Source of the DNA: Myxococcota bacterium
GTDB lineage: Bacteria > Myxococcota_A > UBA9160 > PR03
NCBI GenBank assembly: GCA_035506135.1
Contig: DATJPY010000022.1
Span: 40,110 to 104,109 of the forward strand
Length of the DNA stretch: 64,000 bases
Direction of reading: 5' to 3'
This document shows positions 1-64,000 of the stretch, one piece after another. A program made the translations under genes and the position numbers. The notes under the pieces were generated by a model that was given only the letters and a program-made list of their open reading frames with translations, had not been told where the DNA came from and made no database searches. Numbering within the stretch: the first letter of the stretch is position 1; the number at the start of each line of letters is the position of its first letter.

Positions 1-1677
1 CTCGTCGAGCCGGGCGACGGCGATCGCTGGCGCTTCGTCCACGCACTCATCCTGGAGTCGATCGCGGAGGACGTGACGCCGATGCTGCGGCTGCGACTTC
101 ACGAGCGCATCGGCCAGGTGCTGCGCGCCGACGCGCGCGACGACGCGGCCCGGGCCATGGAGGTGGCGCATCATCTCTCGCGCGCGGCGGAGCGCGTCGC
201 GCACCAGGCGGCCGAGGCGGCGATGCGCGCGGCGCAGCTCGCCGAGCGGAGCCTCGCCTTCGCCGACGCCGCCAGCTTCTACGAGACCGCGCTCGAGCTG
301 CGCGCGCGAGCCCCGGCCGGCGATCCGCTCGAGCGCTGCGAGCTGCTGCTCGGCCTGGCGCAGGCCCGTCTCGCGGCCCGCGACGTGCAGGGCGCGTGGG
401 AGAGCGCGCGGTCGGCCGCGGAGCTCGCGCGCGAGATCGCGAGCCCCGTCCACCTGGCGCGCGCGGGCCTCGTGCTGAGCGCACACTTCCGGATCGGCTT
501 CGCCGAGCCGCTCGCACTGCTCGAGGAGGCGCTGCCCGCGCTGCCTGCGGAGGTACCCGCGCTGCGCGCGGCGGTGGCGTCGTCGATCGCGGCCCACCTG
601 CACTACATGCGCGAGCCCAAGCGCAGGATCGTGCTGGCGGAGCTGAGCGTGGACGCCGCCAAGGAGGCGGCGAACCCCGAGTTCATCGCGCTCTCGCTGA
701 TGGCGATGCGCAACGCGCTCTGTGCTCCGGAGGCGCTCGCCGCGCGCCTGCAGTTCGGCTCCGAGCGGGTCGAGTGGGCCGACCGGATGCCGCGCTCGGC
801 GCAGCGATGCCTCGCGCGCGGGGAGCGGGTGGTGGATCGCTACGCGGCCGGCGACCTCGAGGGCGCCGAGCGCGACGCGGAGGACATCGAGCAAATCGCG
901 CGCGAGATCCCCGTCCGCAGCATGCTGAGCTTCCTGCCGCGCTGGCGCTCGCTGCGCGCCAACGGCGCGGGCCGCTTCTTCGAGGCCGAGAGCGCGGCGC
1001 GCACCGCGTTCGAGCTCACCCAGCAGGCCGACGATCCCAACGCGTTCCCCAACCTGACCATGCAGCTCGGCATGGTGCGCTTCGAGCAGGGACGCTGGGA
1101 CGACCTCGACGCGATGCTGACCGCCTCCGCCACCTGGCTCGAGCCGTATCGCACGCTGGCGCCCGCGGTGCGCGCCGTCATCGCCCGCTACGACCTGCTG
1201 CGGGGCCGGCGCGAGCGCGCGCTCGCCGACTACGAGCTCCTCGTCTCCGACCAGTTCCTCGACGGCGACCCCGAGCCGCTGGTGACGTGCAGCTGGCTCG
1301 CGTGCATGGTCCTCCAGCTCGGCGACGCCGAGCGTGCCGAGCGGATCTACGAGCGGCTCAGCGCCTTCGGCGATCAGTTCGTGATCTTCAACTTCGCGAT
1401 CGTGGCGCGCGGCTCCTTCGCCCGCTACCTCGGCATCCTGGCGCACGCGGCGGGCCGGCTCGACGAGGCGGAGCGCCACTTCGAGCAAGCGATCGCCGCG
1501 AACGAGCGCATCGGCGCCTCGCTCTATGCGGCGCGCGCGCGCGCCGATCTGGCGTCTTTGCTGGCAGCGCGCGGTGGGCCCGGCGACGGGGCGCGCACGA
1601 CCGCGGAGCGGAGGGCGGCGCGGGCGGCCTTCGAGGGCTTCGGCGTGCGACCGCTCGCGCAGGCCCCTTGTGTCTAG
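1..1677 (+). CDS. C-terminal part of a large STAND/AAA-type regulatory protein with TPR-like helical repeats (5' end outside window)
   Basis: Frame 1 is open from base 1 (LVEPGDGDRWRFVHALILESIAEDV...) into the listed 73..1677 ORF. Long Ala/Leu/Arg-rich helical-repeat region typical of the sensor half of AAA_16/MalT-like regulators. No C-terminal HTH seen. Confidence 0.5.
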   Translation, partial: LVEPGDGDRWRFVHALILESIAEDVTPMLRLRLHERIGQVLRADARDDAARAMEVAHHLSRAAERVAHQAAEAAMRAAQLAERSLAFADAASFYETALELRARAPAGDPLERCELLLGLAQARLAARDVQGAWESARSAAELAREIASPVHLARAGLVLSAHFRIGFAEPLALLEEALPALPAEVPALRAAVASSIAAHLHYMREPKRRIVLAELSVDAAKEAANPEFIALSLMAMRNALCAPEALAARLQFGSERVEWADRMPRSAQRCLARGERVVDRYAAGDLEGAERDAEDIEQIAREIPVRSMLSFLPRWRSLRANGAGRFFEAESAARTAFELTQQADDPNAFPNLTMQLGMVRFEQGRWDDLDAMLTASATWLEPYRTLAPAVRAVIARYDLLRGRRERALADYELLVSDQFLDGDPEPLVTCSWLACMVLQLGDAERAERIYERLSAFGDQFVIFNFAIVARGSFARYLGILAHAAGRLDEAERHFEQAIAANERIGASLYAARARADLASLLAARGGPGDGARTTAERRAARAAFEGFGVRPLAQAPCV

Positions 1678-1711
1678 CGTCGCGACCGATCGAACCTCTG
1701 GAGATGCGTCG

Positions 1712-3139
1712 ATGAGATCCCCGACCGCGCGCTTCGAGGGCCCCGTTTCCGGCGAGCCCTTCCTCGTCGGCGTCGTCGAGCCGGCGGGCGCCGGCTACGT
1801 GCGCGAGGAGTGGCTCGTGACGGGCACCGCCACGAGCTACGCGCTCCGGGGCGAGCGCAGCACGGACGGGCGCTGGGAGGCAGAGCCCGCCGGGCGCGCC
1901 CCGTTCCGGACGCGCATCGTGGTGCTCCGGCCCGCGGATCCGGCCCGCTTCGACGGCACCACGCTCGTCGAGTGGATGAACGTGAGCGGCGGGATCGACG
2001 CGGCCCCCGACTGGTTCTTCCTGCGACGCCACCTGATGCGCCAGGGCTCGGCCTGGGTCGGCGTCTCCGCGCAGAAGGCCGGCATCGACGGCGGCGGCCT
2101 CGTGCCCGGCATGCCGCTCAAGCAGGCGAACGCCGCGCGCTACGGGTCGCTCGAGCACCCGGGCGACGCCTTCGCCTTCGACATCTACAGCGAGGTCGGA
2201 CGCGCGCTGCGGACCCCCGGATCCGGCCCGCTCGGACCTCTCGCGACCCGACACCTGATCGCGATCGGCGAATCGCAGTCGGCCGGCTTCCTCGTCACCT
2301 ACGTCAACGCCGTCGATCCCATCGAGCGCTGCTTCGACGCCTTCCTGATCCACGGGCGCCCGGGCACCGCCGCCGCGCTCGACGGCTCCTATCTTCGAGC
2401 GGCCGCCGACGGCGACGTCTCGAAGGTCGGCGCGCTGATCAGCGAAGGACATCGGATCCGCGAGGACGTGCGCGTTCCGGTGCTCACCTTCCAGAGCGAG
2501 ACCGACGTGGTGACGCTCGGCGGCGGACGCGCGCGGCAGCCCGACGGCCCGCGCTTCCGGCTCTGGGAGCTGGCCGGCGCCGCACACTTCGACACGTACG
2601 GCCTGATGGCCTCGCACGTGGATCGCGAGGGAATCGGCGTCGAAGAGCTCGCGGCGCGCCTCGCGCCCACCGCGCAGCTGCTGGGGATGACCGCGGGGAC
2701 CGCGGTGAACTCGGGCCCCCAGCAGCACTACGTGCTCAACGCCGCGCTCGCGCACCTGGTGCGCTGGGTGCGCGACGGGACGCCGCCCCCGGAGGCCGCG
2801 CGGCTCGAGTCGCTCGACGCGGCGGCGAGCCGGCTCGCGCGCGACCCGCTCGGCATCGCGCGCGGCGGCATCCGGACGCCGTGGGTGGACGCGCCGACGG
2901 CGGCCCTCTCCGGAGATCCGCCCGGCGGCGACGGCTTCCTGTTCCTGTTCGGAAGGACGATCCCGTTCGACGCGGAGACCCTGGCTCGCCTCTACCCGGG
3001 CGGTGCGGAGGAGCACGTGAAGCGGTTCGAGGGATCGCTGGCCGCTGCGCTCCGCGCGGGATTCCTGCTCGACGTCGACGCCGCGGAGATCTGCGCGCTC
3101 GCGCGGCACGGGCGACAGCCGTCCGGATGGAATCCTTGA
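1712..3139 (+). CDS. alpha/beta-hydrolase-fold protein (475 aa), function unknown
   Basis: ATG at 1712 inside ORF 1526..3139 (MRSPTARFEGPVSGEPF...). IAIGESQSAGF nucleophile-elbow-like motif. The upstream 62 codons of the ORF are Arg-rich and overlap the previous gene. Confidence 0.55.
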   Translation: MRSPTARFEGPVSGEPFLVGVVEPAGAGYVREEWLVTGTATSYALRGERSTDGRWEAEPAGRAPFRTRIVVLRPADPARFDGTTLVEWMNVSGGIDAAPDWFFLRRHLMRQGSAWVGVSAQKAGIDGGGLVPGMPLKQANAARYGSLEHPGDAFAFDIYSEVGRALRTPGSGPLGPLATRHLIAIGESQSAGFLVTYVNAVDPIERCFDAFLIHGRPGTAAALDGSYLRAAADGDVSKVGALISEGHRIREDVRVPVLTFQSETDVVTLGGGRARQPDGPRFRLWELAGAAHFDTYGLMASHVDREGIGVEELAARLAPTAQLLGMTAGTAVNSGPQQHYVLNAALAHLVRWVRDGTPPPEAARLESLDAAASRLARDPLGIARGGIRTPWVDAPTAALSGDPPGGDGFLFLFGRTIPFDAETLARLYPGGAEEHVKRFEGSLAAALRAGFLLDVDAAEICALARHGRQPSGWNP

Positions 3140-4170
3140 CCGACGCGCTCCATCCGGCGCACGGAGTCCACGATCCGACGCGCTCGACGCCACCGCGCGC
3201 GCCGGAATCGATCCGCCGCACCAGCACGATCGACATGCTGCGGCCGGACGGGCTCTTCGGCGACGTCGTCCTCGTCGGCCGGGCGCGAGATCTCGTGACG
3301 TCGGAGAGCGGAGCCTTTCGGGTCGCCGGCGAGGCGGGCTTCCTCGGTCGCGTGGCGTTCCTTCCGGAGCGCAAGATCGTCGGCCTCTGCACGCGGCCCA
3401 CCGAGCGGGGCGCCGAGGCCCTGGTGGGTACGAAGGCGTCGGGCGGGCTCCGCGCGGAGCTCGACCGCGCGCTGCCGGAGCACCGCGAGGCGCGCTCGCT
3501 GCTCTATCTCCTCCTCGACGATCTCCCGGTCGCAACGCTCGTCTCCGGCTACGCGTTCGGAGCCGCCGGCGTGCGCCATCCGCCCGGGCACCGCCCTTCG
3601 TTCCCCGCCGATCTCTGCGCGGGCTGGCGGACCGGCGGCACGATGCAGACCGAGATCGAGCGCTCGGGGCAGGTCCCCCTCTCGACCGGACCTCCGGCGC
3701 CGAGCCTCGCGCGCGCCGACGATCCGATCGCGTGGCACGAGATGGCTCCGCTCCCGGCGCACGGAATGCGGCGCCACCGCCGCCTCGACCTCCAGTATCT
3801 GCGCCCGACGTCCTTGCTCGTCGCCGACGTGCTCTTCCGCGACAGCCACGTCGCGGCCGACGGCGTCGAGACGATCGTGCACGAGTACACCGTGCGCGCC
3901 GAGATCGATCCGGCCGGGCTCCGCGTCGCGCGCGTCGACGCGGAGGCGCACGTGCTGCCGTGGTTCGAGTGCGAGGCCGCGGTTCCGAGCGCGGGCCGGA
4001 TCGTGGGCCGCTCGGTGCAGGAGCTGCGGCCGATGGTGCGGGCGGAGCTCACGGGTCCTTCGACCTGCACCCATCTCAACGACACCCTGCGGTCGCTCGC
4101 GGACGTCGCGGCGCTGGCGGCTCGCCTCGGCGCACCTCGGCCAGCACTCCGACCCAGTGCTGGTGCTTGA
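3127..4170 (+). CDS. DUF2889-like protein (347 aa)
   Basis: ATG at 3127 (MESLTDALHP...) within ORF 1810..4170, with a 13-nt overlap onto the upstream stop. C-terminal GPSTCTHLNDTLRSL motif as I remember for DUF2889. Family call from memory only. Confidence 0.5.
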   Translation: MESLTDALHPAHGVHDPTRSTPPRAPESIRRTSTIDMLRPDGLFGDVVLVGRARDLVTSESGAFRVAGEAGFLGRVAFLPERKIVGLCTRPTERGAEALVGTKASGGLRAELDRALPEHREARSLLYLLLDDLPVATLVSGYAFGAAGVRHPPGHRPSFPADLCAGWRTGGTMQTEIERSGQVPLSTGPPAPSLARADDPIAWHEMAPLPAHGMRRHRRLDLQYLRPTSLLVADVLFRDSHVAADGVETIVHEYTVRAEIDPAGLRVARVDAEAHVLPWFECEAAVPSAGRIVGRSVQELRPMVRAELTGPSTCTHLNDTLRSLADVAALAARLGAPRPALRPSAGA

Positions 4171-4617
4171 AGAGGAGCCGCCGGCAACGCGCCTCGCAAT
4201 CCTCGCCGCGCAGGACACCCCGCGCCTTCGCCGTCCGTAGCTTCCACTTGAGGCGAGGATCTTGCTGCGGATCGATCCAACCGATGGCAGGCGCATTCCC
4301 ATGACGCGTCGGATCCGCGCGCTCTCGATGAATGTCGCGACCAACAACCAGGAGACGTTCACGGCCGACTTCGATGCGGTGGTCGACTCCGTCATCTCCT
4401 ACGCACCCGGATTCGTCGCCGCCGGCTACACCATCACGCCGAGCGACGGAGTCGGCATCTACGTGCCCGAGCCGGGCGACGGGCGGCTCACGAGCGCGGC
4501 CGTCGGCGCCCTCCTGTGCCTGGGCTGGCGCCGCCCGCCGCCCGATCCGGCTTCGCCGACCGCTAGTCGCCATCGGCCCGCGGGTCACGCTCTACAGTCG
4601 CTCCTTCCGCCGAGGTC

Positions 4618-4838
4618 GTGATCCAGCTCGTGCGCCTCTGCACCGGTCTCGACGACGAGGCGCTGCGCGAGCTCAATCGGAGCGCCGCGGTCCTCGGGCC
4701 TGGCCGGAGCTCCTGCGGAGCGATCGGCTCCGGGTCCAGCTCGGGCAGGCCTGCCGGGAGCGGGCGACGAGGCACTTCGCCTGGGAGACTGTGGCGCGGC
4801 GCCACAGACAGCTCTATGAGGAAGTGCTCGACCTTTGA
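4618..4838 (+). pseudogene. remnant of a GT1/GT4-type glycosyltransferase (C-terminal fragments in two frames)
   Basis: Frame 1 reads ..GLDDEALRELNRSAAVL.. and frame 3 reads ..PELLRSDRLRVQLGQACRERATRHFAWETVARRHRQLYEEVLDL*. Both resemble the conserved tail of GT1-family enzymes, but the catalytic core between them and the whole N-terminal domain are missing. Confidence 0.4.
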
Positions 4839-4863
4839 GCGCGGGAAACCCCCGACCGCGCTC
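4837..4863 (+). terminator. hairpin directly after the glycosyltransferase remnant stop
   Basis: GAGCGCGG (4837-4844), 11-nt loop, CCGCGCTC (4856-4863), followed only by TT. Weak as an intrinsic terminator. Confidence 0.25.
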
Positions 4864-4912
4864 TTGGCTGCACGTCCATCCTGGATGGCTTGATACCCGG
4901 GTCGGGGCCCGG

Positions 4913-4928
4913 TGGCACGGTGCCTGCA
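4913..4928 (+). promoter_or_regulatory. sigma-54 (-24/-12) promoter candidate upstream of asnB-like gene
   Basis: TGGCACGGTGCCTGCA versus consensus TGGCACG-N4-TTGCA. GG and GC are correctly spaced, with one mismatch. It lies 120 nt upstream of the ATG at 5048 in a lower-GC intergenic stretch. Confidence 0.5.
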
Positions 4929-5047
4929 GTCTGGCGCTTATTTTTCTGCAAGAAGGGCTCGGAGGGGGCGACCCATCGAGGAAAACGACCTAATCCTCCG
5001 TCAGAGGGAAGGCCCGCCGTCCGGACAGCGCGCCGAGGAGCCGAGCG

Positions 5048-6988
5048 ATGTGCGGAATCGCAGGATTCGCTAACACCCGATGTGCCTACCCGGCCGAGGA
5101 CTGGGAGCGCATCGCCGCCCGCATGGCAGAGCCACTGCGGCACCGCGGTCCTGACGGCGACGGGGTCTGGGCCGATCCTGCCGCCGGAGTGGCGCTGGCG
5201 CACCGGCGCCTCGCCGTCCTCGATCTCTCGCCCGCGGGCCATCAGCCCATGACGTCCTCGTGCGGGCGTCTGGTGCTGACCTACAACGGCGAGATCTACA
5301 ACCACGCCGAGCTGCGCGAGGAGCTCTCCGCGTCGGGGCGGAGCTTCCGCGGCCACTCCGATACCGAGGTGCTGGTCGAGGCCTGCGCGGAGTGGGGTGT
5401 CGAGGCGACGCTGCGCAAGCTCATCGGCATGTTCGCATTCGCCGTGTGGGACCGCGCGGCCCGGACCCTCACGCTGGCCCGCGACCGCATCGGGCTGAAG
5501 CCACTCTTCTGGGGTCGCTTCGGTCCGCTGTTCCTGTTCGCATCCGAGCTCAAGGGGCTGCTCGCCCATCCGGGCTGGGAGCCCGAGATCGACCGCGAGA
5601 GCCTCTGCGCGTACATGCGGTGGGGACACGTGCCGGCTCCGCACTGCATCTATCGCGGCGTCCACAAGCTGTTACCGGGCGAGTTCCTGGTCCTGTCTCC
5701 CGGCGGCGAGCCCAAGGTCTCCAGCTACTGGGATCCCGCACTGGTCGCCGCGGCCGCGCAGTCGAACCGGCTGCAGATCGGCGAGGCGGAGGCGCTCGAA
5801 GGGCTCGACGCGCTTCTCCACGACGCCGTGTCGCGCCGCATGATCGCGGACGTACCGCTGGGCGCGTTCCTCTCGGGCGGAATCGACTCGTCCCTGATCG
5901 TCGCGATCATGCAGGCGCACAGCAGCCGGGCGATGAACACCTTCACCATCGCCTTCGACGAGAAGCGCTACGACGAGGCCGCGCACGCGCGCGCGGTGGC
6001 GAAGCACCTGGGCACCTCCCACTCCGAGCTGATGGTCACCTCCGAGGACGCGCGCACGCTCGTCCCGGAGCTCCCGCGCTGGTTCGATGAGCCTCTCGCC
6101 ATCCGCTCCCAGATTCCGGCGATGGTGCTCTCCCGACTGGCCCGCCGCGACGTGACCGTGGCGCTGTCGGGCGACGGCGGCGATGAGCTGTTCGGCGGCT
6201 ACCCCGGCTACTTCATCGTGCGCGCGGTGAATCGCGTGAGCGACCGGCTGTCGCCGAGGCAGCGCCGCATGGTGGCGGACGGACTGGATGGCGTGGTCGC
6301 CGGCCTCACGGCGCTGCACGGAGTGATCCCGGCCGGGCGCCGGCCCGAGCTGCTCGCGAACAAGGTGAAGCAGATCACCGGCGTCATGCGCAGCGGCGGC
6401 GGCATCAGCGAGCTCTATGCCCAGCTCTACAGCGCGACGGCGGGGCCGCCTCCGCTGATCGGCGCCGCGGACGAGCATCCGATGCGCTGGCAGGCTCCGC
6501 AGCACCGCGACGTCGTCGCCGATCCGATCGATCGCATGGGCTATTTCGCCCTGCTGGGCACGCTGGTGGATGGGACGCTCGCCAAGTGGGACCGGGCCAG
6601 CATGGCGCACAGCCTGGAGGTGCGGGTCCCGTTCCTCGACCATCGCGTCGTCGAATACGCTTGGCGCCTGCCGCCGTCGCTCAAGTACCGCAGGCGGGCG
6701 AGCAGCAAGCACCTGCTGCGGAGCCTCCTGTACCGCCACGTGCCGCGCGAGCTCGTCGATCGTCCGAAGAAGGGATTCTCCAGCCCGCTCCCGCTCTGGC
6801 TGCGCGGCCCGTTGCGGGAATGGGCGGACGCGCTGCTCGACGAGCGAAGCCTCAAGGAGGAAGGGTTGTTCGAGCCCACCGCGGTGCGCGCCTACTGGAA
6901 CGAGCATCTCGCCGCTGCCAGCGACCACTGGCAGCTCCTCTGGAACGTGCTCGTGTTCCGGCAGTGGCACGCGACCTACCACGGCTGA
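5048..6988 (+). CDS. asnB: asparagine synthase (glutamine-hydrolysing)-family amidotransferase, 646 aa
   Basis: N-terminal MCGIAGF (Ntn Cys2), PP-loop FLSGGIDSSLIV, full length. Its context next to a PEP-CTERM/GT remnant suggests the EPS/exosortase-associated AsnB subtype. Confidence 0.9.
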   Translation: MCGIAGFANTRCAYPAEDWERIAARMAEPLRHRGPDGDGVWADPAAGVALAHRRLAVLDLSPAGHQPMTSSCGRLVLTYNGEIYNHAELREELSASGRSFRGHSDTEVLVEACAEWGVEATLRKLIGMFAFAVWDRAARTLTLARDRIGLKPLFWGRFGPLFLFASELKGLLAHPGWEPEIDRESLCAYMRWGHVPAPHCIYRGVHKLLPGEFLVLSPGGEPKVSSYWDPALVAAAAQSNRLQIGEAEALEGLDALLHDAVSRRMIADVPLGAFLSGGIDSSLIVAIMQAHSSRAMNTFTIAFDEKRYDEAAHARAVAKHLGTSHSELMVTSEDARTLVPELPRWFDEPLAIRSQIPAMVLSRLARRDVTVALSGDGGDELFGGYPGYFIVRAVNRVSDRLSPRQRRMVADGLDGVVAGLTALHGVIPAGRRPELLANKVKQITGVMRSGGGISELYAQLYSATAGPPPLIGAADEHPMRWQAPQHRDVVADPIDRMGYFALLGTLVDGTLAKWDRASMAHSLEVRVPFLDHRVVEYAWRLPPSLKYRRRASSKHLLRSLLYRHVPRELVDRPKKGFSSPLPLWLRGPLREWADALLDERSLKEEGLFEPTAVRAYWNEHLAAASDHWQLLWNVLVFRQWHATYHG

Positions 6989-7000
6989 CGCCGCGCGTTC

Positions 7001-8122
7001 ATGCCGTCCCATGAGGCCCACCCGTCCGTGACCGCGCCCCCCGAGCCGCGGGTGTGGGTCTTGATGGGGCAGAAGGCGGGTGACAACGCCCAGCTCCTCG
7101 CACTCGCCGAAGGTCTCGGCTGGCGCTACGAGGCGAAGCGGCTCGCCTATCGGCCGACCGAGCTGGTCACCAACCTCCTCTTCGACGCGACCCTGCTCGG
7201 CCGCGCGGGCGACGCGTCGACTCGGCTCGAGCCGCCGTGGCCCGACCTCGTGCTCTCGGCTGGACGCCGCAGCGAGCCCGTGGCGCGCTGGATCCGATCG
7301 CGCGCCGAGCGGCCGCCGAAGCTGGTGCACGTCGGGCGGCCGTGGCGCGAGCCCGGGCGCTTCGACCTCGTGATCGTGACGCCGCAATACCGGATCGCGC
7401 ACGGACCGGGCGTGATGTGGAACCCGCTCCCGCTGCATGGTGCCAACGCGGAGCGTCTCGCCGCCGCCGCCGCGGCATGGGAGCCGAAGCTCGCCGCCCT
7501 CCCCCGTCCGCGGGTCGCCGTGCTGGTGGGCGGGAGCAGCGAGCTCTTCACGCTCGGCACCCGGACGGCCGCGCGGCTCGCGCGCGAGGCGGGCGATCTG
7601 GTGCGCGACCGAGGCGGCGCGCTCCTCGTCACGACGAGCGCGCGCACGTCGGTGCGCGCCGCGTCCGCTCTTCGCGACGCACTCGACGTCCCGGCGCACG
7701 TCTTCCGCTGGGTCCCCGGCGCATCCGACAACCCGTACTGGGGCTACCTCGCGTTGGCCGATGCCTTCGTCGTCACCGGCGACAGCGTGTCGATGCTGGC
7801 CGAGGCGTGCGCCACCGGAAAGCCGGTCTACATCTTCGACCCCGGCCGCGAAGCGAGCGGCGCGCTCGGCGATCCCGAGGCTGCGATCCGCGGGCGCGTG
7901 CTGAGCCTCGGGATCCCGCGGCTCGGGCGCGACATCCGCCGGCTCCACGACGAGCTCGTGCGGGGCGGACACGCGGCCTTCCTGGGCCAGCCGTTCGGGA
8001 CCCGCCCTGCTCCGCCGCCCGACCCGCTCGCGCGCGCCGTCGCGGCCGTCCGGGCGCTCTTCCCGGCGGACTCCCGGCCGGAGCCTCTGCCAGAAGCGCG
8101 CGCTCTCGAATTCGTCGGCTGA
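7001..8122 (+). CDS. ELM1/DUF1022-family protein (putative glycosyltransferase-like), 373 aa
   Basis: RVWVLMGQKAGDNAQLLALAEGLGW.. start and ..YWGYLALADAFVVTGDSVSMLAEACATGKPVYIF.. tail match my memory of bacterial mitochondrial-fission-ELM1-family proteins. Confidence 0.65.
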   Translation: MPSHEAHPSVTAPPEPRVWVLMGQKAGDNAQLLALAEGLGWRYEAKRLAYRPTELVTNLLFDATLLGRAGDASTRLEPPWPDLVLSAGRRSEPVARWIRSRAERPPKLVHVGRPWREPGRFDLVIVTPQYRIAHGPGVMWNPLPLHGANAERLAAAAAAWEPKLAALPRPRVAVLVGGSSELFTLGTRTAARLAREAGDLVRDRGGALLVTTSARTSVRAASALRDALDVPAHVFRWVPGASDNPYWGYLALADAFVVTGDSVSMLAEACATGKPVYIFDPGREASGALGDPEAAIRGRVLSLGIPRLGRDIRRLHDELVRGGHAAFLGQPFGTRPAPPPDPLARAVAAVRALFPADSRPEPLPEARALEFVG

Positions 8123-8123
8123 G

Positions 8124-8143
8124 CGAGGGGCGCCGACCCCTCG
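8124..8143. terminator. hairpin between convergent genes
   Basis: CGAGGGG (8124-8130), loop cgccga, CCCCTCG (8137-8143). It sits in the 27-nt gap between the stop at 8122 (+) and the stop at 8150 (-). No U-tract. Confidence 0.3.
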
Positions 8144-8149
8144 ATCTCG

Positions 8150-9772
8150 TCAGGCGCCGTTCCGCTGGAGCAGCAGGACACCGGAGGGCGTACCACCTCC
8201 GGACGTGACGACGGCCGTGGTCGCTCCGGCGACCTGCCGCTCGCCGGCCTCGTGGCGTAGCTGCGCAACCGCCTCGTAGAGGAAGCCGAAGCCGTGCGTC
8301 CGGCCCTCCGAGAGCTGGCCTCCGTGCGGGTTCACGGGAACGTCGCCGCCCGGGGCGATCCGCCGGCCGCCGTCGATCCAGTCCTTCGCCTCGCCGAGCC
8401 CGCAGAAGCCGAGTGCCTCGAGCCACGAGATCGCGTTGAAGGTGAACCCGTCGTACACGAGGGCGACGTCGACGTCGTCGGGCCGCAGGCTGGTGCGGCT
8501 CCACAGATGCGCCGCCTGTCCGAGCACCTGTGGCTCGTGGGTGATCGTCCCCTGGTCCCAGGAGACCCTCTCGAGGATCTGGGTTCCCACGGCCTCGATG
8601 CGCACCGCGGGCTTGCGGAGGTCGCGCGCGACCGCCGCATCCGATACGACGACTGCGATCGACGCGTCGCAGGGTACGTCGCAGTCGTAGAGGCCGAACG
8701 GGCTGGTGATCGGACGAGCCGACAGATAGTCGTCCATCGTCATCGGCTCGCGGTAGATCGCAACCGGGTTCCGCGCCGCGTTCGCCCTCCCGTTGAGCGC
8801 GATGTAGCCGAGCAGCTCACGGGTCGCTCCGTAGCGGTGGAAATACTGGTTGGCGTTCATCCCGATCCAGTGCGCCGCCGACATGGCGCCGAACGGGATC
8901 CGCCACTGCATCCAGTCCGAGGTCCGCGCGCCGAAGGCGCCCCGCAGCCCGAGCTTGGCGAAGGTCGACTCCCAGACGGTGCGGAAGCAGAGCACGTGGC
9001 GGCAGAGCCCGCCCGCGACCGCGAGCATGGCCGCGACCACCGCTCCACCCGGCCCGGGCAGATCCCCGCCGCCGTTGATCCAGGTGGGGTGCAGGCGGAG
9101 CGCCTCCTCGACGGCCGTGGCGCCGCCCTCGCTCATCCCCATGCCGACCATTCCCGGGTAGGTCGACAGGCCGTCGATGTCGTCGAGCGCGAGGCCGGCG
9201 TCCTCGACCGCTCGCAGACACGCGTCGACCGTGAGCGAGAGCGGATCCACCAAGAGCCGCCGGCCCATCGCCGAGCGACCGATCCCGGACAGCACCGCCC
9301 GGTGCTCGAAGCGATCCGCGCGCAGCGGCGGTCGCGGCGCCGGGATCGACGGCTCGCCGACCGGATTGGGCTTCGTCGCGCCGGTCGGCTCGAAGAGCGG
9401 GAGCCACACGTCCTCGTGTGGCTCGAAGCGAACCGCGACCTCCTGGCCGATGTGCACCTCGGCGGGCTCGCAGCCGACGACGTTGGTGGTGAGCCGGACG
9501 TCGGCATCCTCCTCGAGGGCGACGACGGCGACGACGTACGGCGGATCGAAGCCCGGGAGCCACGGATGCGCGTTGACCGTGTAGCCCACGACGACGGCGC
9601 GCCCGGAGACCGGCGTGGGCTCCCAGCGCCGGCTGCGGCAGCGCGGGCAGATCGGCACGGGCGGATGCACGAGGGTGGCGCAGTCCGCGCAGCCCTGGAT
9701 GCGCAGCGTCCCGTCGGCGCCCGACGCCCAGAACCAGTGGTTCGCCGGCGTGAGCTCGGGGAGAAGCCTCAT
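8150..9772 (-). CDS. fusion of a DUF35 OB-fold/zinc-ribbon domain with a thiolase-like (SCP-x/Ltp-type) domain, 540 aa
   Basis: N-terminus carries CADC..x13..CPRC zinc ribbon plus OB-fold (..VVGYTVNAHPW..). The remainder is thiolase-like (..NPHGGQLSEGRTHGFGF..). Confidence 0.8.
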   Translation of the reverse strand: MRLLPELTPANHWFWASGADGTLRIQGCADCATLVHPPVPICPRCRSRRWEPTPVSGRAVVVGYTVNAHPWLPGFDPPYVVAVVALEEDADVRLTTNVVGCEPAEVHIGQEVAVRFEPHEDVWLPLFEPTGATKPNPVGEPSIPAPRPPLRADRFEHRAVLSGIGRSAMGRRLLVDPLSLTVDACLRAVEDAGLALDDIDGLSTYPGMVGMGMSEGGATAVEEALRLHPTWINGGGDLPGPGGAVVAAMLAVAGGLCRHVLCFRTVWESTFAKLGLRGAFGARTSDWMQWRIPFGAMSAAHWIGMNANQYFHRYGATRELLGYIALNGRANAARNPVAIYREPMTMDDYLSARPITSPFGLYDCDVPCDASIAVVVSDAAVARDLRKPAVRIEAVGTQILERVSWDQGTITHEPQVLGQAAHLWSRTSLRPDDVDVALVYDGFTFNAISWLEALGFCGLGEAKDWIDGGRRIAPGGDVPVNPHGGQLSEGRTHGFGFLYEAVAQLRHEAGERQVAGATTAVVTSGGGTPSGVLLLQRNGA

Positions 9773-9795
9773 CCGCTGTCGCCTCCGATCCCCAT

Positions 9796-10557
9796 CTACT
9801 TGGGAGCGAAGTGCTGGCCGCCGTCGAGCCGGATCGTGCCGCCGTTCAGCATCGGCGTCTCGAAGATCGCCTGCGCCAGGCGCGCGTACTCCTCCGGCTT
9901 CCCCATGCGCTTGGGGAATGCGGCGTCCCGGGTCAGCGTCGCCGCCATCGCCTCCGGGATCCCGCGGGTCAGGCCGGTCTCGAACAGGCTCGGCGCGATC
10001 GCCATCACGCGGATGCCGAGGCTGCCGAGGTCGCGCGCCATCGTGAGGCTCATCGCGACGATGCCGCCCTTGGCCGCCGTGTAGGCCACCTGGCCGATCT
10101 GTCCCTCGAAGGCCGCGATCGACGCGGTGTTGAGGATGACCCCGCGCTCGCCGTTCTCGTCGGGCTCGTTGCGGCTCATTCGCGCCGCCGCCAGGCGCGC
10201 GATGTTGAAAGTGGAGATCAGGTTGAGGTCGACGACGCGCCGGAACGCGTCGAGCGGATGGGGACCGTCCTTGGTCAGCGTGCGCATCGCGATCCCGCCG
10301 CCCGCCGTATTGCAGACGAAGTGGAGCGCGCCCAGCTCGTCGCAGGCCGCCGACAGCGCGGCCTCGGTGCCGGCGAAGTCGGTGACGTCGCAGGGGTGGA
10401 AGCTGCCGCCGAGCTCCTTCGCGACCTCTGCGCCCCTGGATGCGGGGAGGTCGAGGATCGACACCCGTGCACCTTCTCGAACCAGCATCTCGGCGGTGGC
10501 CCGCGCCATGCCCGACGCTCCGCCGACGACGACGGCGGCTCTTCCAGCGATCTTCAT
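9796..10557 (-). CDS. short-chain dehydrogenase/reductase (3-hydroxyacyl-CoA dehydrogenase type-2-like), 253 aa
   Basis: VVGGASGMARA Rossmann motif, YTAAK catalytic motif. Confidence 0.85.
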   Translation of the reverse strand: MKIAGRAAVVVGGASGMARATAEMLVREGARVSILDLPASRGAEVAKELGGSFHPCDVTDFAGTEAALSAACDELGALHFVCNTAGGGIAMRTLTKDGPHPLDAFRRVVDLNLISTFNIARLAAARMSRNEPDENGERGVILNTASIAAFEGQIGQVAYTAAKGGIVAMSLTMARDLGSLGIRVMAIAPSLFETGLTRGIPEAMAATLTRDAAFPKRMGKPEEYARLAQAIFETPMLNGGTIRLDGGQHFAPK

Positions 10558-10570
10558 GGGATTCCTCTCC

Positions 10571-11326
10571 TCAGCTCTGTGCCTTGCGGGCGCGTGGAGT
10601 GACGACGACGGCCGGCAGGGAGGCCGTCGCGCCGGCTCGCAGGACGGCGTGGACCACGTCGACGAGATCGTCGGCGTCGATCAGGGACCCGCTCAAGAGG
10701 CCGCGCTGCATCCAGATGGGTCCCAGCTCGGCACCGAGCTTCGGATCCCATCCCGCCATGAAGCCGGTCTGCGACTCGCCGGTGCCGCCGCCACAGTCGC
10801 CCACGACCAGGCGCGTGAAGGCGACGTCCGTGTGCTCGGCGCGCCACGCCTCGACGAGCTTGTCGAGCGCCGCCTTGCTCACCGTGTAGGCGCCGAGCCC
10901 GGGCCACGGCGGCGTGAGCGAGGCGCTCACGGATGAGAGATACACGGCGCGGCCCGTGGTGGCGGAGAGATGCGGAATCGCCGCCGCCGTGATCATCGCC
11001 GCGCCGATCACGTTGGTGTCGAACGTGCGGCGCCACGTTTCGGTGTCGATGTCGACCAGGCGCGCCAGGGGTCCGATCGCCGGTGCGTACACGAGGGCGT
11101 CGATCCCGCCGAGCGCGCTGGCCGCCGCGCCGATCGCCGCGCGGCAGGAAGCCGCGTCCGTGACGTCGCACGCGATCGCGCGCGCGCCGTCCCCGGCCTC
11201 GCGGGCCGCGCGCTCGAGCCGCTCGAGCCGCCGTGCCAGGAGCGCCACGCGGGCGCCGCGCTGGGCGAGCCCGATCCCGATGCAGCGGCCGAGACCGCTC
11301 GATGCTCCGACGACGACCGTTCGCAC
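10571..11326 (-). CDS. short-chain dehydrogenase/reductase, 251 aa
   Basis: GTG at 11326 preceded by GAGG. VVGASSGLGR and YTVSK motifs. The longer listed ORF (to 11542) overlaps the P450 3' end. Confidence 0.75.
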   Translation of the reverse strand: MRTVVVGASSGLGRCIGIGLAQRGARVALLARRLERLERAAREAGDGARAIACDVTDAASCRAAIGAAASALGGIDALVYAPAIGPLARLVDIDTETWRRTFDTNVIGAAMITAAAIPHLSATTGRAVYLSSVSASLTPPWPGLGAYTVSKAALDKLVEAWRAEHTDVAFTRLVVGDCGGGTGESQTGFMAGWDPKLGAELGPIWMQRGLLSGSLIDADDLVDVVHAVLRAGATASLPAVVVTPRARKAQS

Positions 11327-11354
11327 GTTCTGCCTCGCTGACCGGTAGGGTCGT

Positions 11355-12575
11355 TCAGGCCGCCGGGGATGCTTCGAACAGCACCGGCAGCGATGTGGGG
11401 GACCGGAAGACCTGCCCGCGGATGTGCGGGTCCTTGCCCTCGGGATCGAGACGCAGATCGGGCAGGCGGTCGAGCAGGAGCTCGAGCGCGACCCGCATCT
11501 CGAGCCGGGCGAGGTGCATCCCGAGGCAGACGTGGGTCCCATGACCGAACCCGATGTGGGGCACCTGCGGCCGGAAGATGTCGAAGCGGTCCGGATCCGG
11601 GTACCGGCTCTCGTCCCGGTTGGCCGCCCCGAGCATCGGCATCACCGCGGAGCCCGCCGGGATCGAGACACCCGCGAGCTCCGTGTCCCGCGTGGCCACG
11701 CGCGTGATGATCAGCAGCGGCGCCTCCCACCGGACCGCCTCCTCGATCGCCTGCGGGATCAGGGATCGGTCGGAGCGGACGGCGTCGAGCTGGTCGGAGT
11801 TGGAGAGCAGCCCGAACAGGAGGTTCCCGGTCGAGCGGTACGTGGTCTCGACGCCGGCCGGGAGCAGCAGGCGCAGGAACGAGAAGATCTCCTCGTCCGA
11901 GAGGTGCTCCCCGTCGATCTCGGCGTGCGCGAGCGTGCTGATGAGATCGTCGCGCGGCTCCTGCCGGCGCGCCGCGAGGATCGGAGTGAAGTACTCCTTC
12001 AGGGCCGCGGACGCCGCGATGCCGCGCTCCCGGTTCACGGTGAAGCTGAGCAGCGAGATCGACCAGCGCTGGAACTGCGGGTAGTCGGCGCGCGGCAGGC
12101 CCAGGAGGCCGGCGATGATCTGTGTCGGGTACGGGAAGGTGAACTCGCGGACGAGCTCGGCGCGCCCGCGCCCGGCGAAGCGGTCGATCAGCTCGCTCCC
12201 CACCCGCTCGACCAGCTCGTCCTGCCGGCGCGCCAGCGTCTTCTGAGAGAAGGCCTTCGAGACCAGGGAGCGGTATCGGCGGTGGCCGGGCTCGTCCATC
12301 CCGAGCATGACGTGCTTGCCGAAGACGTCGCCGAAGACGGCGACGATGATCCCGGACGAGAACGTCTCGTGGTCGCGCAGCACCTGCGCGATCTGGTCGT
12401 AGCGGTACACCATGAAGACGGGCTTGGACGCCTCGTGCGGCATGCCCGACATGTCGAGGCGCTGCACGGGGTTCGAGCGCCGCATCTGGGCCAGGCCGGT
12501 GTACGGGTCCCGCACGTCGCCGGAGACGGCGTCGTCGAAGCTCCCGAACTCCTCGAGATCGTCGAACAGCTGCAT
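11355..12575 (-). CDS. cytochrome P450, 406 aa
   Basis: ATG at 12575 (MQLFDDLEEF..). AGVETT I-helix, EAVRWE (ExxR), haem-Cys loop FGHGTHVCLG. Confidence 0.9.
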   Translation of the reverse strand: MQLFDDLEEFGSFDDAVSGDVRDPYTGLAQMRRSNPVQRLDMSGMPHEASKPVFMVYRYDQIAQVLRDHETFSSGIIVAVFGDVFGKHVMLGMDEPGHRRYRSLVSKAFSQKTLARRQDELVERVGSELIDRFAGRGRAELVREFTFPYPTQIIAGLLGLPRADYPQFQRWSISLLSFTVNRERGIAASAALKEYFTPILAARRQEPRDDLISTLAHAEIDGEHLSDEEIFSFLRLLLPAGVETTYRSTGNLLFGLLSNSDQLDAVRSDRSLIPQAIEEAVRWEAPLLIITRVATRDTELAGVSIPAGSAVMPMLGAANRDESRYPDPDRFDIFRPQVPHIGFGHGTHVCLGMHLARLEMRVALELLLDRLPDLRLDPEGKDPHIRGQVFRSPTSLPVLFEASPAA

Positions 12576-12589
12576 CGCGTGCGTCCTCT

Positions 12590-14065
12590 TCAGCCGGCGG
12601 GATGCCCGACGGACTTGACCTCGGTGTACTGGTCGAATCCGGCGTAGCCGTTCTGGCGACCGACGCCGCTCGCCTTGTAGCCGCCGAACGGCACGTCGGC
12701 CCCGTACGGTGCCGTGGCGTTGACGCCGATGAAGCCCGCGCGCAGGCGGCGCGCAACGGCGAGGGCGCGATCGAGCGAGCCCGACATCACGTTGCCCGCT
12801 AGCCCGTAGACGCTGTCGTTGGCGATCCGGATCGCGTCCTCCTCGTTCTCGAACGGAATGACGGCGAGGACCGGACCGAAGATCTCCTCCTGCGCGATCG
12901 TCATGCGGTTGTCGACGTCGACGAACAGCGTCGGCCGGACCCAGAAGCCCTTGTCGCGCCCGGCCGGCGGATCGGTGCCACCGACGAGCAGCTTGGCGCC
13001 CTCGTCGATTCCCTTCTGGACGTAGCCGAGCACGCGCGCGCGCTGCCTGGCCGAGATCACCGGGCCGCACAGCGTGCCGGGCTCCTGCGGATCGCCGGGC
13101 TGGATGGATGCGTACATCGCCTTCAGGATCTGCACGCCCTCGTCGTAGCGCGACCGCGGGAGGAGCAGCCGCGTCGGAACGGCGCAGCCCTGACCCGCGT
13201 GCATGCAGGGTGCGACGCCGATCGCGCAGGATCGCGCCAGCTCGGCGTCCTCCAGCACGATGGTGGCCGACTTCCCGCCGAGCTCGAGGAACAGGCGCTT
13301 CATCGTCGCCGCGCCCTTCTCCATGATCCGCCTCCCGACGGCGGTCGAGCCGGTGAAGGAGATCATGTCGACCTTCGGCGAGAGCGTGAGCTCCTCCCCG
13401 ACGAGGTGGTCGGACGCGGTGACGACGTTGACCACGCCGGACGGGATGTCGGTGCGCTCGGCGACGAGGCGCCCGAGGCGCGTCGCGTTGAAGGGCGTGT
13501 CGGGGGCGGGCTTCAAGACCACCGTGTTCCCGGTGGCGAGCGCCTGGCCCAGCTTGTGGATCGTGACCTCGAAGGGAAAGTTCCACGGCACGATCGCGCC
13601 GACCACGCCCACCGGCTCGCGCCAGACCTTCCGGGTGGTGACCTGCCCGGTGAGCTCGACCATGGCGTCGCCGAGATTCGTCTCCCAGGGATACTCGTCG
13701 ATCAGCCGGGCGGGGTAGCGGAGCGCGCTCTTGAGCGGCGCGTCGAGCTGCGGCCCGTGCGTCACCATGCGGGGACAGCCGGCCTCGAGGATCAGCTCCT
13801 CGCGGAGCGCCTCCTTCTCCGCCTCGAGCGCCTCCTGGAGCTGCTCGAGGCAGCGCTTGCGGAGGCTGCGGTCGGTCGACCAGCCGGTCTCGTCGAAGGC
13901 GCGGCGCGCGGCGTCGATCGCGCGGTGCATGTCCGCCTTCGACGCGTCCGCGACCTCCCCCAGCACCTCCTCGGTGGCCGGGTTCAGGTTCGCGAAGGTG
14001 CCGGCCTCGCCGCCGACGAGCTTGCCGTCGATCAGCATCCGCGACTCGAAGCGGACGTCAGCCAT
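12590..14065 (-). CDS. NAD(P)-dependent aldehyde dehydrogenase, 491 aa
   Basis: ATG at 14065 with GGGAG upstream (a GTG alternative lies at 14074). FLELGGKSA and HAGQGCAVPTR catalytic Cys region. Confidence 0.9.
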   Translation of the reverse strand: MADVRFESRMLIDGKLVGGEAGTFANLNPATEEVLGEVADASKADMHRAIDAARRAFDETGWSTDRSLRKRCLEQLQEALEAEKEALREELILEAGCPRMVTHGPQLDAPLKSALRYPARLIDEYPWETNLGDAMVELTGQVTTRKVWREPVGVVGAIVPWNFPFEVTIHKLGQALATGNTVVLKPAPDTPFNATRLGRLVAERTDIPSGVVNVVTASDHLVGEELTLSPKVDMISFTGSTAVGRRIMEKGAATMKRLFLELGGKSATIVLEDAELARSCAIGVAPCMHAGQGCAVPTRLLLPRSRYDEGVQILKAMYASIQPGDPQEPGTLCGPVISARQRARVLGYVQKGIDEGAKLLVGGTDPPAGRDKGFWVRPTLFVDVDNRMTIAQEEIFGPVLAVIPFENEEDAIRIANDSVYGLAGNVMSGSLDRALAVARRLRAGFIGVNATAPYGADVPFGGYKASGVGRQNGYAGFDQYTEVKSVGHPAG

Positions 14066-14942
14066 GCGGATCACTCCCGAGTGCGCCGTGACGCGGGAGG
14101 CTCATCGCCCGCGCCACCAGGTGGTGAAGGAGACCGGCAGGCAGGACACGGCTGCCGGCCAGCAGCATGCGGGCGTCGACGCCCACCGCGTGTCGGGCGA
14201 ACGGAGCCCGCTCGTCGAGCGCCCGGGCGAGCGCCGGAGCGAAGCGCTCCGGCGGGTTCGCGAGCAGGCGGATCATCGAGCGGCCCGTGCGTTCGATCCC
14301 CGCGTAGTGCCCGGCGTAGGGTCCGTTCAGATCGCCGTGATGCGGGGTCTGCTCGGTGAGGATGTCCGTCTGGAAGGCTCCGGACACCAGGATCGTGACG
14401 CCCAGGCCGAAGGGCGCGACCTCCTCGGCCAGCGCCTCGGCCCATCGCTCGAGAGCCGCCTTCGAGGCCGAGTAGGCGCTGATCGACGGCATGCCGCGCA
14501 CGCCGCCCTGGCTCGAGATGACGACGATCCGCCCGCACCCGGCCGCCCGCATGGAGGGGAGCAGTGCCTTCGTGAGTCGCACCGGACCGAAGAGGTTCGT
14601 GCGAAAGATCCGCTCCCACACCTCGAACGGCATCTCCTCGACGCATCCCACCGCGGCGATCCCGGCATTGTGCACGAGCGCATCGGGCGCACCGACCGCG
14701 CCCTCGATCGCCTTCGCGGCCGCGGTGATCGACGTCGGATCGTCGAGGTCGAGTCGCACTCCGATCAGGCGTGGATCCCCGACGGCAGCACCGGTGCCCG
14801 CCCGCAGGCGTTCGAGTCCCACGTCGGGCGAGCGCATCGCTCCAACGACGCGCCATCCGCGCTCGTACAGGTGGACGGCGGATGCGAGGCCGAGTCCGCG
14901 CGACGCCCCGGTGATGACGACGCTTCTCGGCTCACGCGTCAT
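14058..14942 (-). CDS. short-chain dehydrogenase/reductase, 294 aa
   Basis: ATG at 14942 (MTREPRSVVITGASRGLG). YSASK motif. 11-nt overlap with the upstream gene. Confidence 0.8.
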   Translation of the reverse strand: MTREPRSVVITGASRGLGLASAVHLYERGWRVVGAMRSPDVGLERLRAGTGAAVGDPRLIGVRLDLDDPTSITAAAKAIEGAVGAPDALVHNAGIAAVGCVEEMPFEVWERIFRTNLFGPVRLTKALLPSMRAAGCGRIVVISSQGGVRGMPSISAYSASKAALERWAEALAEEVAPFGLGVTILVSGAFQTDILTEQTPHHGDLNGPYAGHYAGIERTGRSMIRLLANPPERFAPALARALDERAPFARHAVGVDARMLLAGSRVLPAGLLHHLVARAMSLPRHGALGSDPHG

Positions 14943-16041
14943 GGGGTCTGCAACGCGCATCCGGCTTCGCCGGGTTCTCGGTCGGACGCCCGTTCGGCTG
15001 CGCGGTCATCCAGCCGTTCCAGTGCCCACCGAAGTAGGGCCCGGGCTGCCCCTCGCTCTCGTAGAAGCCCTGCGGGTCGTAGACCTTGGCCTCGGGGAAC
15101 GGATACGGGCAGGCGACGGCGGTCGCGAGCCTCGCCGCGCGGATGGCGCCGAAGCCCGCGCCGTAGAAGAAGTACGCGACGTTCAGGATGCCGGCCATCA
15201 CCAGGAACGTGGCGAGTGCCGGGCGCGTGCGGAGCCAGGGCAGCCGCCTGGCCAGCTTCTCGGCCTGCGTGCGTCCGGTGTCGTCCCGATAGCAGAGGAC
15301 GCCGGCGGGAATCATCACGACGGTGACGAGCGCGGACTCCCAGATCAGCGGGAACTGGAAGGTGGTCCCCGCGAAGACCGAGCCCCACGGCATCACCTGC
15401 GAGTAGATGTAGAGCCCCGTGCGAACGAGGAAGATCTCCAGGGCCGCGTCGATGACGAATCCGGTGACGAGGATCAGCGCCGCGAGACTCAGGAGCGGCC
15501 GGCGCCACAGGAACGAGTCGGCGGACGCGCGCGCCCGGAGGCGGCGCAGGAGCCAGGTGCTCGCGAAGAACGGGGCGAGGAAGTAGAAGGTCGAGTACCC
15601 GACCACGATGAAAGGCTCGACCGTCGGCGAGAGCCGCACCAGCGGCCAGTCCTCGGGGAAGTGCCAGAGCTGCGGGTTATAGACCGCGTAGGGCGCCCAG
15701 TTCATGATCGGGTCCTGCCAGACGATCGCCGTCGACGCGAGGACCATGAGGACGTAGGGATGGCCGGGCTGCCTCCGCCACGCGCGCACGCACGCCACGA
15801 CGAGGATCGACATCATGATCACGGTCCCGACCTGATGGATGGTGAGCCAGTCGACCGGTGCCCGCAGGAACTCGACGGGACGCGGGACTCCCGTGACCTC
15901 CGGATTGGCGATGCGCGGCGAGACGGCGCCCATGCGCGCGTGATGGGCGACGAACCCGATGACCGCGACGGCGAGGACGATCCACGCCGCAGCCGCGAGC
16001 GACCGCTTCGGTGCCTCGGACGGGATCGTCTGTACGGTCAT
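14932..16041 (-). CDS. polytopic membrane protein, AveC (spirocyclase)-family-like, 369 aa (paralogue of 48208..49371)
   Basis: About 8 hydrophobic helices. It shares a ..WQDP(I/L)(M/L)N(W/Y).. block and overall architecture with the 387-aa protein at 48208..49371. The AveC family name is from memory (low certainty). The ORF itself is well supported by operon packing. Confidence 0.6.
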   Translation of the reverse strand: MTVQTIPSEAPKRSLAAAAWIVLAVAVIGFVAHHARMGAVSPRIANPEVTGVPRPVEFLRAPVDWLTIHQVGTVIMMSILVVACVRAWRRQPGHPYVLMVLASTAIVWQDPIMNWAPYAVYNPQLWHFPEDWPLVRLSPTVEPFIVVGYSTFYFLAPFFASTWLLRRLRARASADSFLWRRPLLSLAALILVTGFVIDAALEIFLVRTGLYIYSQVMPWGSVFAGTTFQFPLIWESALVTVVMIPAGVLCYRDDTGRTQAEKLARRLPWLRTRPALATFLVMAGILNVAYFFYGAGFGAIRAARLATAVACPYPFPEAKVYDPQGFYESEGQPGPYFGGHWNGWMTAQPNGRPTENPAKPDARCRPHDA

Positions 16042-16044
16042 CGG

Positions 16045-17160
16045 TCAGACCTCCCCGAAGCGAGCGACGCGATGCGTGTGGATACCGTCTGGATCGAGTC
16101 GCCGCGCCACGAGGTAGCCGGCGCCCATCCAGGCGCGGCGCGTCCACTTCCCGAACGACACGCGGGTTCCCGGCGCGCCCGTCGCCGCAGGGAGCATCTT
16201 CACCCGCTCGAGCGCCTCCTTCACGCCGCGCGGACAGAGCGGATGCGAATCGGCGAAGGCGCGGAGGAGCACCGTGGCGATGTCGCGGTTCACCACCGGC
16301 GCGCAGTACTGCGGGCGCCGCCCGTACGCGGCCTCGTACTGGTCGAGGAAGCCCTGGCCGACGGGATTGTCCTCGTCGTACTGGTCGATCCCGGTCCATC
16401 CGAGGAACGCCTTCCAGAGCACCGGATTGATCCATGCGTTCTCGAACGCGGTGCTCGTGTAGCGGGGCGGATCCCAGCCGAGCGCCTCCAGCACCGAGTT
16501 GACGTGCAGGATCCCGAAGCCGAAGCCGCAGTGGACGAGCGCGCTCGGCTTTGCCTCGCGCACCCGCTCGACCGCCGCGCGGACGTCCTGCGCCGTCTGC
16601 GCGATGCGCTCCTCGGCCACGATGCGGATGTCCGAGCCGCGACACGCGTGCTGGAAGCTCCGCAGGTAGGTCTCGCCGATCAGCGACTGCTCGATCAGGA
16701 CGCCGACCTGCTCGTGGCCGTCCTTCGCCAGGAGGTCGACCCAGAAGATCGGCTCCTCCGTCAGCGAGCCCATCGGAAACGCGAACGTCCACTCGCCCAG
16801 CCAGTCCTCGGAGCCGGTCACGCTGACCGCCGGAACGCGGAAGCGCTGCTCGATGGCCTCGCGCGTCGGGACCGCGTTGTCGGTGATGCTCGGGCCGAAG
16901 ACGACGAGGCAGCCCTCGTCGACCAGCTCGCCGTAGGCGTCGATCACGGCCTTGACGGTTCCCTTCGGGAGACCCTCGACCTCGCGGAACACGATCTCCA
17001 CGCGGCGGTCGATGATCTTCCGCTTCAAGCCCTCCTCGAACACGAGCTCGAACGAGCGGGTCAGGTCGGCCCTCATCTCCTGCGGGTAGAACGCGGGGAG
17101 CTTGAAGTCGAAGAGGTAGCCGAGCTTGATGGGCTGCGCGGCGCTCTCGTAGGACGTCAT
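16045..17160 (-). CDS. type-I periplasmic-binding-protein-like (LivK/ABC substrate-binding-like) protein without signal peptide, 371 aa
   Basis: PBP type-I fold pattern (..IKLGYLFDF.., ..VVFGPSITDN..). The N-terminus MTSYESAAQPIKLGY has no hydrophobic leader or lipobox. No ABC permease or ATPase genes are nearby. Confidence 0.7.
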   Translation of the reverse strand: MTSYESAAQPIKLGYLFDFKLPAFYPQEMRADLTRSFELVFEEGLKRKIIDRRVEIVFREVEGLPKGTVKAVIDAYGELVDEGCLVVFGPSITDNAVPTREAIEQRFRVPAVSVTGSEDWLGEWTFAFPMGSLTEEPIFWVDLLAKDGHEQVGVLIEQSLIGETYLRSFQHACRGSDIRIVAEERIAQTAQDVRAAVERVREAKPSALVHCGFGFGILHVNSVLEALGWDPPRYTSTAFENAWINPVLWKAFLGWTGIDQYDEDNPVGQGFLDQYEAAYGRRPQYCAPVVNRDIATVLLRAFADSHPLCPRGVKEALERVKMLPAATGAPGTRVSFGKWTRRAWMGAGYLVARRLDPDGIHTHRVARFGEV

Positions 17161-17185
17161 GTCACCTCTCCGTGTCGTCCGACCC

Positions 17186-18025
17186 TCAAGGCTTCCACTG
17201 CGTGCGGCCCATCAGCAGGTCGACGAGCGCCTTGCCGGCCGCCCAGGATCCCGTGGAGGACGACATCACGTGGCCTGCGTCGACGAGCAGGTTCACGCCG
17301 CTGATTCCGCTCGCCGCGTCGCCGTTGAGGAACAGCATGACGTCGCCCATCTGCTCGGCCGTCAGGTGCGGGAGGCCGGTGGCGTCTCGGTAGTCCTGCC
17401 CGAAGGAGAGCCACACGGCGGCGTTGGCCTGGGCGAGCGGGGTGACGGTGGGGCCCGGACAGATGGCGTTGATGCGCACACCCCTGGCGATGAACGGGTA
17501 CGCCTGGCGCGCGACGTAGGCGTTGATCGCCTGCTTGCTGAAGAGATAGTTGTTCGTGCCCTCGTGCGCATCGATCCAGGCGGCGGCCGACTCGTAGTCG
17601 GGTGTCGCCAGGAACTCGAGCAGGGTCGGCAGGTTCCCCTCCCACCCGAGGCCGGCGACCGAGGAGATGAAGCACACAGCGGAGCCGCGGCGCAGCGTAC
17701 CCTCGGCGAGCATCCGCTCGATCAGATGGCGATGCGCGATGAAGTTGACCCGCATCACTCCGGGCCCGTCGGCGATGCCGGCCGCGGAGAAGATCGCGTC
17801 GATGGGCCTGCCGACCTGGTCGATGGCGGCGTCCACGGCGGCGCGATCCTTCAGATCCACCTTGATCGCGTCGGCGACGGGATACTCGACCGCGGCGTGG
17901 TCCATGACGACGACCTCGGCGCCCAGCGCGGCCGCTCGCTTCGCGGCGGCGGCCCCCATGCCCGTGGCACCGCCCACCACGAGCGCGCGCTTGCCGTCGT
18001 ATCGGAAGAGGTCGGTTCCAGTCAT
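17186..18025 (-). CDS. short-chain dehydrogenase/reductase, 279 aa
   Basis: VVGGATGMG and YLFSK motifs. Confidence 0.8.
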   Translation of the reverse strand: MTGTDLFRYDGKRALVVGGATGMGAAAAKRAAALGAEVVVMDHAAVEYPVADAIKVDLKDRAAVDAAIDQVGRPIDAIFSAAGIADGPGVMRVNFIAHRHLIERMLAEGTLRRGSAVCFISSVAGLGWEGNLPTLLEFLATPDYESAAAWIDAHEGTNNYLFSKQAINAYVARQAYPFIARGVRINAICPGPTVTPLAQANAAVWLSFGQDYRDATGLPHLTAEQMGDVMLFLNGDAASGISGVNLLVDAGHVMSSSTGSWAAGKALVDLLMGRTQWKP

Positions 18026-18074
18026 CGGGTCGCTCCTTTGGCGGATCTGGCGATGGCACCCGCGCCGACGCAGG

Positions 18075-19280
18075 TCATCGCGCTCCGCCGGTTCGAATCT
18101 GCAGCCTCGCCCACCCTCGCACGCTCGCCGTGTGCGCCTTGGCGGCGCCGTCGTAGTCGACCTCCCACGAGGGCCAGCGAGTGAGGAGCTCGTCGAGCGC
18201 GACGCGGCCCTCGAGTCGGGCGAGCGCGGCGCCGAGGCAGTAGTGCAGGCCGTAGCCGAAGCTCAGGTGCGCGCCGTCGTCGCGGCGGATGTCGAAGCGG
18301 TCGGCGTCCGGGAAGTGGCGCTCGTCGCGGTTGGCCGAGCCGTTCAGCAGCAGCATGATCGCGTCCTTCGGCACCGTTCGGCCGTGGACCTCCACGTCGG
18401 CGGCGACGTAGCGGCACTGGACGGGAGACGGCGCCTCGTAGCGCAGCACCTCTTCGATCGCGCGCGGGATCAGCGATCGATCGGCGACGAGGGCCCGGCG
18501 CTGCTCGGGGTGGTCCGAGAGGAGCTGGGCCGCGAAGCCGATGAGCCGGGTCGCCGTCTCGTTCCCGGCCCCGGCGATCATGTTCGTGTAGAGGATCACC
18601 TCGCTGCGCGTCAGGCGGCGGCGCTCCCCGTCCGCCTCGACCTCCGCGTGCAGCAGCTCCGTCATCAGATCGTTCGACGGGTGCTGCGCCCGCCAGTCGA
18701 TGTAGTCGGCGATGAGCTGGCTGGGGTGGTCGACCGCGTTCGGGTCGAACTCGGCCGGCTTGCCGTCCCGGAGGAGGAGCTGCTCGTCCGTCTGCCTGCG
18801 AATCGCCTCCTGGTCCTGCTCGGGGATTCCGAGCAGGTAGCCGATCGTGCGCATGGGCACGAGCGCGGCGAAGTCGGCGATGACGTCGAACCGGTCCGCG
18901 CCCATCAGCGGATCGAGCGCGCGGGCGCAGAACTCCCGGACCAGCGGCTCGATGGCGTTCATCCGCCTCGGCGTGAAGACGCGGGTCAGCAGGCTGCGGT
19001 GCAGATCGTGGATCGGGGGATCCTCGAACAGGATGATGCCGGGAGGCAGCTCGACGTTCGCCCGGATGATGTCGAGGGTCGTCCCGCGGCCCGACCGATA
19101 GGTGTCCCAGTCGGCCAGCGCCTGCTCGACGTCGTCCCAGCGGGAGAGCGCGTAGAACTCGTGCTTCGCGTTGAAGTAGAGGGGCGCCTCGTCCCGCATG
19201 CGCTTCCAGACGGGATAGGGATCGTCGTCGATCGCGGCGTCGTACGGGTCGTAGTAGAGAGGGCGATCGAACTCGATCAT
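18075..19280 (-). CDS. cytochrome P450, 401 aa
   Basis: AGNETT I-helix, EVLRYE, haem loop [10 protein letters not shown]. Confidence 0.9.
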
Positions 19281-19287
19281 GCTCGTC

Positions 19288-20535
19288 CTAGGCGCGGCGC
19301 CGGAAGCGCAGCGGCAGATCGTTCAGGCCGCGGATGATGAAGGTCGGCGTGTAGGACAGCGCGCTCGGATCCACGAGCCGGAGGTCGTCGAGCCGTGCGA
19401 GCAGGCGCTCCACGCTGATCCGCGACTCCGCGCGCGCGAGGCTGGCGCCGGGACAGAAGTGCTCGGCGTGGCCGAAGGCGATGTTGCGCCGCGCGTTCGA
19501 GCGCTTCGGATCGAAGCGGTCCGGATCCTCGAAGACGCGCGGGTCGCGGTTGGCGGCGCCGATCACCGCCATCACCATCGAGCCCTCGGGAATGTCGACG
19601 CCGGCGAGCCTCGTGTCGCGCAGCGCCAGGCGGAAGGAGCCCTTGATCGGACCCTCGAGGCGCAGGCACTCCTCGATGAAGGTCGGGATCGCCTCGGGAT
19701 CCCTCCGGAGCTGGTCGGCGAGGGGGGGCTGCTCGGCGAGGACCCGCATCGCCGCGCAGAGCAGCCGCGCGGTGGTCTCCTGTCCGGCCGCGAAGACGAT
19801 GGCGGCGATGCGCACCACGTCCATCACGGCGGGCAGCTCGCCGTTCGGGAAGCGGACGTTGGCCAGCTTGCTCAGCACGTCCTCGCGCGGCTCCGCGCGA
19901 CGCTCCTCGATGTAGCGGGTGAAGTAGGGATGCAGGTTCGCGAACACGGAGTCGCCGGCGTGCCGGCCCTTGGGGTCGCCGACGTTGCCCGCCTGGCCGC
20001 CGAGCCAGCCGCGGAACGTCTCGTGGTGCTCGCGCGGGACCCCGAGCAGGTCGGCGATCACGAGCAGCGTGAAGGGCCGCGCGTAGCCCGCGGAGAACTC
20101 CACCTCGCCGCGTCCGGCGAACTCGTCGATCAGCCCCTCGGCGAGGGTCCACATGAACTCCTCGTTCTCCTTGAGGCGGTTCGGCGTGAAGAGCTTGCCG
20201 ACCAGCGCGCGATGCCGGGTGTGCTTGGGCGGATCGAGCGAGGTGAGCTGGTCTCCCATCGGGATCTCGCCGCGGCGGCGCTCGATCATGTCGGTGAGGC
20301 TCTCGCCTTCCGAGCGCGGAGGGAGCTTCACGAGCGGACCGAGGGGGCCCACGATCGCCGAGAAGCGATCGTGGTCCGCGTAGACCTCGAGGATCTCGTC
20401 GATGCTCGACAGCATGAAGACGCCGCGGTGCGGCTCGCGCCAGACCGGCCCGCGCTCCCGCAGCGCGGCGTAGTAGGGGAGCGGATCCTGGAGGATCCCG
20501 GGGTCGGTGAAGAAGTCCCGCTCGAGGACGTTCAT
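19288..20535 (-). CDS. cytochrome P450, 415 aa
   Basis: ATG at 20535 in an ATGA overlap with the upstream stop ([13 protein letters not shown]..). AGQETT, ECLRLE, haem loop [10 protein letters not shown]. The 720-aa listed ORF is an off-frame extension. Confidence 0.9.
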
Positions 20536-21875
20536 CCCGCGCCCCCGGGCTTGCTCTCGAACGGGGTCGAGAACGCGCCGGCCATCTGCTTGATGATGTC
20601 GCCGACCGTCGCGTAGCCCTTGGCGTAGTCGGACGGCGCCTTGCCGCCGGCGCCGACGATCGGCGCGAGGTCGACGTGCTTCGCCTGGGCGCGCAGCGCG
20701 GCGACCGTGCACTTCTCCTTCGGGATGTGCTTGAAGGGGTCGTACTGGAAGTGCCGCGTGGTGTTCTGCCAGGTCATCTTGTGGACGTCGGCGTCGGGCA
20801 CGCCCGCGAGCGAGGCAAAGAGCGTCTCCGGAGCCTTCGGCCACGTCGAGTCGGAGTGCGGGTAGTCGCACTCCCAGGTGATGTTGTCGATTCCGATCAG
20901 CTCGCGGTTGCGCACGCCGGCGGCGTCGTCGATGAAGCAGGTGATGATGTGCTCGCGGAAGACGTCGCTCGGCTTCTTGCCGTTCGGGAAGCCGTGCAGC
21001 GTCCAGCGATGGTGGTGGTCGTGCACGTAGTCGATGCGCTCGAGGAAGTACGGGATCCAGCCGATCCCGCCCTCCGAGAGCGCGATCTTGAGCGCCGGGA
21101 ACTTGTTGAAGATCTCCGAGAACACGAGCTCGGTGGCGCAGTTGAAGAGCGTGATCGGCGTGCCCGCGATCATCACCTCGATCGGGGCGCCCGGATCCTG
21201 GAGATTCATGCGCGTGCCCGAGCCGATGTGGATGCAGACGACCGTCCCCTCGTCGGCGCACGCCTTCCAGAACGGATCCCAGTGCTCGCTGTGCAGGCTC
21301 GGACGGCCGAGCCCGCCCGGGTTGTCGGCGAACGTGACGGCGTGGCAGCCCTTGCGCGCGACGCGGTGCACCTCGCGCCCCATCTCCGCGGGATCCCAGA
21401 TGGGCGGGATCGCGAGCGGGATGAAGCGGCCCGGATGCTTCCCGCACCATTCATCGATGTGCCAGTCGTTGTAGGCGCGCAGCATGGTGATGGCGAGCTC
21501 GCCGTTGCCCGCGTCGGCCTGGCGGCCGAACAGCTCGCCGACGAAGCCCGGCACCGTCGGGAAGCAGAGCGAGCCGAGCACGCCGTTGGCGTTCATGTCC
21601 TCGACCCGCGCGTCGACGTTCCAGCAGCCGCGCCGCAACTGCGAGAGCGCCGTCGGCTCCATCCCGTACTCCTCGGGACGGCGGCCCGCCACGGCGTTCA
21701 GGCCGACGTTGGGGATCTGCTGCCCCTCGAACACCCAGACGTCGCTCCCGTCCTGCTTGTGGAGCAGGCGGGGCGCGCGCGACTTCCACTTCGCGTCGAG
21801 GTGTCGCTCCCACATGTCGGGGGGCTCGCAGACGTGGTCGTCGACGCTCACCAGGATCATGTCGTCCATCTTCAT
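20532..21875 (-). CDS. amidohydrolase-2 (ACMSD-type metal-dependent hydrolase/decarboxylase) family protein, 447 aa
   Basis: [12 protein letters not shown] start motif, ..HIGSG.., ..[13 protein letters not shown].. C-terminal metal-ligand region. Confidence 0.85.
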
Positions 21876-21897
21876 GACCGTCCTCCTCGAATGCGGC

Positions 21898-23103
21898 TCA
21901 GCGCCGGGGCAGGCCGAGCACGCGCTGCGCGATGATGTTGCGTTGGATCTCGGAGGTGCCCGCCGAGATCGTGGCTGCGTAGCTCACCAGGTACTGCTTC
22001 ATCCACGGCTTCGGTCCGCGGCTCTCGTCGAAGCTCCAGCCCTCGAACTCCACGTCGAGCGCGTCGACGCCGAGGGCCTCGGTCGCCAGGCGCGCGGCGC
22101 GCTGGGCGATCTCGGAGCCGAAGAGCTTGAGCACCGAGTGCTCGGGCGAGGCCTGGCCGCGGGCGAACTTCGCGAAGCCCCGGTAGCCCATGAACCACAT
22201 CGCCTGCGCGTCGACGTACAGGCTCGCGAGGTCGTCGCGGAGCTTCGGGCTCTCGCCGATCCGCCGGCCGTCGGGCCCGGGCTGGCGCGCGAGCCCGCGC
22301 AGGCGATCGAGCAGATCGTCGAGGCGCCGGGCGGCCGCCAGCCACATCATACCGCGCTCGTGGGCCAGCGAGCCCGCCGAGATCGCCCAGCCCTGGTTGA
22401 GCGGCCCGACGAGGTGATCGCGCGGGACGACCACCTCGTCGAAGAACACCTCGTTGAAGTCCACGTAGTCCCGGTCGGTGAGCTCGGGCAGCGGCCGCAC
22501 CCGGACCCCCGGCGCCTTCATGTCGATGATGACGACGCTGATGCCGCGGTGCTTGGGCGCCGCCGGATCGGTGCGCACGAAGCAGAAGCAGTGGTCCGCG
22601 TGGTGCGCTCCCGAGGTCCAGATCTTCTGCCCGGTCACCACGAAGTGGTCGTCGCGCACCTCGGCTCGGGTCGAGAGACCGGCGAGATCGCTGCCCGCTC
22701 CGGGCTCGCTCATCCCCAGGCACCAGGAGATCTCGGCGCGCAGCGTCGGCAGCAGATACCGGCTCTTCAGGAAGTCGCTGCCGTAGTCGTGGATCGACGG
22801 CGCGATGATCCCGAGCCCCTGCGGGTTGGTGCTGCGCTCGACCGGGACCCTCGCCATCTCCTCGTGGTACACGAGCTGCTGTACGGGGGGCAGGTTCCGC
22901 CCCCCGAGCGCGGGCGGCCATCCGGGAACGAGCAGCCCCGCGTCGAAGAGCCGCCGCTGCCAGCGCCGGGACCAGCCGGGCAGGTGGCCGGAGCTGGTCA
23001 GGGGCTCGGCGCGCATCTCCTCCTGCGTCGGCTGGCTCACCTCGAGCCACGCGCGGAGCTCTGCGCGGAATCTCTCCGTCTCGGCGTCGTAGTGGAGCTG
23101 CAC
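21898..23103 (-). CDS. acyl-CoA dehydrogenase, 401 aa
   Basis: GTG start. WCLGMSEPGAGSDLAGL and ..ISAGTSEIQRNIIA.. ACAD signatures. Confidence 0.9.
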   Translation of the reverse strand: MQLHYDAETERFRAELRAWLEVSQPTQEEMRAEPLTSSGHLPGWSRRWQRRLFDAGLLVPGWPPALGGRNLPPVQQLVYHEEMARVPVERSTNPQGLGIIAPSIHDYGSDFLKSRYLLPTLRAEISWCLGMSEPGAGSDLAGLSTRAEVRDDHFVVTGQKIWTSGAHHADHCFCFVRTDPAAPKHRGISVVIIDMKAPGVRVRPLPELTDRDYVDFNEVFFDEVVVPRDHLVGPLNQGWAISAGSLAHERGMMWLAAARRLDDLLDRLRGLARQPGPDGRRIGESPKLRDDLASLYVDAQAMWFMGYRGFAKFARGQASPEHSVLKLFGSEIAQRAARLATEALGVDALDVEFEGWSFDESRGPKPWMKQYLVSYAATISAGTSEIQRNIIAQRVLGLPRR

Positions 23104-23104
23104 G

Positions 23105-24223
23105 TCAGAGCTCCAGCAGCGCCGCGATGCGCTGGCGGTGCGAGCGGCCCGTGCCGAACAGCGCCTCGAGGGTCTTGGCGCGCTTGACGAAGAGATGGAC
23201 GTCGCTCTCCCACGTGTAGCCCATGCCCCCGTGGATCTGGATCGCCTCCTTGCAGACGAGCCGCTGGCAGTCGCTCGCGGCCGCCTTCGCCATCGACGCG
23301 GCGAGCGCGCGGCGGGGATCGTCCTCGGCCACGGCCATCATCGCGAAGTAGCCAGTGGCCCGGGCCTTCTCGATCTGCACGAACATGTCGGCGCACTTGT
23401 GCTGGACGGCCTGGAAGGCTCCGATCGGCTGGTCGAACTGGCGCCGGCTCCCGGCGTGCTCGAGGGTCCGGTCGAGCAGGCTCTGGCAGGTGCCCACGCA
23501 CTCGAGCGCCGCGGCGACCGTGGCGCGCTCGAGCGCGCGCCCGAGGGCGGGCGCGCAGCGGCCCGGTGTGCCGAGCACGCGGTCGGGGCCGACGCGCACG
23601 CCGTCGAAGGACAGATGGGCGAGCGGGCGGCTCGGGTCGAGCGCGACCACCCGGCGCGCCTTCGCGGCTCCCTGCGGCACCACGAACAGCGCCACGCCGT
23701 CGCCCGCGTCGACGCGAGCGGCCACCGCGATCTCGTCGGCCGCGTCGCCATCGAGCACGTAGGAGCGCTCTCCCTCCAGGACCCAGTCGCTCCCCGCGCG
23801 TCGCGCGTGCAGGCTCTCGCCGGGCTCGTGCTCCGCTGCGCGGCCGTGATCGATGGCGAGCGCGCCGCGCAGCGCGCCCTCTCCCGCCGGCCTCGCGAGC
23901 CGCTCGAGCTGGTCGGGAGCTCCGGCCTCGCACAGGAGCGGCAAGAACTGGGTCACCGTGGCCAGGAACGGCCCGGGCGCGATGCAGCCGCCGTGCTGCT
24001 CGACGACCAGGCCGACGGACGTGAAGCCGAGCGCGAGACCGCCCAGATCCTCGGGCAGATCGATCGAGGTCCACCCGAGCTCGCGCGCGCTTCGCCAGGG
24101 CTGCTCGGGCGCGCTGCCGTTCTCGACGATGTCGCGCACCAACGAGGTCGGACACTCCTTCGCGAGCACGGACCGCACCGAGTCGACCAGCTCCTGCTGC
24201 TCCGGCGTGACCTCGAAGTTCAT
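23105..24223 (-). CDS. acyl-CoA dehydrogenase-family protein (partner subunit), 372 aa
   Basis: ACAD C-terminal pattern (..QFDQPIGAFQAVQHKCADM.., ..IQIHGGMGYTWE..). 1-nt gap to the next ACAD, ATGA overlap with TetR. Confidence 0.85.
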   Translation of the reverse strand: MNFEVTPEQQELVDSVRSVLAKECPTSLVRDIVENGSAPEQPWRSARELGWTSIDLPEDLGGLALGFTSVGLVVEQHGGCIAPGPFLATVTQFLPLLCEAGAPDQLERLARPAGEGALRGALAIDHGRAAEHEPGESLHARRAGSDWVLEGERSYVLDGDAADEIAVAARVDAGDGVALFVVPQGAAKARRVVALDPSRPLAHLSFDGVRVGPDRVLGTPGRCAPALGRALERATVAAALECVGTCQSLLDRTLEHAGSRRQFDQPIGAFQAVQHKCADMFVQIEKARATGYFAMMAVAEDDPRRALAASMAKAAASDCQRLVCKEAIQIHGGMGYTWESDVHLFVKRAKTLEALFGTGRSHRQRIAALLEL

Positions 24224-24885
24224 CGACGCCTCCGGGCCGTGCCGGCTCGCCGCTCTTCGATGCCGAGCATGCTCCGCGCCACGAGCAGGATCTCGCGCTT
24301 GTGCTCCTCGAGCGCGGACTCGCTCCAGACGTCGAACGAGACGTCGACGGTGAGCCAGGGCATCGCCGCGAAGTGGAACACCGTGGTCGCGCCCATCAGG
24401 CTGATGAACCGATGCGGATCGACCCGCGGCTTGAGCTCACCCGACGCGACACCTTCCTGGATCAACGCGCGGAACGTCTCGATGGGCGCCCGGCCCGCGC
24501 GCACGATGGGCGACTCCATGCCCGGGTGCGCGTTCGCCGCCTCGCGCAGGATCAGGCGCGCGACGCTCGGACGTCGCGTGACGTAGTCGATCCAGCCGAT
24601 CAGGGACGCCTCCAGCCGCTCCGCGACGCTGCCGTGGCTCGGGAGCGTCGCGCTCGCGCCGCGGAAGACCTCGTCGAGCACCTCCGCGTAGAGCTCCTGC
24701 TTGTCGCCGAAGTGGTAGAAGATGGCGGCGCGCCGGATGCCGACGTCGGCGGCGATGTCGTCGAGGCGCGTGGCCTCGAAGCCGCGCTCGGCGAAGAGGC
24801 GCTCGGCAGCGGCCACGATCTCGGCGCGGGTCTGGAGGCCGCGGTCACGGCGGGCGACGGGAGCGGGGGCGGCTCGGCTGGACAT
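24220..24885 (-). CDS. TetR-family transcriptional regulator, 221 aa
   Basis: N-terminal HTH ..FEATRLDDIAADVGIRRAAIFYHFGDKQELY... First gene of the long minus-strand operon. Confidence 0.85.
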   Translation of the reverse strand: MSSRAAPAPVARRDRGLQTRAEIVAAAERLFAERGFEATRLDDIAADVGIRRAAIFYHFGDKQELYAEVLDEVFRGASATLPSHGSVAERLEASLIGWIDYVTRRPSVARLILREAANAHPGMESPIVRAGRAPIETFRALIQEGVASGELKPRVDPHRFISLMGATTVFHFAAMPWLTVDVSFDVWSESALEEHKREILLVARSMLGIEERRAGTARRRR

Positions 24886-24890
24886 CGCGG

Positions 24891-24920
24891 TTGACGATTA
24901 TACTGGCGCGCCAGTAAGCT
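24891..24920 (+). promoter_or_regulatory. sigma-70-like promoter TTGACG-N18-TAAGCT for the plus-strand operon
   Basis: TTGACG at 24891-24896 and TAAGCT at 24915-24920. GGAGG RBS lies before the ATG at 24945. Confidence 0.4.
24901..24916. promoter_or_regulatory. perfect 16-bp palindrome, candidate TetR operator
   Basis: TACTGGCGCGCCAGTA is self-complementary. It lies in the 59-bp divergent region between the TetR gene and the amidohydrolase gene, inside the promoter spacer. Confidence 0.5.
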
Positions 24921-24944
24921 AGGCAACAGCCCTGGAGGCAGCCG

Positions 24945-26036
24945 ATGACCCTTCCCGCCGACCAGATCGTGATCTCGGCCGACGACCACCTCGACATCCA
25001 CGCCATGGCGCCCGACGTGTGGTCGTCGCGCCTGCCCGCGGCCTGGCGCGAGCGCGGCCCGCACGTCGAGGAGACTCCCGACGGGCCGTACTGGATCTGC
25101 GACGGCCGCCGCATCGCGCCGAGCGGCCGCAAGGAGGCCGGCTACCTGTCGGCCAACGACCACGGCTTCCGGCCCGGCCAGCCGCAGACGCGGCTCGAGG
25201 ACATGGACCGCGACGGCGTCCGCGCGCAGGTGATCTACGGCCCGACGTGTACGCACCTGCAGATCACCGACGCGGGCCTACACGAGCAGGTGTCCAGGGT
25301 CTACAACGACTGGGCGGCCGAGTTCCAGCGCGAGGCGCCGGACCGCCTGGTGCTGCTTCCCGACATCCCCTCGTACGAGCCGAAGGCCGCCGCGCGCGAG
25401 CTGCAGCGCTGCGCCGGACTCGGCCACAAGGGCGCGATCGTCAGCAGCACGGTGGGCAGGGGCGAGCCGCTCTTCGCCGACGAGTGGAAGGTGTTCTGGG
25501 ACGCCGCGCAGGAGATCGGCGTGCCGATCCACGTGCACCTCTCGGGAGGCCTGCACAGCCTCCGGATGACGCCCGGCTCGTGGCGCATGCCGGCGGCCGT
25601 CGCGGTCGTCCCGATGCAGCTCGACGAGACCCTGGCCGGCATGATCTTCTCGGGCACCCTCGAGCAGCGTCCCCGCGTCCAGTTCGTGATGGGCGAGGCG
25701 GGCCTCGGCTGGATCCCGTACGTGATCGAGCGGCTCGACCACGAGGCGCACAAGTACGGATCGAAGATCCGCGACCACAAGATCGCGATGCTGCCGAGCG
25801 AGATCTTCGCGAGGCAGGTGTTCACCACCTACGAGGACGAGCAGCTCGGCGTCGAGCTGATCCCGCGCATCGGCGCCGACAACGTGATGTGGGCCTCGGA
25901 CTACCCGCACGGCGACAGCACCTGGCCCCACTCGCGCAAGGCGCTGGCCGAGTCGTCGCTCGCGCGGCACGGACCCGAGGTCCTGCGCAAGGTGACCTGC
26001 GACAACGCCGCGCGCCTCTACGGCTTCCCCATCTGA
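24945..26036 (+). CDS. amidohydrolase-2 (ACMSD-type) family protein, 363 aa
   Basis: IVISADDHLDIH, ..HVHLSGG.., ..WASDYPHGDSTWP... Paralogous in fold to 20532..21875. Confidence 0.85.
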   Translation: MTLPADQIVISADDHLDIHAMAPDVWSSRLPAAWRERGPHVEETPDGPYWICDGRRIAPSGRKEAGYLSANDHGFRPGQPQTRLEDMDRDGVRAQVIYGPTCTHLQITDAGLHEQVSRVYNDWAAEFQREAPDRLVLLPDIPSYEPKAAARELQRCAGLGHKGAIVSSTVGRGEPLFADEWKVFWDAAQEIGVPIHVHLSGGLHSLRMTPGSWRMPAAVAVVPMQLDETLAGMIFSGTLEQRPRVQFVMGEAGLGWIPYVIERLDHEAHKYGSKIRDHKIAMLPSEIFARQVFTTYEDEQLGVELIPRIGADNVMWASDYPHGDSTWPHSRKALAESSLARHGPEVLRKVTCDNAARLYGFPI

Positions 26037-26083
26037 GGCGATACGGATCGCCACGCGAGGGCAGCCGGGGCAACATCCGAGAC

Positions 26084-27706
26084 GTGTCTCCCCCGACCGA
26101 GGCGCAGCGCACCCTGAACGAGACGATCCCCGGCGCCGTCGCCGCGAGCATCGCCGCGTGGCCCGACGCCGAGGCCGTCGTGGAGCCCGAGCGGCGGATC
26201 ACGTACCGCGAGCTCGGCCAGCTCGTCGACGCGTCGACCCGAGCCATGATGGCGGCGGGCGTGGGGCCGGGCGATCGCGTCGCCGTCTGGGCGCCGAACG
26301 GCCTCGGATGGATCGTCGCCGCCCTCGGCGCGCAGTCCGCGGGCGCAGCCCTCGTGCCCATCAACACGCGCTTCAAGGGCCAGGAGGCCGCCCACCTCCT
26401 CTCCGCCTCGAAGGCGGCGGTCCTCGTCACCACTGTCGGCTTCCTCGGGACCGACACCGTCGGCATGCTGCGCGCGTCGGGGACACCGCTGCCCCACCTC
26501 GAGCGGATCGTGCTGCTCGAAGGGTCGGCACCCGCCGTGGAGGGACCCGGCGACACCGAGGTGGAGCGCTGGCAGGCGTTCCTCGCGCGCGCCGAGGCGA
26601 TCCCCGCCGAGGCGGCGGCGCAGCGCCGGCAGGGCGTGCGACCCGTGGACCCGAGCGACATCCTCTTCACGTCCGGAACGACGGGGCGCCCGAAGGGCGT
26701 GATCATGAATCACGGCCAGACGGTGGCGCAGTTCCGCGCGTGGTGTGCGTTCGCCGGGCTCGGAGCCGGCGACCGCTATCTGATCGTCAACCCGTTCTTC
26801 CACATGTTCGGGTACAAGGCAGGATGGCTCGCGAGCCTGCTCCAGGGCGCCACGATCGTCCCGGTCCCCGTCTTCGACGTCCCGAAGGTGCTGTCGCTGG
26901 TGGAGACGGAGCGGATCACGGTGCTTCCCGGTCCCCCCACGATCTATCGCTCCATCCTCGATCACCCCGAGCGCCGCACGTTCGATCTCGGCACGCTTCG
27001 CGTCGCCGTGACCGGAGCCGCCGACGTCCCCGTCGAGCTGATCCGCGAGATGCGCGCCGAGCTGCCCTTCCGCTCGATCCTCACCGGCTACGGGCTCACC
27101 GAGGCCGGGACGTGCACGGGCTCGCGGGCCGACGACGACGCCGAGACGATCGCCACGACGGCGGGGCGCGCGATGGACGGCCTCGACGTCATCGTCGCCG
27201 GCGCCGACGGGAGGGAGGTCGAGCGCGGCACCACCGGCGAGCTGCTGGTCCGCGGCTATGGCGTGATGCAGGGCTATCTCGACGACCTGGCGGCGACCGC
27301 CGCGGCAATCGACGAGCGGGGCTTCCTGCACACCGGCGATCTGGCGACGATGGACGACCGCGGCTACGTGCGCATCGTCGGGCGGTCGAAGGACATGCTC
27401 ATCGTCGGCGGGTTCAACGTGTATCCGGCCGAGGTCGAGAATGCCCTGCTGGCGCACGACGCAATCGGCCAGGTCGCGGTCATCGGCGTTCCCGATTCGC
27501 GCATGGGCGAGGTCGCCCTGGCGTACGTGGTTCCCGCACCGGGGCGATCCATCGACCCGGCTGCGATCATCGCCTGGGCCCGCGAGCGCCTCGCCAACTA
27601 CAAGGTGCCGCGGTTCGTCGTCGCCACCGGGTCCCTGCCGACCAACGCCACGGGCAAGGTCGTGAAGGACGAGCTCCGCGCCCGCGCCGCGGCAGACCTG
27701 TCGTGA
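26084..27706 (+). CDS. AMP-dependent acyl-CoA synthetase/ligase, 540 aa
   Basis: GTG at 26084 (start uncertain). ILFTSGTTGRPKGV AMP-binding motif, ..TGDLATMDDRGYVRIVGRSKD.., C-terminal ..TNATGKVVK... Confidence 0.85.
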   Translation: MSPPTEAQRTLNETIPGAVAASIAAWPDAEAVVEPERRITYRELGQLVDASTRAMMAAGVGPGDRVAVWAPNGLGWIVAALGAQSAGAALVPINTRFKGQEAAHLLSASKAAVLVTTVGFLGTDTVGMLRASGTPLPHLERIVLLEGSAPAVEGPGDTEVERWQAFLARAEAIPAEAAAQRRQGVRPVDPSDILFTSGTTGRPKGVIMNHGQTVAQFRAWCAFAGLGAGDRYLIVNPFFHMFGYKAGWLASLLQGATIVPVPVFDVPKVLSLVETERITVLPGPPTIYRSILDHPERRTFDLGTLRVAVTGAADVPVELIREMRAELPFRSILTGYGLTEAGTCTGSRADDDAETIATTAGRAMDGLDVIVAGADGREVERGTTGELLVRGYGVMQGYLDDLAATAAAIDERGFLHTGDLATMDDRGYVRIVGRSKDMLIVGGFNVYPAEVENALLAHDAIGQVAVIGVPDSRMGEVALAYVVPAPGRSIDPAAIIAWARERLANYKVPRFVVATGSLPTNATGKVVKDELRARAAADLS

Positions 27707-29403
27707 CGGGAGACCCCGGCTCAGGCGGGCAGTGGTGCCTGCGCCGCGTGCCGCCACACCTCGAGCGGGCGTACGTCGACGGCGGCTGGTGGACCGACGA
27801 CACGCTCGGCGCGATGGTGGCTCGCCAGCTCGCGGACCACGCCGGGTCGGCCGTCGCGATCTGGTCGCGATCGCGCCCCTGGCGGGGCCGCTATGCCGAC
27901 GTCGACGACGAGGCTCGGCGCCTCGTCACGCTGCTGCGAGACCTGGGCGTGCAGCCCGGCGAGTCCGTCGCCTTCCAGATCCCCAACTGGCGCGAGGCCG
28001 TCGTCTCGTTCGCCGCCCTGGCGCTCGGCGGGTATGTGCTCGTACCGATCGTCCACATCTATGGCCGCAAGGAGGTGGCCTTCATCCTCGAGCAGAGCGG
28101 CGCGGCCGCCTACATCTCGCCGCTCGCGTACGGCCACGTCCGCTACGACGCGATCGTCGAGACGGCGGCTCCGGCCTCGCTTCGCGCGCACGTCATCGTC
28201 GGCGACGACGAGAGCCCGCCGCGCGCAGGCCGCGTCGCGCGCATCGCCTGGGCGGCGTGCGCCGGGCTCCTGCCCGCGATCGATCTGCCGCCGGTGAAGC
28301 CGAACGATGTCGCCGTGCTCGCGTACACCTCCGGGACGACCAGCGACCCCAAGGGCGTGATCCACGATCACCGGACGATGCTCAGCGAGCTCCTCCACAT
28401 GAAGGAGTGGCTCACGCCGGGCACGCCCAACCTGATGGGCTCGCCCGTCGCGCACGCGACCGGGATGATCGGCGCCGTGCTCGGCCCGCTCGCGATCGGA
28501 CAGGATATCCACCTGATCGACCGCTGGGACCCGGCGCATGCGCTCGAGGTCATGCTCGAGGCTAGGGTCGGCGCCGGTCACGGCGCGTCGGTGTTCCTCG
28601 CGAGCCTCCTCGATCACCCCGGGTTCACGCCGGACCACGCCGCGCGCATGCACCGGGTGGGGCTCGGCGGCGCACCCGTTCCGATCGCGCTCGCCGAGCG
28701 CGCGGCCTCGCACGGCATCGCCATCATCCGCGCCTACGGCTCGACCGAGCACCCGTCGACGACGGGCTGCCGCTACGACGACCCCGCCGACCGCAGGCAC
28801 CGCACGGACGGCCGCGCGTGTCCGGGCGTCGAGCTGCGCCTCGTCGACGACGCGGGCGCCGACGTTCCCCCCGGCTCGCCGGGCGAGATCCTCTCCCGCG
28901 GCCCCGATCTGTGTCTCGGCTACACCGATCCGACGCTCACGGCCGCGTCGTTCGACGGCGAGGGCTGGTATCGCACCGGCGACATCGGCGTCCTCGACGA
29001 GGACGGCTTCCTCACGATCACCGATCGGGCGAAGGACGTGATCATCCGGGGCGGGGAGAACATCTCGGCGACCGAGGTCGAGGAGGCGCTCCAGACATTG
29101 CCCGGTGTCGCCGAGATCGCGGTGGTCGCCGCTCCCGACCGCCGCCTCGGCGAGCGCGCCTGCGCGATCGTGCGGATGCGGCCCGGTGCGGCGCCCGTGA
29201 CCCTCACCGACGTGACCGCGCACCTCTCCGGCGCCGGTCTCGCCCGCCAGAAGTGGCCCGAGGAGGTGCGCGTCGTGGACGCGCTTCCGCGGACGGCCTC
29301 CGGCAAGGTTCGCAAGGTCGATCTGCGCGCGTGGCTCCGCTCGGAAGCGAGCCGCGCCGCGGCTGGCAGGGTCAGCGCCCCAGGTTCATCGACTGGGAGA
29401 TGA
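27703..29403 (+). CDS. AMP-dependent acyl-CoA synthetase/ligase, 566 aa
   Basis: GTG at 27703 in a GTGA overlap (start uncertain). LAYTSGTTSDPKGV, ..TGDIGVLDEDGFLTITDRAKD.., ..RTASGKVRK... The 3' end overlaps the convergent DUF1330 gene by 32 nt. Confidence 0.8.
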   Translation: MTGDPGSGGQWCLRRVPPHLERAYVDGGWWTDDTLGAMVARQLADHAGSAVAIWSRSRPWRGRYADVDDEARRLVTLLRDLGVQPGESVAFQIPNWREAVVSFAALALGGYVLVPIVHIYGRKEVAFILEQSGAAAYISPLAYGHVRYDAIVETAAPASLRAHVIVGDDESPPRAGRVARIAWAACAGLLPAIDLPPVKPNDVAVLAYTSGTTSDPKGVIHDHRTMLSELLHMKEWLTPGTPNLMGSPVAHATGMIGAVLGPLAIGQDIHLIDRWDPAHALEVMLEARVGAGHGASVFLASLLDHPGFTPDHAARMHRVGLGGAPVPIALAERAASHGIAIIRAYGSTEHPSTTGCRYDDPADRRHRTDGRACPGVELRLVDDAGADVPPGSPGEILSRGPDLCLGYTDPTLTAASFDGEGWYRTGDIGVLDEDGFLTITDRAKDVIIRGGENISATEVEEALQTLPGVAEIAVVAAPDRRLGERACAIVRMRPGAAPVTLTDVTAHLSGAGLARQKWPEEVRVVDALPRTASGKVRKVDLRAWLRSEASRAAAGRVSAPGSSTGR

Positions 29404-29671
29404 TCGCGAACCCCCTGGTCGCGGCGAGGCGCTTGCCCACGACCGCCTGGTACTCGGGCGACTCGTACCAGGCCTTCGCGGCCTCCTTGGACTCGAACTT
29501 GACGATCACCGTCTGCGGTCCGGGCGGCGTCCCCTCGATGGTCTCCGACGCGACGTCGAATGCCACGAGCTCGCCGCCGGAGGCGCGGATGGTTGCGCCC
29601 GCGCCGGTCTGGTACTCGCGATAGAGCTTCGGGTCGTTCACGACGTACTGTGCGATGAAGTACGCGGCCAT
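29372..29671 (-). CDS. DUF1330-domain protein, 99 aa
   Basis: ATG at 29671 with GGAGAGGA upstream. MAAYFIAQYVVNDPKLYREYQ.. is the typical DUF1330 start. Confidence 0.75.
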   Translation of the reverse strand: MAAYFIAQYVVNDPKLYREYQTGAGATIRASGGELVAFDVASETIEGTPPGPQTVIVKFESKEAAKAWYESPEYQAVVGKRLAATRGFAIISQSMNLGR

Positions 29672-29691
29672 CGCTGTCCTCTCCTGCGCCT

Positions 29692-30390
29692 CTAGAGCGC
29701 CGCCTGGATGCCATCGAAGAACTGCCACCACGCGTCCAGCGAGTGCTGGAGCGCGTCGCGGACGCGCGCCTGTGTCACCGCGTCGGTCGCATGGCGGCCG
29801 ACGATGTGGTCGCCGACGTCGCTGTGCTCCGCGTCGGCCGTCTCGTGGACGTCCCAGAACGCAACCGCATCGCGGCTCAGGCCGTAGTTCTCCTGCAGCC
29901 GGCGCGCCATCGGCCCGAAGGCGCCCGGGACCTGTCCCTCCGCCGCCAGGTTGATGGCCGCTGCCGCCTCGATGAACGAGCGCTGCTTGGTCGAGAGCTC
30001 GAACCAGTCGATCAGCGCGCGGGTGGCGGGAAGGGGCCGCCCTTCCACCATGTCCGCACGCTCGAGGCCGACCGCCTCGCCGAACCGGATGAAGAGCTCC
30101 GGGTGCGGCAGGTTGCAGCCCGACACCCGGCCCGTCTCCTCCTCGTAGACGCTCTCCGCCAGCTTCATGCGCTCGTCGGAGAAGGGACAGTTGGCGTGCA
30201 TGGCGCTCACCGCGCGAGGGAACTCCCGCACCTGCAGGAAGAACTGGACGGCGAAGCGCTTCAGCGCCTCGCGGTCGAGCTTGCCGTCGGCGATCTCGAG
30301 CCAGAGCGGATGACGGCCGAACGTCCGGCGCGCCTCGATGCGCGCGACCAGATCCTGGATGAAGGCCTCGGGAGACAGAACCTCGCTCAT
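29692..30390 (-). CDS. PqqC/TenA/CADD-like haem-oxygenase-fold (possible di-iron) protein, 232 aa
   Basis: ATG at 30390 (MSEVLSPEAFIQDL..). All-helical. ..FWDVHETADAEHSD.. gives an H-x3-D-x2-H ligand-type motif. Confidence 0.65.
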   Translation of the reverse strand: MSEVLSPEAFIQDLVARIEARRTFGRHPLWLEIADGKLDREALKRFAVQFFLQVREFPRAVSAMHANCPFSDERMKLAESVYEEETGRVSGCNLPHPELFIRFGEAVGLERADMVEGRPLPATRALIDWFELSTKQRSFIEAAAAINLAAEGQVPGAFGPMARRLQENYGLSRDAVAFWDVHETADAEHSDVGDHIVGRHATDAVTQARVRDALQHSLDAWWQFFDGIQAAL

Positions 30391-30472
30391 CTCTGCCCCT
30401 TCGCGACGGGCCGCGCTGCGGCGGATTCCCGGCCGGCTGGCCGGCCGGGCCGCCGGACCATACCATCTGATA

Positions 30473-31654
30473 ATGGCATTCTCAAAGACGGGATTGCCCG
30501 ATTCTCGCGCGGCCGACGTCGCCGACTTCCGCGCGGCGCTGCACGCCTGGCTCGACGCGAACCGCGCAGAGCTGGCGCCCCGCCACGGCCCGCCCTGGAC
30601 GCTCGACGAGCGGGTCGCGCAGATGCAGCGGGTGAAGTCGATCCTGTTCGAAGCGGGGTGGATGCAGTTCGGATGGCCCGAGCGGGTCGGCGGTCGAGGC
30701 GGCTCCCCCATGCTGCGGACGGAGCTCGGGGCCGCCCTCGCGGCCCGCGACCTCGCGGATCCCGGCCTCTTCTCGCTGATCGAGGTGCTCGCGCCGACGC
30801 TGATCGACTTCGCGCGGCCGGAGCTCGCCGCCGAGGTCGTCCCCCATCTGCTCTCGGGCACCGAGCTCTGGTGCCAGGGCTTCTCCGAGCCCGACGCGGG
30901 GAGCGACCTCGCGTCGCTGCGCTGCCGCGCCGTCCCTGACAACGCGCGCACCGCCTCGGCGTGGGTGATCGACGGCCAGAAGGTGTGGACGAGCCTCGCC
31001 CAGTACTCCGACCGATGCGTGCTGCTCACGCGCACGGGGCCGGCCGACTCGCGGCATCGGGGCATCACGGCGTTCTTCGTCGACATGGATGCGCCGGGCA
31101 TCACCGTGCGGCCGCTCGAGATGATCAACGGGGAGCGCGAGTTCGCCGAGGTGTTCTTCGACGGCGTCGTCGTCCCGGCCGATCGGATGCTCGGCGAGCT
31201 GAACGGCGGCTGGGCCGTCGCCATGAGCATCCTCCCGTACGAGCGCTCCTCGTGCTTCTGGCAGAAGGTCGCTTTCCTCTACCAGCGGCTCGGACGTCTC
31301 GTCGAGCTCGCGCCCGGCGACGACCGCGCGGCCGAGGTCGTGGGCAACGCGTACCTGCAGCTCCACGCGCTGCGCGCCCGCTCGCGCGCGACGCAGCACC
31401 GGCTCGCGGAGACCGGCACGCTCGGCGCCGAGACGTCGATCGACAAGGTGCTCGTCGCGACCGCGGAGCAGGCGACCTACGACGCGGTCCGCCGGCTCCT
31501 CTCCGGGACGATCGAGATGGACGACGGCGCGGCCGCCGAGGTGTGGCGCGCCGAGTACCTGTACTCGCGCGCCGCGACCATCTACGGCGGCACCGCCGAG
31601 GTGCAGCGCAACATCATCGCCCGCCGTCTCCTCGGGCTCGGGAGCGACGATTGA
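30473..31654 (+). CDS. acyl-CoA dehydrogenase, 393 aa
   Basis: ATG at 30473 (MAFSKTGLPD..). WCQGFSEPDAGSDLASL, ..IYGGTAEVQRNIIA... Confidence 0.85.
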   Translation: MAFSKTGLPDSRAADVADFRAALHAWLDANRAELAPRHGPPWTLDERVAQMQRVKSILFEAGWMQFGWPERVGGRGGSPMLRTELGAALAARDLADPGLFSLIEVLAPTLIDFARPELAAEVVPHLLSGTELWCQGFSEPDAGSDLASLRCRAVPDNARTASAWVIDGQKVWTSLAQYSDRCVLLTRTGPADSRHRGITAFFVDMDAPGITVRPLEMINGEREFAEVFFDGVVVPADRMLGELNGGWAVAMSILPYERSSCFWQKVAFLYQRLGRLVELAPGDDRAAEVVGNAYLQLHALRARSRATQHRLAETGTLGAETSIDKVLVATAEQATYDAVRRLLSGTIEMDDGAAAEVWRAEYLYSRAATIYGGTAEVQRNIIARRLLGLGSDD

Positions 31655-32622
31655 TCGACGCCGACGATCGCGCCCTCATGGAGAAGTCGGTGCACGCCGC
31701 CATCGCGGACGCTCGCGAGGCCGACGAGGGCGCAGATGTCGACGCCGTCCTGGCGCAGCTCGGATGGCGCGAGCTGCTCCGCGACGAGCCGGGCGATGCC
31801 ATCGACATCGTGTTCCGCGCGCTCGGCGCGACGAACGCCACGGCGACGGCGCTCGACGACGTGCTCGTCTCGGCGCTCGCTCGGGAGCCGCGCGCCGACC
31901 TCGCCGTCCTCCTCCCGCGCTTCGCCGCCTGGGATCCGCCGGGGCGGATCGACGGGGGCGAGGTGCGCGCGCAGAGCCTCGCCACCGCCCGCGCCGGCGC
32001 CGGCGAGGTGCTCGTGGTGTGCGGCGCGCCGTCGGAGCCGTGGAGCGTCGCGATCCCGGCAGCGAGCGCGGAGATCCATCCGCTGCGCGGCATCGATCCG
32101 GGGGCGGGCTTCCGAAGTGTCCGCGTGCAGGGCAGCGCGGCGCGCGCCGTCCGCGTCGATCCCGCGGCGTGGCGGGCGGCGGTCGCGCTCGGCCGGCGCG
32201 CGATCGCGCATCAGATCGCCGGAGCCTGCCGCGCGATGCTCGACCTCGCGTGCGCACACGCGAAGGAGCGCGTGCAGTTCGGCCGCCCGATCGCGCGGTT
32301 CCAGGCCGTGCGCCACCGGCTCGCGGAGGCGCTCGTCGCCGTCGAGGCGCTCGACGCGGCGCTGACTGCGGCCCGCGAGACGCCGAGCCCGGAGACCGCG
32401 GCGCTCGCGAAGGCCCTCGCCGGACGCACGGCGCGCACGGTGGCGACGCAGTGCCAGCAGGTGCTCGCCGGCATCGGCTTCACCTCCGAGCATCCGTTCC
32501 ACCGCTTCCTCAAGCGGACCCTCGCGCTCGAGGGGCTCTTCGGATCGGCCGACGACATCGCCCTCGACGTCGGACGGCAGCTCCTCGCCGCGCGCCGCGT
32601 GCCGACACTGATCGAGCTCTGA
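31651..32622 (+). CDS. acyl-CoA dehydrogenase-family protein (short partner subunit), ~323 aa
   Basis: TTG at 31651 in a TTGA overlap (ATG alternative at 31678). ..QFGRPIARFQAVRHRLAE.., ..GIGFTSEHPFHRF... Confidence 0.75.
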   Translation: MIDADDRALMEKSVHAAIADAREADEGADVDAVLAQLGWRELLRDEPGDAIDIVFRALGATNATATALDDVLVSALAREPRADLAVLLPRFAAWDPPGRIDGGEVRAQSLATARAGAGEVLVVCGAPSEPWSVAIPAASAEIHPLRGIDPGAGFRSVRVQGSAARAVRVDPAAWRAAVALGRRAIAHQIAGACRAMLDLACAHAKERVQFGRPIARFQAVRHRLAEALVAVEALDAALTAARETPSPETAALAKALAGRTARTVATQCQQVLAGIGFTSEHPFHRFLKRTLALEGLFGSADDIALDVGRQLLAARRVPTLIEL

Positions 32623-32643
32623 CGCACTGGGGGAGGCCAGCGA

Positions 32644-33258
32644 GTGGACTGGGGCGAGCTCGTCAAGGCCTTTGCGGCGCTCTTCGCGATCATGAATCCG
32701 ATCGGAAACATCCCGATCTTCCTCTCCATCACGGACGGGCGCTCCGATGCCGAGCGGGCGAGGATCGCCAGCGTGGCGGCCGGCGCCGTGGCCGTGATCC
32801 TGATCGCGTGCGTGCTGATCGGGAACGCGCTCCTGCGCGCCTTCGGGATCTCGGTGGCCGGCCTGCGCGCCGCCGGCGGGCTCATCATCCTCTCGATCGC
32901 GTTCTCGCTGCTCCACGCCAGGCCGAGCGGCATGCACCATGAGCCGAGCGACGCCGACGCGAAGGACGACCCCGCGGTCTATCCGCTCGCCATGCCGCTC
33001 CTCGCCGGCCCGGGCGCCATCGCGACGGTGATCGTGTTCGCGCACGGCGCGAGCGGTGCCACCGCGGATGCCGGACTGGTCGGCGTGGTCCTGCTGATGG
33101 CCGTGCTCCTGTTCCTCGGCATGCGGCTCGCGGTGCCCGCCTCGCGCGTGCTCGGCGCGGCCGGCATGAACGTCATCACCCGCATCATGGGGATCATCCT
33201 CGGCGCCATCGCGGTCGAGATGTTCTTCGCCGGCGCCCGCGTCCTGCTCGGGTCGTAG
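32644..33258 (+). CDS. MarC-family (UPF0056) integral membrane protein, 204 aa
   Basis: GTG start after GGGGGAGG. FAIMNPIGNIPIFL signature, 6 hydrophobic helices. Confidence 0.8.
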   Translation: MDWGELVKAFAALFAIMNPIGNIPIFLSITDGRSDAERARIASVAAGAVAVILIACVLIGNALLRAFGISVAGLRAAGGLIILSIAFSLLHARPSGMHHEPSDADAKDDPAVYPLAMPLLAGPGAIATVIVFAHGASGATADAGLVGVVLLMAVLLFLGMRLAVPASRVLGAAGMNVITRIMGIILGAIAVEMFFAGARVLLGS

Positions 33259-33309
33259 GGTCGAAGCGCCGCGCGCCGCTGGGCGGGCCGACGCCGAGGA
33301 GCAGGCGAC

Positions 33310-34095
33310 TCAGTCCGCCGTCGGCGATCGTCCCAGGAAGCGCTCGACGTTCTTGCGGAGCTCGGGCGTCTCGAAGGACTCGGTCTCGGCCGACAGCGCG
33401 AAGTCGATGGTGGCCAGCACCGATCGCTCCACGTGCAGGTTCAGGACCCGCTTGGTCGCTTCGACGGCCTGTCGCGGCAGCTTGGCGATCTTGTGGGCGG
33501 CCGCAAGTGCCGCGGACAGCACCTCGCCGTCCGGGCACACGTGATTGGCGAGCCCGATCTCCGCCGCGCGAGCCGCCGTGATCCGCTCCCCCGTGAAGGC
33601 GTACTCCTTCGCGAGCAGGAGGCTCGTGTGCAGCGGCCAGGTGAGCGGGCCGCCGTCGGCCGCCACCAGGCCCACCGCCACGTGCGGGTCCGCCAGATAG
33701 GCGGATTGCGCCATGTAGACGACGTCCGAGAGCGCGACCACGCTGCAGCCGAGGCCCACGGCCGGTCCGTTGACCGCAGCCACCACCGGGACGCGGCAGC
33801 GGATCATGTTGAGCACCAGCTCCCGTCCCTCCGCGATCACGTCGCGCCGCAGCGTGCGGTCCTTCACCATCCGCTCGAGCAGGTCGAAGTCGCCCCCCGC
33901 CGAGAACGCGCGCCCTTCGCCGGTGATGACGGCGACGCGCGCGTCGGGATCGGCGCTGAGGAGCGGGAAGACGCGGGTCAATCCGAGGTGCAGCTCCTCG
34001 TTCACCGCGTTGAGCTGGTCGGGACGGGAGAGCCTCACCACGCGCACGGGGCCGTCGGCCTCCACGCGCACCGCGCCGGGAAGGGGATAGTCCAT
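33310..34095 (-). CDS. enoyl-CoA hydratase/isomerase (crotonase), 261 aa
   Basis: ATG at 34095 after GGAGAGGAG. ..ITGEGRAFSAGGDF.. and ..VVAAVNGPAVGLG.. motifs. Confidence 0.85.
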   Translation of the reverse strand: MDYPLPGAVRVEADGPVRVVRLSRPDQLNAVNEELHLGLTRVFPLLSADPDARVAVITGEGRAFSAGGDFDLLERMVKDRTLRRDVIAEGRELVLNMIRCRVPVVAAVNGPAVGLGCSVVALSDVVYMAQSAYLADPHVAVGLVAADGGPLTWPLHTSLLLAKEYAFTGERITAARAAEIGLANHVCPDGEVLSAALAAAHKIAKLPRQAVEATKRVLNLHVERSVLATIDFALSAETESFETPELRKNVERFLGRSPTAD

Positions 34096-34121
34096 CGGTC
34101 TCCTCTCCAGCACGCGGGCGA

Positions 34122-35255
34122 TCAGGCCGACGGCAGGCCGAGGATCCGCGTGGCGATGATGTTCTTCTGGATCTGCGAGGTTCCGCCCATCACGCTCTGG
34201 GCGCGGCTGTACAGGTAGATCTTCAGGCCGACGTCGTCCGCGTCGAGCACCGCGCGCGATCCCGCCACGGAGAGTGCCGCAGCGCCCACGGTCTGCTCGA
34301 CCCAGGTCATCAGGAGCTTGTCGATCGAGCCGCCGGGGCCGTGGTCGAGCCCGTCGAGGCGCTCGGAGAGCCGGCGGCGGACGTGGAGCCGCAGCATCTC
34401 CGCCTGCACGTAGGCCCAGGCGACGCCCTCCCGCTGGTCGCCCCGGAACGCGCCCGGATCCGCGCGCACCGCCTTCTCGAGATCCCGGACCGCCTTCGCG
34501 TACCGCGCGACGTAGCCGACCTCGCCGGGCTCGCGCTCGTGGCTGACGATGGTCATCGCGATGCGCCAGCCCTCGCCGGGCCCGCCGATCCTGTTCTCGG
34601 CGCGCACGCGCGCGCCGTCGAACAGCACCTGACCGAACTCCTTGGTGATGCCGTTGATCATCCGGAGCGGGCGCTGCTCGATCCCGGGCTGGCGCATCGG
34701 CACCGCGAAGGCGGAGAGGCCCTTGTGCTTCGGCACGCTGGCGTCGGTGCGCGCGAGCAGGAAGCACCAGTCGGCGACGTCGGAGTAGCTGGTCCAGATC
34801 TTGTGACCCCGGATCACGTACTCGTCGCCGTCGAGCGTCGCGGTCGTGCGGAGCGAGGCGAGGTCGGATCCGGCGTCGGGCTCGCTGAAGCCCTGGCACC
34901 AGCGCTCGCGGCCGCTGATCAGTCCGGGAAGGAGGCGATCCTGGATCGCGTCACTGCCGTGCGTCGCGATCCCCTGGACGAGGTACCCGAGGCTCGGGCG
35001 CGGGGGCGCGCCCGCCGCGGCGAGCTCCTCGTCGAGGATGACGTCGAAGACCGGCGGAAGGCCGTGGCCGCCGAAGCGCGTGGGCCAGCTCAAGCCGAAG
35101 AAGCCCGCGTCGTAGAGCGCGGTGTGCCACTCCGCCTGCCGGGCCCAGTACTCGTCGTCGGTCGACGACACGGGCAGACCCGGGTTGTTCTCCGCGATCC
35201 ACGCGCGCAGGCGCGCCCTGAACTCCGCCTCCTCCTTCGCGTCACGAAAGTCCAT
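34122..35255 (-). CDS. acyl-CoA dehydrogenase, 377 aa
   Basis: ATG at 35255 (MDFRDAKEEAEF..). WCQGFSEPDAGSDLASL, ..VMGGTSQIQKNIIA... Confidence 0.85.
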   Translation of the reverse strand: MDFRDAKEEAEFRARLRAWIAENNPGLPVSSTDDEYWARQAEWHTALYDAGFFGLSWPTRFGGHGLPPVFDVILDEELAAAGAPPRPSLGYLVQGIATHGSDAIQDRLLPGLISGRERWCQGFSEPDAGSDLASLRTTATLDGDEYVIRGHKIWTSYSDVADWCFLLARTDASVPKHKGLSAFAVPMRQPGIEQRPLRMINGITKEFGQVLFDGARVRAENRIGGPGEGWRIAMTIVSHEREPGEVGYVARYAKAVRDLEKAVRADPGAFRGDQREGVAWAYVQAEMLRLHVRRRLSERLDGLDHGPGGSIDKLLMTWVEQTVGAAALSVAGSRAVLDADDVGLKIYLYSRAQSVMGGTSQIQKNIIATRILGLPSA

Positions 35256-36288
35256 TGAGGACCCCCAGGCGAGCTCCCTGCAGCTTCCGCAGCTGCTCGC
35301 CGTCGTCGCCGAACCATCGCGACGAGAGCAGGGCACGGCGCAGATAGACGTGCGCAATGCAGTCCCACGTGTTCCCCATCCCGCCGTGCACCTGCACGGC
35401 GGTCTCGCAGACGGTGCGCGCGGCGCGCGCGCAGTAGGCCTTGGCGACGCGTCCGGCGCCGCGGGCGTCTTCGGGCGCGAGCTCGTCGACGGCCCACGCC
35501 GGGTAGACCGCGACGCTGAACGCGCCCTCGATCAGGCACCGCGCCTCGGCGAGGAGGTGCTGCATCGCCTGGAACGATCCGATCGGGACGCCGTACTGGC
35601 GGCGCTCGCGCGCGTAGGCGACCGTGACCTCGAGCACGCCGCGCATCAGCCCGACGAGATCGGCGCTGGTGAGTGCGAGGCCCAGGGTCGACCAGGCGTC
35701 GAGATCCGCGCGGGTGAGGAGCCGGGCCTGGTCGGGAACGGGGATCCGGAGGGCGCTGGCCGGAATCTCGCGGACCGCGCGCGTGAGATCGGTGCCCTCG
35801 CTCGCCGCGCCATCGGCCTGCACGTGTGCGAGCCAGTAGTCATCGCCCTCGGGAGCCAGGACGTACGCCGCGACTGGACCGCGCGCGGGACCGTCGACGG
35901 CGTAGAGCGGTGCCGCCGTGGCCGGACCCGACACCGCCGCGACGTCGATCAGGTCGGGCCCGAACGCGACCACCGCGCCTTCGATGGGAGTCGCGCCGGC
36001 GCGCCGGGCGAGGTCCGCGGCCAGGAGCGGACCCGCGAACGGGACGTCGGCGACGGCTTCGCCGAGCGCCTCGGCGAGGATGGCCGCCTCGACCCCGCTG
36101 GCGAGCGGGCGCCCGCCGCCGTCGTCGTGGCGCAGCTCGAGCCAGCCGGCCTGTCGCACCGCCTCGTCGAGGCGCCGGGCGCGCTTGTGGTCGTCGAGGT
36201 CGGCCACGGTCCGCGGCCCGAGCTCGCGCGCCAGCCGGCGGGCCGTGCGGCCCAGCTCGGCCTGTTCGGGCGTGTAGCGGGTGTCCAT
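35242..36288 (-). CDS. acyl-CoA dehydrogenase-family protein (partner subunit), 348 aa
   Basis: ..QYGVPIGSFQAMQHLLAE.., ..VQVHGGMGNTWD... 14-nt overlap with the downstream ACAD. Confidence 0.8.
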   Translation of the reverse strand: MDTRYTPEQAELGRTARRLARELGPRTVADLDDHKRARRLDEAVRQAGWLELRHDDGGGRPLASGVEAAILAEALGEAVADVPFAGPLLAADLARRAGATPIEGAVVAFGPDLIDVAAVSGPATAAPLYAVDGPARGPVAAYVLAPEGDDYWLAHVQADGAASEGTDLTRAVREIPASALRIPVPDQARLLTRADLDAWSTLGLALTSADLVGLMRGVLEVTVAYARERRQYGVPIGSFQAMQHLLAEARCLIEGAFSVAVYPAWAVDELAPEDARGAGRVAKAYCARAARTVCETAVQVHGGMGNTWDCIAHVYLRRALLSSRWFGDDGEQLRKLQGARLGVLNGLS

Positions 36289-36354
36289 GCGCGAGAATCA
36301 TACTAGCATTTTTCGAGAGGCACGTTACCATCCGGGCTCTGCTGCGAGAGGACG

Positions 36355-37371
36355 ATGCGGCGCGACCCCGCGTATCACTCCCTGGCGGTGGCCGACGTCG
36401 CCGACGAGACCGCCGACGCGCGCTCCTTCGTGCTCGAGGTCCCTCCGTCCCTCGAGCAGACGTTCGCCTACGCCGCCGGGCAGTTCTGCACGTTCCGCAC
36501 CGCCATCGGCGGCGAGCCCGTCGCCCGCTGCTACTCGATGTCGAGCTCTCCCGACGCGGGGGACCGCTTCGCCGTCACGGTGAAGCGGGTCCCGGGCGGG
36601 AGGATGTCGAACTGGATGAACGACACGCTCTCGCCGGGCGACACGATCGAGGTGATGCCCCCGACGGGCCGGTTCGTGCTGCGTCCAGCCGAGAGTCCGA
36701 TCGTCGCCTTCGCGGGCGGGAGCGGCATCACCCCGATCCTCTCGATCGTCAAGACTGCGCTCGTCCGCACGCGCCGGGAGGTCTCGCTCGTGTACGCCAA
36801 CCGCGACGCGGAGAGCGTGATCTTCGCGCGCGAGCTCGAGCGCCTGCGCGCGTCGTCGGGTGGACGCCTCTCGGTGCATCATCACCTCGATGCGGGGCGC
36901 GGGTTCCTCGACGCCGCGGCGTGCGCGGCGCTCGTCGCCGGCCGCACGCACGCCGACTTCTACGTGTGCGGTCCCGGCCCGTACATGGAGGTGGTCGGGG
37001 CCGGCCTGGATCGAAGCGGGGTCGCCGCGAGCCAGGTCTTCATCGAGCGGTTCGAGCTGCCCGAGGAGACTCCCGGAGCCACGGCGCCGTCGGAGACGGA
37101 GTCGGTGGTGATCCGACTCGATCGGCGCAAGCACGCGATCAGCTACCAGCCGGGCGACACCCTCCTCGACACGGCGCGTCGCGCGGGCCTCGCGCCGCCG
37201 TTCGCATGCCAGGCGGGAAGCTGCGGCACGTGCATGGCCTTCCTCGAGTCGGGGCGGGTCGCGATGCGCGCCAACAACGCCCTGTCGGACGACGAGGTCG
37301 AGGCGGGGTGGGTGCTCACCTGCCAGGCCGTCCCGACGAGCCGCGAGGTCGTCGTCGACTACGACCGGTGA
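36355..37371 (+). CDS. ferredoxin-NAD(P)H reductase with C-terminal plant-type [2Fe-2S] domain (KshB/PaaE/phthalate-dioxygenase-reductase type), 338 aa
   Basis: RCYSMSS (RxYS flavin motif), GGSGITP NAD motif, CQAGSCGTC..x29..C cluster motif. Confidence 0.85.
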   Translation: MRRDPAYHSLAVADVADETADARSFVLEVPPSLEQTFAYAAGQFCTFRTAIGGEPVARCYSMSSSPDAGDRFAVTVKRVPGGRMSNWMNDTLSPGDTIEVMPPTGRFVLRPAESPIVAFAGGSGITPILSIVKTALVRTRREVSLVYANRDAESVIFARELERLRASSGGRLSVHHHLDAGRGFLDAAACAALVAGRTHADFYVCGPGPYMEVVGAGLDRSGVAASQVFIERFELPEETPGATAPSETESVVIRLDRRKHAISYQPGDTLLDTARRAGLAPPFACQAGSCGTCMAFLESGRVAMRANNALSDDEVEAGWVLTCQAVPTSREVVVDYDR

Positions 37372-37393
37372 TCCGGGCGGCTCCGCCGAGAGC

Positions 37394-38347
37394 TCAGAGC
37401 TCCGGGCAGAGCGAGGCCAGGAACGCGAGCGTCCGCGCCCTCGACTCGATGCGCGCGGCGCGGTCGGGCCCGAGCGCGAGGACGCGGACCGCCAGGTCGG
37501 TCGTTCCCGCGTCGCGGAAGGCGCGCAGCCGCTCGACGACCATCGATTCGTCACCGGCCGCGAGGATGTCTCCCACGTCGGTGGCGTCCCCGCGATCGAG
37601 CAGGCGCTGGTAGTTCGGGCAGAACTCGGCATGGCCCAAGGTCCGATTGGCCCAGTCCCGCGCGGCGTCCACCTCGTCCTTCGGACAGAGGGCCACGGGG
37701 ACCCCGGCGACGATCCGCGGAGCGGGGCGGCCGGCCTCGGCGGCAGCCTTCGTGATGCGCGGCGCGACGTGCTCTCCGATGGCTCGCTCGTCGGCGAGCC
37801 ACAGGATCGTCCCCGACGCGTGCTCGCCGGCGACGCGGAGCATCACGGGCGCGAGCGCCGCGAGCAGGATGGGATTGGGGCCGTGGTCCGTGACGTCCAT
37901 CGGGCTGTGCACGCGGTACACGTCGTTCTCGACGTCCACCGAGCCCGGGCCGCGCAGCGCGGCGTTCAGCACCTCCAGGTACGCGCGCATCTCGTGGGCC
38001 GGCCGCTCGTACGGGAGGCCGAGCATGCCCCCGATGACCCAGTGGTGCGACACGCCGAGCCCCAGCGTGAAGCGGCCCTCGCACACGGCCTGGTTCGAGA
38101 GCACCTCCTGCGCCATCGCGATCGGATGGCGGGTCTGGATCGGCAGCACCGCGGTCCCGAGCTCGATCCGCTCGGTCGCGCGCCCCATGAGCGTGATCGC
38201 GGTGAACGCGTCGAAGTCGCCAGGGATCTGGGGCACCCAGACGGAGGTGAAGCCGTCCCGCTCGGCCGCCTCGGCGTCGGCCGTGAGCTGCGCCACTTTG
38301 TGGCGGTAGCGCCTCCGCTCCGGGCCGATCATCAGGCCGATCCGCAC
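37394..38347 (-). CDS. luciferase-like (LLM-class, possibly F420-dependent) oxidoreductase, 317 aa
   Basis: GTG at 38347 after GAGGAGG (VRIGLMIGPE..). TIM-barrel LLM pattern ..FTSVWVPQ.., ..RFTLGLGVSH... Cofactor not determinable from sequence alone. Confidence 0.75.
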   Translation of the reverse strand: MRIGLMIGPERRRYRHKVAQLTADAEAAERDGFTSVWVPQIPGDFDAFTAITLMGRATERIELGTAVLPIQTRHPIAMAQEVLSNQAVCEGRFTLGLGVSHHWVIGGMLGLPYERPAHEMRAYLEVLNAALRGPGSVDVENDVYRVHSPMDVTDHGPNPILLAALAPVMLRVAGEHASGTILWLADERAIGEHVAPRITKAAAEAGRPAPRIVAGVPVALCPKDEVDAARDWANRTLGHAEFCPNYQRLLDRGDATDVGDILAAGDESMVVERLRAFRDAGTTDLAVRVLALGPDRAARIESRARTLAFLASLCPEL

Positions 38348-38413
38348 CCTGCCCTCCTCGCGACCGCTCGCCCGACCCGGGTCCGACGCCACCCTAGCCG
38401 GGCCGGGAGGGCC

Positions 38414-38443
38414 TGGCAATTGGATTCTCGTTTCGGGAGAATT
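38414..38443 (+). promoter_or_regulatory. promoter TGGCAA-N17-GAGAAT with embedded inverted repeat ATTCTC-N7-GAGAAT upstream of the second TetR gene
   Basis: TGGCAA at 38414-38419, GAGAAT at 38437-38442, ATTCTC at 38424-38429. Lower-GC divergent intergenic region 38348-38475. Confidence 0.35.
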
Positions 38444-38475
38444 ATGCTTTCGATGCAGCTCCGGGCGGGTTCCCC

Positions 38476-39153
38476 ATGGCGAGAGCCGACGACTTGCAGC
38501 ACGCAGACGGACCGGGATGGCGCCAACGAGCGGTCTCGAAGAGCCTGAGCGCCGCGCGCTCGCGCGCGGAGCAGCGCGTCCAGCGCTTCCTCGACGCCGC
38601 GTTCCATCTGATCGACGAGCGGGGCACGACCGAGTTCACGATCCAGGAGGTCGTCGAGCGCTCGAAGCAGTCGCTGCGAGGGTTCTATCAGTACTTCGAT
38701 GGCAAGGACGAGCTCCTGTTCGCGCTGCTGGAGGAGAGCAGCCGCGAGGCGTTCGCCGACATCGTCGGCGCGGTCGAATCCGCCTCCGAGCCGCTCGAGC
38801 GACTTCGCGCGTTCACGATCCGCCTCTACGAATGGTGCGAGCCTCTCGGGAAGGGACGGAAGCGCGGAGCCCACAACCGCCTTCCGCTCTCGGAGTTCTC
38901 CCTCCAGATCGCGCTCAAGAATCCCGAGCGCGTGAGTGCGGTGATGGCCCCGATCTCGCGCATGCTGGTCGAGCTGATCGAGGCGGCCGCCGCGGCGGGC
39001 GCGATCCAGGTGAAGGACGCGCAGCGCGCCGCCGTGCTCGTCCAGCAGTCGGTGGTGTACGGCTGGCTCATGAATCGCCTCGTCCAGAGCGCCAGGATGC
39101 GCGTCACGGCCGAGGACGCCTGGGAGTTCTGCCTGCGCGGGCTTCGCGGCTGA
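38476..39153 (+). CDS. TetR-family transcriptional regulator, 225 aa
   Basis: HTH ..FTIQEVVERSKQSLRGFYQYFDGKDELL... Confidence 0.8.
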   Translation: MARADDLQHADGPGWRQRAVSKSLSAARSRAEQRVQRFLDAAFHLIDERGTTEFTIQEVVERSKQSLRGFYQYFDGKDELLFALLEESSREAFADIVGAVESASEPLERLRAFTIRLYEWCEPLGKGRKRGAHNRLPLSEFSLQIALKNPERVSAVMAPISRMLVELIEAAAAAGAIQVKDAQRAAVLVQQSVVYGWLMNRLVQSARMRVTAEDAWEFCLRGLRG

Positions 39154-39219
39154 GCCGGGCCTGGAGATCGCGCGCGGTCGCCTAGGAACGCTCGAGTCCG
39201 CGGCGAGGACGGCATCTCT

Positions 39220-39516
39220 TCATCCGGTCGAGAACGCCGTGCCGACGAAGTAGCAGCCGAGCAGCATCGCGCCCGTGAAGACGAGCCAGAGATCGGTGAG
39301 CCGGCGCAGCCAGCGGGGCGAGTGTCTTACCTCCATGAACTCCCGGAAGATGATGCGCACCTTGACGAGCGCGATCCCGATCGCCATCGAGGTGATCGCG
39401 ACGTCGGGAGTGGGTGCACGCCGACCCTCGAGCGAGACGACCCCGAGCTGGGCGATCGCGATCGCAGAGAGCGCCAGCCAGGCGAGCGTCAGTCTCCTCG
39501 CGGACGTAGAGCTCAC
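39220..39516 (-). CDS. small 3-TM protein, prokaryotic cytochrome oxidase subunit IV family-like (NorF/NirP position), 98 aa
   Basis: GTG at 39516, 3 nt after the upstream stop. ..IALVKVRIIFREFMEV.. resembles the COX4_pro signature helix. Confidence 0.55.
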   Translation of the reverse strand: MSSTSARRLTLAWLALSAIAIAQLGVVSLEGRRAPTPDVAITSMAIGIALVKVRIIFREFMEVRHSPRWLRRLTDLWLVFTGAMLLGCYFVGTAFSTG

Positions 39517-39519
39517 GGC

Positions 39520-40143
39520 TCACCTCATGACGTAGAGCAGTGCGAAGATCAGGACCCAGAGGTAGTCGATCGTGTGCCAGTAGGTGGCGCCGGTCTCGAT
39601 GATCGCCTGGGAGCGCCGCTCGGGGCTCCGGAGCTGGTGGACGACGATGCCCAGCGCGACGAAGCCGATCAGGAGGTGGAGGAAGTGGATGCCGGTCAGG
39701 AAGTAGTAGAAGGAGAAGAACTCGCTGGCGGTGAACCCGAGCCCCTGGTGGATCTCCCTCGACCACTCGAGCACCTTCGAGACGAGAAACACGGAGCCGA
39801 AGAACATCGTCAGGAGTGCGTGGGTGTGCGCAGAAGAGTACGACCGCGCGCGGGCCAACTGGACGCAGCGCGCCGCCGACCAGGAGCTCGCCAGCAGCAC
39901 GACGGTATTGAACACGCCGACGGCCAGGCTGAGCTTCGCCTGCGATCGCAGGAAGAGCTCGGGGCTCCGGGTCCGGCGGATGACGTAGACGGTGAAGTAG
40001 CCGGCGAAGACCATCGATTCGAATAGGACGAAGGCCCACATGTCGGGCTGGCCGGGTACGAACCGGCCGGCCTCGCGCGTCTCTTGAGAGAGGGCTCGGC
40101 CTTCGCCTGCCTGCGGCCGGGCAGCGTCTGCGCTGCTCGTCAT
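39520..40143 (-). CDS. cytochrome c oxidase subunit III-family protein (NorE/NirO-like), 207 aa
   Basis: ATG at 40143 in an ATGA overlap. 5 TM helices. ..FFSFYYFLTGIHFLHLLIG.. and ..YWHTIDYLWVLIFALLYV.. are CoxIII hallmarks. Confidence 0.8.
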   Translation of the reverse strand: MTSSADAARPQAGEGRALSQETREAGRFVPGQPDMWAFVLFESMVFAGYFTVYVIRRTRSPELFLRSQAKLSLAVGVFNTVVLLASSWSAARCVQLARARSYSSAHTHALLTMFFGSVFLVSKVLEWSREIHQGLGFTASEFFSFYYFLTGIHFLHLLIGFVALGIVVHQLRSPERRSQAIIETGATYWHTIDYLWVLIFALLYVMR

Positions 40144-40973
40144 CGCGCCCCTTGCGTCAGGCCGCGTGCGGCCGGGGCTCGATCGGTCTGGAGCTCCGGC
40201 AGCGGCCCGGTGCCGAAGTCCTCCCGGAGGATCAGCTTCCGGATCAGCGTCAGGAAGGCGATCGTGTAGACGACGAACACGACCATGTTGATCCACCACG
40301 CGATCGCGCCGTTCCAGGCGAACGCACCCTCCTTGAAGATCCACGCCGGTGCGACGACGACCTCCGTGAGCGCGTTGCAGAGATTGAGGTAGCCGAACCA
40401 CTTCGGGAAGACGCCGTTCTCGTCGAGCAGGACCGCGGCCATCCAGACCAGGGAGCCGATCAAGAAGACGCCCATGGTCCCTTCGAACGACAGGAACGCG
40501 AAGTCGTAGAGCCAGCAGAGGAGCGCCGGATCGCGGTCGGGGCGCATGGCGCCGACCGTGCACGCGATGCCCATGAGCAACATGCCAGGAAGCGCGGCGA
40601 GCGCGTAGATCACGAGGTACGAGTACGCGAACGCGCGACTCACCGACATGCGCCGCATCGTATAGGCGAGCGTCGCGTTCATGATCGCCGTTGCGCCGCC
40701 CACGATGAACACGATGGCGAACCCATAGATCAGGCCGTGATGCCGATCGGCGAACCACCGCACGATGCCGGAGGGATCCAACGACGGCTGCGGCGGAGGC
40801 TGGGTCCGCGTGATGACGAAGAACAGCAGGCCGTACAGGTTGTAGAAGACGACCAGCGTCCACCAGCCGATCCACAGCTCACGCTTCTCGTCGCAGCGCC
40901 AGTGCCACGCGATCTTGCGAAGCAGCGAGCCCGACGGCGGCTCGGGCAGGGCGCCCGTCGACGGCGCGCTCAC
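40140..40973 (-). CDS. 6-TM membrane protein of unknown family, 277 aa (paralogue of 40970..41686)
   Basis: GTG at 40973 in a GTGA overlap. Its hydrophobic pattern and the blocks ..MRRMS.., ..MRPDRDPALL.., ..AWNGAIAWWINMVVF.. align with the upstream gene. Confidence 0.6.
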   Translation of the reverse strand: MSAPSTGALPEPPSGSLLRKIAWHWRCDEKRELWIGWWTLVVFYNLYGLLFFVITRTQPPPQPSLDPSGIVRWFADRHHGLIYGFAIVFIVGGATAIMNATLAYTMRRMSVSRAFAYSYLVIYALAALPGMLLMGIACTVGAMRPDRDPALLCWLYDFAFLSFEGTMGVFLIGSLVWMAAVLLDENGVFPKWFGYLNLCNALTEVVVAPAWIFKEGAFAWNGAIAWWINMVVFVVYTIAFLTLIRKLILREDFGTGPLPELQTDRAPAARGLTQGAR

Positions 40974-41686
40974 GACGCCACTGCCTCGTCTTCGGCGCGC
41001 TGGCGCCGGATCGCCCGACCGAGGACGACCGCCATGACGACGATCCAGAGGCCGACGGCGAGGTTTCGCACCCAGAACGTCAGCAGGCCGTCCCAGGCAA
41101 TGGGGCCCGTCATGGCTGCACCCGTGAACGCAGCCGGGATCATCAGAGCGGCGACGACGAGATTGAAGTGTGCCACCCAGGGCCGGAAGACCGGCCGCTC
41201 CTGGCGATCGAGATAGATCGCCAGCGAGAGGATCACGCTCTGCGCGATCAGGAATCCGACCTGACTCGAGAAGGTCACCCACGCGAGATCGTTGAACAGG
41301 AGCGTCAGCTGCGGATCCCGCATCGGGCGGAAGGCGGCGAGGAGCCAGAAGAGATCGGCCATGAGGAAGATGGTGGGGCCACCGGCGGCGCACGCGAGGA
41401 GGGCGTACGAGAAGATCGGCGTGCGATGCGCCATCCTGCGGATCTGGAGGACGATCAGCGCGAGGATCGGGATCAGCCCCACCGCGAACCAGTTGAAGAT
41501 GATCATGCTGTAGCGGATGCGCGGGAGGTTCTCCGGGTCGCGATAGAAGGCCGCGACCTCCTCCGCCGACAGGGTCGGCGACATCGGCGGGAGGAAGCCC
41601 GGGAACAGCAGGAAGACGGAGAGCCAGACGGCGGCCAGCGCGGGCAACGTCCAGAGCAGGATCACCTCGCCATCGGCTCGTCTCAT
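40970..41686 (-). CDS. 6-TM membrane protein of unknown family, 238 aa
   Basis: ATG at 41686 after AGGAAGGGGA. Blocks ..IRRMA.., ..FRPMRDPQLT.., ..AWDGLLTFWVRNLAV... Confidence 0.6.
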   Translation of the reverse strand: MRRADGEVILLWTLPALAAVWLSVFLLFPGFLPPMSPTLSAEEVAAFYRDPENLPRIRYSMIIFNWFAVGLIPILALIVLQIRRMAHRTPIFSYALLACAAGGPTIFLMADLFWLLAAFRPMRDPQLTLLFNDLAWVTFSSQVGFLIAQSVILSLAIYLDRQERPVFRPWVAHFNLVVAALMIPAAFTGAAMTGPIAWDGLLTFWVRNLAVGLWIVVMAVVLGRAIRRQRAEDEAVAS

Positions 41687-41736
41687 CGTTCGGATCCCCT
41701 TCCTCACCGGCGGGAGGCGACGACTTGGCTCGTCGC

Positions 41737-42171
41737 TCACGCCTCCTCCGGCGCTGCGAGCGGATCGTGCTGTCGCCCCGAGTCGAAGCCGCCGTGCTTG
41801 CGCAGGAACGTGGTGGCGCGGCGCCGGATGCGCCAGCCGCCGGCCGTGCGCACGTACTCGTCGCGATACCAGGCGAGGCGCATCGCGTGCGTCTGCTGGT
41901 CGATGAACACGAAGTGCTGGATGCCCGTCGCGCGGTCGCCGTCGAACTCGACGACGGGCATGTTGCCGATGAACTGGCCGCGCGGCGCGGCCTCGAGCAG
42001 GGCCGGCATCCGTTCGACCGTGTACGCGGTGCCGAACGCGCTGTACTCCGCGTCCGGCGTGAAGACCTCGAGCCACTTGTCGACGACGAACTGGCTCGCG
42101 TACGCCATGTAGCGCGAGCACAGCTCGTGGATCTCGACCAGGTCGGCCGCGCGCTGCGGATCCCGGCTCAC
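41737..42171 (-). CDS. NTF2-like/SnoaL-like protein, 144 aa
   Basis: GTG at 42171 in a GTGA overlap. ..IHELCSRYMAYASQFVVDKWLEVFTPDAEY.. and ..YRDEYVRTAGGWRIRRR.. are typical SnoaL_4-type start and end. Confidence 0.65.
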   Translation of the reverse strand: MSRDPQRAADLVEIHELCSRYMAYASQFVVDKWLEVFTPDAEYSAFGTAYTVERMPALLEAAPRGQFIGNMPVVEFDGDRATGIQHFVFIDQQTHAMRLAWYRDEYVRTAGGWRIRRRATTFLRKHGGFDSGRQHDPLAAPEEA

Positions 42172-42503
42172 GGGATCGGTTCGAGCTTGAGCTCGAATTG
42201 GGCCGTGCCGGTGTCCGGGATGTAGGGCTGCCTCCAGATCTCGACGGGGAACGACATCAGAATGAGCGAGTACAGGAGCTTGAGCAGCCGCCACGCATCC
42301 TCGGGCAGCGCGTCGAGCGGGAACTGCTCCAGGTAGCGGATGGCAGCCTCCGCGCGCGGCATGAGCGCGTCGTAGAACGCCTGGATCTCGTCCATCGTGC
42401 TGGCGAGGCGCTTGGCGTAGCGCTCGGGCTCGCTGTCGAGGCACCAGTCCGGGACGAAGCGCTCCAGATCCGAGAACTCAGCGGGGAGCAGGCGTTCGGC
42501 CAT
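42168..42503 (-). CDS. conserved 111-aa protein of unknown function, Rieske-oxygenase-associated (paralogue of 50781..51116)
   Basis: Same length and clearly alignable with the protein after the second Rieske gene (LLP(A/S)EF..LE.., WCL..EPER, FYDA..PRAE.AI.Y...FPLDA.P.DA.RLL.LL.SL.L.S..VE.W.QP). Confidence 0.7.
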   Translation of the reverse strand: MAERLLPAEFSDLERFVPDWCLDSEPERYAKRLASTMDEIQAFYDALMPRAEAAIRYLEQFPLDALPEDAWRLLKLLYSLILMSFPVEIWRQPYIPDTGTAQFELKLEPIP

Positions 42504-42506
42504 CGG

Positions 42507-43808
42507 TCACGTCTCCGCTTGCTTTCGCTTGTAGTCGTCGACCCAGTTGTTGACGACGCGGTTCAGGTGTCGGCACATGAACTCCTGGTCGCCGAGCGGG
42601 AAGGTCGAGACGACGCGCGACTCGAGCCCCATCTGCGTCGCCTCGAGCGTGCCGCAGTCCTCGAGGGCGTACTCCTTGATGGTGGCGATGCCCAGCTGCT
42701 GGGCGAGGCGCTCGCGCACGTTGCGCGGCGGCGTGAAGTACGCGTTCGCCTCGAAGAGGAGGCGATTGTGCGCGACGGGCCAGTAGTGATACGTGAGGTA
42801 CCAGCCCGTCTCCCAGAACACGATCGCGAAGTTCGGGAAGATCTGGAACGAATCGAGGCCCCAGTTCTTCTTCTTTCCCGGGTTGAGACCCGGCGGGAGC
42901 TCGTCGCTCACGATCTCGGACGGGTCCCACGGCCCGAAGAGGCCGCTCCGCATCAGTTGCTCGATCGGGTTGTAGAACGAGGGCACCAGCTTGCCGCCCG
43001 CGCCGCCGGTCGTGGAGCCCACCCGATGCGGGCCGTCGATCTGGAAGTGGCTGGTGTAGAAGCCCTTGTCCTGGTAGTCGGCCTGCCGCATCACCGGGTT
43101 CTGGTGGCCGTGGAGAATGGGCGGGTGATAGAACTCCTGGAATGCGTCCAGGAACACCTTCCAGTTGCTGCGGATGTCGCCGCGGTAGTAGTAGCGCTGC
43201 GTCAGCTTCTCGAACGGATACTGGATCGCGGTGATCATCGGGCCGAGGAACTCGGTGAGCGACTGGCTCGGCTCCTTGGCGAGGTTCACGAAGATGAATC
43301 CCTGCCACACCTCGCAGTGTACCGGCACGAGGCCGTAGTCGGCCTTGTCGATGCCGAAGAACTCGCCCTCTTGCAGGATGAACGAGAGGCGACCGTCGAG
43401 CTCGTACGTCCAGCCGTGGTACTTGCAGGCGAACTTCCGGCAGGTCCCGCTGGTCTCCTCGCCGGGGTGGTCGGTCCACACCAGCTTGTTGCCGCGATGG
43501 CGGCAGACGTTGTGGAAGGCGCGGATCCGGTCGTCCGTGCCCCGGACGATGATGAGCGACGTCTTCGCGACCGCGAGCTCCCGGGTGAAGAAGCCGCCCT
43601 TCCGCCGGAGCTGCTCGACCCGCCCGACGTTCAGCCAGGCCCGCTTGAAGATCGCCTCGCGCTCGAGCTCGAAGAACTCGGACGAGATCGAGCTCTCGTA
43701 TGACACCGGCGCGGTGTCGAGCTCCGGATAGTGCTCCGTCCAGCTGCCCTCCGGAGGCTTGGGGTGCTGCCGGGCGGATTGCTTCGGGACCTTCAGGGAC
43801 TCCGTCAT
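42507..43808 (-). CDS. Rieske [2Fe-2S] non-haem-iron oxygenase alpha subunit, 433 aa
   Basis: ATG at 43808 after GAGGAGG. CRHRG..x..CKYHGW Rieske motif. NWKVFLDAFQEFYHPPILH mononuclear-iron motif. Confidence 0.9.
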   Translation of the reverse strand: MTESLKVPKQSARQHPKPPEGSWTEHYPELDTAPVSYESSISSEFFELEREAIFKRAWLNVGRVEQLRRKGGFFTRELAVAKTSLIIVRGTDDRIRAFHNVCRHRGNKLVWTDHPGEETSGTCRKFACKYHGWTYELDGRLSFILQEGEFFGIDKADYGLVPVHCEVWQGFIFVNLAKEPSQSLTEFLGPMITAIQYPFEKLTQRYYYRGDIRSNWKVFLDAFQEFYHPPILHGHQNPVMRQADYQDKGFYTSHFQIDGPHRVGSTTGGAGGKLVPSFYNPIEQLMRSGLFGPWDPSEIVSDELPPGLNPGKKKNWGLDSFQIFPNFAIVFWETGWYLTYHYWPVAHNRLLFEANAYFTPPRNVRERLAQQLGIATIKEYALEDCGTLEATQMGLESRVVSTFPLGDQEFMCRHLNRVVNNWVDDYKRKQAET

Positions 43809-43830
43809 CTCGTCCGCGCCTCCTCGCCGC

Positions 43831-44592
43831 TCACAGCACCATGCCTCCATTGACGCCGACCACCTGGCCGGTGATGAAGCCCGCCTCGTCGGAGCAGAGG
43901 AACCCGCACGTGGCCGCGATGTCTTCGGGCGTTCCGGCCCGGCCAACGGGGATCACGCGGGGGACGACCTTCTCGAGCTTCCCGATGTCGCCGTCGGATT
44001 CGGCGCGGCGTAGCATCGGCGTGTCGATCATGCCGGGCGGAATGGTGTTGACCGTGATCCCGTGCGGAGCGAGCTCCAGCGCGAGCGCCTTGGTGAGCCC
44101 GATCACGCCGGCCTTCGACGCGACGTAGTGCGCCATGCGCGGGGCGCCGGACTGCGCGCTCGACGACGCGATCGTCACGATCCGGCCCCACCGGGCCGCG
44201 ATCATGTCGGGAACCGCGGCCTGCACGCAGTGGAACGTCCCCGTGAGGTTCACCGCGAGGACGCGCTCCCACCGTTCGACCGTGATGTCCGCAAGGGAGT
44301 CGAATGCATCCAGGCCCGCGCTCGTGACCAGGATCCCGATGGGCCCGAGCTCCGCGCGCACCTTGCCGAGCGCGGCGTCGACGGCCGCGCGGTCGGTGAC
44401 GTCGACCTCCGCGGCGATGACGCGGGCTCCCGACTCGCGGAGCCCCTCGGCGGCGCGCGCGGCCGCCTCGCCCTGGAGATCGAGCAGCGCGACGCGGTCG
44501 CCGCGGACCGCGAGATGCCGGGCGATCGCCAGCCCCATGCCCGACGCCGCCCCGGTGACCACGGCGACTCGATCCCTGGCTCCCGTCGTCAC
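43831..44592 (-). CDS. short-chain dehydrogenase/reductase (FabG-like), 253 aa
   Basis: GTG at 44592 with GGAGG 5 nt upstream (the listed ATG at 44643 lies inside the promoter element). VTGAASGMG, YVASK. Confidence 0.85.
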   Translation of the reverse strand: MTTGARDRVAVVTGAASGMGLAIARHLAVRGDRVALLDLQGEAAARAAEGLRESGARVIAAEVDVTDRAAVDAALGKVRAELGPIGILVTSAGLDAFDSLADITVERWERVLAVNLTGTFHCVQAAVPDMIAARWGRIVTIASSSAQSGAPRMAHYVASKAGVIGLTKALALELAPHGITVNTIPPGMIDTPMLRRAESDGDIGKLEKVVPRVIPVGRAGTPEDIAATCGFLCSDEAGFITGQVVGVNGGMVL

Positions 44593-44613
44593 GATCGCCT
44601 CCGTCCCGGAAGC

Positions 44614-44673
44614 CAGTATGGACCGCCCCGGCACCGCTTGCAACCACGCTCTCGCTGGTGGAGAATGCGATTC
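44614..44673. promoter_or_regulatory. copy A of a ~60-bp duplicated promoter/regulatory element
   Basis: CAGTATGGACC-N13-TTGCAA-N17-GAGAATGCGATTC. About 52 of 61 positions match copy B at 49404..49464 by my hand alignment. The self-complementary TTGCAA can act as the -35 for both strands (minus strand: TTGCAA-N17-CATACT). Confidence 0.55.
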
Positions 44674-45671
44674 TACAGCCCCTGCGAGCCCGCGCGCCGG
44701 CTCTCCCTCCGCTGGTTCTCCCTCAGGTAGGGGGAGCTGCGGACGAGGAACCAGGTGATGACCGGTCGCAGCAGGCGGATCAGAGGCACGAGCGCGCCGA
44801 GGTCCTTCCGCATGTCGACCTTCAGATCGGCCAGGCCGCGTTTCTGGTACTGAAGGAGCTTCTGGCTCTCTTCGGTGTCCAGCCAGTCGCCGAAGAAGCG
44901 CCGGACCTCAGTCCGCACGAACGCCTCGGCGGGAAGCGACCCGATCCCCATCGCGCCCATCAGCTCGTTGCAGAACGCGCGGTGGGTCATCTGACACGTC
45001 CCGCCGCCGCCGATGTTCAGGATCTTCCCGATCGCCTCCTCACACGCCACGGCACGCGCGAGGGCCGCCGCCGCGTCCGCGGGATGGATGTACTCGAATC
45101 GGGCGTCGGCGCTGAAGTCGAAGAGGATCTTGGGATCGTACGAGTAGCCGATCAGGCGGATCGGAGGCACCGCGGCCAGCCGCAGGATGCTCCACCGGAG
45201 TCGGGACTGCCGGATCGCCTCCTCGCACGCCACCTTGTGGCGGCCGTACTCGTTGGTCGGGGAGACCGGCGTGTCGACGCGAAGCGGCGGCTCGCGATCC
45301 TGGACCTCGCCGAAGATGCCCATCGACGACGCGAAGACCAGCCGCCGCGCCGTCGGAGAGGCTTCCATCAGCGCGATCAGGTCGCGCGTGGCATCGACGT
45401 TGACGCGCCGCGCGAGCTCGGGCGCCTGCTCCGCATTGACGATGGCCGCCAGATGTACCACCGCGTCCACGCCGTCCAGCGCGGCGCGGACCGAGGCAGG
45501 GTCCGTGACGTTCCCCCACGCGACGCGCACGCGCTCGCCGAGCCGGGCGGCGAGCTTGCGCGCCTTCGGCGACTCGAGGTCGAACGCGACGACGTCGTGA
45601 CCCTCTGCGAGCAGCGCCTCCACCGTGCTCGAGCCGATGTTCCCGAACGCACCGGTCAACAGGACCTTCAC
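44673..45671 (-). CDS. NAD-dependent epimerase/dehydratase-family protein, 332 aa
   Basis: MKVLLTGAFGNIGS Rossmann start, ..YGRHK.. catalytic motif. ATGA overlap with the upstream gene. Confidence 0.8.
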   Translation of the reverse strand: MKVLLTGAFGNIGSSTVEALLAEGHDVVAFDLESPKARKLAARLGERVRVAWGNVTDPASVRAALDGVDAVVHLAAIVNAEQAPELARRVNVDATRDLIALMEASPTARRLVFASSMGIFGEVQDREPPLRVDTPVSPTNEYGRHKVACEEAIRQSRLRWSILRLAAVPPIRLIGYSYDPKILFDFSADARFEYIHPADAAAALARAVACEEAIGKILNIGGGGTCQMTHRAFCNELMGAMGIGSLPAEAFVRTEVRRFFGDWLDTEESQKLLQYQKRGLADLKVDMRKDLGALVPLIRLLRPVITWFLVRSSPYLRENQRRESRRAGSQGL

Positions 45672-47392
45672 GACGCGACGGCCCGCGATCGAGCGCGACG
45701 AGGGTCCCGCAGATTCGGGGCGGAGAGCTCCTGGAGAGCGGCGAGGAAGAGCTCGTCAATTCTCGGACTGAGGTCCGCGAGCGTCGGGGCGTTGGCGTGG
45801 CTGGCGGAGCCGAAGACGCGGTACAGCGCGTCGCTCGGGGTGGAGGCGCCGATCGAGAGGCAGAGGCAGGCGACGCCGTCGGCGCGGAGCTCTTCGAGGG
45901 CCTTGCGGGCGTCGGCCTCGGCGTACCTGGATTCATAGCCGTCGTCGTAGAGGACGCCGTCGGAGAGGACGAGCAGCAGCCGGTTGGGTGTGCCGGCCTC
46001 GGTCTTGAGGATCTCGCCGGCATGGCGGACGCCGGCACCGAGGCGTGTGTACCCGACCGGCTCGAGTCGGTGGAGTCGAGAGAGTCCCCCCGCGCTGAAG
46101 CGCTGGGCGAAGGGCTTGAGGGCGAGGAGGTGGACGGCGGATCGGCCGTGGGAGCGGAAGCCGTAGACGGCGACGCGGTCGCCGAGCTGCTCGAGTGTCA
46201 CCGCCAGCGTCGCGGCGGCCCGTCGCTGGTGCTCGTGTACGGAGAGGCCGTCCGGATCGGTCTCGGTCGCCGAGCCGGAGGCGTCGAGCAGGATGAGGAC
46301 GCCGAGGTTGCGAGCGAGCTTGCGTCGCTCCAGGTAGATGTGCTCGGGAGGGGAGTAGCCGGCGCGCAGGTCGACCGACAGGTCGATGAGGGCCTCGATG
46401 TCGAGGTCGTCGCCATCGGGTCGGCGGCGGAAGACCTTGGGGCCGAGGCCCAGGCGGCTCAAGCGCCTGCGCAGCACCTCGTCGTGCTGAACACCGGCGG
46501 CGCGGACGTCGGGGGCCGAGCTCAGCGGGAAGTCGATGACCCGACACCACTCCGGCCGATACCGATTCCTGTGTATGTCCCACTCCGGATAGAGGGCGCC
46601 GCCCACGCCGACCGCAGCGACCGGCTTGCCGTCCGTCGTGAAGCGGAGAGGCGTGGGGAGCGGGCGAGCGTTCGGCCCCACACGGTCGACGCGCCGAATC
46701 GACCGCGCCGGCATCTCGGCGCCGGCCGGGCCGTCACCCGGAGAGCGGGACATGCCGAGGAGCTTGTACAAGAAGTCCGCGAGAGCCCTCGAGCTGAGCG
46801 GGTTCTCGAACAGCTTGAGGATCCTGCTCTCCTCGCCCTCCCGCTCGTCGCCCTCGTCGTGCGCGTCGGGAACACCGGTCTGCTCGCGCTCGACGCGGCG
46901 ATCGCGATCGCCGGGCTGTGCGCCCGGCCCCACCGCCGGCGCATCCAGCAGCCGGGAGGGGCGGAGGACGCCGAACCACTCCGGCGGATCGGCGACGGCG
47001 CTTCGACCACCGGCCACCGCGAGCGACTCGTCGGCCGTCGACGTGGTCGGCTCACCGATCGGACCGAGCGCCTGCGCCAGCGGCAGCCGGCTGGCGAGCT
47101 CGGCGAGCACCCGGCGACCTTCGAGCGCCAGGTACCGCCGTGCGAGCTTCGGACGTCTCCGCAGCGCCCGGATCCGGCGGTGATCGAGGCTTCCGGCGCC
47201 GAGGAGAGCGCCTTGGACGAGCACCTCCCGGCGTTGCTCCGCGACGGAGCGGCCCGCGGAGACGAACACGAGACGTCCGTCCGTGTAGGCGGCTTCGCCG
47301 GCAGGTGCCTCGACGACGCCGAGGGGTCGACCCGCGAGGAAGGCAGCGAGGAGCCGGAATCGATCGGGGCTCCCCGAGTCCGAGGCCGTCAC
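45668..47392 (-). CDS. NorD/CbbO-like von Willebrand factor A domain protein, 574 aa
   Basis: GTG at 47392 in a GTGA overlap with the ATPase gene. C-terminal VWA domain with MIDAS LILLDASGS. The 757-aa listed ORF is an off-frame extension over the ATPase gene. Confidence 0.8.
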   Translation of the reverse strand: MTASDSGSPDRFRLLAAFLAGRPLGVVEAPAGEAAYTDGRLVFVSAGRSVAEQRREVLVQGALLGAGSLDHRRIRALRRRPKLARRYLALEGRRVLAELASRLPLAQALGPIGEPTTSTADESLAVAGGRSAVADPPEWFGVLRPSRLLDAPAVGPGAQPGDRDRRVEREQTGVPDAHDEGDEREGEESRILKLFENPLSSRALADFLYKLLGMSRSPGDGPAGAEMPARSIRRVDRVGPNARPLPTPLRFTTDGKPVAAVGVGGALYPEWDIHRNRYRPEWCRVIDFPLSSAPDVRAAGVQHDEVLRRRLSRLGLGPKVFRRRPDGDDLDIEALIDLSVDLRAGYSPPEHIYLERRKLARNLGVLILLDASGSATETDPDGLSVHEHQRRAAATLAVTLEQLGDRVAVYGFRSHGRSAVHLLALKPFAQRFSAGGLSRLHRLEPVGYTRLGAGVRHAGEILKTEAGTPNRLLLVLSDGVLYDDGYESRYAEADARKALEELRADGVACLCLSIGASTPSDALYRVFGSASHANAPTLADLSPRIDELFLAALQELSAPNLRDPRRARSRAVAS

Positions 47393-48204
47393 GCTCGGGG
47401 GAGGACCGCGTCGACGAGCTCGCCGAGCGCGCGGACCACGTCGGGGTCGTCCGAGAGCGTCTGGACGACGGCCGACTGGACCGCGCTGCGCAGGCCGAGC
47501 CCTTCCGCGACGAGCCCGCCGGCCAGGATCAGCAGCCGCGTCGAAGCCACCTCTTGAAGCGGCGTACCCTGCAGCTTTCGGATGGCGTTGCCGACCCTGA
47601 CCAGGGCTCGCGCGGTCTCGACCTCGACGCCCGCCTCGTGGGCGACCACCTCGGTCTCGACGTCGGCGGGTTGGAAGTCGAGCTCGATGGCCACGAAGCG
47701 CTGACGGGTCGACTCCTTGATGTTCTTGAGGACGCTCTGGTAGCCGGGGTTGTAGGAGATCACGAGCTGGAACCCGGGCGCTGCCTTCAGCGTGATGCCG
47801 AGCCGGTCGACCGGAAGCTCGCGGCGATGGTCGGCGAGGGGATGGATCACCACGGTGGTGTCCTGGCGGGCCTCGACGATCTCGTCCAGATAACAGATGG
47901 CGCCCTCGCGCACCGCTCGAGTCAGGGGTCCATCGACCCACGTCGTCTCTCCACCCGTGAGCAGGTACCGCCCGACCAGATCCGCCGAGGTCAGGTCCTC
48001 GTGACCCGCGACGGTGATCAGGCTCCGACCCAGCTCATGGGCCATCGCCTCCACGAAGCGAGTCTTCCCGCACCCCGTCGGGCCCTTCAGCAAGACGGGC
48101 AGACCGCGGCGAGCCGCCGCGCGAAACACCTCGACCTCGTTCGCCACGGCCCGGTAGAACGGCGCCTCCGCCGCAGGACGAATGGGCCTTTGTGCAGTGG
48201 CCAA
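47389..48204 (-). CDS. CbbQ/NorQ/NirQ-type MoxR AAA+ ATPase, 271 aa
   Basis: TTG start 3 nt after the upstream stop. Walker A GPTGCGKT, Walker B ICYLDEI, typical ~270-aa length. Confidence 0.9.
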   Translation of the reverse strand: MATAQRPIRPAAEAPFYRAVANEVEVFRAAARRGLPVLLKGPTGCGKTRFVEAMAHELGRSLITVAGHEDLTSADLVGRYLLTGGETTWVDGPLTRAVREGAICYLDEIVEARQDTTVVIHPLADHRRELPVDRLGITLKAAPGFQLVISYNPGYQSVLKNIKESTRQRFVAIELDFQPADVETEVVAHEAGVEVETARALVRVGNAIRKLQGTPLQEVASTRLLILAGGLVAEGLGLRSAVQSAVVQTLSDDPDVVRALGELVDAVLPRA

Positions 48205-48207
48205 CGG

Positions 48208-49371
48208 TCAGTTCGCTCGGTCGAAGGGAACGATCTTCGGGAGCTCCGTCCCTTCGGGAAGGACCACGGTGCCATCCGGGCCGATGTAGGCGGAGGTCGT
48301 GCCCCGATCGATGGGGAGGGAGGGATGGGGGCAGAGTCGCCCCGTGCCCTCACCACAGATGCCCATGGTGAAGTACGAGCGCTTCTGGATGTCCTCCGGC
48401 CAGGGGCCCGCGTGCATCGCCAGCCACTGGGCCGGAATGTTGTAGAACACGAAGAAGAACATGCTGACCGCCCCGAAGATGGCCAGGAAGCGCATCGACT
48501 GCAGCTTCGCGAAGCCCCCGTGGACGCGTTCCAAGCCGCGCTCGACGAAGGTCCGCCCTCGATCGTCCGTGAAGTAGCGCAGAGAGCAGAACCCGGCCTG
48601 GACGCCACCCCACAATATTCCTTCGTAGACCGGGTACTGATAGTAGGTGCCGGGAAAGAGTGAGAGCGACCGGATCGCTCCGGGGTAGGTGAAGAGGCCC
48701 ATCGGCATCAAGAAGAGCCCCTCGATCACGATGTCGAAGAAGAAGGTGAAGACCACCAGGACGCCGAGCAATCCGAGGACACCGATGTCCGGCCAGCGCG
48801 CTTTGGCACGCCGCATGACCCAGCATCCGAGCATCGTGCAGATGAGGACGCCCCATGCGTAGCCTGGGGCGTTCATCAGGAGCGGCTCCGCCATCATCCG
48901 ACCGGGCTTGCCCCACGAGACCCAGCCCGGCACGTCCAACACCCACGAGCCCCGGTTCCACATCCAGGTGTTGTAGGTGGACCAGGTGTTGAAGTAGTTC
49001 AGCAGCGGGTCCTGGAAGAACACCAGTCCAAACGCGCCGATCAGCATGCCGTCGGTCGTGATGCGCCGCTCCCGACGCCACGGCCGGATGATGAAGTAGT
49101 AGATGGCGACGGGGAACCCGAGCATAATGACGCTCGTCCAGGTGACGAGGGCGATCTTCATCCAGGTCGGCGGATCGCTCGGTCCGGGAGGTACCCGCAC
49201 GAAGTTCGGACCGGTGATCCACCGGGCCCAGACGTAGAGCTGCACGGCGAGGATCGCGCCTCCGGCGAGGGCCCACGCCTGGACGGGCTGGACCGAGGAC
49301 TGTGCCTGGGCGGCCCACGACTCGGTCCGGACCTCCAGGACCGCGGCCTTTCCGCTCGATACCGACTGCAT
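48208..49371 (-). CDS. polytopic membrane protein, AveC (spirocyclase)-family-like, 387 aa
   Basis: ATG at 49371 after GGGAGG. About 8 TM helices. ..FFQDPLLNYF.. block shared with 14932..16041. Family name from memory (low certainty). Confidence 0.6.
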   Translation of the reverse strand: MQSVSSGKAAVLEVRTESWAAQAQSSVQPVQAWALAGGAILAVQLYVWARWITGPNFVRVPPGPSDPPTWMKIALVTWTSVIMLGFPVAIYYFIIRPWRRERRITTDGMLIGAFGLVFFQDPLLNYFNTWSTYNTWMWNRGSWVLDVPGWVSWGKPGRMMAEPLLMNAPGYAWGVLICTMLGCWVMRRAKARWPDIGVLGLLGVLVVFTFFFDIVIEGLFLMPMGLFTYPGAIRSLSLFPGTYYQYPVYEGILWGGVQAGFCSLRYFTDDRGRTFVERGLERVHGGFAKLQSMRFLAIFGAVSMFFFVFYNIPAQWLAMHAGPWPEDIQKRSYFTMGICGEGTGRLCPHPSLPIDRGTTSAYIGPDGTVVLPEGTELPKIVPFDRAN

Positions 49372-49403
49372 CGCCAGTCCTCCCTCGCGGGTTCACCGGC
49401 AAT

Positions 49404-49464
49404 CAGTATGGACCAGGCCCGGGACCACTTGCAAGCTCACTCTCGCTAATGGAGAATGCGATTC
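49404..49464. promoter_or_regulatory. copy B of the duplicated promoter/regulatory element (divergent promoters)
   Basis: CAGTATGGACC-N14-TTGCAA-N17-GAGAATGCGATTC. Plus strand TTGCAA-N17-GAGAAT faces the Rieske gene at 49507. Minus strand TTGCAA-N18-CATACT faces the AveC-like gene at 49371. It is followed by hairpin CCCTCGC-aggac-GCGAGGG (49466-49484). Confidence 0.55.
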
Positions 49465-49506
49465 CCCCTCGCAGGACGCGAGGGTTGAGAGGCAGAGGGC
49501 TCGCCC

Positions 49507-50784
49507 GTGGGTCGCTTCCAGAGGCCGCCGGAGGGGACCTGGACCGAGCACCATCCGGAGCTCGGCACGGGGCTCGTCTCGTTCGAGGACTCGATCTCCC
49601 CCGCCTTCTACGAGCTCGAGCGCGAGGCGATCTTCAAGCGCGCCTGGCTCAACATCGGCCGGATCGAGCAGCTTCCCCGGAACGGCAGCTACTTCACCAA
49701 GGATCTCACCGGGCTCCGGACCTCCATCCTCGTGTCGCGCGACCTCGAGGGACGCGTGCGAGCCTTCCACAACGTGTGCAGACACCGCGGGAATCGGCTG
49801 CTGTGGGAGGGCACGCCTCGCGGCGAGTCCTCAGGCAACGCGCGGCAGTTCGTCTGCAAGTATCACGGCTGGCGCTACGGCCTCGACGGCGCGTGCACCT
49901 ACGTGCATCAGGCGGGCGAGTTCTTCGACCTGCGCAAGGAGGAGCTCCGCCTGGCACCGCTGCACTGCGACACCTGGGCGGGCTTCGTCTTCGTGAACCT
50001 CGCCCGCGAGCCCCGGCAGACGCTGCGGGAGTACCTGGGGCCGATGGTCGGGGCGCTGGAGGGCTATCCCTTCGAGAAGATGACCGAGCGCTACTCGTTC
50101 CGCGCGGAGAACAACAGCAACTGGAAGGTGTTCAGCGACGCGTTCCAGGAGTACTACCACGTCCCGCCACTCCACACGCATCAGCTCGGCCCCACACAAG
50201 AGGCACAGAACCCCGAATACGAGTTCGAGGCCGCGCACTACCAGATCGATGGGCCGCACCGCATGGTGACCACGAGCGGCACCCACAAGCACACCTGGCC
50301 GGCGAAGCACCTCTATCCCACCGAGGCGCTGACGCGCAGCGGCAGCACCGGACCCTGGGACGCGCCGTTCCTCGGAGCGACACTTCCTGGCGTCAACCCC
50401 TCTCGGATCTCGCGCTGGGGCATCGACAACTTCCAGGTCTTCCCGAACCTCGAGATCCTGATCTACGAGCGCGGCTGGTACGTCACCTATCGGTACTGGC
50501 CCACGTCCCACAACACGCACGTGTACGAGGCCGATCTCCACTTCGTGCCCGCCCGGAGCCCGAGGGAGCGCCTGGCGCACGAGTACGCCGCGATCACGTT
50601 CAAGGAGTACGGCCTGCAGGACTGCGGCACACTCGACGGCACGCAGATGGGCCTCGAGCAGGGGGCGTTCCGCGAGTTCCCGCTGAACGACCAGGAGATC
50701 CTGGTGCGCCACTTCCACAAGACGGTGGGCGACTGGGTCGACGCCGCCCGCGCCCGCGAGCGGGCGGAGGGTCCGCCCCGGTGA
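49507..50784 (+). CDS. Rieske [2Fe-2S] non-haem-iron oxygenase alpha subunit, 425 aa
   Basis: GTG start after GAGGG. CRHRG..x..CKYHGW. NWKVFSDAFQEYYHVPPLH. Closely alignable with 42507..43808. Confidence 0.9.
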   Translation: MGRFQRPPEGTWTEHHPELGTGLVSFEDSISPAFYELEREAIFKRAWLNIGRIEQLPRNGSYFTKDLTGLRTSILVSRDLEGRVRAFHNVCRHRGNRLLWEGTPRGESSGNARQFVCKYHGWRYGLDGACTYVHQAGEFFDLRKEELRLAPLHCDTWAGFVFVNLAREPRQTLREYLGPMVGALEGYPFEKMTERYSFRAENNSNWKVFSDAFQEYYHVPPLHTHQLGPTQEAQNPEYEFEAAHYQIDGPHRMVTTSGTHKHTWPAKHLYPTEALTRSGSTGPWDAPFLGATLPGVNPSRISRWGIDNFQVFPNLEILIYERGWYVTYRYWPTSHNTHVYEADLHFVPARSPRERLAHEYAAITFKEYGLQDCGTLDGTQMGLEQGAFREFPLNDQEILVRHFHKTVGDWVDAARARERAEGPPR

Positions 50785-51116
50785 GCCACAAGCTGCTTCC
50801 GTCGGAGTTCGCCGAGCTCGAGCCGTGGGCCGCCACGTGGTGTCTGCGGACGGAGCCCGAGCGCTGGTCGCAGCGCCTCGCGAGCTCCATGAAGGAGCTG
50901 CGGGCGTTCTACGACGCCTTCTTTCCCCGGGCCGAGCAGGCGATCGCGTATTGCGACCGCTTCCCGCTCGACGCGATGCCCGCGGACGCCGAGCGTCTGC
51001 TGCAGCTCCTGCACTCGCTGCTCCTGGTGTCGTATGCGGTCGAGGTCTGGAAGCAGCCCGAGGTGATCCACTCCGGGTCCGCGCGCATCGATCGCGTCCT
51101 GGAGCCCCGTCCCTGA
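50781..51116 (+). CDS. conserved 111-aa protein of unknown function, Rieske-oxygenase-associated
   Basis: GTG at 50781 in a GTGA overlap with the Rieske stop. Paralogue of 42168..42503. Only the last 111 codons of the 604-aa listed ORF are credible. Confidence 0.7.
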   Translation: MSHKLLPSEFAELEPWAATWCLRTEPERWSQRLASSMKELRAFYDAFFPRAEQAIAYCDRFPLDAMPADAERLLQLLHSLLLVSYAVEVWKQPEVIHSGSARIDRVLEPRP

Positions 51117-51142
51117 CGTCGTCGCCGCCAAGGAGGCCGAGC

Positions 51143-51976
51143 ATGCCCCGCCTGACCCGGTTCGAGGAGTACCGCGACCGGTACCCGGACTTCGCCCTCG
51201 AGAAGACGAACGACGGCATCCTGCTGATGAGGATGCACCGCGACGGCGGTCCCGCGGTCTGGGACGAGCGGACCCATCACGACACGGCCAACCTCTTCAA
51301 CGACGTCGCGGGCGATCGCGACGTCCGGGTCGTGATCTACACGGGGACCGGGAACAACTTCAACGCCAACTGGGGGCAGGAGGGCAAGCGGCCCTCGTTC
51401 AAGGCTCCGGCCGAATGGGCGGAGGAGATGGGATGGTACGGAAGGCACCGGCACCTCAACATGCTGGAGATCGACGCCATCATGATCGCGGCGGTGAACG
51501 GCCCCTCGAACATCCACTCCGAGCTGGCCCTGATGTGCGACATCGTCCTCGCGGCGGACGACGCGTACTTCCAGGACCTGGCGCACTTCCCGCGCAATCT
51601 CTCTCCGGGCGACGGGATCCAGAACATCTGGCCGCTGGTGCTCGGGCGAAATCGCTTCCGCTACGCGCAGCTCATGGGCCAGAAGATCACGGCGCAGATG
51701 GCGCACGACTGGGGCGCGGTGAACGAGGTGCTGCCGAAGGCTGCGCTCCTGGATCGGGCCTGGGAGATCGCGCGGTATCTCCTCCGCTTCTCGCCGATCG
51801 TCCTGCGCCATACGCGCCGCACCTTCGTCCAGGAGTTCAAGCGAGCCGCCGTCAACGACCTGGGCTACGGGCAGACGATGGAGATCCTGGGCATGACGCA
51901 GTTCACCCCCTACGGCGGAGGCATGCGGCCGCTCGACCGCGCCTGGGACGATCCCGATCTGTGGAAGAAGGGATGA
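51143..51976 (+). CDS. enoyl-CoA hydratase/isomerase-family (crotonase-fold) protein, 277 aa
   Basis: ATG at 51143 after AGGAGG. ..VVIYTGTGNNFNANWG.. and ..IAAVNGPSNIHSE.. crotonase-fold blocks. The oxyanion motif is atypical. Confidence 0.7.
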   Translation: MPRLTRFEEYRDRYPDFALEKTNDGILLMRMHRDGGPAVWDERTHHDTANLFNDVAGDRDVRVVIYTGTGNNFNANWGQEGKRPSFKAPAEWAEEMGWYGRHRHLNMLEIDAIMIAAVNGPSNIHSELALMCDIVLAADDAYFQDLAHFPRNLSPGDGIQNIWPLVLGRNRFRYAQLMGQKITAQMAHDWGAVNEVLPKAALLDRAWEIARYLLRFSPIVLRHTRRTFVQEFKRAAVNDLGYGQTMEILGMTQFTPYGGGMRPLDRAWDDPDLWKKG

Positions 51977-51983
51977 GATCCGA

Positions 51984-52823
51984 ATGGACGATCTGAAGGG
52001 GCGGGTGGCCGTGGTGACCGGCGGCGGAAGCGGGATCGGGCGCGGCATCGCGCTCGCGCTCGCTGCCGAGGGGATGCTCGTCGCGGTCGCCGACATCCAG
52101 CGGGCGAACGCCAAGGCGGTGGCCGCGGAGATCGAAGGCCGGGGCGGTCGCGGATTCGGGAGCGAAGTCGACGTGACGTCCGTCGCATCGCTCGCCGCGG
52201 CGGCCGACGAGACCCTGGCGCGGGCCGGCGGCGTGAACCTGCTGTGCGCGAACGCGGGCGTGCTCGCGCGCATCGGACCGCTCGCCAAGCACACGATCGA
52301 CGATTGGGAGTACACGCTCTCGGTCAACGTGCTGGGCATCGTGAAGACGGTCGCCGCCTTCCTGCCCGCCTTGCGCCGGAGCGCGCCGGACGCGCACATC
52401 GTGACCACGGCCTCGCTCGGGGGTCTGCTGTCGGACGTGCGCGCACCGATCGGCGCCTACGTCGCATCGAAGTACGCGTGCGTGGGCTACAGCGAGATGC
52501 TCCGCGCGGAGCTCGAGGGCGAAGGCATCGGCGTCTCGGTGCTCTGCCCGGGCGTCGTCGCCTCGAACCTGATGGAGACGTCCGCCGAGAACCGACCCGG
52601 CGCGTTCGGCGAGCAGGCGACCCCGCAGCTCGCTGCAGCCGGCGGCGCCAGTGCTCCATCGCCTCCGCCGAAGGCGATGGCCGCCGAGGACGTGGGCCCG
52701 ATCGTGATCCGCGCGATCCGGGCGAACCGCTTCCACGTGCTGACGCACCCGCGTGCGCGGCCGCTCGTCGAGGCCCGCTTCCAGGCGATGCTCGCAGACT
52801 TCGAGTTCGCTGCGGGCGGGTGA
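51984..52823 (+). CDS. short-chain dehydrogenase/reductase, 279 aa
   Basis: VTGGGSGIG, YVASK. Confidence 0.85.
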   Translation: MDDLKGRVAVVTGGGSGIGRGIALALAAEGMLVAVADIQRANAKAVAAEIEGRGGRGFGSEVDVTSVASLAAAADETLARAGGVNLLCANAGVLARIGPLAKHTIDDWEYTLSVNVLGIVKTVAAFLPALRRSAPDAHIVTTASLGGLLSDVRAPIGAYVASKYACVGYSEMLRAELEGEGIGVSVLCPGVVASNLMETSAENRPGAFGEQATPQLAAAGGASAPSPPPKAMAAEDVGPIVIRAIRANRFHVLTHPRARPLVEARFQAMLADFEFAAGG

Positions 52824-53266
52824 GGAGCGTGGAGCCCATCGAGGTCGCCGCCCGCGAGAGCATCCGCGACCTCGTCGCGCGCTACAACGCGACCGGCGAC
52901 TCGGGCCGCTTCGATGCGATGCTCGCGCTCTTCGCCGAGGATGCGACGCTCGAGGTCGAAGGAGAGAGGCTCCACGGCCGGCCCGCCATCCGCGCCTTCT
53001 TCGAGCGCGTGGCGGAGCGGACCGGCGCGGGGCGCGCCGCCGCCTTCGTCCGGCACTTCACCGCCACCCACCAGATCGACGTGCTCTCCGAGCGGGAGGC
53101 GCGCGGCCGCTGCTACTACGCCGTCCTCACCGAGCGCGGGCTCGACCACTGGGGCCTGTACCTCGACGAGTACCGCCGGCTCGACGGCCGCTGGCTCTTC
53201 CAGCGCCGCAAGATCACGATGGACGCCGCGATGCCTGGCGGCTGGGGCGACGCGCAGCGCCGCTGA
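52820..53266 (+). CDS. NTF2-like/SnoaL-like protein, 148 aa
   Basis: GTG at 52820 in a GTGA overlap. ..IRDLVARYNATGDSGRFDAMLALFAEDATL.. and ..YLDEYRRLDGRWLFQRR... Confidence 0.65.
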   Translation: MRSVEPIEVAARESIRDLVARYNATGDSGRFDAMLALFAEDATLEVEGERLHGRPAIRAFFERVAERTGAGRAAAFVRHFTATHQIDVLSEREARGRCYYAVLTERGLDHWGLYLDEYRRLDGRWLFQRRKITMDAAMPGGWGDAQRR

Positions 53267-53489
53267 CGCGCTCGCGGCTCGGCGCTCTGCGACGCAAGGG
53301 CACGCGCCGAGGCATAATGCCACATCTCCGAACCGAGACTGCCAGCGGCGAGACATCGGATCGATCTCTTCGCGAGGCTGACGAACCTCCCGTTCCCGGC
53401 TGAGCCCGACGCGAGCGGTCTTGCTCGCGAAGGACTCCCGGCACGCTCTTTGCTGGCCTACTTCGGTTGGGCAGGAACGAGGAAGGGGC

Positions 53490-54194
53490 GTGGTGCGATC
53501 ACGATCCGTCGAGTCGATGGTCGCCGAGCAGGTTCGGCGCTGGGAACTGGGGCGGCCTCGGGGTATGCGTCGTCCGTGCGTCGCGATCTCGCACTTCCCG
53601 AGCTCCGGGGGGCACGCAGTGGGCCGCCGTGTGGCAGATCTCCTCGGCTACGGCTTCTTCGACCGCGAGATCATCGATCAGATCGTGCGGGATGAGGGCG
53701 TCCAGCAGCGACTCGTCAGGGAGCTCGACGAACACGTCCGCAGCGCCATCGACCGATACCTCCTCGACGCGTTTCGCGGGGGCAACTTCACGGAGAGTGA
53801 CTACCTGAAGAGCGTGATCCGCGTGCTCCAGGCGCTCGGACACGAGGGCGCCGCCGTCGTGCTCGGGCGCGGAGCTCCCTTCGTTCTCTCCGGGAGGCAG
53901 GCGCTGCGCGTGCTCGTCGTGGCGCCGACTCCCCAGCGCATCGATCGGCTGGCGCAGAAGCTGAGCTTGGATCTCGTGCCCGCGGCGAAGAGGCTCGAGC
54001 AGGATGAGAGCAATCGGCGCGAGTTCCTGCGCCATCACTTCGGGATCGATCGCCAAGACGATCCCATGCTCTACGACCTCGTGGTCAACACGGGTGGTCT
54101 TTCCGTAGACGTCGCCGCGGATCTGGTCGCCGATGCGGTCCGCCGTCGGTTTCCGCAAGAACGCTCCGCGGAGGCATTCGCGACCCATCCATAG
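53490..54194 (+). CDS. cytidylate-kinase-like family (Cytidylate_kin2-type) protein, ~234 aa
   Basis: ..VAISHFPSSGGHAVGRRVADLLGYGFFDREIIDQI.. degenerate P-loop region typical of this family. Start uncertain (GTG 53490/53493 or ATG 53517). Confidence 0.6.
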   Translation: MVRSRSVESMVAEQVRRWELGRPRGMRRPCVAISHFPSSGGHAVGRRVADLLGYGFFDREIIDQIVRDEGVQQRLVRELDEHVRSAIDRYLLDAFRGGNFTESDYLKSVIRVLQALGHEGAAVVLGRGAPFVLSGRQALRVLVVAPTPQRIDRLAQKLSLDLVPAAKRLEQDESNRREFLRHHFGIDRQDDPMLYDLVVNTGGLSVDVAADLVADAVRRRFPQERSAEAFATHP

Positions 54195-54300
54195 AAGTCG
54201 CGGGCGCCTGAGACGTTGGGTGAGCGATGGGCTCTCCCGCGCATCGTCGAACGGAGGTCTGGGTCGTGGAGAGGTTGCGCGTTCGCGAGAGGAAGGGTCG

Positions 54301-54567
54301 ATGACCGGGCACGACTGGCTGATCGTCATCTCGGTGGCGGCGGCGGGGATCACCATGGCCGCGGGTGCGGTAGGAGCCGCAATCGGGGAGAGTCGCATCG
54401 GAGCGGCCGCCCTGGACGCGCTCGCTCGCCAGCCCGATGCTTCGTCTTCCATCACGCGGACGCTCTTCGTGAGCCTCGCCATGGTGGAGTCGACGGCGAT
54501 CTTCTGTCTCGTCGTGGCGCTGATCCTGCTCTTCGCCAACCCGTTCACGACCGCGGCCACGGGCTAG
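54301..54567 (+). CDS. atpE: ATPase c subunit (N-type/F-type rotor ring), 88 aa
   Basis: ATG after AGGAAGGG. Two-helix hairpin with ARQP loop. Ion-site motif ..AMVESTAIF.. plus E30 in helix 1. Confidence 0.9.
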   Translation: MTGHDWLIVISVAAAGITMAAGAVGAAIGESRIGAAALDALARQPDASSSITRTLFVSLAMVESTAIFCLVVALILLFANPFTTAATG

Positions 54568-54576
54568 TGCGCGGCG

Positions 54577-55303
54577 GTGTCGCCGAGCTGGGCCACATTC
54601 TTGTTCGAAGCCGCGAACTTCCTTCTCCTTGCGGCGCTGCTCGGCTGGCTCTTCTTCCGGCCGGTGCGGGATGCGCTCGAGCGGCGTCGGGCTGCCCTGG
54701 AGACGGAGGAGCGTGAAGCGGCCGAGAAGCGCTCTGAGGCGGAGCGCACGTTGGCCGAGGCGACGGCGCGGCGCCGAGCGCTCGAGACCTCGCTCGCCGA
54801 CCTGCGGGAGCGCGCTCTCCGTGAAGCGGAGGACGAGCGAGCGCGGTTGATCGCGGCGGCGCGGGAGCAGGCGCAACGAGAGCGCGAGACCTTCAAGGCG
54901 GAGCTGGTGGCCCTCCGGCTGGATCAGGCGCACGCGATCGCCCTGGACGCCGCAGCTGCCGCGCGCGAGATCGTCGTGGGCCTGCTCGAACGGATCGACG
55001 CGCCTGGACTGGAGGATGCGCTCCTCGCGACCGTGCGCCGCCAGATCACCGAGCTGGCTGCAGGCGGCCCGCTCGGCCCCCTGATCGTGGAGGCGGCGGC
55101 GGGGCTCGCTCCCGAAGCCCTCGCCGCCCTCGCCGACGCCGCGAAGGTTTCCGCCGCCGAGGTGACTCAGCGATTCGTCCCCAGCCTCGTAGCCGGGCTC
55201 CGCGTCCTGACGACGCGAGGTCTCGTCGATGCGTCTGCCGTCGGCCTCGCTGCCCAAGCCGAGCGCGCGCTCGTCATCGAGCTCGAGACGGAGGAATCGG
55301 AGC

Positions 55304-55311
<8 letters not shown>
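54577..55311 (+). CDS. atpF: ATPase b subunit with extended C-terminal region, 244 aa
   Basis: GTG start. N-terminal TM (FLFEAANFLLLAALLGWLFF), long Ala/Glu/Arg coiled coil, extra ~90-aa tail. Confidence 0.8.
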
Positions 55312-59459
<4,148 letters not shown>

Positions 59460-59463
<4 letters not shown>

Positions 59464-59753
59464 GCGGGGCCTCGCCCCCCAACGGGCGTCCCGATGCACG
59501 TCGCTCCCTGGAGCGCGACGTGAGCCGCTACGCGCGCCGCGAGCCCTCCGGGGCGACGTTTTGGCGTTCGCTCTCCCTGCTCGGCACGGTCGGCTGGTCG
59601 ATCTCGATTCCCGCGGTGCTCGGAGCGTGGCTCGGACATCGCCTCGACGTCCGCTTCGAGACGGGAGTGCACTTCACCCTGATCCTGCTCACCCTGGGCG
59701 TAATCATCGGAAGCGTCGTGGTCTGGCGCGTGCTCCGCAGCCATCAGGAGTGA
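59460..59753 (+). CDS. atpQ: AtpQ-like (ATPase_gene1/AtpI-related) small membrane protein of N-ATPase operons, 97 aa
   Basis: ..FWRSLSLLGTVGWSISIPAVLGAWLGHRLD..FTLILLTLGVIIG.. two-TM pattern of the putative F0F1-ATPase-subunit family. 4-nt overlap with epsilon. Confidence 0.7.
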
Positions 59754-59761
59754 CGACGGGA

Positions 59762-60427
59762 ATGCAGGTCTTCGGAGAGTCGGTCTGGCTTCATCTCGGC
59801 CCGGTCCCGCTCACGGGGACGATCCTCACCTCCTTCGTGATCACCGCGGTGCTGGTCTCCTCCGCGCTCGGCCTGCGTTGGTGCGTTCGCGAGCGGCCGC
59901 GCGGAACGCTCGCCGCTCTCGCCTTCCTCACCGTCGAGGAGCTGGACCGACTGGTGCGCGACGTCGCCGGACGATCCGAGCCGGGGCTCCTCACGCTGGC
60001 GGGGACACTCTTCCTCTTCATCGCCGCCTGCAACCTCTCCGGCCAGCTCCCGGGCGTGCGGCCGCCGACGGCGAGCCTCGCCACCACCTCTGCCCTGGCC
60101 ATCGTCGTGTTCTGCGCGGTGCCTGTTGCGGGCGTCCGTGCACGCGGAGTGCGCGACTATCTGATGAACTACTTCCGCCCCAATCCTCTCCTCGCGCCTC
60201 TGCACATCATCTCGGAGCTCTCGCGCACCCTCGCCCTTTCCGTTCGGCTGTTCGGGAACATGATGTCGGGCCACCTCGTCGTCGCCCTGCTCGTGGCCCT
60301 CACGGGCTTCCTGGTGCCGATGCCGCTCATGGCTCTCGACGTCCTGATCGGTCTGCTGCAGGCCTACATCTTCGCAGTGCTCGCCACGGTCTACGTCGGC
60401 GCGGCGATTCGCGTCGGAGAGACCTGA
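59762..60427 (+). CDS. atpB: ATPase a subunit, 221 aa
   Basis: ATG at 59762. Essential-Arg helix ..LALSVRLFGNMMSGH.. and ..LLQAYIFAVLATVY... Confidence 0.9.
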   Translation: MQVFGESVWLHLGPVPLTGTILTSFVITAVLVSSALGLRWCVRERPRGTLAALAFLTVEELDRLVRDVAGRSEPGLLTLAGTLFLFIAACNLSGQLPGVRPPTASLATTSALAIVVFCAVPVAGVRARGVRDYLMNYFRPNPLLAPLHIISELSRTLALSVRLFGNMMSGHLVVALLVALTGFLVPMPLMALDVLIGLLQAYIFAVLATVYVGAAIRVGET

Positions 60428-60497
60428 AGGCGAGAGGACCCCGCACAGGAGCGCGCTCGATCGGAGCCGACGAGCCAGAGGGGGATCGACATCGCCC

Positions 60498-62333
60498 ATG
60501 CTGAGCGTAGTTCGCCCGCCGGGCGACGAGGCTACGGTCCGCGCCGCGCCCGATACACCCGGATGTGCCTCGCACGCGAAGAAGTGGGTCCTCACCGCGA
60601 CGATCCTCGGCTCGGGCATGGCCTTCCTCGAGGCCTCGGTGATCAACGTCGCACTGCCCGCGATCCAGACCGCCCTCTCCGCGTCCGTGCCGCAGCTCCA
60701 GGGGATCGGCACGGCCTACACCGTCGCTCTCGCCGCGCTCGCACTGGCCGGCGGCGCTGCGGGCGATCGCTTCGGGAAGCGGCGCCTCTTCAGCTGGGGC
60801 GCCGTGGGCCTCGCGGCCGCATCGCTCGGATGTGGGCTCGCCGGCGATGCGGCGCAGCTCATCGCGTTCCGCGCGCTCCAGGGGCTCGCCGCCGCGCTGC
60901 TGGTGCCGAACAGCCTGTCGCTCCTGAGCGCATCGTTCCCCAAGGCCGAGCGCGGGCGCGCGATCGGCGCGTGGACGGGCGCGACTGCCTTCTTCGGAGC
61001 CGTCGGCCCCATCCTGGGAGGCTTCCTCGTCGACGTCGCGTCGTGGCGCGCCGCCTTCTTCCTGGTCGTCCCCCTGGCCCTCCTCACGGTGGCGGTCGCG
61101 AGATTTCGGGTCCCGGTGCCTCCGACCCTCCGGCGCGCGCCCCCCGTCGACTGGATCGGCGCAGCCCTCTCCGCGCTCGGCATCGGCGCAATGATCTCCG
61201 CCATCATCCTCTCGCCCGTTCGAGGCGCGGCGGCGCTCCCCCTCCTCGCGATCGGAGCGCTCGCGCTCGCGAGCTTCGGCTGGCTCGAGCGCCGAAATCC
61301 CGCTCCGATGGTTCCCCCGCGACTGCTGTTCTCCGGCTCGTTCCTCGGCGCGAACGCCCTCACGCTCCTGCTCTACTTCGCCGTGACGTCCGTCTTCTTC
61401 CTGCTCCCCTTCGATCTGATCCTGGTACAACACTATTCTGCGACTCGAACGGGAGCAGCCTTCCTCCCGTTCGCGGTCATCGTCGGCGTCTCGTCCCGCT
61501 GGGCGGGCGCCCTCGGCGACCGCTGGGGCGCGAAGCGGCTGCTCGCCCTCGGCTCGCTCGTCACCGCCGCAGGGCTCGCCCTGTTCGCGCTGCCGGGCAT
61601 CGGCGGCTCGTATGGATCGACGTTCTTCCCGCCGATCGCAGGGGTCGGGCTCGGGATGGCGCTCAGCGCCACGCCGCTCGCGACCTTGGTCCTGGATGCC
61701 GTCGCTCCGTCCGAGGCGGGCATCGCCTCCGGCGTCAACAGCACCGTCGCGCGATTCGCGGCACTGCTCGGCGTCGCCGTCGTCGGCGGCCTCGCGCTGG
61801 CTCTCTTCACGCGGGCGATCGACCGGCAGGCAGAGCTCGCTGCGCTGCCGCCCTCGCTCCGCCAGGCGCTCCGCGGAGAGCGACGAGGCTTCGCCGACGT
61901 GAGCATTCCCGAATCCGTGCAGGGCCCCGATCGGACACGGCTCGAGGACCTCGTCGCGGGGGCGTTCGTGTCGAGCTTCCGCTCCGTCGCGGGCCTCGGC
62001 GCGGGCGTGGCGCTGGCCACCGCGCTCGCGACGGCGCTCGTCCGGACCGCGGGCGCGAGCCAGCGCGAGGAGCTGCCCGCGGTCTCGTGCACGCACCTGG
62101 CGCAGATCGCTCCGGTGACGGCGTCCTCGCGCGGATGCGAGGAGTGTCTGCGGCTCGGCGATCGCTGGGTGCATCTCCGGCTCTGCCTCTCCTGCGGACA
62201 CGTGGGCTGCTGCGACTCGTCGAAGAACCGGCACGCGACGGCGCACTTCTGGTCGACGAGCCACCCGATCGCGCGATCGTTCGAGCCGGGCGAGGACTGG
62301 CGCTGGTGCTACGTCGACGAGGTCGTCGTCTAG
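60498..62333 (+). CDS. MFS (DHA2/EmrB-type, ~14 TM) transporter fused to a C-terminal UBP-type zinc-finger domain, 611 aa
   Basis: MFS motifs ..AGDRFGKRRLF.., ..LQGLAAALLVPNSLSLL... The last ~85 aa read CEECLRLGDRWVHLRLCLSCGHVGCCDSSKNRHATAHFWSTSHP (Cys/His pattern of zf-UBP). Confidence 0.8.
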   Translation: MLSVVRPPGDEATVRAAPDTPGCASHAKKWVLTATILGSGMAFLEASVINVALPAIQTALSASVPQLQGIGTAYTVALAALALAGGAAGDRFGKRRLFSWGAVGLAAASLGCGLAGDAAQLIAFRALQGLAAALLVPNSLSLLSASFPKAERGRAIGAWTGATAFFGAVGPILGGFLVDVASWRAAFFLVVPLALLTVAVARFRVPVPPTLRRAPPVDWIGAALSALGIGAMISAIILSPVRGAAALPLLAIGALALASFGWLERRNPAPMVPPRLLFSGSFLGANALTLLLYFAVTSVFFLLPFDLILVQHYSATRTGAAFLPFAVIVGVSSRWAGALGDRWGAKRLLALGSLVTAAGLALFALPGIGGSYGSTFFPPIAGVGLGMALSATPLATLVLDAVAPSEAGIASGVNSTVARFAALLGVAVVGGLALALFTRAIDRQAELAALPPSLRQALRGERRGFADVSIPESVQGPDRTRLEDLVAGAFVSSFRSVAGLGAGVALATALATALVRTAGASQREELPAVSCTHLAQIAPVTASSRGCEECLRLGDRWVHLRLCLSCGHVGCCDSSKNRHATAHFWSTSHPIARSFEPGEDWRWCYVDEVVV

Positions 62334-62459
62334 AGCGGGAGCTCGTAGCCGGGGCGGAACGGCCGCTTCGAGCCGAAATCGAGGAGACTGGATGGGTCGC
62401 AACTTGACCTTGCGGATCGGAAGGTGGAGCATGATCGGCGCGATTCAGGAGGGCCGATC

Positions 62460-62852
62460 ATGAGGAGAGCGCTTTCGCTTCTCTCTCTCCTGCTCTTGAT
62501 CAACGTTCCCTGCTCCGCACAGAGCAACTGGACGCCGACGGTGGATAGCTTCGGAAGCTCTCGGTCCCAGTACCTCTCGCGGGACATGTGGGAGTGCCGC
62601 CAGCTCGCCGGTCAGACCTCGGGCTCGCGGGCCGGATCCGCCGTCGGCGGAGCCCTGCGCGGCGGAGCCGTTGGCGCCGCCGGCGGCGCGGCCATGGGCG
62701 CGGTCTTCGGCAACGCCGGCCGAGGAGCCGCGATCGGCGCCGCCGCGGGCGGCATCGGCCGCGGCGCCCAGCAGGCCAATGCATCCGAGGCGCAGTTCCG
62801 GCAGGCCTTCAGCAACTGCCTCCGGGCACGCGGCCACAACGTCCTCAACTGA
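62460..62852 (+). CDS. secreted glycine-zipper protein, 130 aa
   Basis: ATG at 62460 after GGAGG. Signal peptide MRRALSLLSLLLLINVPCSA. Gly/Ala-rich zipper ..GAVGAAGGAAMGAVFGNAGRGAAIGAAAGGIG... Confidence 0.7.
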   Translation: MRRALSLLSLLLLINVPCSAQSNWTPTVDSFGSSRSQYLSRDMWECRQLAGQTSGSRAGSAVGGALRGGAVGAAGGAAMGAVFGNAGRGAAIGAAAGGIGRGAQQANASEAQFRQAFSNCLRARGHNVLN

Positions 62853-62886
62853 GCCTACCCATGCCGGCAGATCGAGGAGGCCTTCG

Positions 62887-63327
62887 ATGAACACCCGCTC
62901 GGCTCTCATCAAGGTGAGCGTGGCTCTCGCCGTGGCCCTCTTCGCGTGGGCTCCCGCAACGAGAGCCGACGATGGACTTGCCAACACGCTCGAGAAGGTC
63001 TCGAAGGATCAGATCGCGGCGTTCAATCGCAAGGACGTGGCCGCGACGATGTCGTACGCGCACACCAAGTCGCCGACCTACGACGAGGGCCGCGACGAGA
63101 TCACCGCCGCGTTCAAGGACTCGAACCCGCAGGCCGAGCTGGTCTCCTTCCAGTACATCGGACACGACGACGAGTTCGCCCTGGCGCGCGTGAAGGTGAA
63201 GGTCACATCGCCCGGAACGGAAGGCTTCCAGCCCAACCTCGTCGACACCGTCACACTCTTCCATCAGGAAGGAGGGGTCTGGAAGGTCTGGGACATCTAC
63301 CTGGTCGGCGGCGATCTGGTGAAGTGA
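62887..63327 (+). CDS. secreted NTF2-like (DUF4440/SnoaL-like) protein, 146 aa
   Basis: ATG at 62887 after GAGGAGG. Signal peptide ..VSVALAVALFAWAPATRA. ..FHQEGGVWKVWDIYLVG.. C-terminal strand pattern. Confidence 0.6.
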   Translation: MNTRSALIKVSVALAVALFAWAPATRADDGLANTLEKVSKDQIAAFNRKDVAATMSYAHTKSPTYDEGRDEITAAFKDSNPQAELVSFQYIGHDDEFALARVKVKVTSPGTEGFQPNLVDTVTLFHQEGGVWKVWDIYLVGGDLVK

Positions 63328-63386
63328 ACCGCTCGTACACCGATGTGGGCGTCTACCTGAATGCAGCATCCGGCGCGACGATCGAA

Positions 63387-64000
63387 ATGACCCCCGAGCG
63401 CCTCGGGCCGCAGGCCGGATCGCGCGCTCGAACGCTCGACTGGGTGCTCACGCTGCCGTTCCTGATTGCATTCGGGACGGTCCTCGTGGTCTTCGATCCG
63501 CTCCAGCGCGTGGCGCGGCTCTTCGGGTCCAGGCCCCACGAGATCGTCGTCGGCTGGCTCCAGGCCGCGCTCGTCGGCGCCATCCATCTCTGCGGCACGC
63601 GCCTCGAAGTGGAGCGCTCGCCGGGCGTGCGCCGGAGCACGCCCTACGTGCTGATTGCCAACCATCAGAGCATGTTCGACATCCCCATCCTCGGCGCACT
63701 GCTCTTCACGAACTATCCGAAGTACGTGTCGAAGCGGGAGCTTGGCCGCTGGATCCCGAGCATCTCGTACAATTTGCGACACGGCGGCAATGCTCTCATC
63801 GATCGCGCCGACCGCGACCAGGCGGTCGAGGCGATTCGCGCCCTCGGCGAGCGCGCACAGGCGCGCGGCGTCTCGGTCGTGATCTATCCCGAGGGTACGC
63901 GCTCACGCGCGGGGGAGCTCAAGCCCTTCAAGCCGGCGGGTGCAATCGCGCTGCTGCGGGCAGCGCCTGCGCTCGATGTCGTGCCGGTGACGATCGACGA
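63387..64000 (+). CDS. plsC: 1-acyl-sn-glycerol-3-phosphate (lysophospholipid) acyltransferase, 3' end outside window
   Basis: Frame 3 is open to the window end. Acyltransferase block I ANHQSMFDI and block III YPEGTRS. Start uncertain (ATG 63387, or GTG 63324 in a GTGA overlap). Confidence 0.75.
   Translation, partial: MTPERLGPQAGSRARTLDWVLTLPFLIAFGTVLVVFDPLQRVARLFGSRPHEIVVGWLQAALVGAIHLCGTRLEVERSPGVRRSTPYVLIANHQSMFDIPILGALLFTNYPKYVSKRELGRWIPSISYNLRHGGNALIDRADRDQAVEAIRALGERAQARGVSVVIYPEGTRSRAGELKPFKPAGAIALLRAAPALDVVPVTID

Follow-up and report, generated by a model that had tools for sequence, protein, structure and literature searches.

The window, the whole 64-kb stretch of DNA that was analysed, carries a cassette of four consecutive membrane protein genes on the minus strand at positions 39220-41686. 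The first gene (40970..41686), delimited by its open reading frame (ORF) and start context, encodes M1, a protein of 238 amino acids with six transmembrane (TM) segments from an uncharacterised family. The second (40140..40973) encodes its paralogue M2 of 277 amino acids, in which the 6-TM layout is extended by a helix at the N-terminus and, at the C-terminus, a tail predicted to be disordered. A NorE-like, COX3-like protein of the subunit III (COX3) family with 207 amino acids and 5 TM segments is encoded at 39520..40143, and a NorF-like, COX4-like small membrane protein of 98 amino acids belonging to the COX4_pro family at 39220..39516. M1 and M2 overlap in a GTGA and M2 and the COX3-like gene in an ATGA sequence; the COX4-like gene starts after a 3-nt gap behind the COX3-like stop. 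Inspection of ORFs and junctions thereby agreed with the original prediction on the sizes and overlaps of the four genes. No promoter-like sites were found in a scan of positions 38900-49700 and terminator-like sites stayed at the level of the shuffled control; in DNA of 70% G+C, a scan at control level is uninformative on transcript structure.

The genes next upstream, assigned from ORF calls and Pfam domains, are context only. On the minus strand these are a SnoaL_4 gene (41737-42171), an ORF of 111 amino acids (42168-42503), a Rieske oxygenase alpha gene (42507-about 43850), a short-chain dehydrogenase/reductase (SDR) gene (43831-44643) and an NAD-epimerase-like gene (44673-45671). Further upstream on the same strand follow genes for a NorD-like VWA protein (45668-47401; Pfam VWA_2), a NorQ-like AAA+ protein of the CbbQ/NorQ type (47389-48204; Pfam AAA_5 and CbbQ_C) and an AveC-like protein (48208-49371; Pfam AveC_like, 2e-84). 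The NorQ-like and NorD-like genes, 4.0-6.5 kb upstream of the cassette, are indeed what they had been taken for, with 60% identity to NorQ and 31% identity to NorD. On the plus strand, a gene for a TetR-family regulator (38476..39153) converges with the cassette; it is likewise given as context and is likely the regulator in this lineage. In four related loci (L003-L005 and L007) M1 is directly preceded, on the same strand, by an orthologue with 76% identity and a Pfam TetR_N domain, and in other lineages an unrelated TetR, AraC or IclR regulator adjoins the cassette.

Relationship to NorE, NorF and oxidase subunits

Denitrification clusters of the norCBQDEF and nirQOP types encode the accessory membrane proteins NorE/NorF and NirO/NirP, of which NorE/NorF were compared directly with the cassette proteins. 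As references for NorE, NorF, NorQ and NorD we used a genuine norCBQDEF cluster on a Roseibium aggregatum plasmid. The 207-residue protein scored 38.5 bits against Pfam COX3 (cut-off 23.8) and the 98-residue protein 45.8 bits against Pfam COX4_pro (cut-off 28.9), in line with the CoxIII-like and oxidase subunit IV-like character proposed for them. The 207-residue protein stayed far below the NCBIfam equivalog cut-offs (CtaE_Actin, 89 vs 190; CyoC, 73 vs 224; QoxC, 61 vs 240). It matches 5-TM chains of haem-copper oxidase subunit III in the PDB end to end and keeps the TG-H--H and YWH-D motifs. Subunits III of known structure reached at most 70 bits, below the match to NorE (34% identity over the full length, E 8e-39, 119 bits). 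The 98-residue protein aligns with NorF at 26% identity (E 5e-5), has the K-x-R-I-I motif in common with it and found no sequence match in the PDB. The E-then-F gene order is the same as in NorE/NorF clusters. In tblastn searches of related loci NorE matched more strongly than CyoC, and CyoD found no match on any of them. The suspected E/F character of the pair was thus borne out.

The cassette pair differs from NorE/NorF in having the M family as its constant neighbour, in lacking norC/norB and usually NorQ/NorD, and in its context of aerobic or CoA-dependent catabolism and hydrophobic uptake instead of denitrification. It also differs from oxidase subunits III/IV (CyoC/CyoD, QoxC/QoxD, CtaE/CtaF) by having no linked subunit I or II. 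Tblastn searches with CyoA, CyoB, NorB and NorC gave zero matches in the window and about 105 related loci. These searches confirmed that NorC/NorB and a haem-copper subunit I are missing; nor did they find, at the related loci, an adjacent norB- or ctaD-type gene, which had been named as a point against the original prediction. As judged by gene linkage, the module does not depend on a haem-copper oxidase or an NO reductase.

The NorE/NorF-like pair might still, with M as an adaptor, dock on a haem-copper oxidase or NO reductase encoded elsewhere in the host during oxidation of hydrophobic substrates and tune its stability, proton supply or O2/NO access. We consider this unlikely. NorEF is thought to modulate NorCB in these same respects, the COX3-like and COX4-like proteins are true NorE/NorF homologues, and every context comes from an oxygen- or nitrate-respiring bacterium. 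A Skermanella plasmid moreover carries a NorE-type COX3 and COX4 pair, with a COX3 protein 54% identical to NorE, and no annotated M-like gene in a 12.5-kb stretch. The function of NorE/NorF was still described as unknown in 2026 (PMC13036017), which also leaves such a role conceivable. However, the invariably linked partner of the pair is M and not a respiratory subunit, and the absence of linked subunit I/II or NorB/NorC genes speaks against a respiratory role as well. The adjoining regulators are of catabolic type (TetR, AraC, IclR) rather than respiratory, and transfer of the module between phyla on catabolic plasmids and islands favours a self-sufficient unit.

The M family

M1 and M2 share 25% identity over 225 residues (BLASTP, E 5e-15), and profile-profile comparison by hhalign gave a probability of 99.3%. 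Both proteins keep the RRM, RP-RDP and AW-G..W blocks unchanged, so that their paralogy and common sequence blocks were recognised correctly from the start. The AlphaFold2 model of M1 (pLDDT 94.3) shows six long TM helices and one short helix, and that of M2 (pLDDT 86.2) the same layout plus the N-terminal helix, in line with the predicted 6 TM segments each. No Pfam or NCBIfam family was reached by either protein, as the original prediction had it, and an NCBIfam scan of 94 M-family members gave no match. Foldseek detected no relative in the PDB for M1 (best E 0.27) or M2 (best E 0.59); the top matches, rhodopsins and GPCRs with TM-scores of 0.38 or less, are noise, and no subunit I or NorB fold was matched. 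Membership in a known transporter family, which would have spoken against a new module, was not seen by Pfam, NCBIfam or Foldseek/PDB, and MFS proteins, MlaE/YrbE and ABC permeases showed neither sequence-profile nor fold likeness to M1/M2. DUF4386 resembles the M proteins in size and helix count and gave weak matches in 7/94 diverse M-family representatives (best E 1e-7), but M1 and M2 of the window had no match at E 0.1 or better and are not members by Pfam. Some Mycobacterium M1 orthologues bear the label DUF998 in UniRef. Both DUF families are without known function, so that a link to them is uninformative.

Other candidate relationships were rejected. For a remote common origin of M with COX3 or COX4, hhalign gave probabilities of at most 1.6%, and an internal 3+3 or inverted repeat was not detectable by sequence. 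Identity of the 6-TM pair with a CuMMO (PmoC/AmoC-like) was dismissed for want of a Pfam match and of a conserved Asp/His/His site. Apparent M1-M2 fusions (P0391 with 493 amino acids, P0396, P0407, P0243 and P0270) are frameshifted read-throughs with garbage segments, hence unusable for heterodimer modelling and not evidence. Two Rosetta-stone proteins, P0302 (M plus DUF1214) and P0377 (ADH plus M, maybe an artefact), were not informative.

The near-invariant residues of the M family are of the Pro, Gly, Trp, Arg and Asp types (P33, P34, P37, R84, R120, D133, D160, P168, R169, W170, G194, P195, W198 and G200). In the M1 model they lie near both membrane faces, with an N-in topology suggested by the charge distribution. 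No His/Cys/Met/Glu ligand set is kept across the family and no His is common to M1 and M2; the sequences thus give no sign of a redox centre with haem, copper or iron. This bears on the earlier proposal of a redox module fed by the Rieske oxygenase operon, which was not supported: the His/Met/Glu ligands sought in the M proteins are not conserved as a set family-wide, and nothing points to the membrane module being fed by the Rieske oxygenases, which in the window have their own reductase. The latter is encoded at 36355-37371 in the window by a 69% orthologue of an L001 gene with FAD_binding_6/NAD_binding_1/Fer2 domains. M1 and M2 are probably not a redox core matured by NorQ/NorD and fed by the Rieske oxygenase.

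More generally, M1/M2 could be the catalytic core of a new membrane-integral enzyme acting on a membrane-dissolved hydrophobic substrate, e.g. an Asp/Arg isomerase, cyclase, hydratase or lyase, or else a NorQ/NorD-matured metal redox module, with the NorE/NorF-like pair stabilising it in the way that subunits III/IV stabilise subunit I. Such an enzyme is a possible, though doubtful, explanation. M1 is the most conserved cassette protein (64-88% identity across phyla vs 45-60% for the COX3-like and COX4-like proteins), as would equally be expected of a subunit with a catalytic role, and COX3/COX4-type proteins elsewhere accompany catalytic membrane subunits. Soluble enzymes encoded nearby are, however, just as well conserved between phyla (ACADb, 65-69% to Mycobacterium), so that the conservation of M1 may reflect recent island transfer and not special constraint. 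The conserved N132-D133 and D160 could be catalytic, and H87, C99, M35, M61 and M85 are retained in the M1 orthologue group and C199 and E204 in M2. Against this, the wider M family keeps no His, Cys or Met ligand while still paired with COX3/COX4, and the conserved residues sit at both membrane faces and not in one pocket. The module is always found among catabolic enzymes, and the NorQ of the window lineage resembles a true metal-insertion NorQ at 60% identity, but NorQ/NorD adjoin the cassette in the window and one other lineage only. M is, finally, unlike any known membrane enzyme family or fold in Pfam and Foldseek/PDB comparisons.

Distribution of the cassette

M1 has 2039 database relatives, the top 120 of which are 83-99% identical to it, and the M family comprises 1518 clusters at 50% identity. 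A genome scan with an M1 alignment (A1), using one genome per species, located close M1 relatives at 466 or more loci, and the best 80 of these at least 466 loci, with M1 identities of 64-88%, were mapped. Essentially all of these best 80 loci show the M1-M2-COX3-COX4 order, in at least four phyla, which is not a chance arrangement. Carriers are Myxococcota-like metagenome-assembled genomes, Mycobacterium, Nocardia, Nevskiales, Halieaceae and one alphaproteobacterium. More distant M proteins adjoin COX3 and COX4_pro in 7/7 metagenome contexts (32-59% identity; single-M and permuted orders included) and in 10/11 plasmid contexts (24-34% identity); taken together, the two sets were summarised at 24-50% identity, and many of these contexts have only one M gene. 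A locus has exactly two M copies and never more, single-M versions occurring among the metagenome and plasmid contexts. Many non-tuberculous mycobacteria carry the module, as do catabolic plasmids of Rhodococcus and of sphingomonads and degraders of soil or marine origin.

Co-occurrence of the 6-TM proteins with the COX3/COX4-like pair, which the original prediction had put up for profiling, is hence conserved across phyla down to 24% identity and makes the 6-TM proteins natural partners of the E/F-like pair. As the distribution of these genes shows, the four form a self-contained, horizontally mobile, predicted inner-membrane module, which consists throughout of one or two 6-TM proteins of the M family, a 5-TM protein resembling NorE and a small protein resembling NorF.

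The same does not apply to the upstream genes. Among about 85 mapped loci, L001/L006, which represent one other lineage, are the only ones apart from the window to have NorQ, NorD and AveC next to the cassette, and NorQ/NorD were found in none of the plasmid or metagenome cassette contexts examined. The AveC/NorQ/NorD triad occurs together with an epimerase on four soil-metagenome contigs. A full Q-D-E-F set had been proposed for the locus: all four proteins have the likeness claimed, but their association is not conserved and, limited as it is, amounts to a lineage-specific juxtaposition. Comparison of the loci shows that NorQ/NorD do not belong to the conserved module; a more probable client of the NorQ/NorD pair in the window is the AveC-like membrane protein, whose gene lies just upstream of theirs. 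Orthologues of the intervening genes, with Rieske/Ring_hydroxyl_A, adh_short and Epimerase domains, are present in L001/L003. The genes at 41737..45671 are not beside the cassette in the Mycobacterium, Nevskiales and plasmid contexts, and Rieske oxygenases adjoin it in some lineages only.

Importers and catabolic genes near the cassette

A gene for a TonB-dependent receptor (TBDR) lies directly upstream of the cassette on the same strand, with gaps down to 1-3 nt, in 7 Nevskiales/Salinisphaerales loci; a TBDR gene is found downstream in Novosphingobium pLA3 and L097, and a FadL/TodX gene is divergent from the cassette in L087/L088. An Mce operon is located about 3.5 kb upstream in Mycobacterium, and an Mce cluster is present in 39 loci. 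On Rhodococcus pRB98 an Mce operon is followed by the cassette; on pRZP2 the cassette is followed by yrbE-mce genes. An MFS gene stands directly upstream in L008, and the Solimonas locus L037 has an MFS gene too. In about half of the independent contexts (L086, L089, L095, M. branderi, Diaphorobacter, S. herbicidovorans, Pseudonocardia, Azoarcus and the window) no importer gene was found in the stretch examined. Assignment of the linked TBDRs to copper, haem or siderophore types was rejected, as all matches were far below the family cut-offs and give no support for metal import. The catabolic neighbours, taken to be substrate-inducible, comprise P450s, SDRs, TauD, ACADs, CoA ligases, thiolase/ChsH2 and amidohydrolases. 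These neighbourhoods show the module to be placed under its own predicted TetR, AraC or IclR regulator in putative catabolic islands for hydrophobic, CoA-activated substrates.

The variety of these islands would also suit a membrane-protection or tolerance device which is co-induced with catabolic genes against membrane-active substrates, e.g. for lipid handling or ion-leak control, and does not act on the substrate. L086 has an acetone-carboxylase-like cluster, Azoarcus a 2-hydroxyacyl-CoA-dehydratase and CoA-ligase cluster, and other contexts have steroid-like clusters; chemistries so different are hard to reconcile with a single substrate-specific function. Subunit III folds are lipid binders, as seen in aa3 oxidase structures. 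We nevertheless regard a protective device as very unlikely: the close operon links with specific importers (TBDR, Mce) point to a part played in the path of the substrate, and no stress regulator is adjacent.

Discussion

We propose that the cassette encodes an inner-membrane complex, complete in itself, that takes part in the membrane step by which hydrophobic substrates are taken up or handed over, a reading to which we assign a probability of about 40% on the strength of sequence and gene context. M1 and M2 would form a heterodimeric core of 12 TM segments, with a homodimer in single-M versions. The NorE/NorF-like pair would flank the M core as subunits III/IV flank subunit I, an assembly suggested by gene linkage, and would serve as a stabilising, lipid-binding scaffold. 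The complex would act at the cytoplasmic-membrane step of hydrophobic-substrate acquisition: it may take over the substrate from envelope importers (a TBDR, FadL/TodX or Mce) and move or release it from the bilayer to cytoplasmic CoA ligases, P450s and other oxygenases. Gates or proton-coupling sites may be provided by the conserved Arg/Asp pairs of M, which lie near the two membrane faces. Points against this reading are that no transporter family or fold was detected for M, that about half of the independent contexts showed no importer gene in the stretch examined, and that COX3-/COX4-type proteins are known only as parts of redox enzyme complexes and never of transporters.

Like YrbE/MlaE and the permeases of TBDR loci, M1/M2 are two paralogous membrane proteins of about 250 amino acids encoded beside Mce or TBDR genes, sometimes in a shared transcription unit with the importer. 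Unlike ABC/Mce permease systems, the module encodes no ATPase, and in the Rhodococcus loci YrbE-type permeases are already present alongside the cassette. A bolder and rather speculative extension is that NorE/NorF-type proteins are, as such, not accessories of oxidases or NO reductases but a portable two-protein scaffold for different cores, here clamping a 12-TM core of new fold into an inner-membrane machine of a new class. This machine would provide the inner-membrane step that is missing when compounds resembling sterols or terpenoids are taken up through Mce, FadL or TonB-dependent systems. No relevant paper came from literature searches on AveC-like proteins, DUF4386, norEF, COX3 in connection with steroid clusters, or the product names used by NCBI.

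In such clusters, a label of 'Cytochrome c oxidase subunit 3/IV' is no evidence for a terminal oxidase. Research on the degradation of steroids and hydrocarbons has yet to explain how hydrophobic substrates leave the cytoplasmic membrane after Mce-, FadL- or TonB-dependent import; the module, repeatedly found beside these importers, is a concrete candidate for this exit step. In hundreds of genomes the closest relatives of NorE/NorF have a different, strictly conserved partner, M, whose family has a confidently predicted fold and no solved match. The module is therefore an independent system for asking what the E/F scaffold does. If the scaffold reading is true, it would offer the first experimentally tractable handle on the roles of NorE and NorF.

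Gene organisation of the cassette

The feature under study consists of four consecutive minus-strand open reading frames (ORFs), M1 (40970-41686, 238 aa), M2 (40140-40973, 277 aa), a COX3-like gene (39520-40143, 207 aa) and a COX4-like gene (39220-39516, 98 aa), which are joined by a GTGA junction, an ATGA junction and a 3-nt gap. ORF calls placed genes and junctions exactly as in the original prediction, and the assignments made there from sequence alone were borne out. The 207-aa and 98-aa proteins match Pfam COX3 and COX4_pro, respectively, each above the gathering score. M1 and M2 are paralogues (BLASTP 25% identity, E 5e-15; profile-profile comparison 99.3% probability), and neither matched any Pfam or NCBIfam model. 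In the window, whose G+C content is about 70%, the cassette is the last part of a series of twelve genes that share its strand and are very closely spaced, in the order AveC_like, CbbQ/NorQ-type AAA+, VWA, NAD-epimerase-like, SDR, Rieske oxygenase alpha subunit, 111-aa ORF, SnoaL_4, M1, M2, COX3-like and COX4-like.

Conserved linkage of M proteins with the COX3/COX4-like pair

M1 has 2039 database relatives, the best 120 of which are 83-99% identical, and M2 gave a similar picture; all of these proteins bear hypothetical annotations. Searching a 50%-clustered library with a profile defined an M family of 1518 representative clusters. Scanning one genome per species yielded at least 466 loci, and the best 80 were mapped with the window proteins. 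They include Myxococcota-like MAGs (76-88% identity) as well as many Mycobacterium species, Nocardia, Rugosimonospora, Nevskiales (Solimonas, Hydrocarboniphaga, Sinimarinibacterium), Salinisphaerales, Halieaceae and one alphaproteobacterium (64-73% identity). The order M1-M2-COX3-COX4 is found in essentially all of these best 80 loci, with exactly two M copies in each genome locus mapped.

More distant relatives keep the same company. COX3 and COX4_pro genes adjoin M in all seven metagenome contexts (32-59% identity), including a single-M variant (L086) and a permuted COX3-COX4-M arrangement (L096), and in 10 of 11 plasmid contexts (24-34% identity), namely from Mycobacterium branderi, two Rhodococcus, Pseudonocardia, Streptomyces, Novosphingobium, two Sphingobium, Diaphorobacter and Azoarcus; the one plasmid context lacking the pair adjoins an IS element. 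Co-occurrence of the 6-TM proteins with the COX3/COX4-like pair, a check proposed with the original prediction, is therefore kept down to 24% identity, across phyla and through changes of gene order, which is strong evidence that M and the pair form a functional and probably physical unit. Apparent M1-M2 and M2-COX3 fusions in public collections (P0391, P0396, P0407, P0243, P0270, P0272) are frameshifted read-throughs in which out-of-frame stretches replace TM5-TM6, and they are unusable as Rosetta-stone evidence.

Likeness to NorQ, NorD, NorE and NorF and search for catalytic subunits

A plasmid tblastn with the COX3-like protein led to Roseibium aggregatum, whose classical norCBQDEF cluster served as reference. 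NorE matches the COX3-like protein over its full length (34% identity, E 8e-39, 119 bits), more strongly than do the subunit III chains of oxidases with solved structures (at most 70 bits), and NorE also outscored CyoC on related loci. NorF is 26% identical to the 98-aa protein, with a K-x-R-I-I motif common to both, and NorQ and NorD are 60% and 31% identical to the AAA+ and VWA proteins of the window. NorE and NorF are still termed proteins of unknown function in a 2026 structural paper on NorQD (PMC13036017).

The original prediction had described a full Q-D-E-F accessory set. As regards the likeness of each gene this stands, but not as a conserved linkage: among the best 80 genome loci mapped, AveC, NorQ and NorD lie beside the cassette only in two (L001/L006), apart from the window itself. 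The conserved unit is M plus the NorE-like and NorF-like genes, not Q-D-E-F. The absence of a catalytic subunit was upheld. The tblastn queries were CyoA, CyoB and CyoD of a Rhizobium cyo operon together with the Roseibium NorB and NorC, and none of the five matched the 64-kb window or any of about 105 related loci. A linked norB- or ctaD-type gene, which would have counted against the original prediction, was therefore not found in the DNA 7-10 kb to each side of the loci. The four proteins could also be accessory to a respiratory enzyme whose genes lie elsewhere, which would agree with the likeness to NorE and NorF; in view of the constant company of M and the missing catalytic genes we regard it as improbable. 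A NorE-type COX3/COX4 pair also occurs on a Skermanella plasmid (COX3 54% identical to NorE), and the 12.5 kb covered there include no annotated M-like gene. Pairs of the NorE/NorF type thus have the look of a portable scaffold able to serve different partners.

The NorQ/NorD genes of the window belong to a block of AveC_like, AAA+ and VWA genes followed by the NAD-epimerase-like gene (45668-49371, minus). This block is also found in L001 (5330-9024) and on four soil-metagenome contigs (L091-L094), which encode an identical AveC protein. In norB-norQ-norD and cbbLS-cbbQ-cbbO the client gene lies just upstream of Q, and the AveC_like-Q-D order mirrors both. By this analogy, and because the block recurs on the soil contigs, the AveC-like membrane protein would be the more probable client of the window's NorQ/NorD. 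A second AveC_like gene (14932-16041, minus; Pfam 1e-61, 26% identical to the first) is not accompanied by NorQ/NorD and sits between an SDR gene (14058-14942) and a Peripla_BP_6 binding protein gene (16045-17160).

Predicted structure and conserved residues of M proteins

The AlphaFold2 models built from diverse alignments are confident (M1, pLDDT 94.3, pTM 0.89; M2, pLDDT 86.2) and consist of six long TM helices and a short one within the first external loop; M2 has in addition a helix at its N terminus and a disordered tail. Foldseek searches of the PDB with the two models gave no match better than E 0.27 or TM 0.38; judged by these models, M1 and M2 resemble no oxidase subunit, transporter or membrane enzyme of solved structure. 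Among 94 representatives of the M family, seven weakly touched Pfam DUF4386 and none matched an NCBIfam model.

Residues kept family-wide are, in M1 numbering, P33, P34, P37, R84, R120, D133, D160, P168, R169, W170, G194, P195, W198 and G200. Mapped on the model helices under an N-in topology inferred from the charge distribution, the PP..P loop, R120, D133 and GP..W.G would form an outer-face group and R84, D160 and P-R-W an inner-face group. The original prediction had asked for conserved His, Met or Glu ligands; the alignments show no conserved His, Cys, Met or Glu, neither between M1 and M2 nor across the family. Close M1 orthologues also keep H87, C99 and three Met, all of which are lost in the wider family. 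Those wider relatives are still paired with COX3/COX4, and the sequences therefore do not point to a haem, copper or iron centre of the subunit-I kind in M. An M-based membrane enzyme, cofactor-less or metal-dependent, would suit the company of catabolic enzymes described below and is rather unlikely in our judgement; the redox core that the original prediction saw in the M pair is one form of it, and a highly improbable one.

The catabolic island of the window

The cassette lies between two parts (8150-38419 and 49507-53266) of a steroid- or terpenoid-like catabolic region. It encodes three P450s, the second AveC_like protein, an aldehyde dehydrogenase, SDRs, two Amidohydro_2 proteins, acyl-CoA dehydrogenase (ACAD) pairs, two CoA ligases, a thiolase/ChsH2 fusion, a luciferase-like protein and a reductase with FAD, NAD and 2Fe-2S domains. 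Two ATP-synthase alpha/beta-family genes (55229-59045, plus; Pfam ATP-synt_ab) lie just beyond it. The island is syntenic with Myxococcota-like MAG contigs (70-90% protein identity), and one of its ACADs shares 65-69% identity with a protein encoded beside the cassette in Mycobacterium, which together suggests island-level transfer between phyla.

At two places a Rieske oxygenase alpha gene is directly followed by a 111-aa ORF (42168-42503, minus; 50781-51116, plus), and the two ORFs look similar. No Pfam or NCBIfam model matched the first, and both are kept at 75-81% identity beside orthologous Rieske genes in Myxococcota-like loci. They may encode an unrecognised small partner of these oxygenases, with the SnoaL_4 proteins (41737-42171; 52820-53266) as possible beta-like subunits.

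Genomic neighbours of related cassettes

Cassettes adjoin a TetR, AraC or IclR regulator and genes for P450s, SDR pairs, TauD, BVMO-like and Rieske oxygenases, alpha/beta hydrolases, amidohydrolases, ACADs, CoA ligases and thiolase/DUF35 pairs, that is, enzymes acting on hydrophobic, CoA-activated substrates; a START-domain protein occurs once. Genes for envelope importers are recurrent neighbours, in several independent arrangements. In seven Nevskiales/Salinisphaerales loci the cassette is immediately preceded, on the same strand, by a TonB-dependent receptor gene, the gap being as short as 1-3 nt; elsewhere (Novosphingobium pLA3, L097) such a gene lies downstream, and a FadL/TodX gene is divergent from the cassette in L087/L088. 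In Mycobacterium an Mce operon lies about 3.5 kb upstream, the Mce cluster being present in 39 loci. On Rhodococcus pRB98 an Mce operon is directly followed by the cassette, and on Rhodococcus pRZP2 yrbE-mce genes directly follow the cassette. L008 has an MFS gene immediately 5'. No copper, haem or siderophore type could be assigned to the linked TonB-dependent receptors, and roughly half of the independent contexts, the window included, have no importer gene in the stretch examined. A membrane-tolerance device would be another reading; given the close coupling to importer genes in some loci, we consider it quite improbable.

A Streptomyces sp. NBC_00080 plasmid (L110, 1047-8711) carries a complete mycofactocin cluster (mftA-G), directly followed by genes for a hydroxylase and a flavin reductase and by a lone M gene, and Novosphingobium pLA3 has a gene annotated as mftR close to the module (L100, 13653-14306); this may be coincidence or hint at a redox link. 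On metagenome contig L086 (1922-12466) the single-M module lies between acetone-carboxylase-like genes (Acetone_carb_G, Hydantoinase A/B) and genes for a cytochrome b (Ni_hydr_CYTB), a molybdopterin formate-dehydrogenase-like protein and a FocA-like channel, a setting that differs from the lipid-catabolic ones.

A possible role in substrate acquisition

M, in one or two copies, and the NorE-like and NorF-like genes are a conserved mobile module embedded in inducible catabolic and uptake loci, with no linked oxidase or reductase catalytic subunit and as a rule without NorQ/NorD. We infer that M1, M2 and the NorE-like and NorF-like proteins form one inner-membrane complex, in which M1/M2 would provide a 12-TM core and the pair a flanking scaffold. 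Such a complex might carry out the cytoplasmic-membrane step of hydrophobic-substrate acquisition, by translocation or extraction and subsequent hand-over to cytoplasmic enzymes. We hold this tentatively as the most likely job of the complex, with a probability of about 0.4, because it is drawn from gene neighbourhood and residue pattern only.

The literature searched held no mention of the module, of DUF4386 or of AveC-like proteins in this sense. As linkage to catalytic subunits was looked for and not found, we do not file the module under NorEF or oxidase III/IV systems. New here are NorE/NorF-type pairs with a strictly linked partner family of unknown fold, and the module is possibly a categorically new membrane machine.
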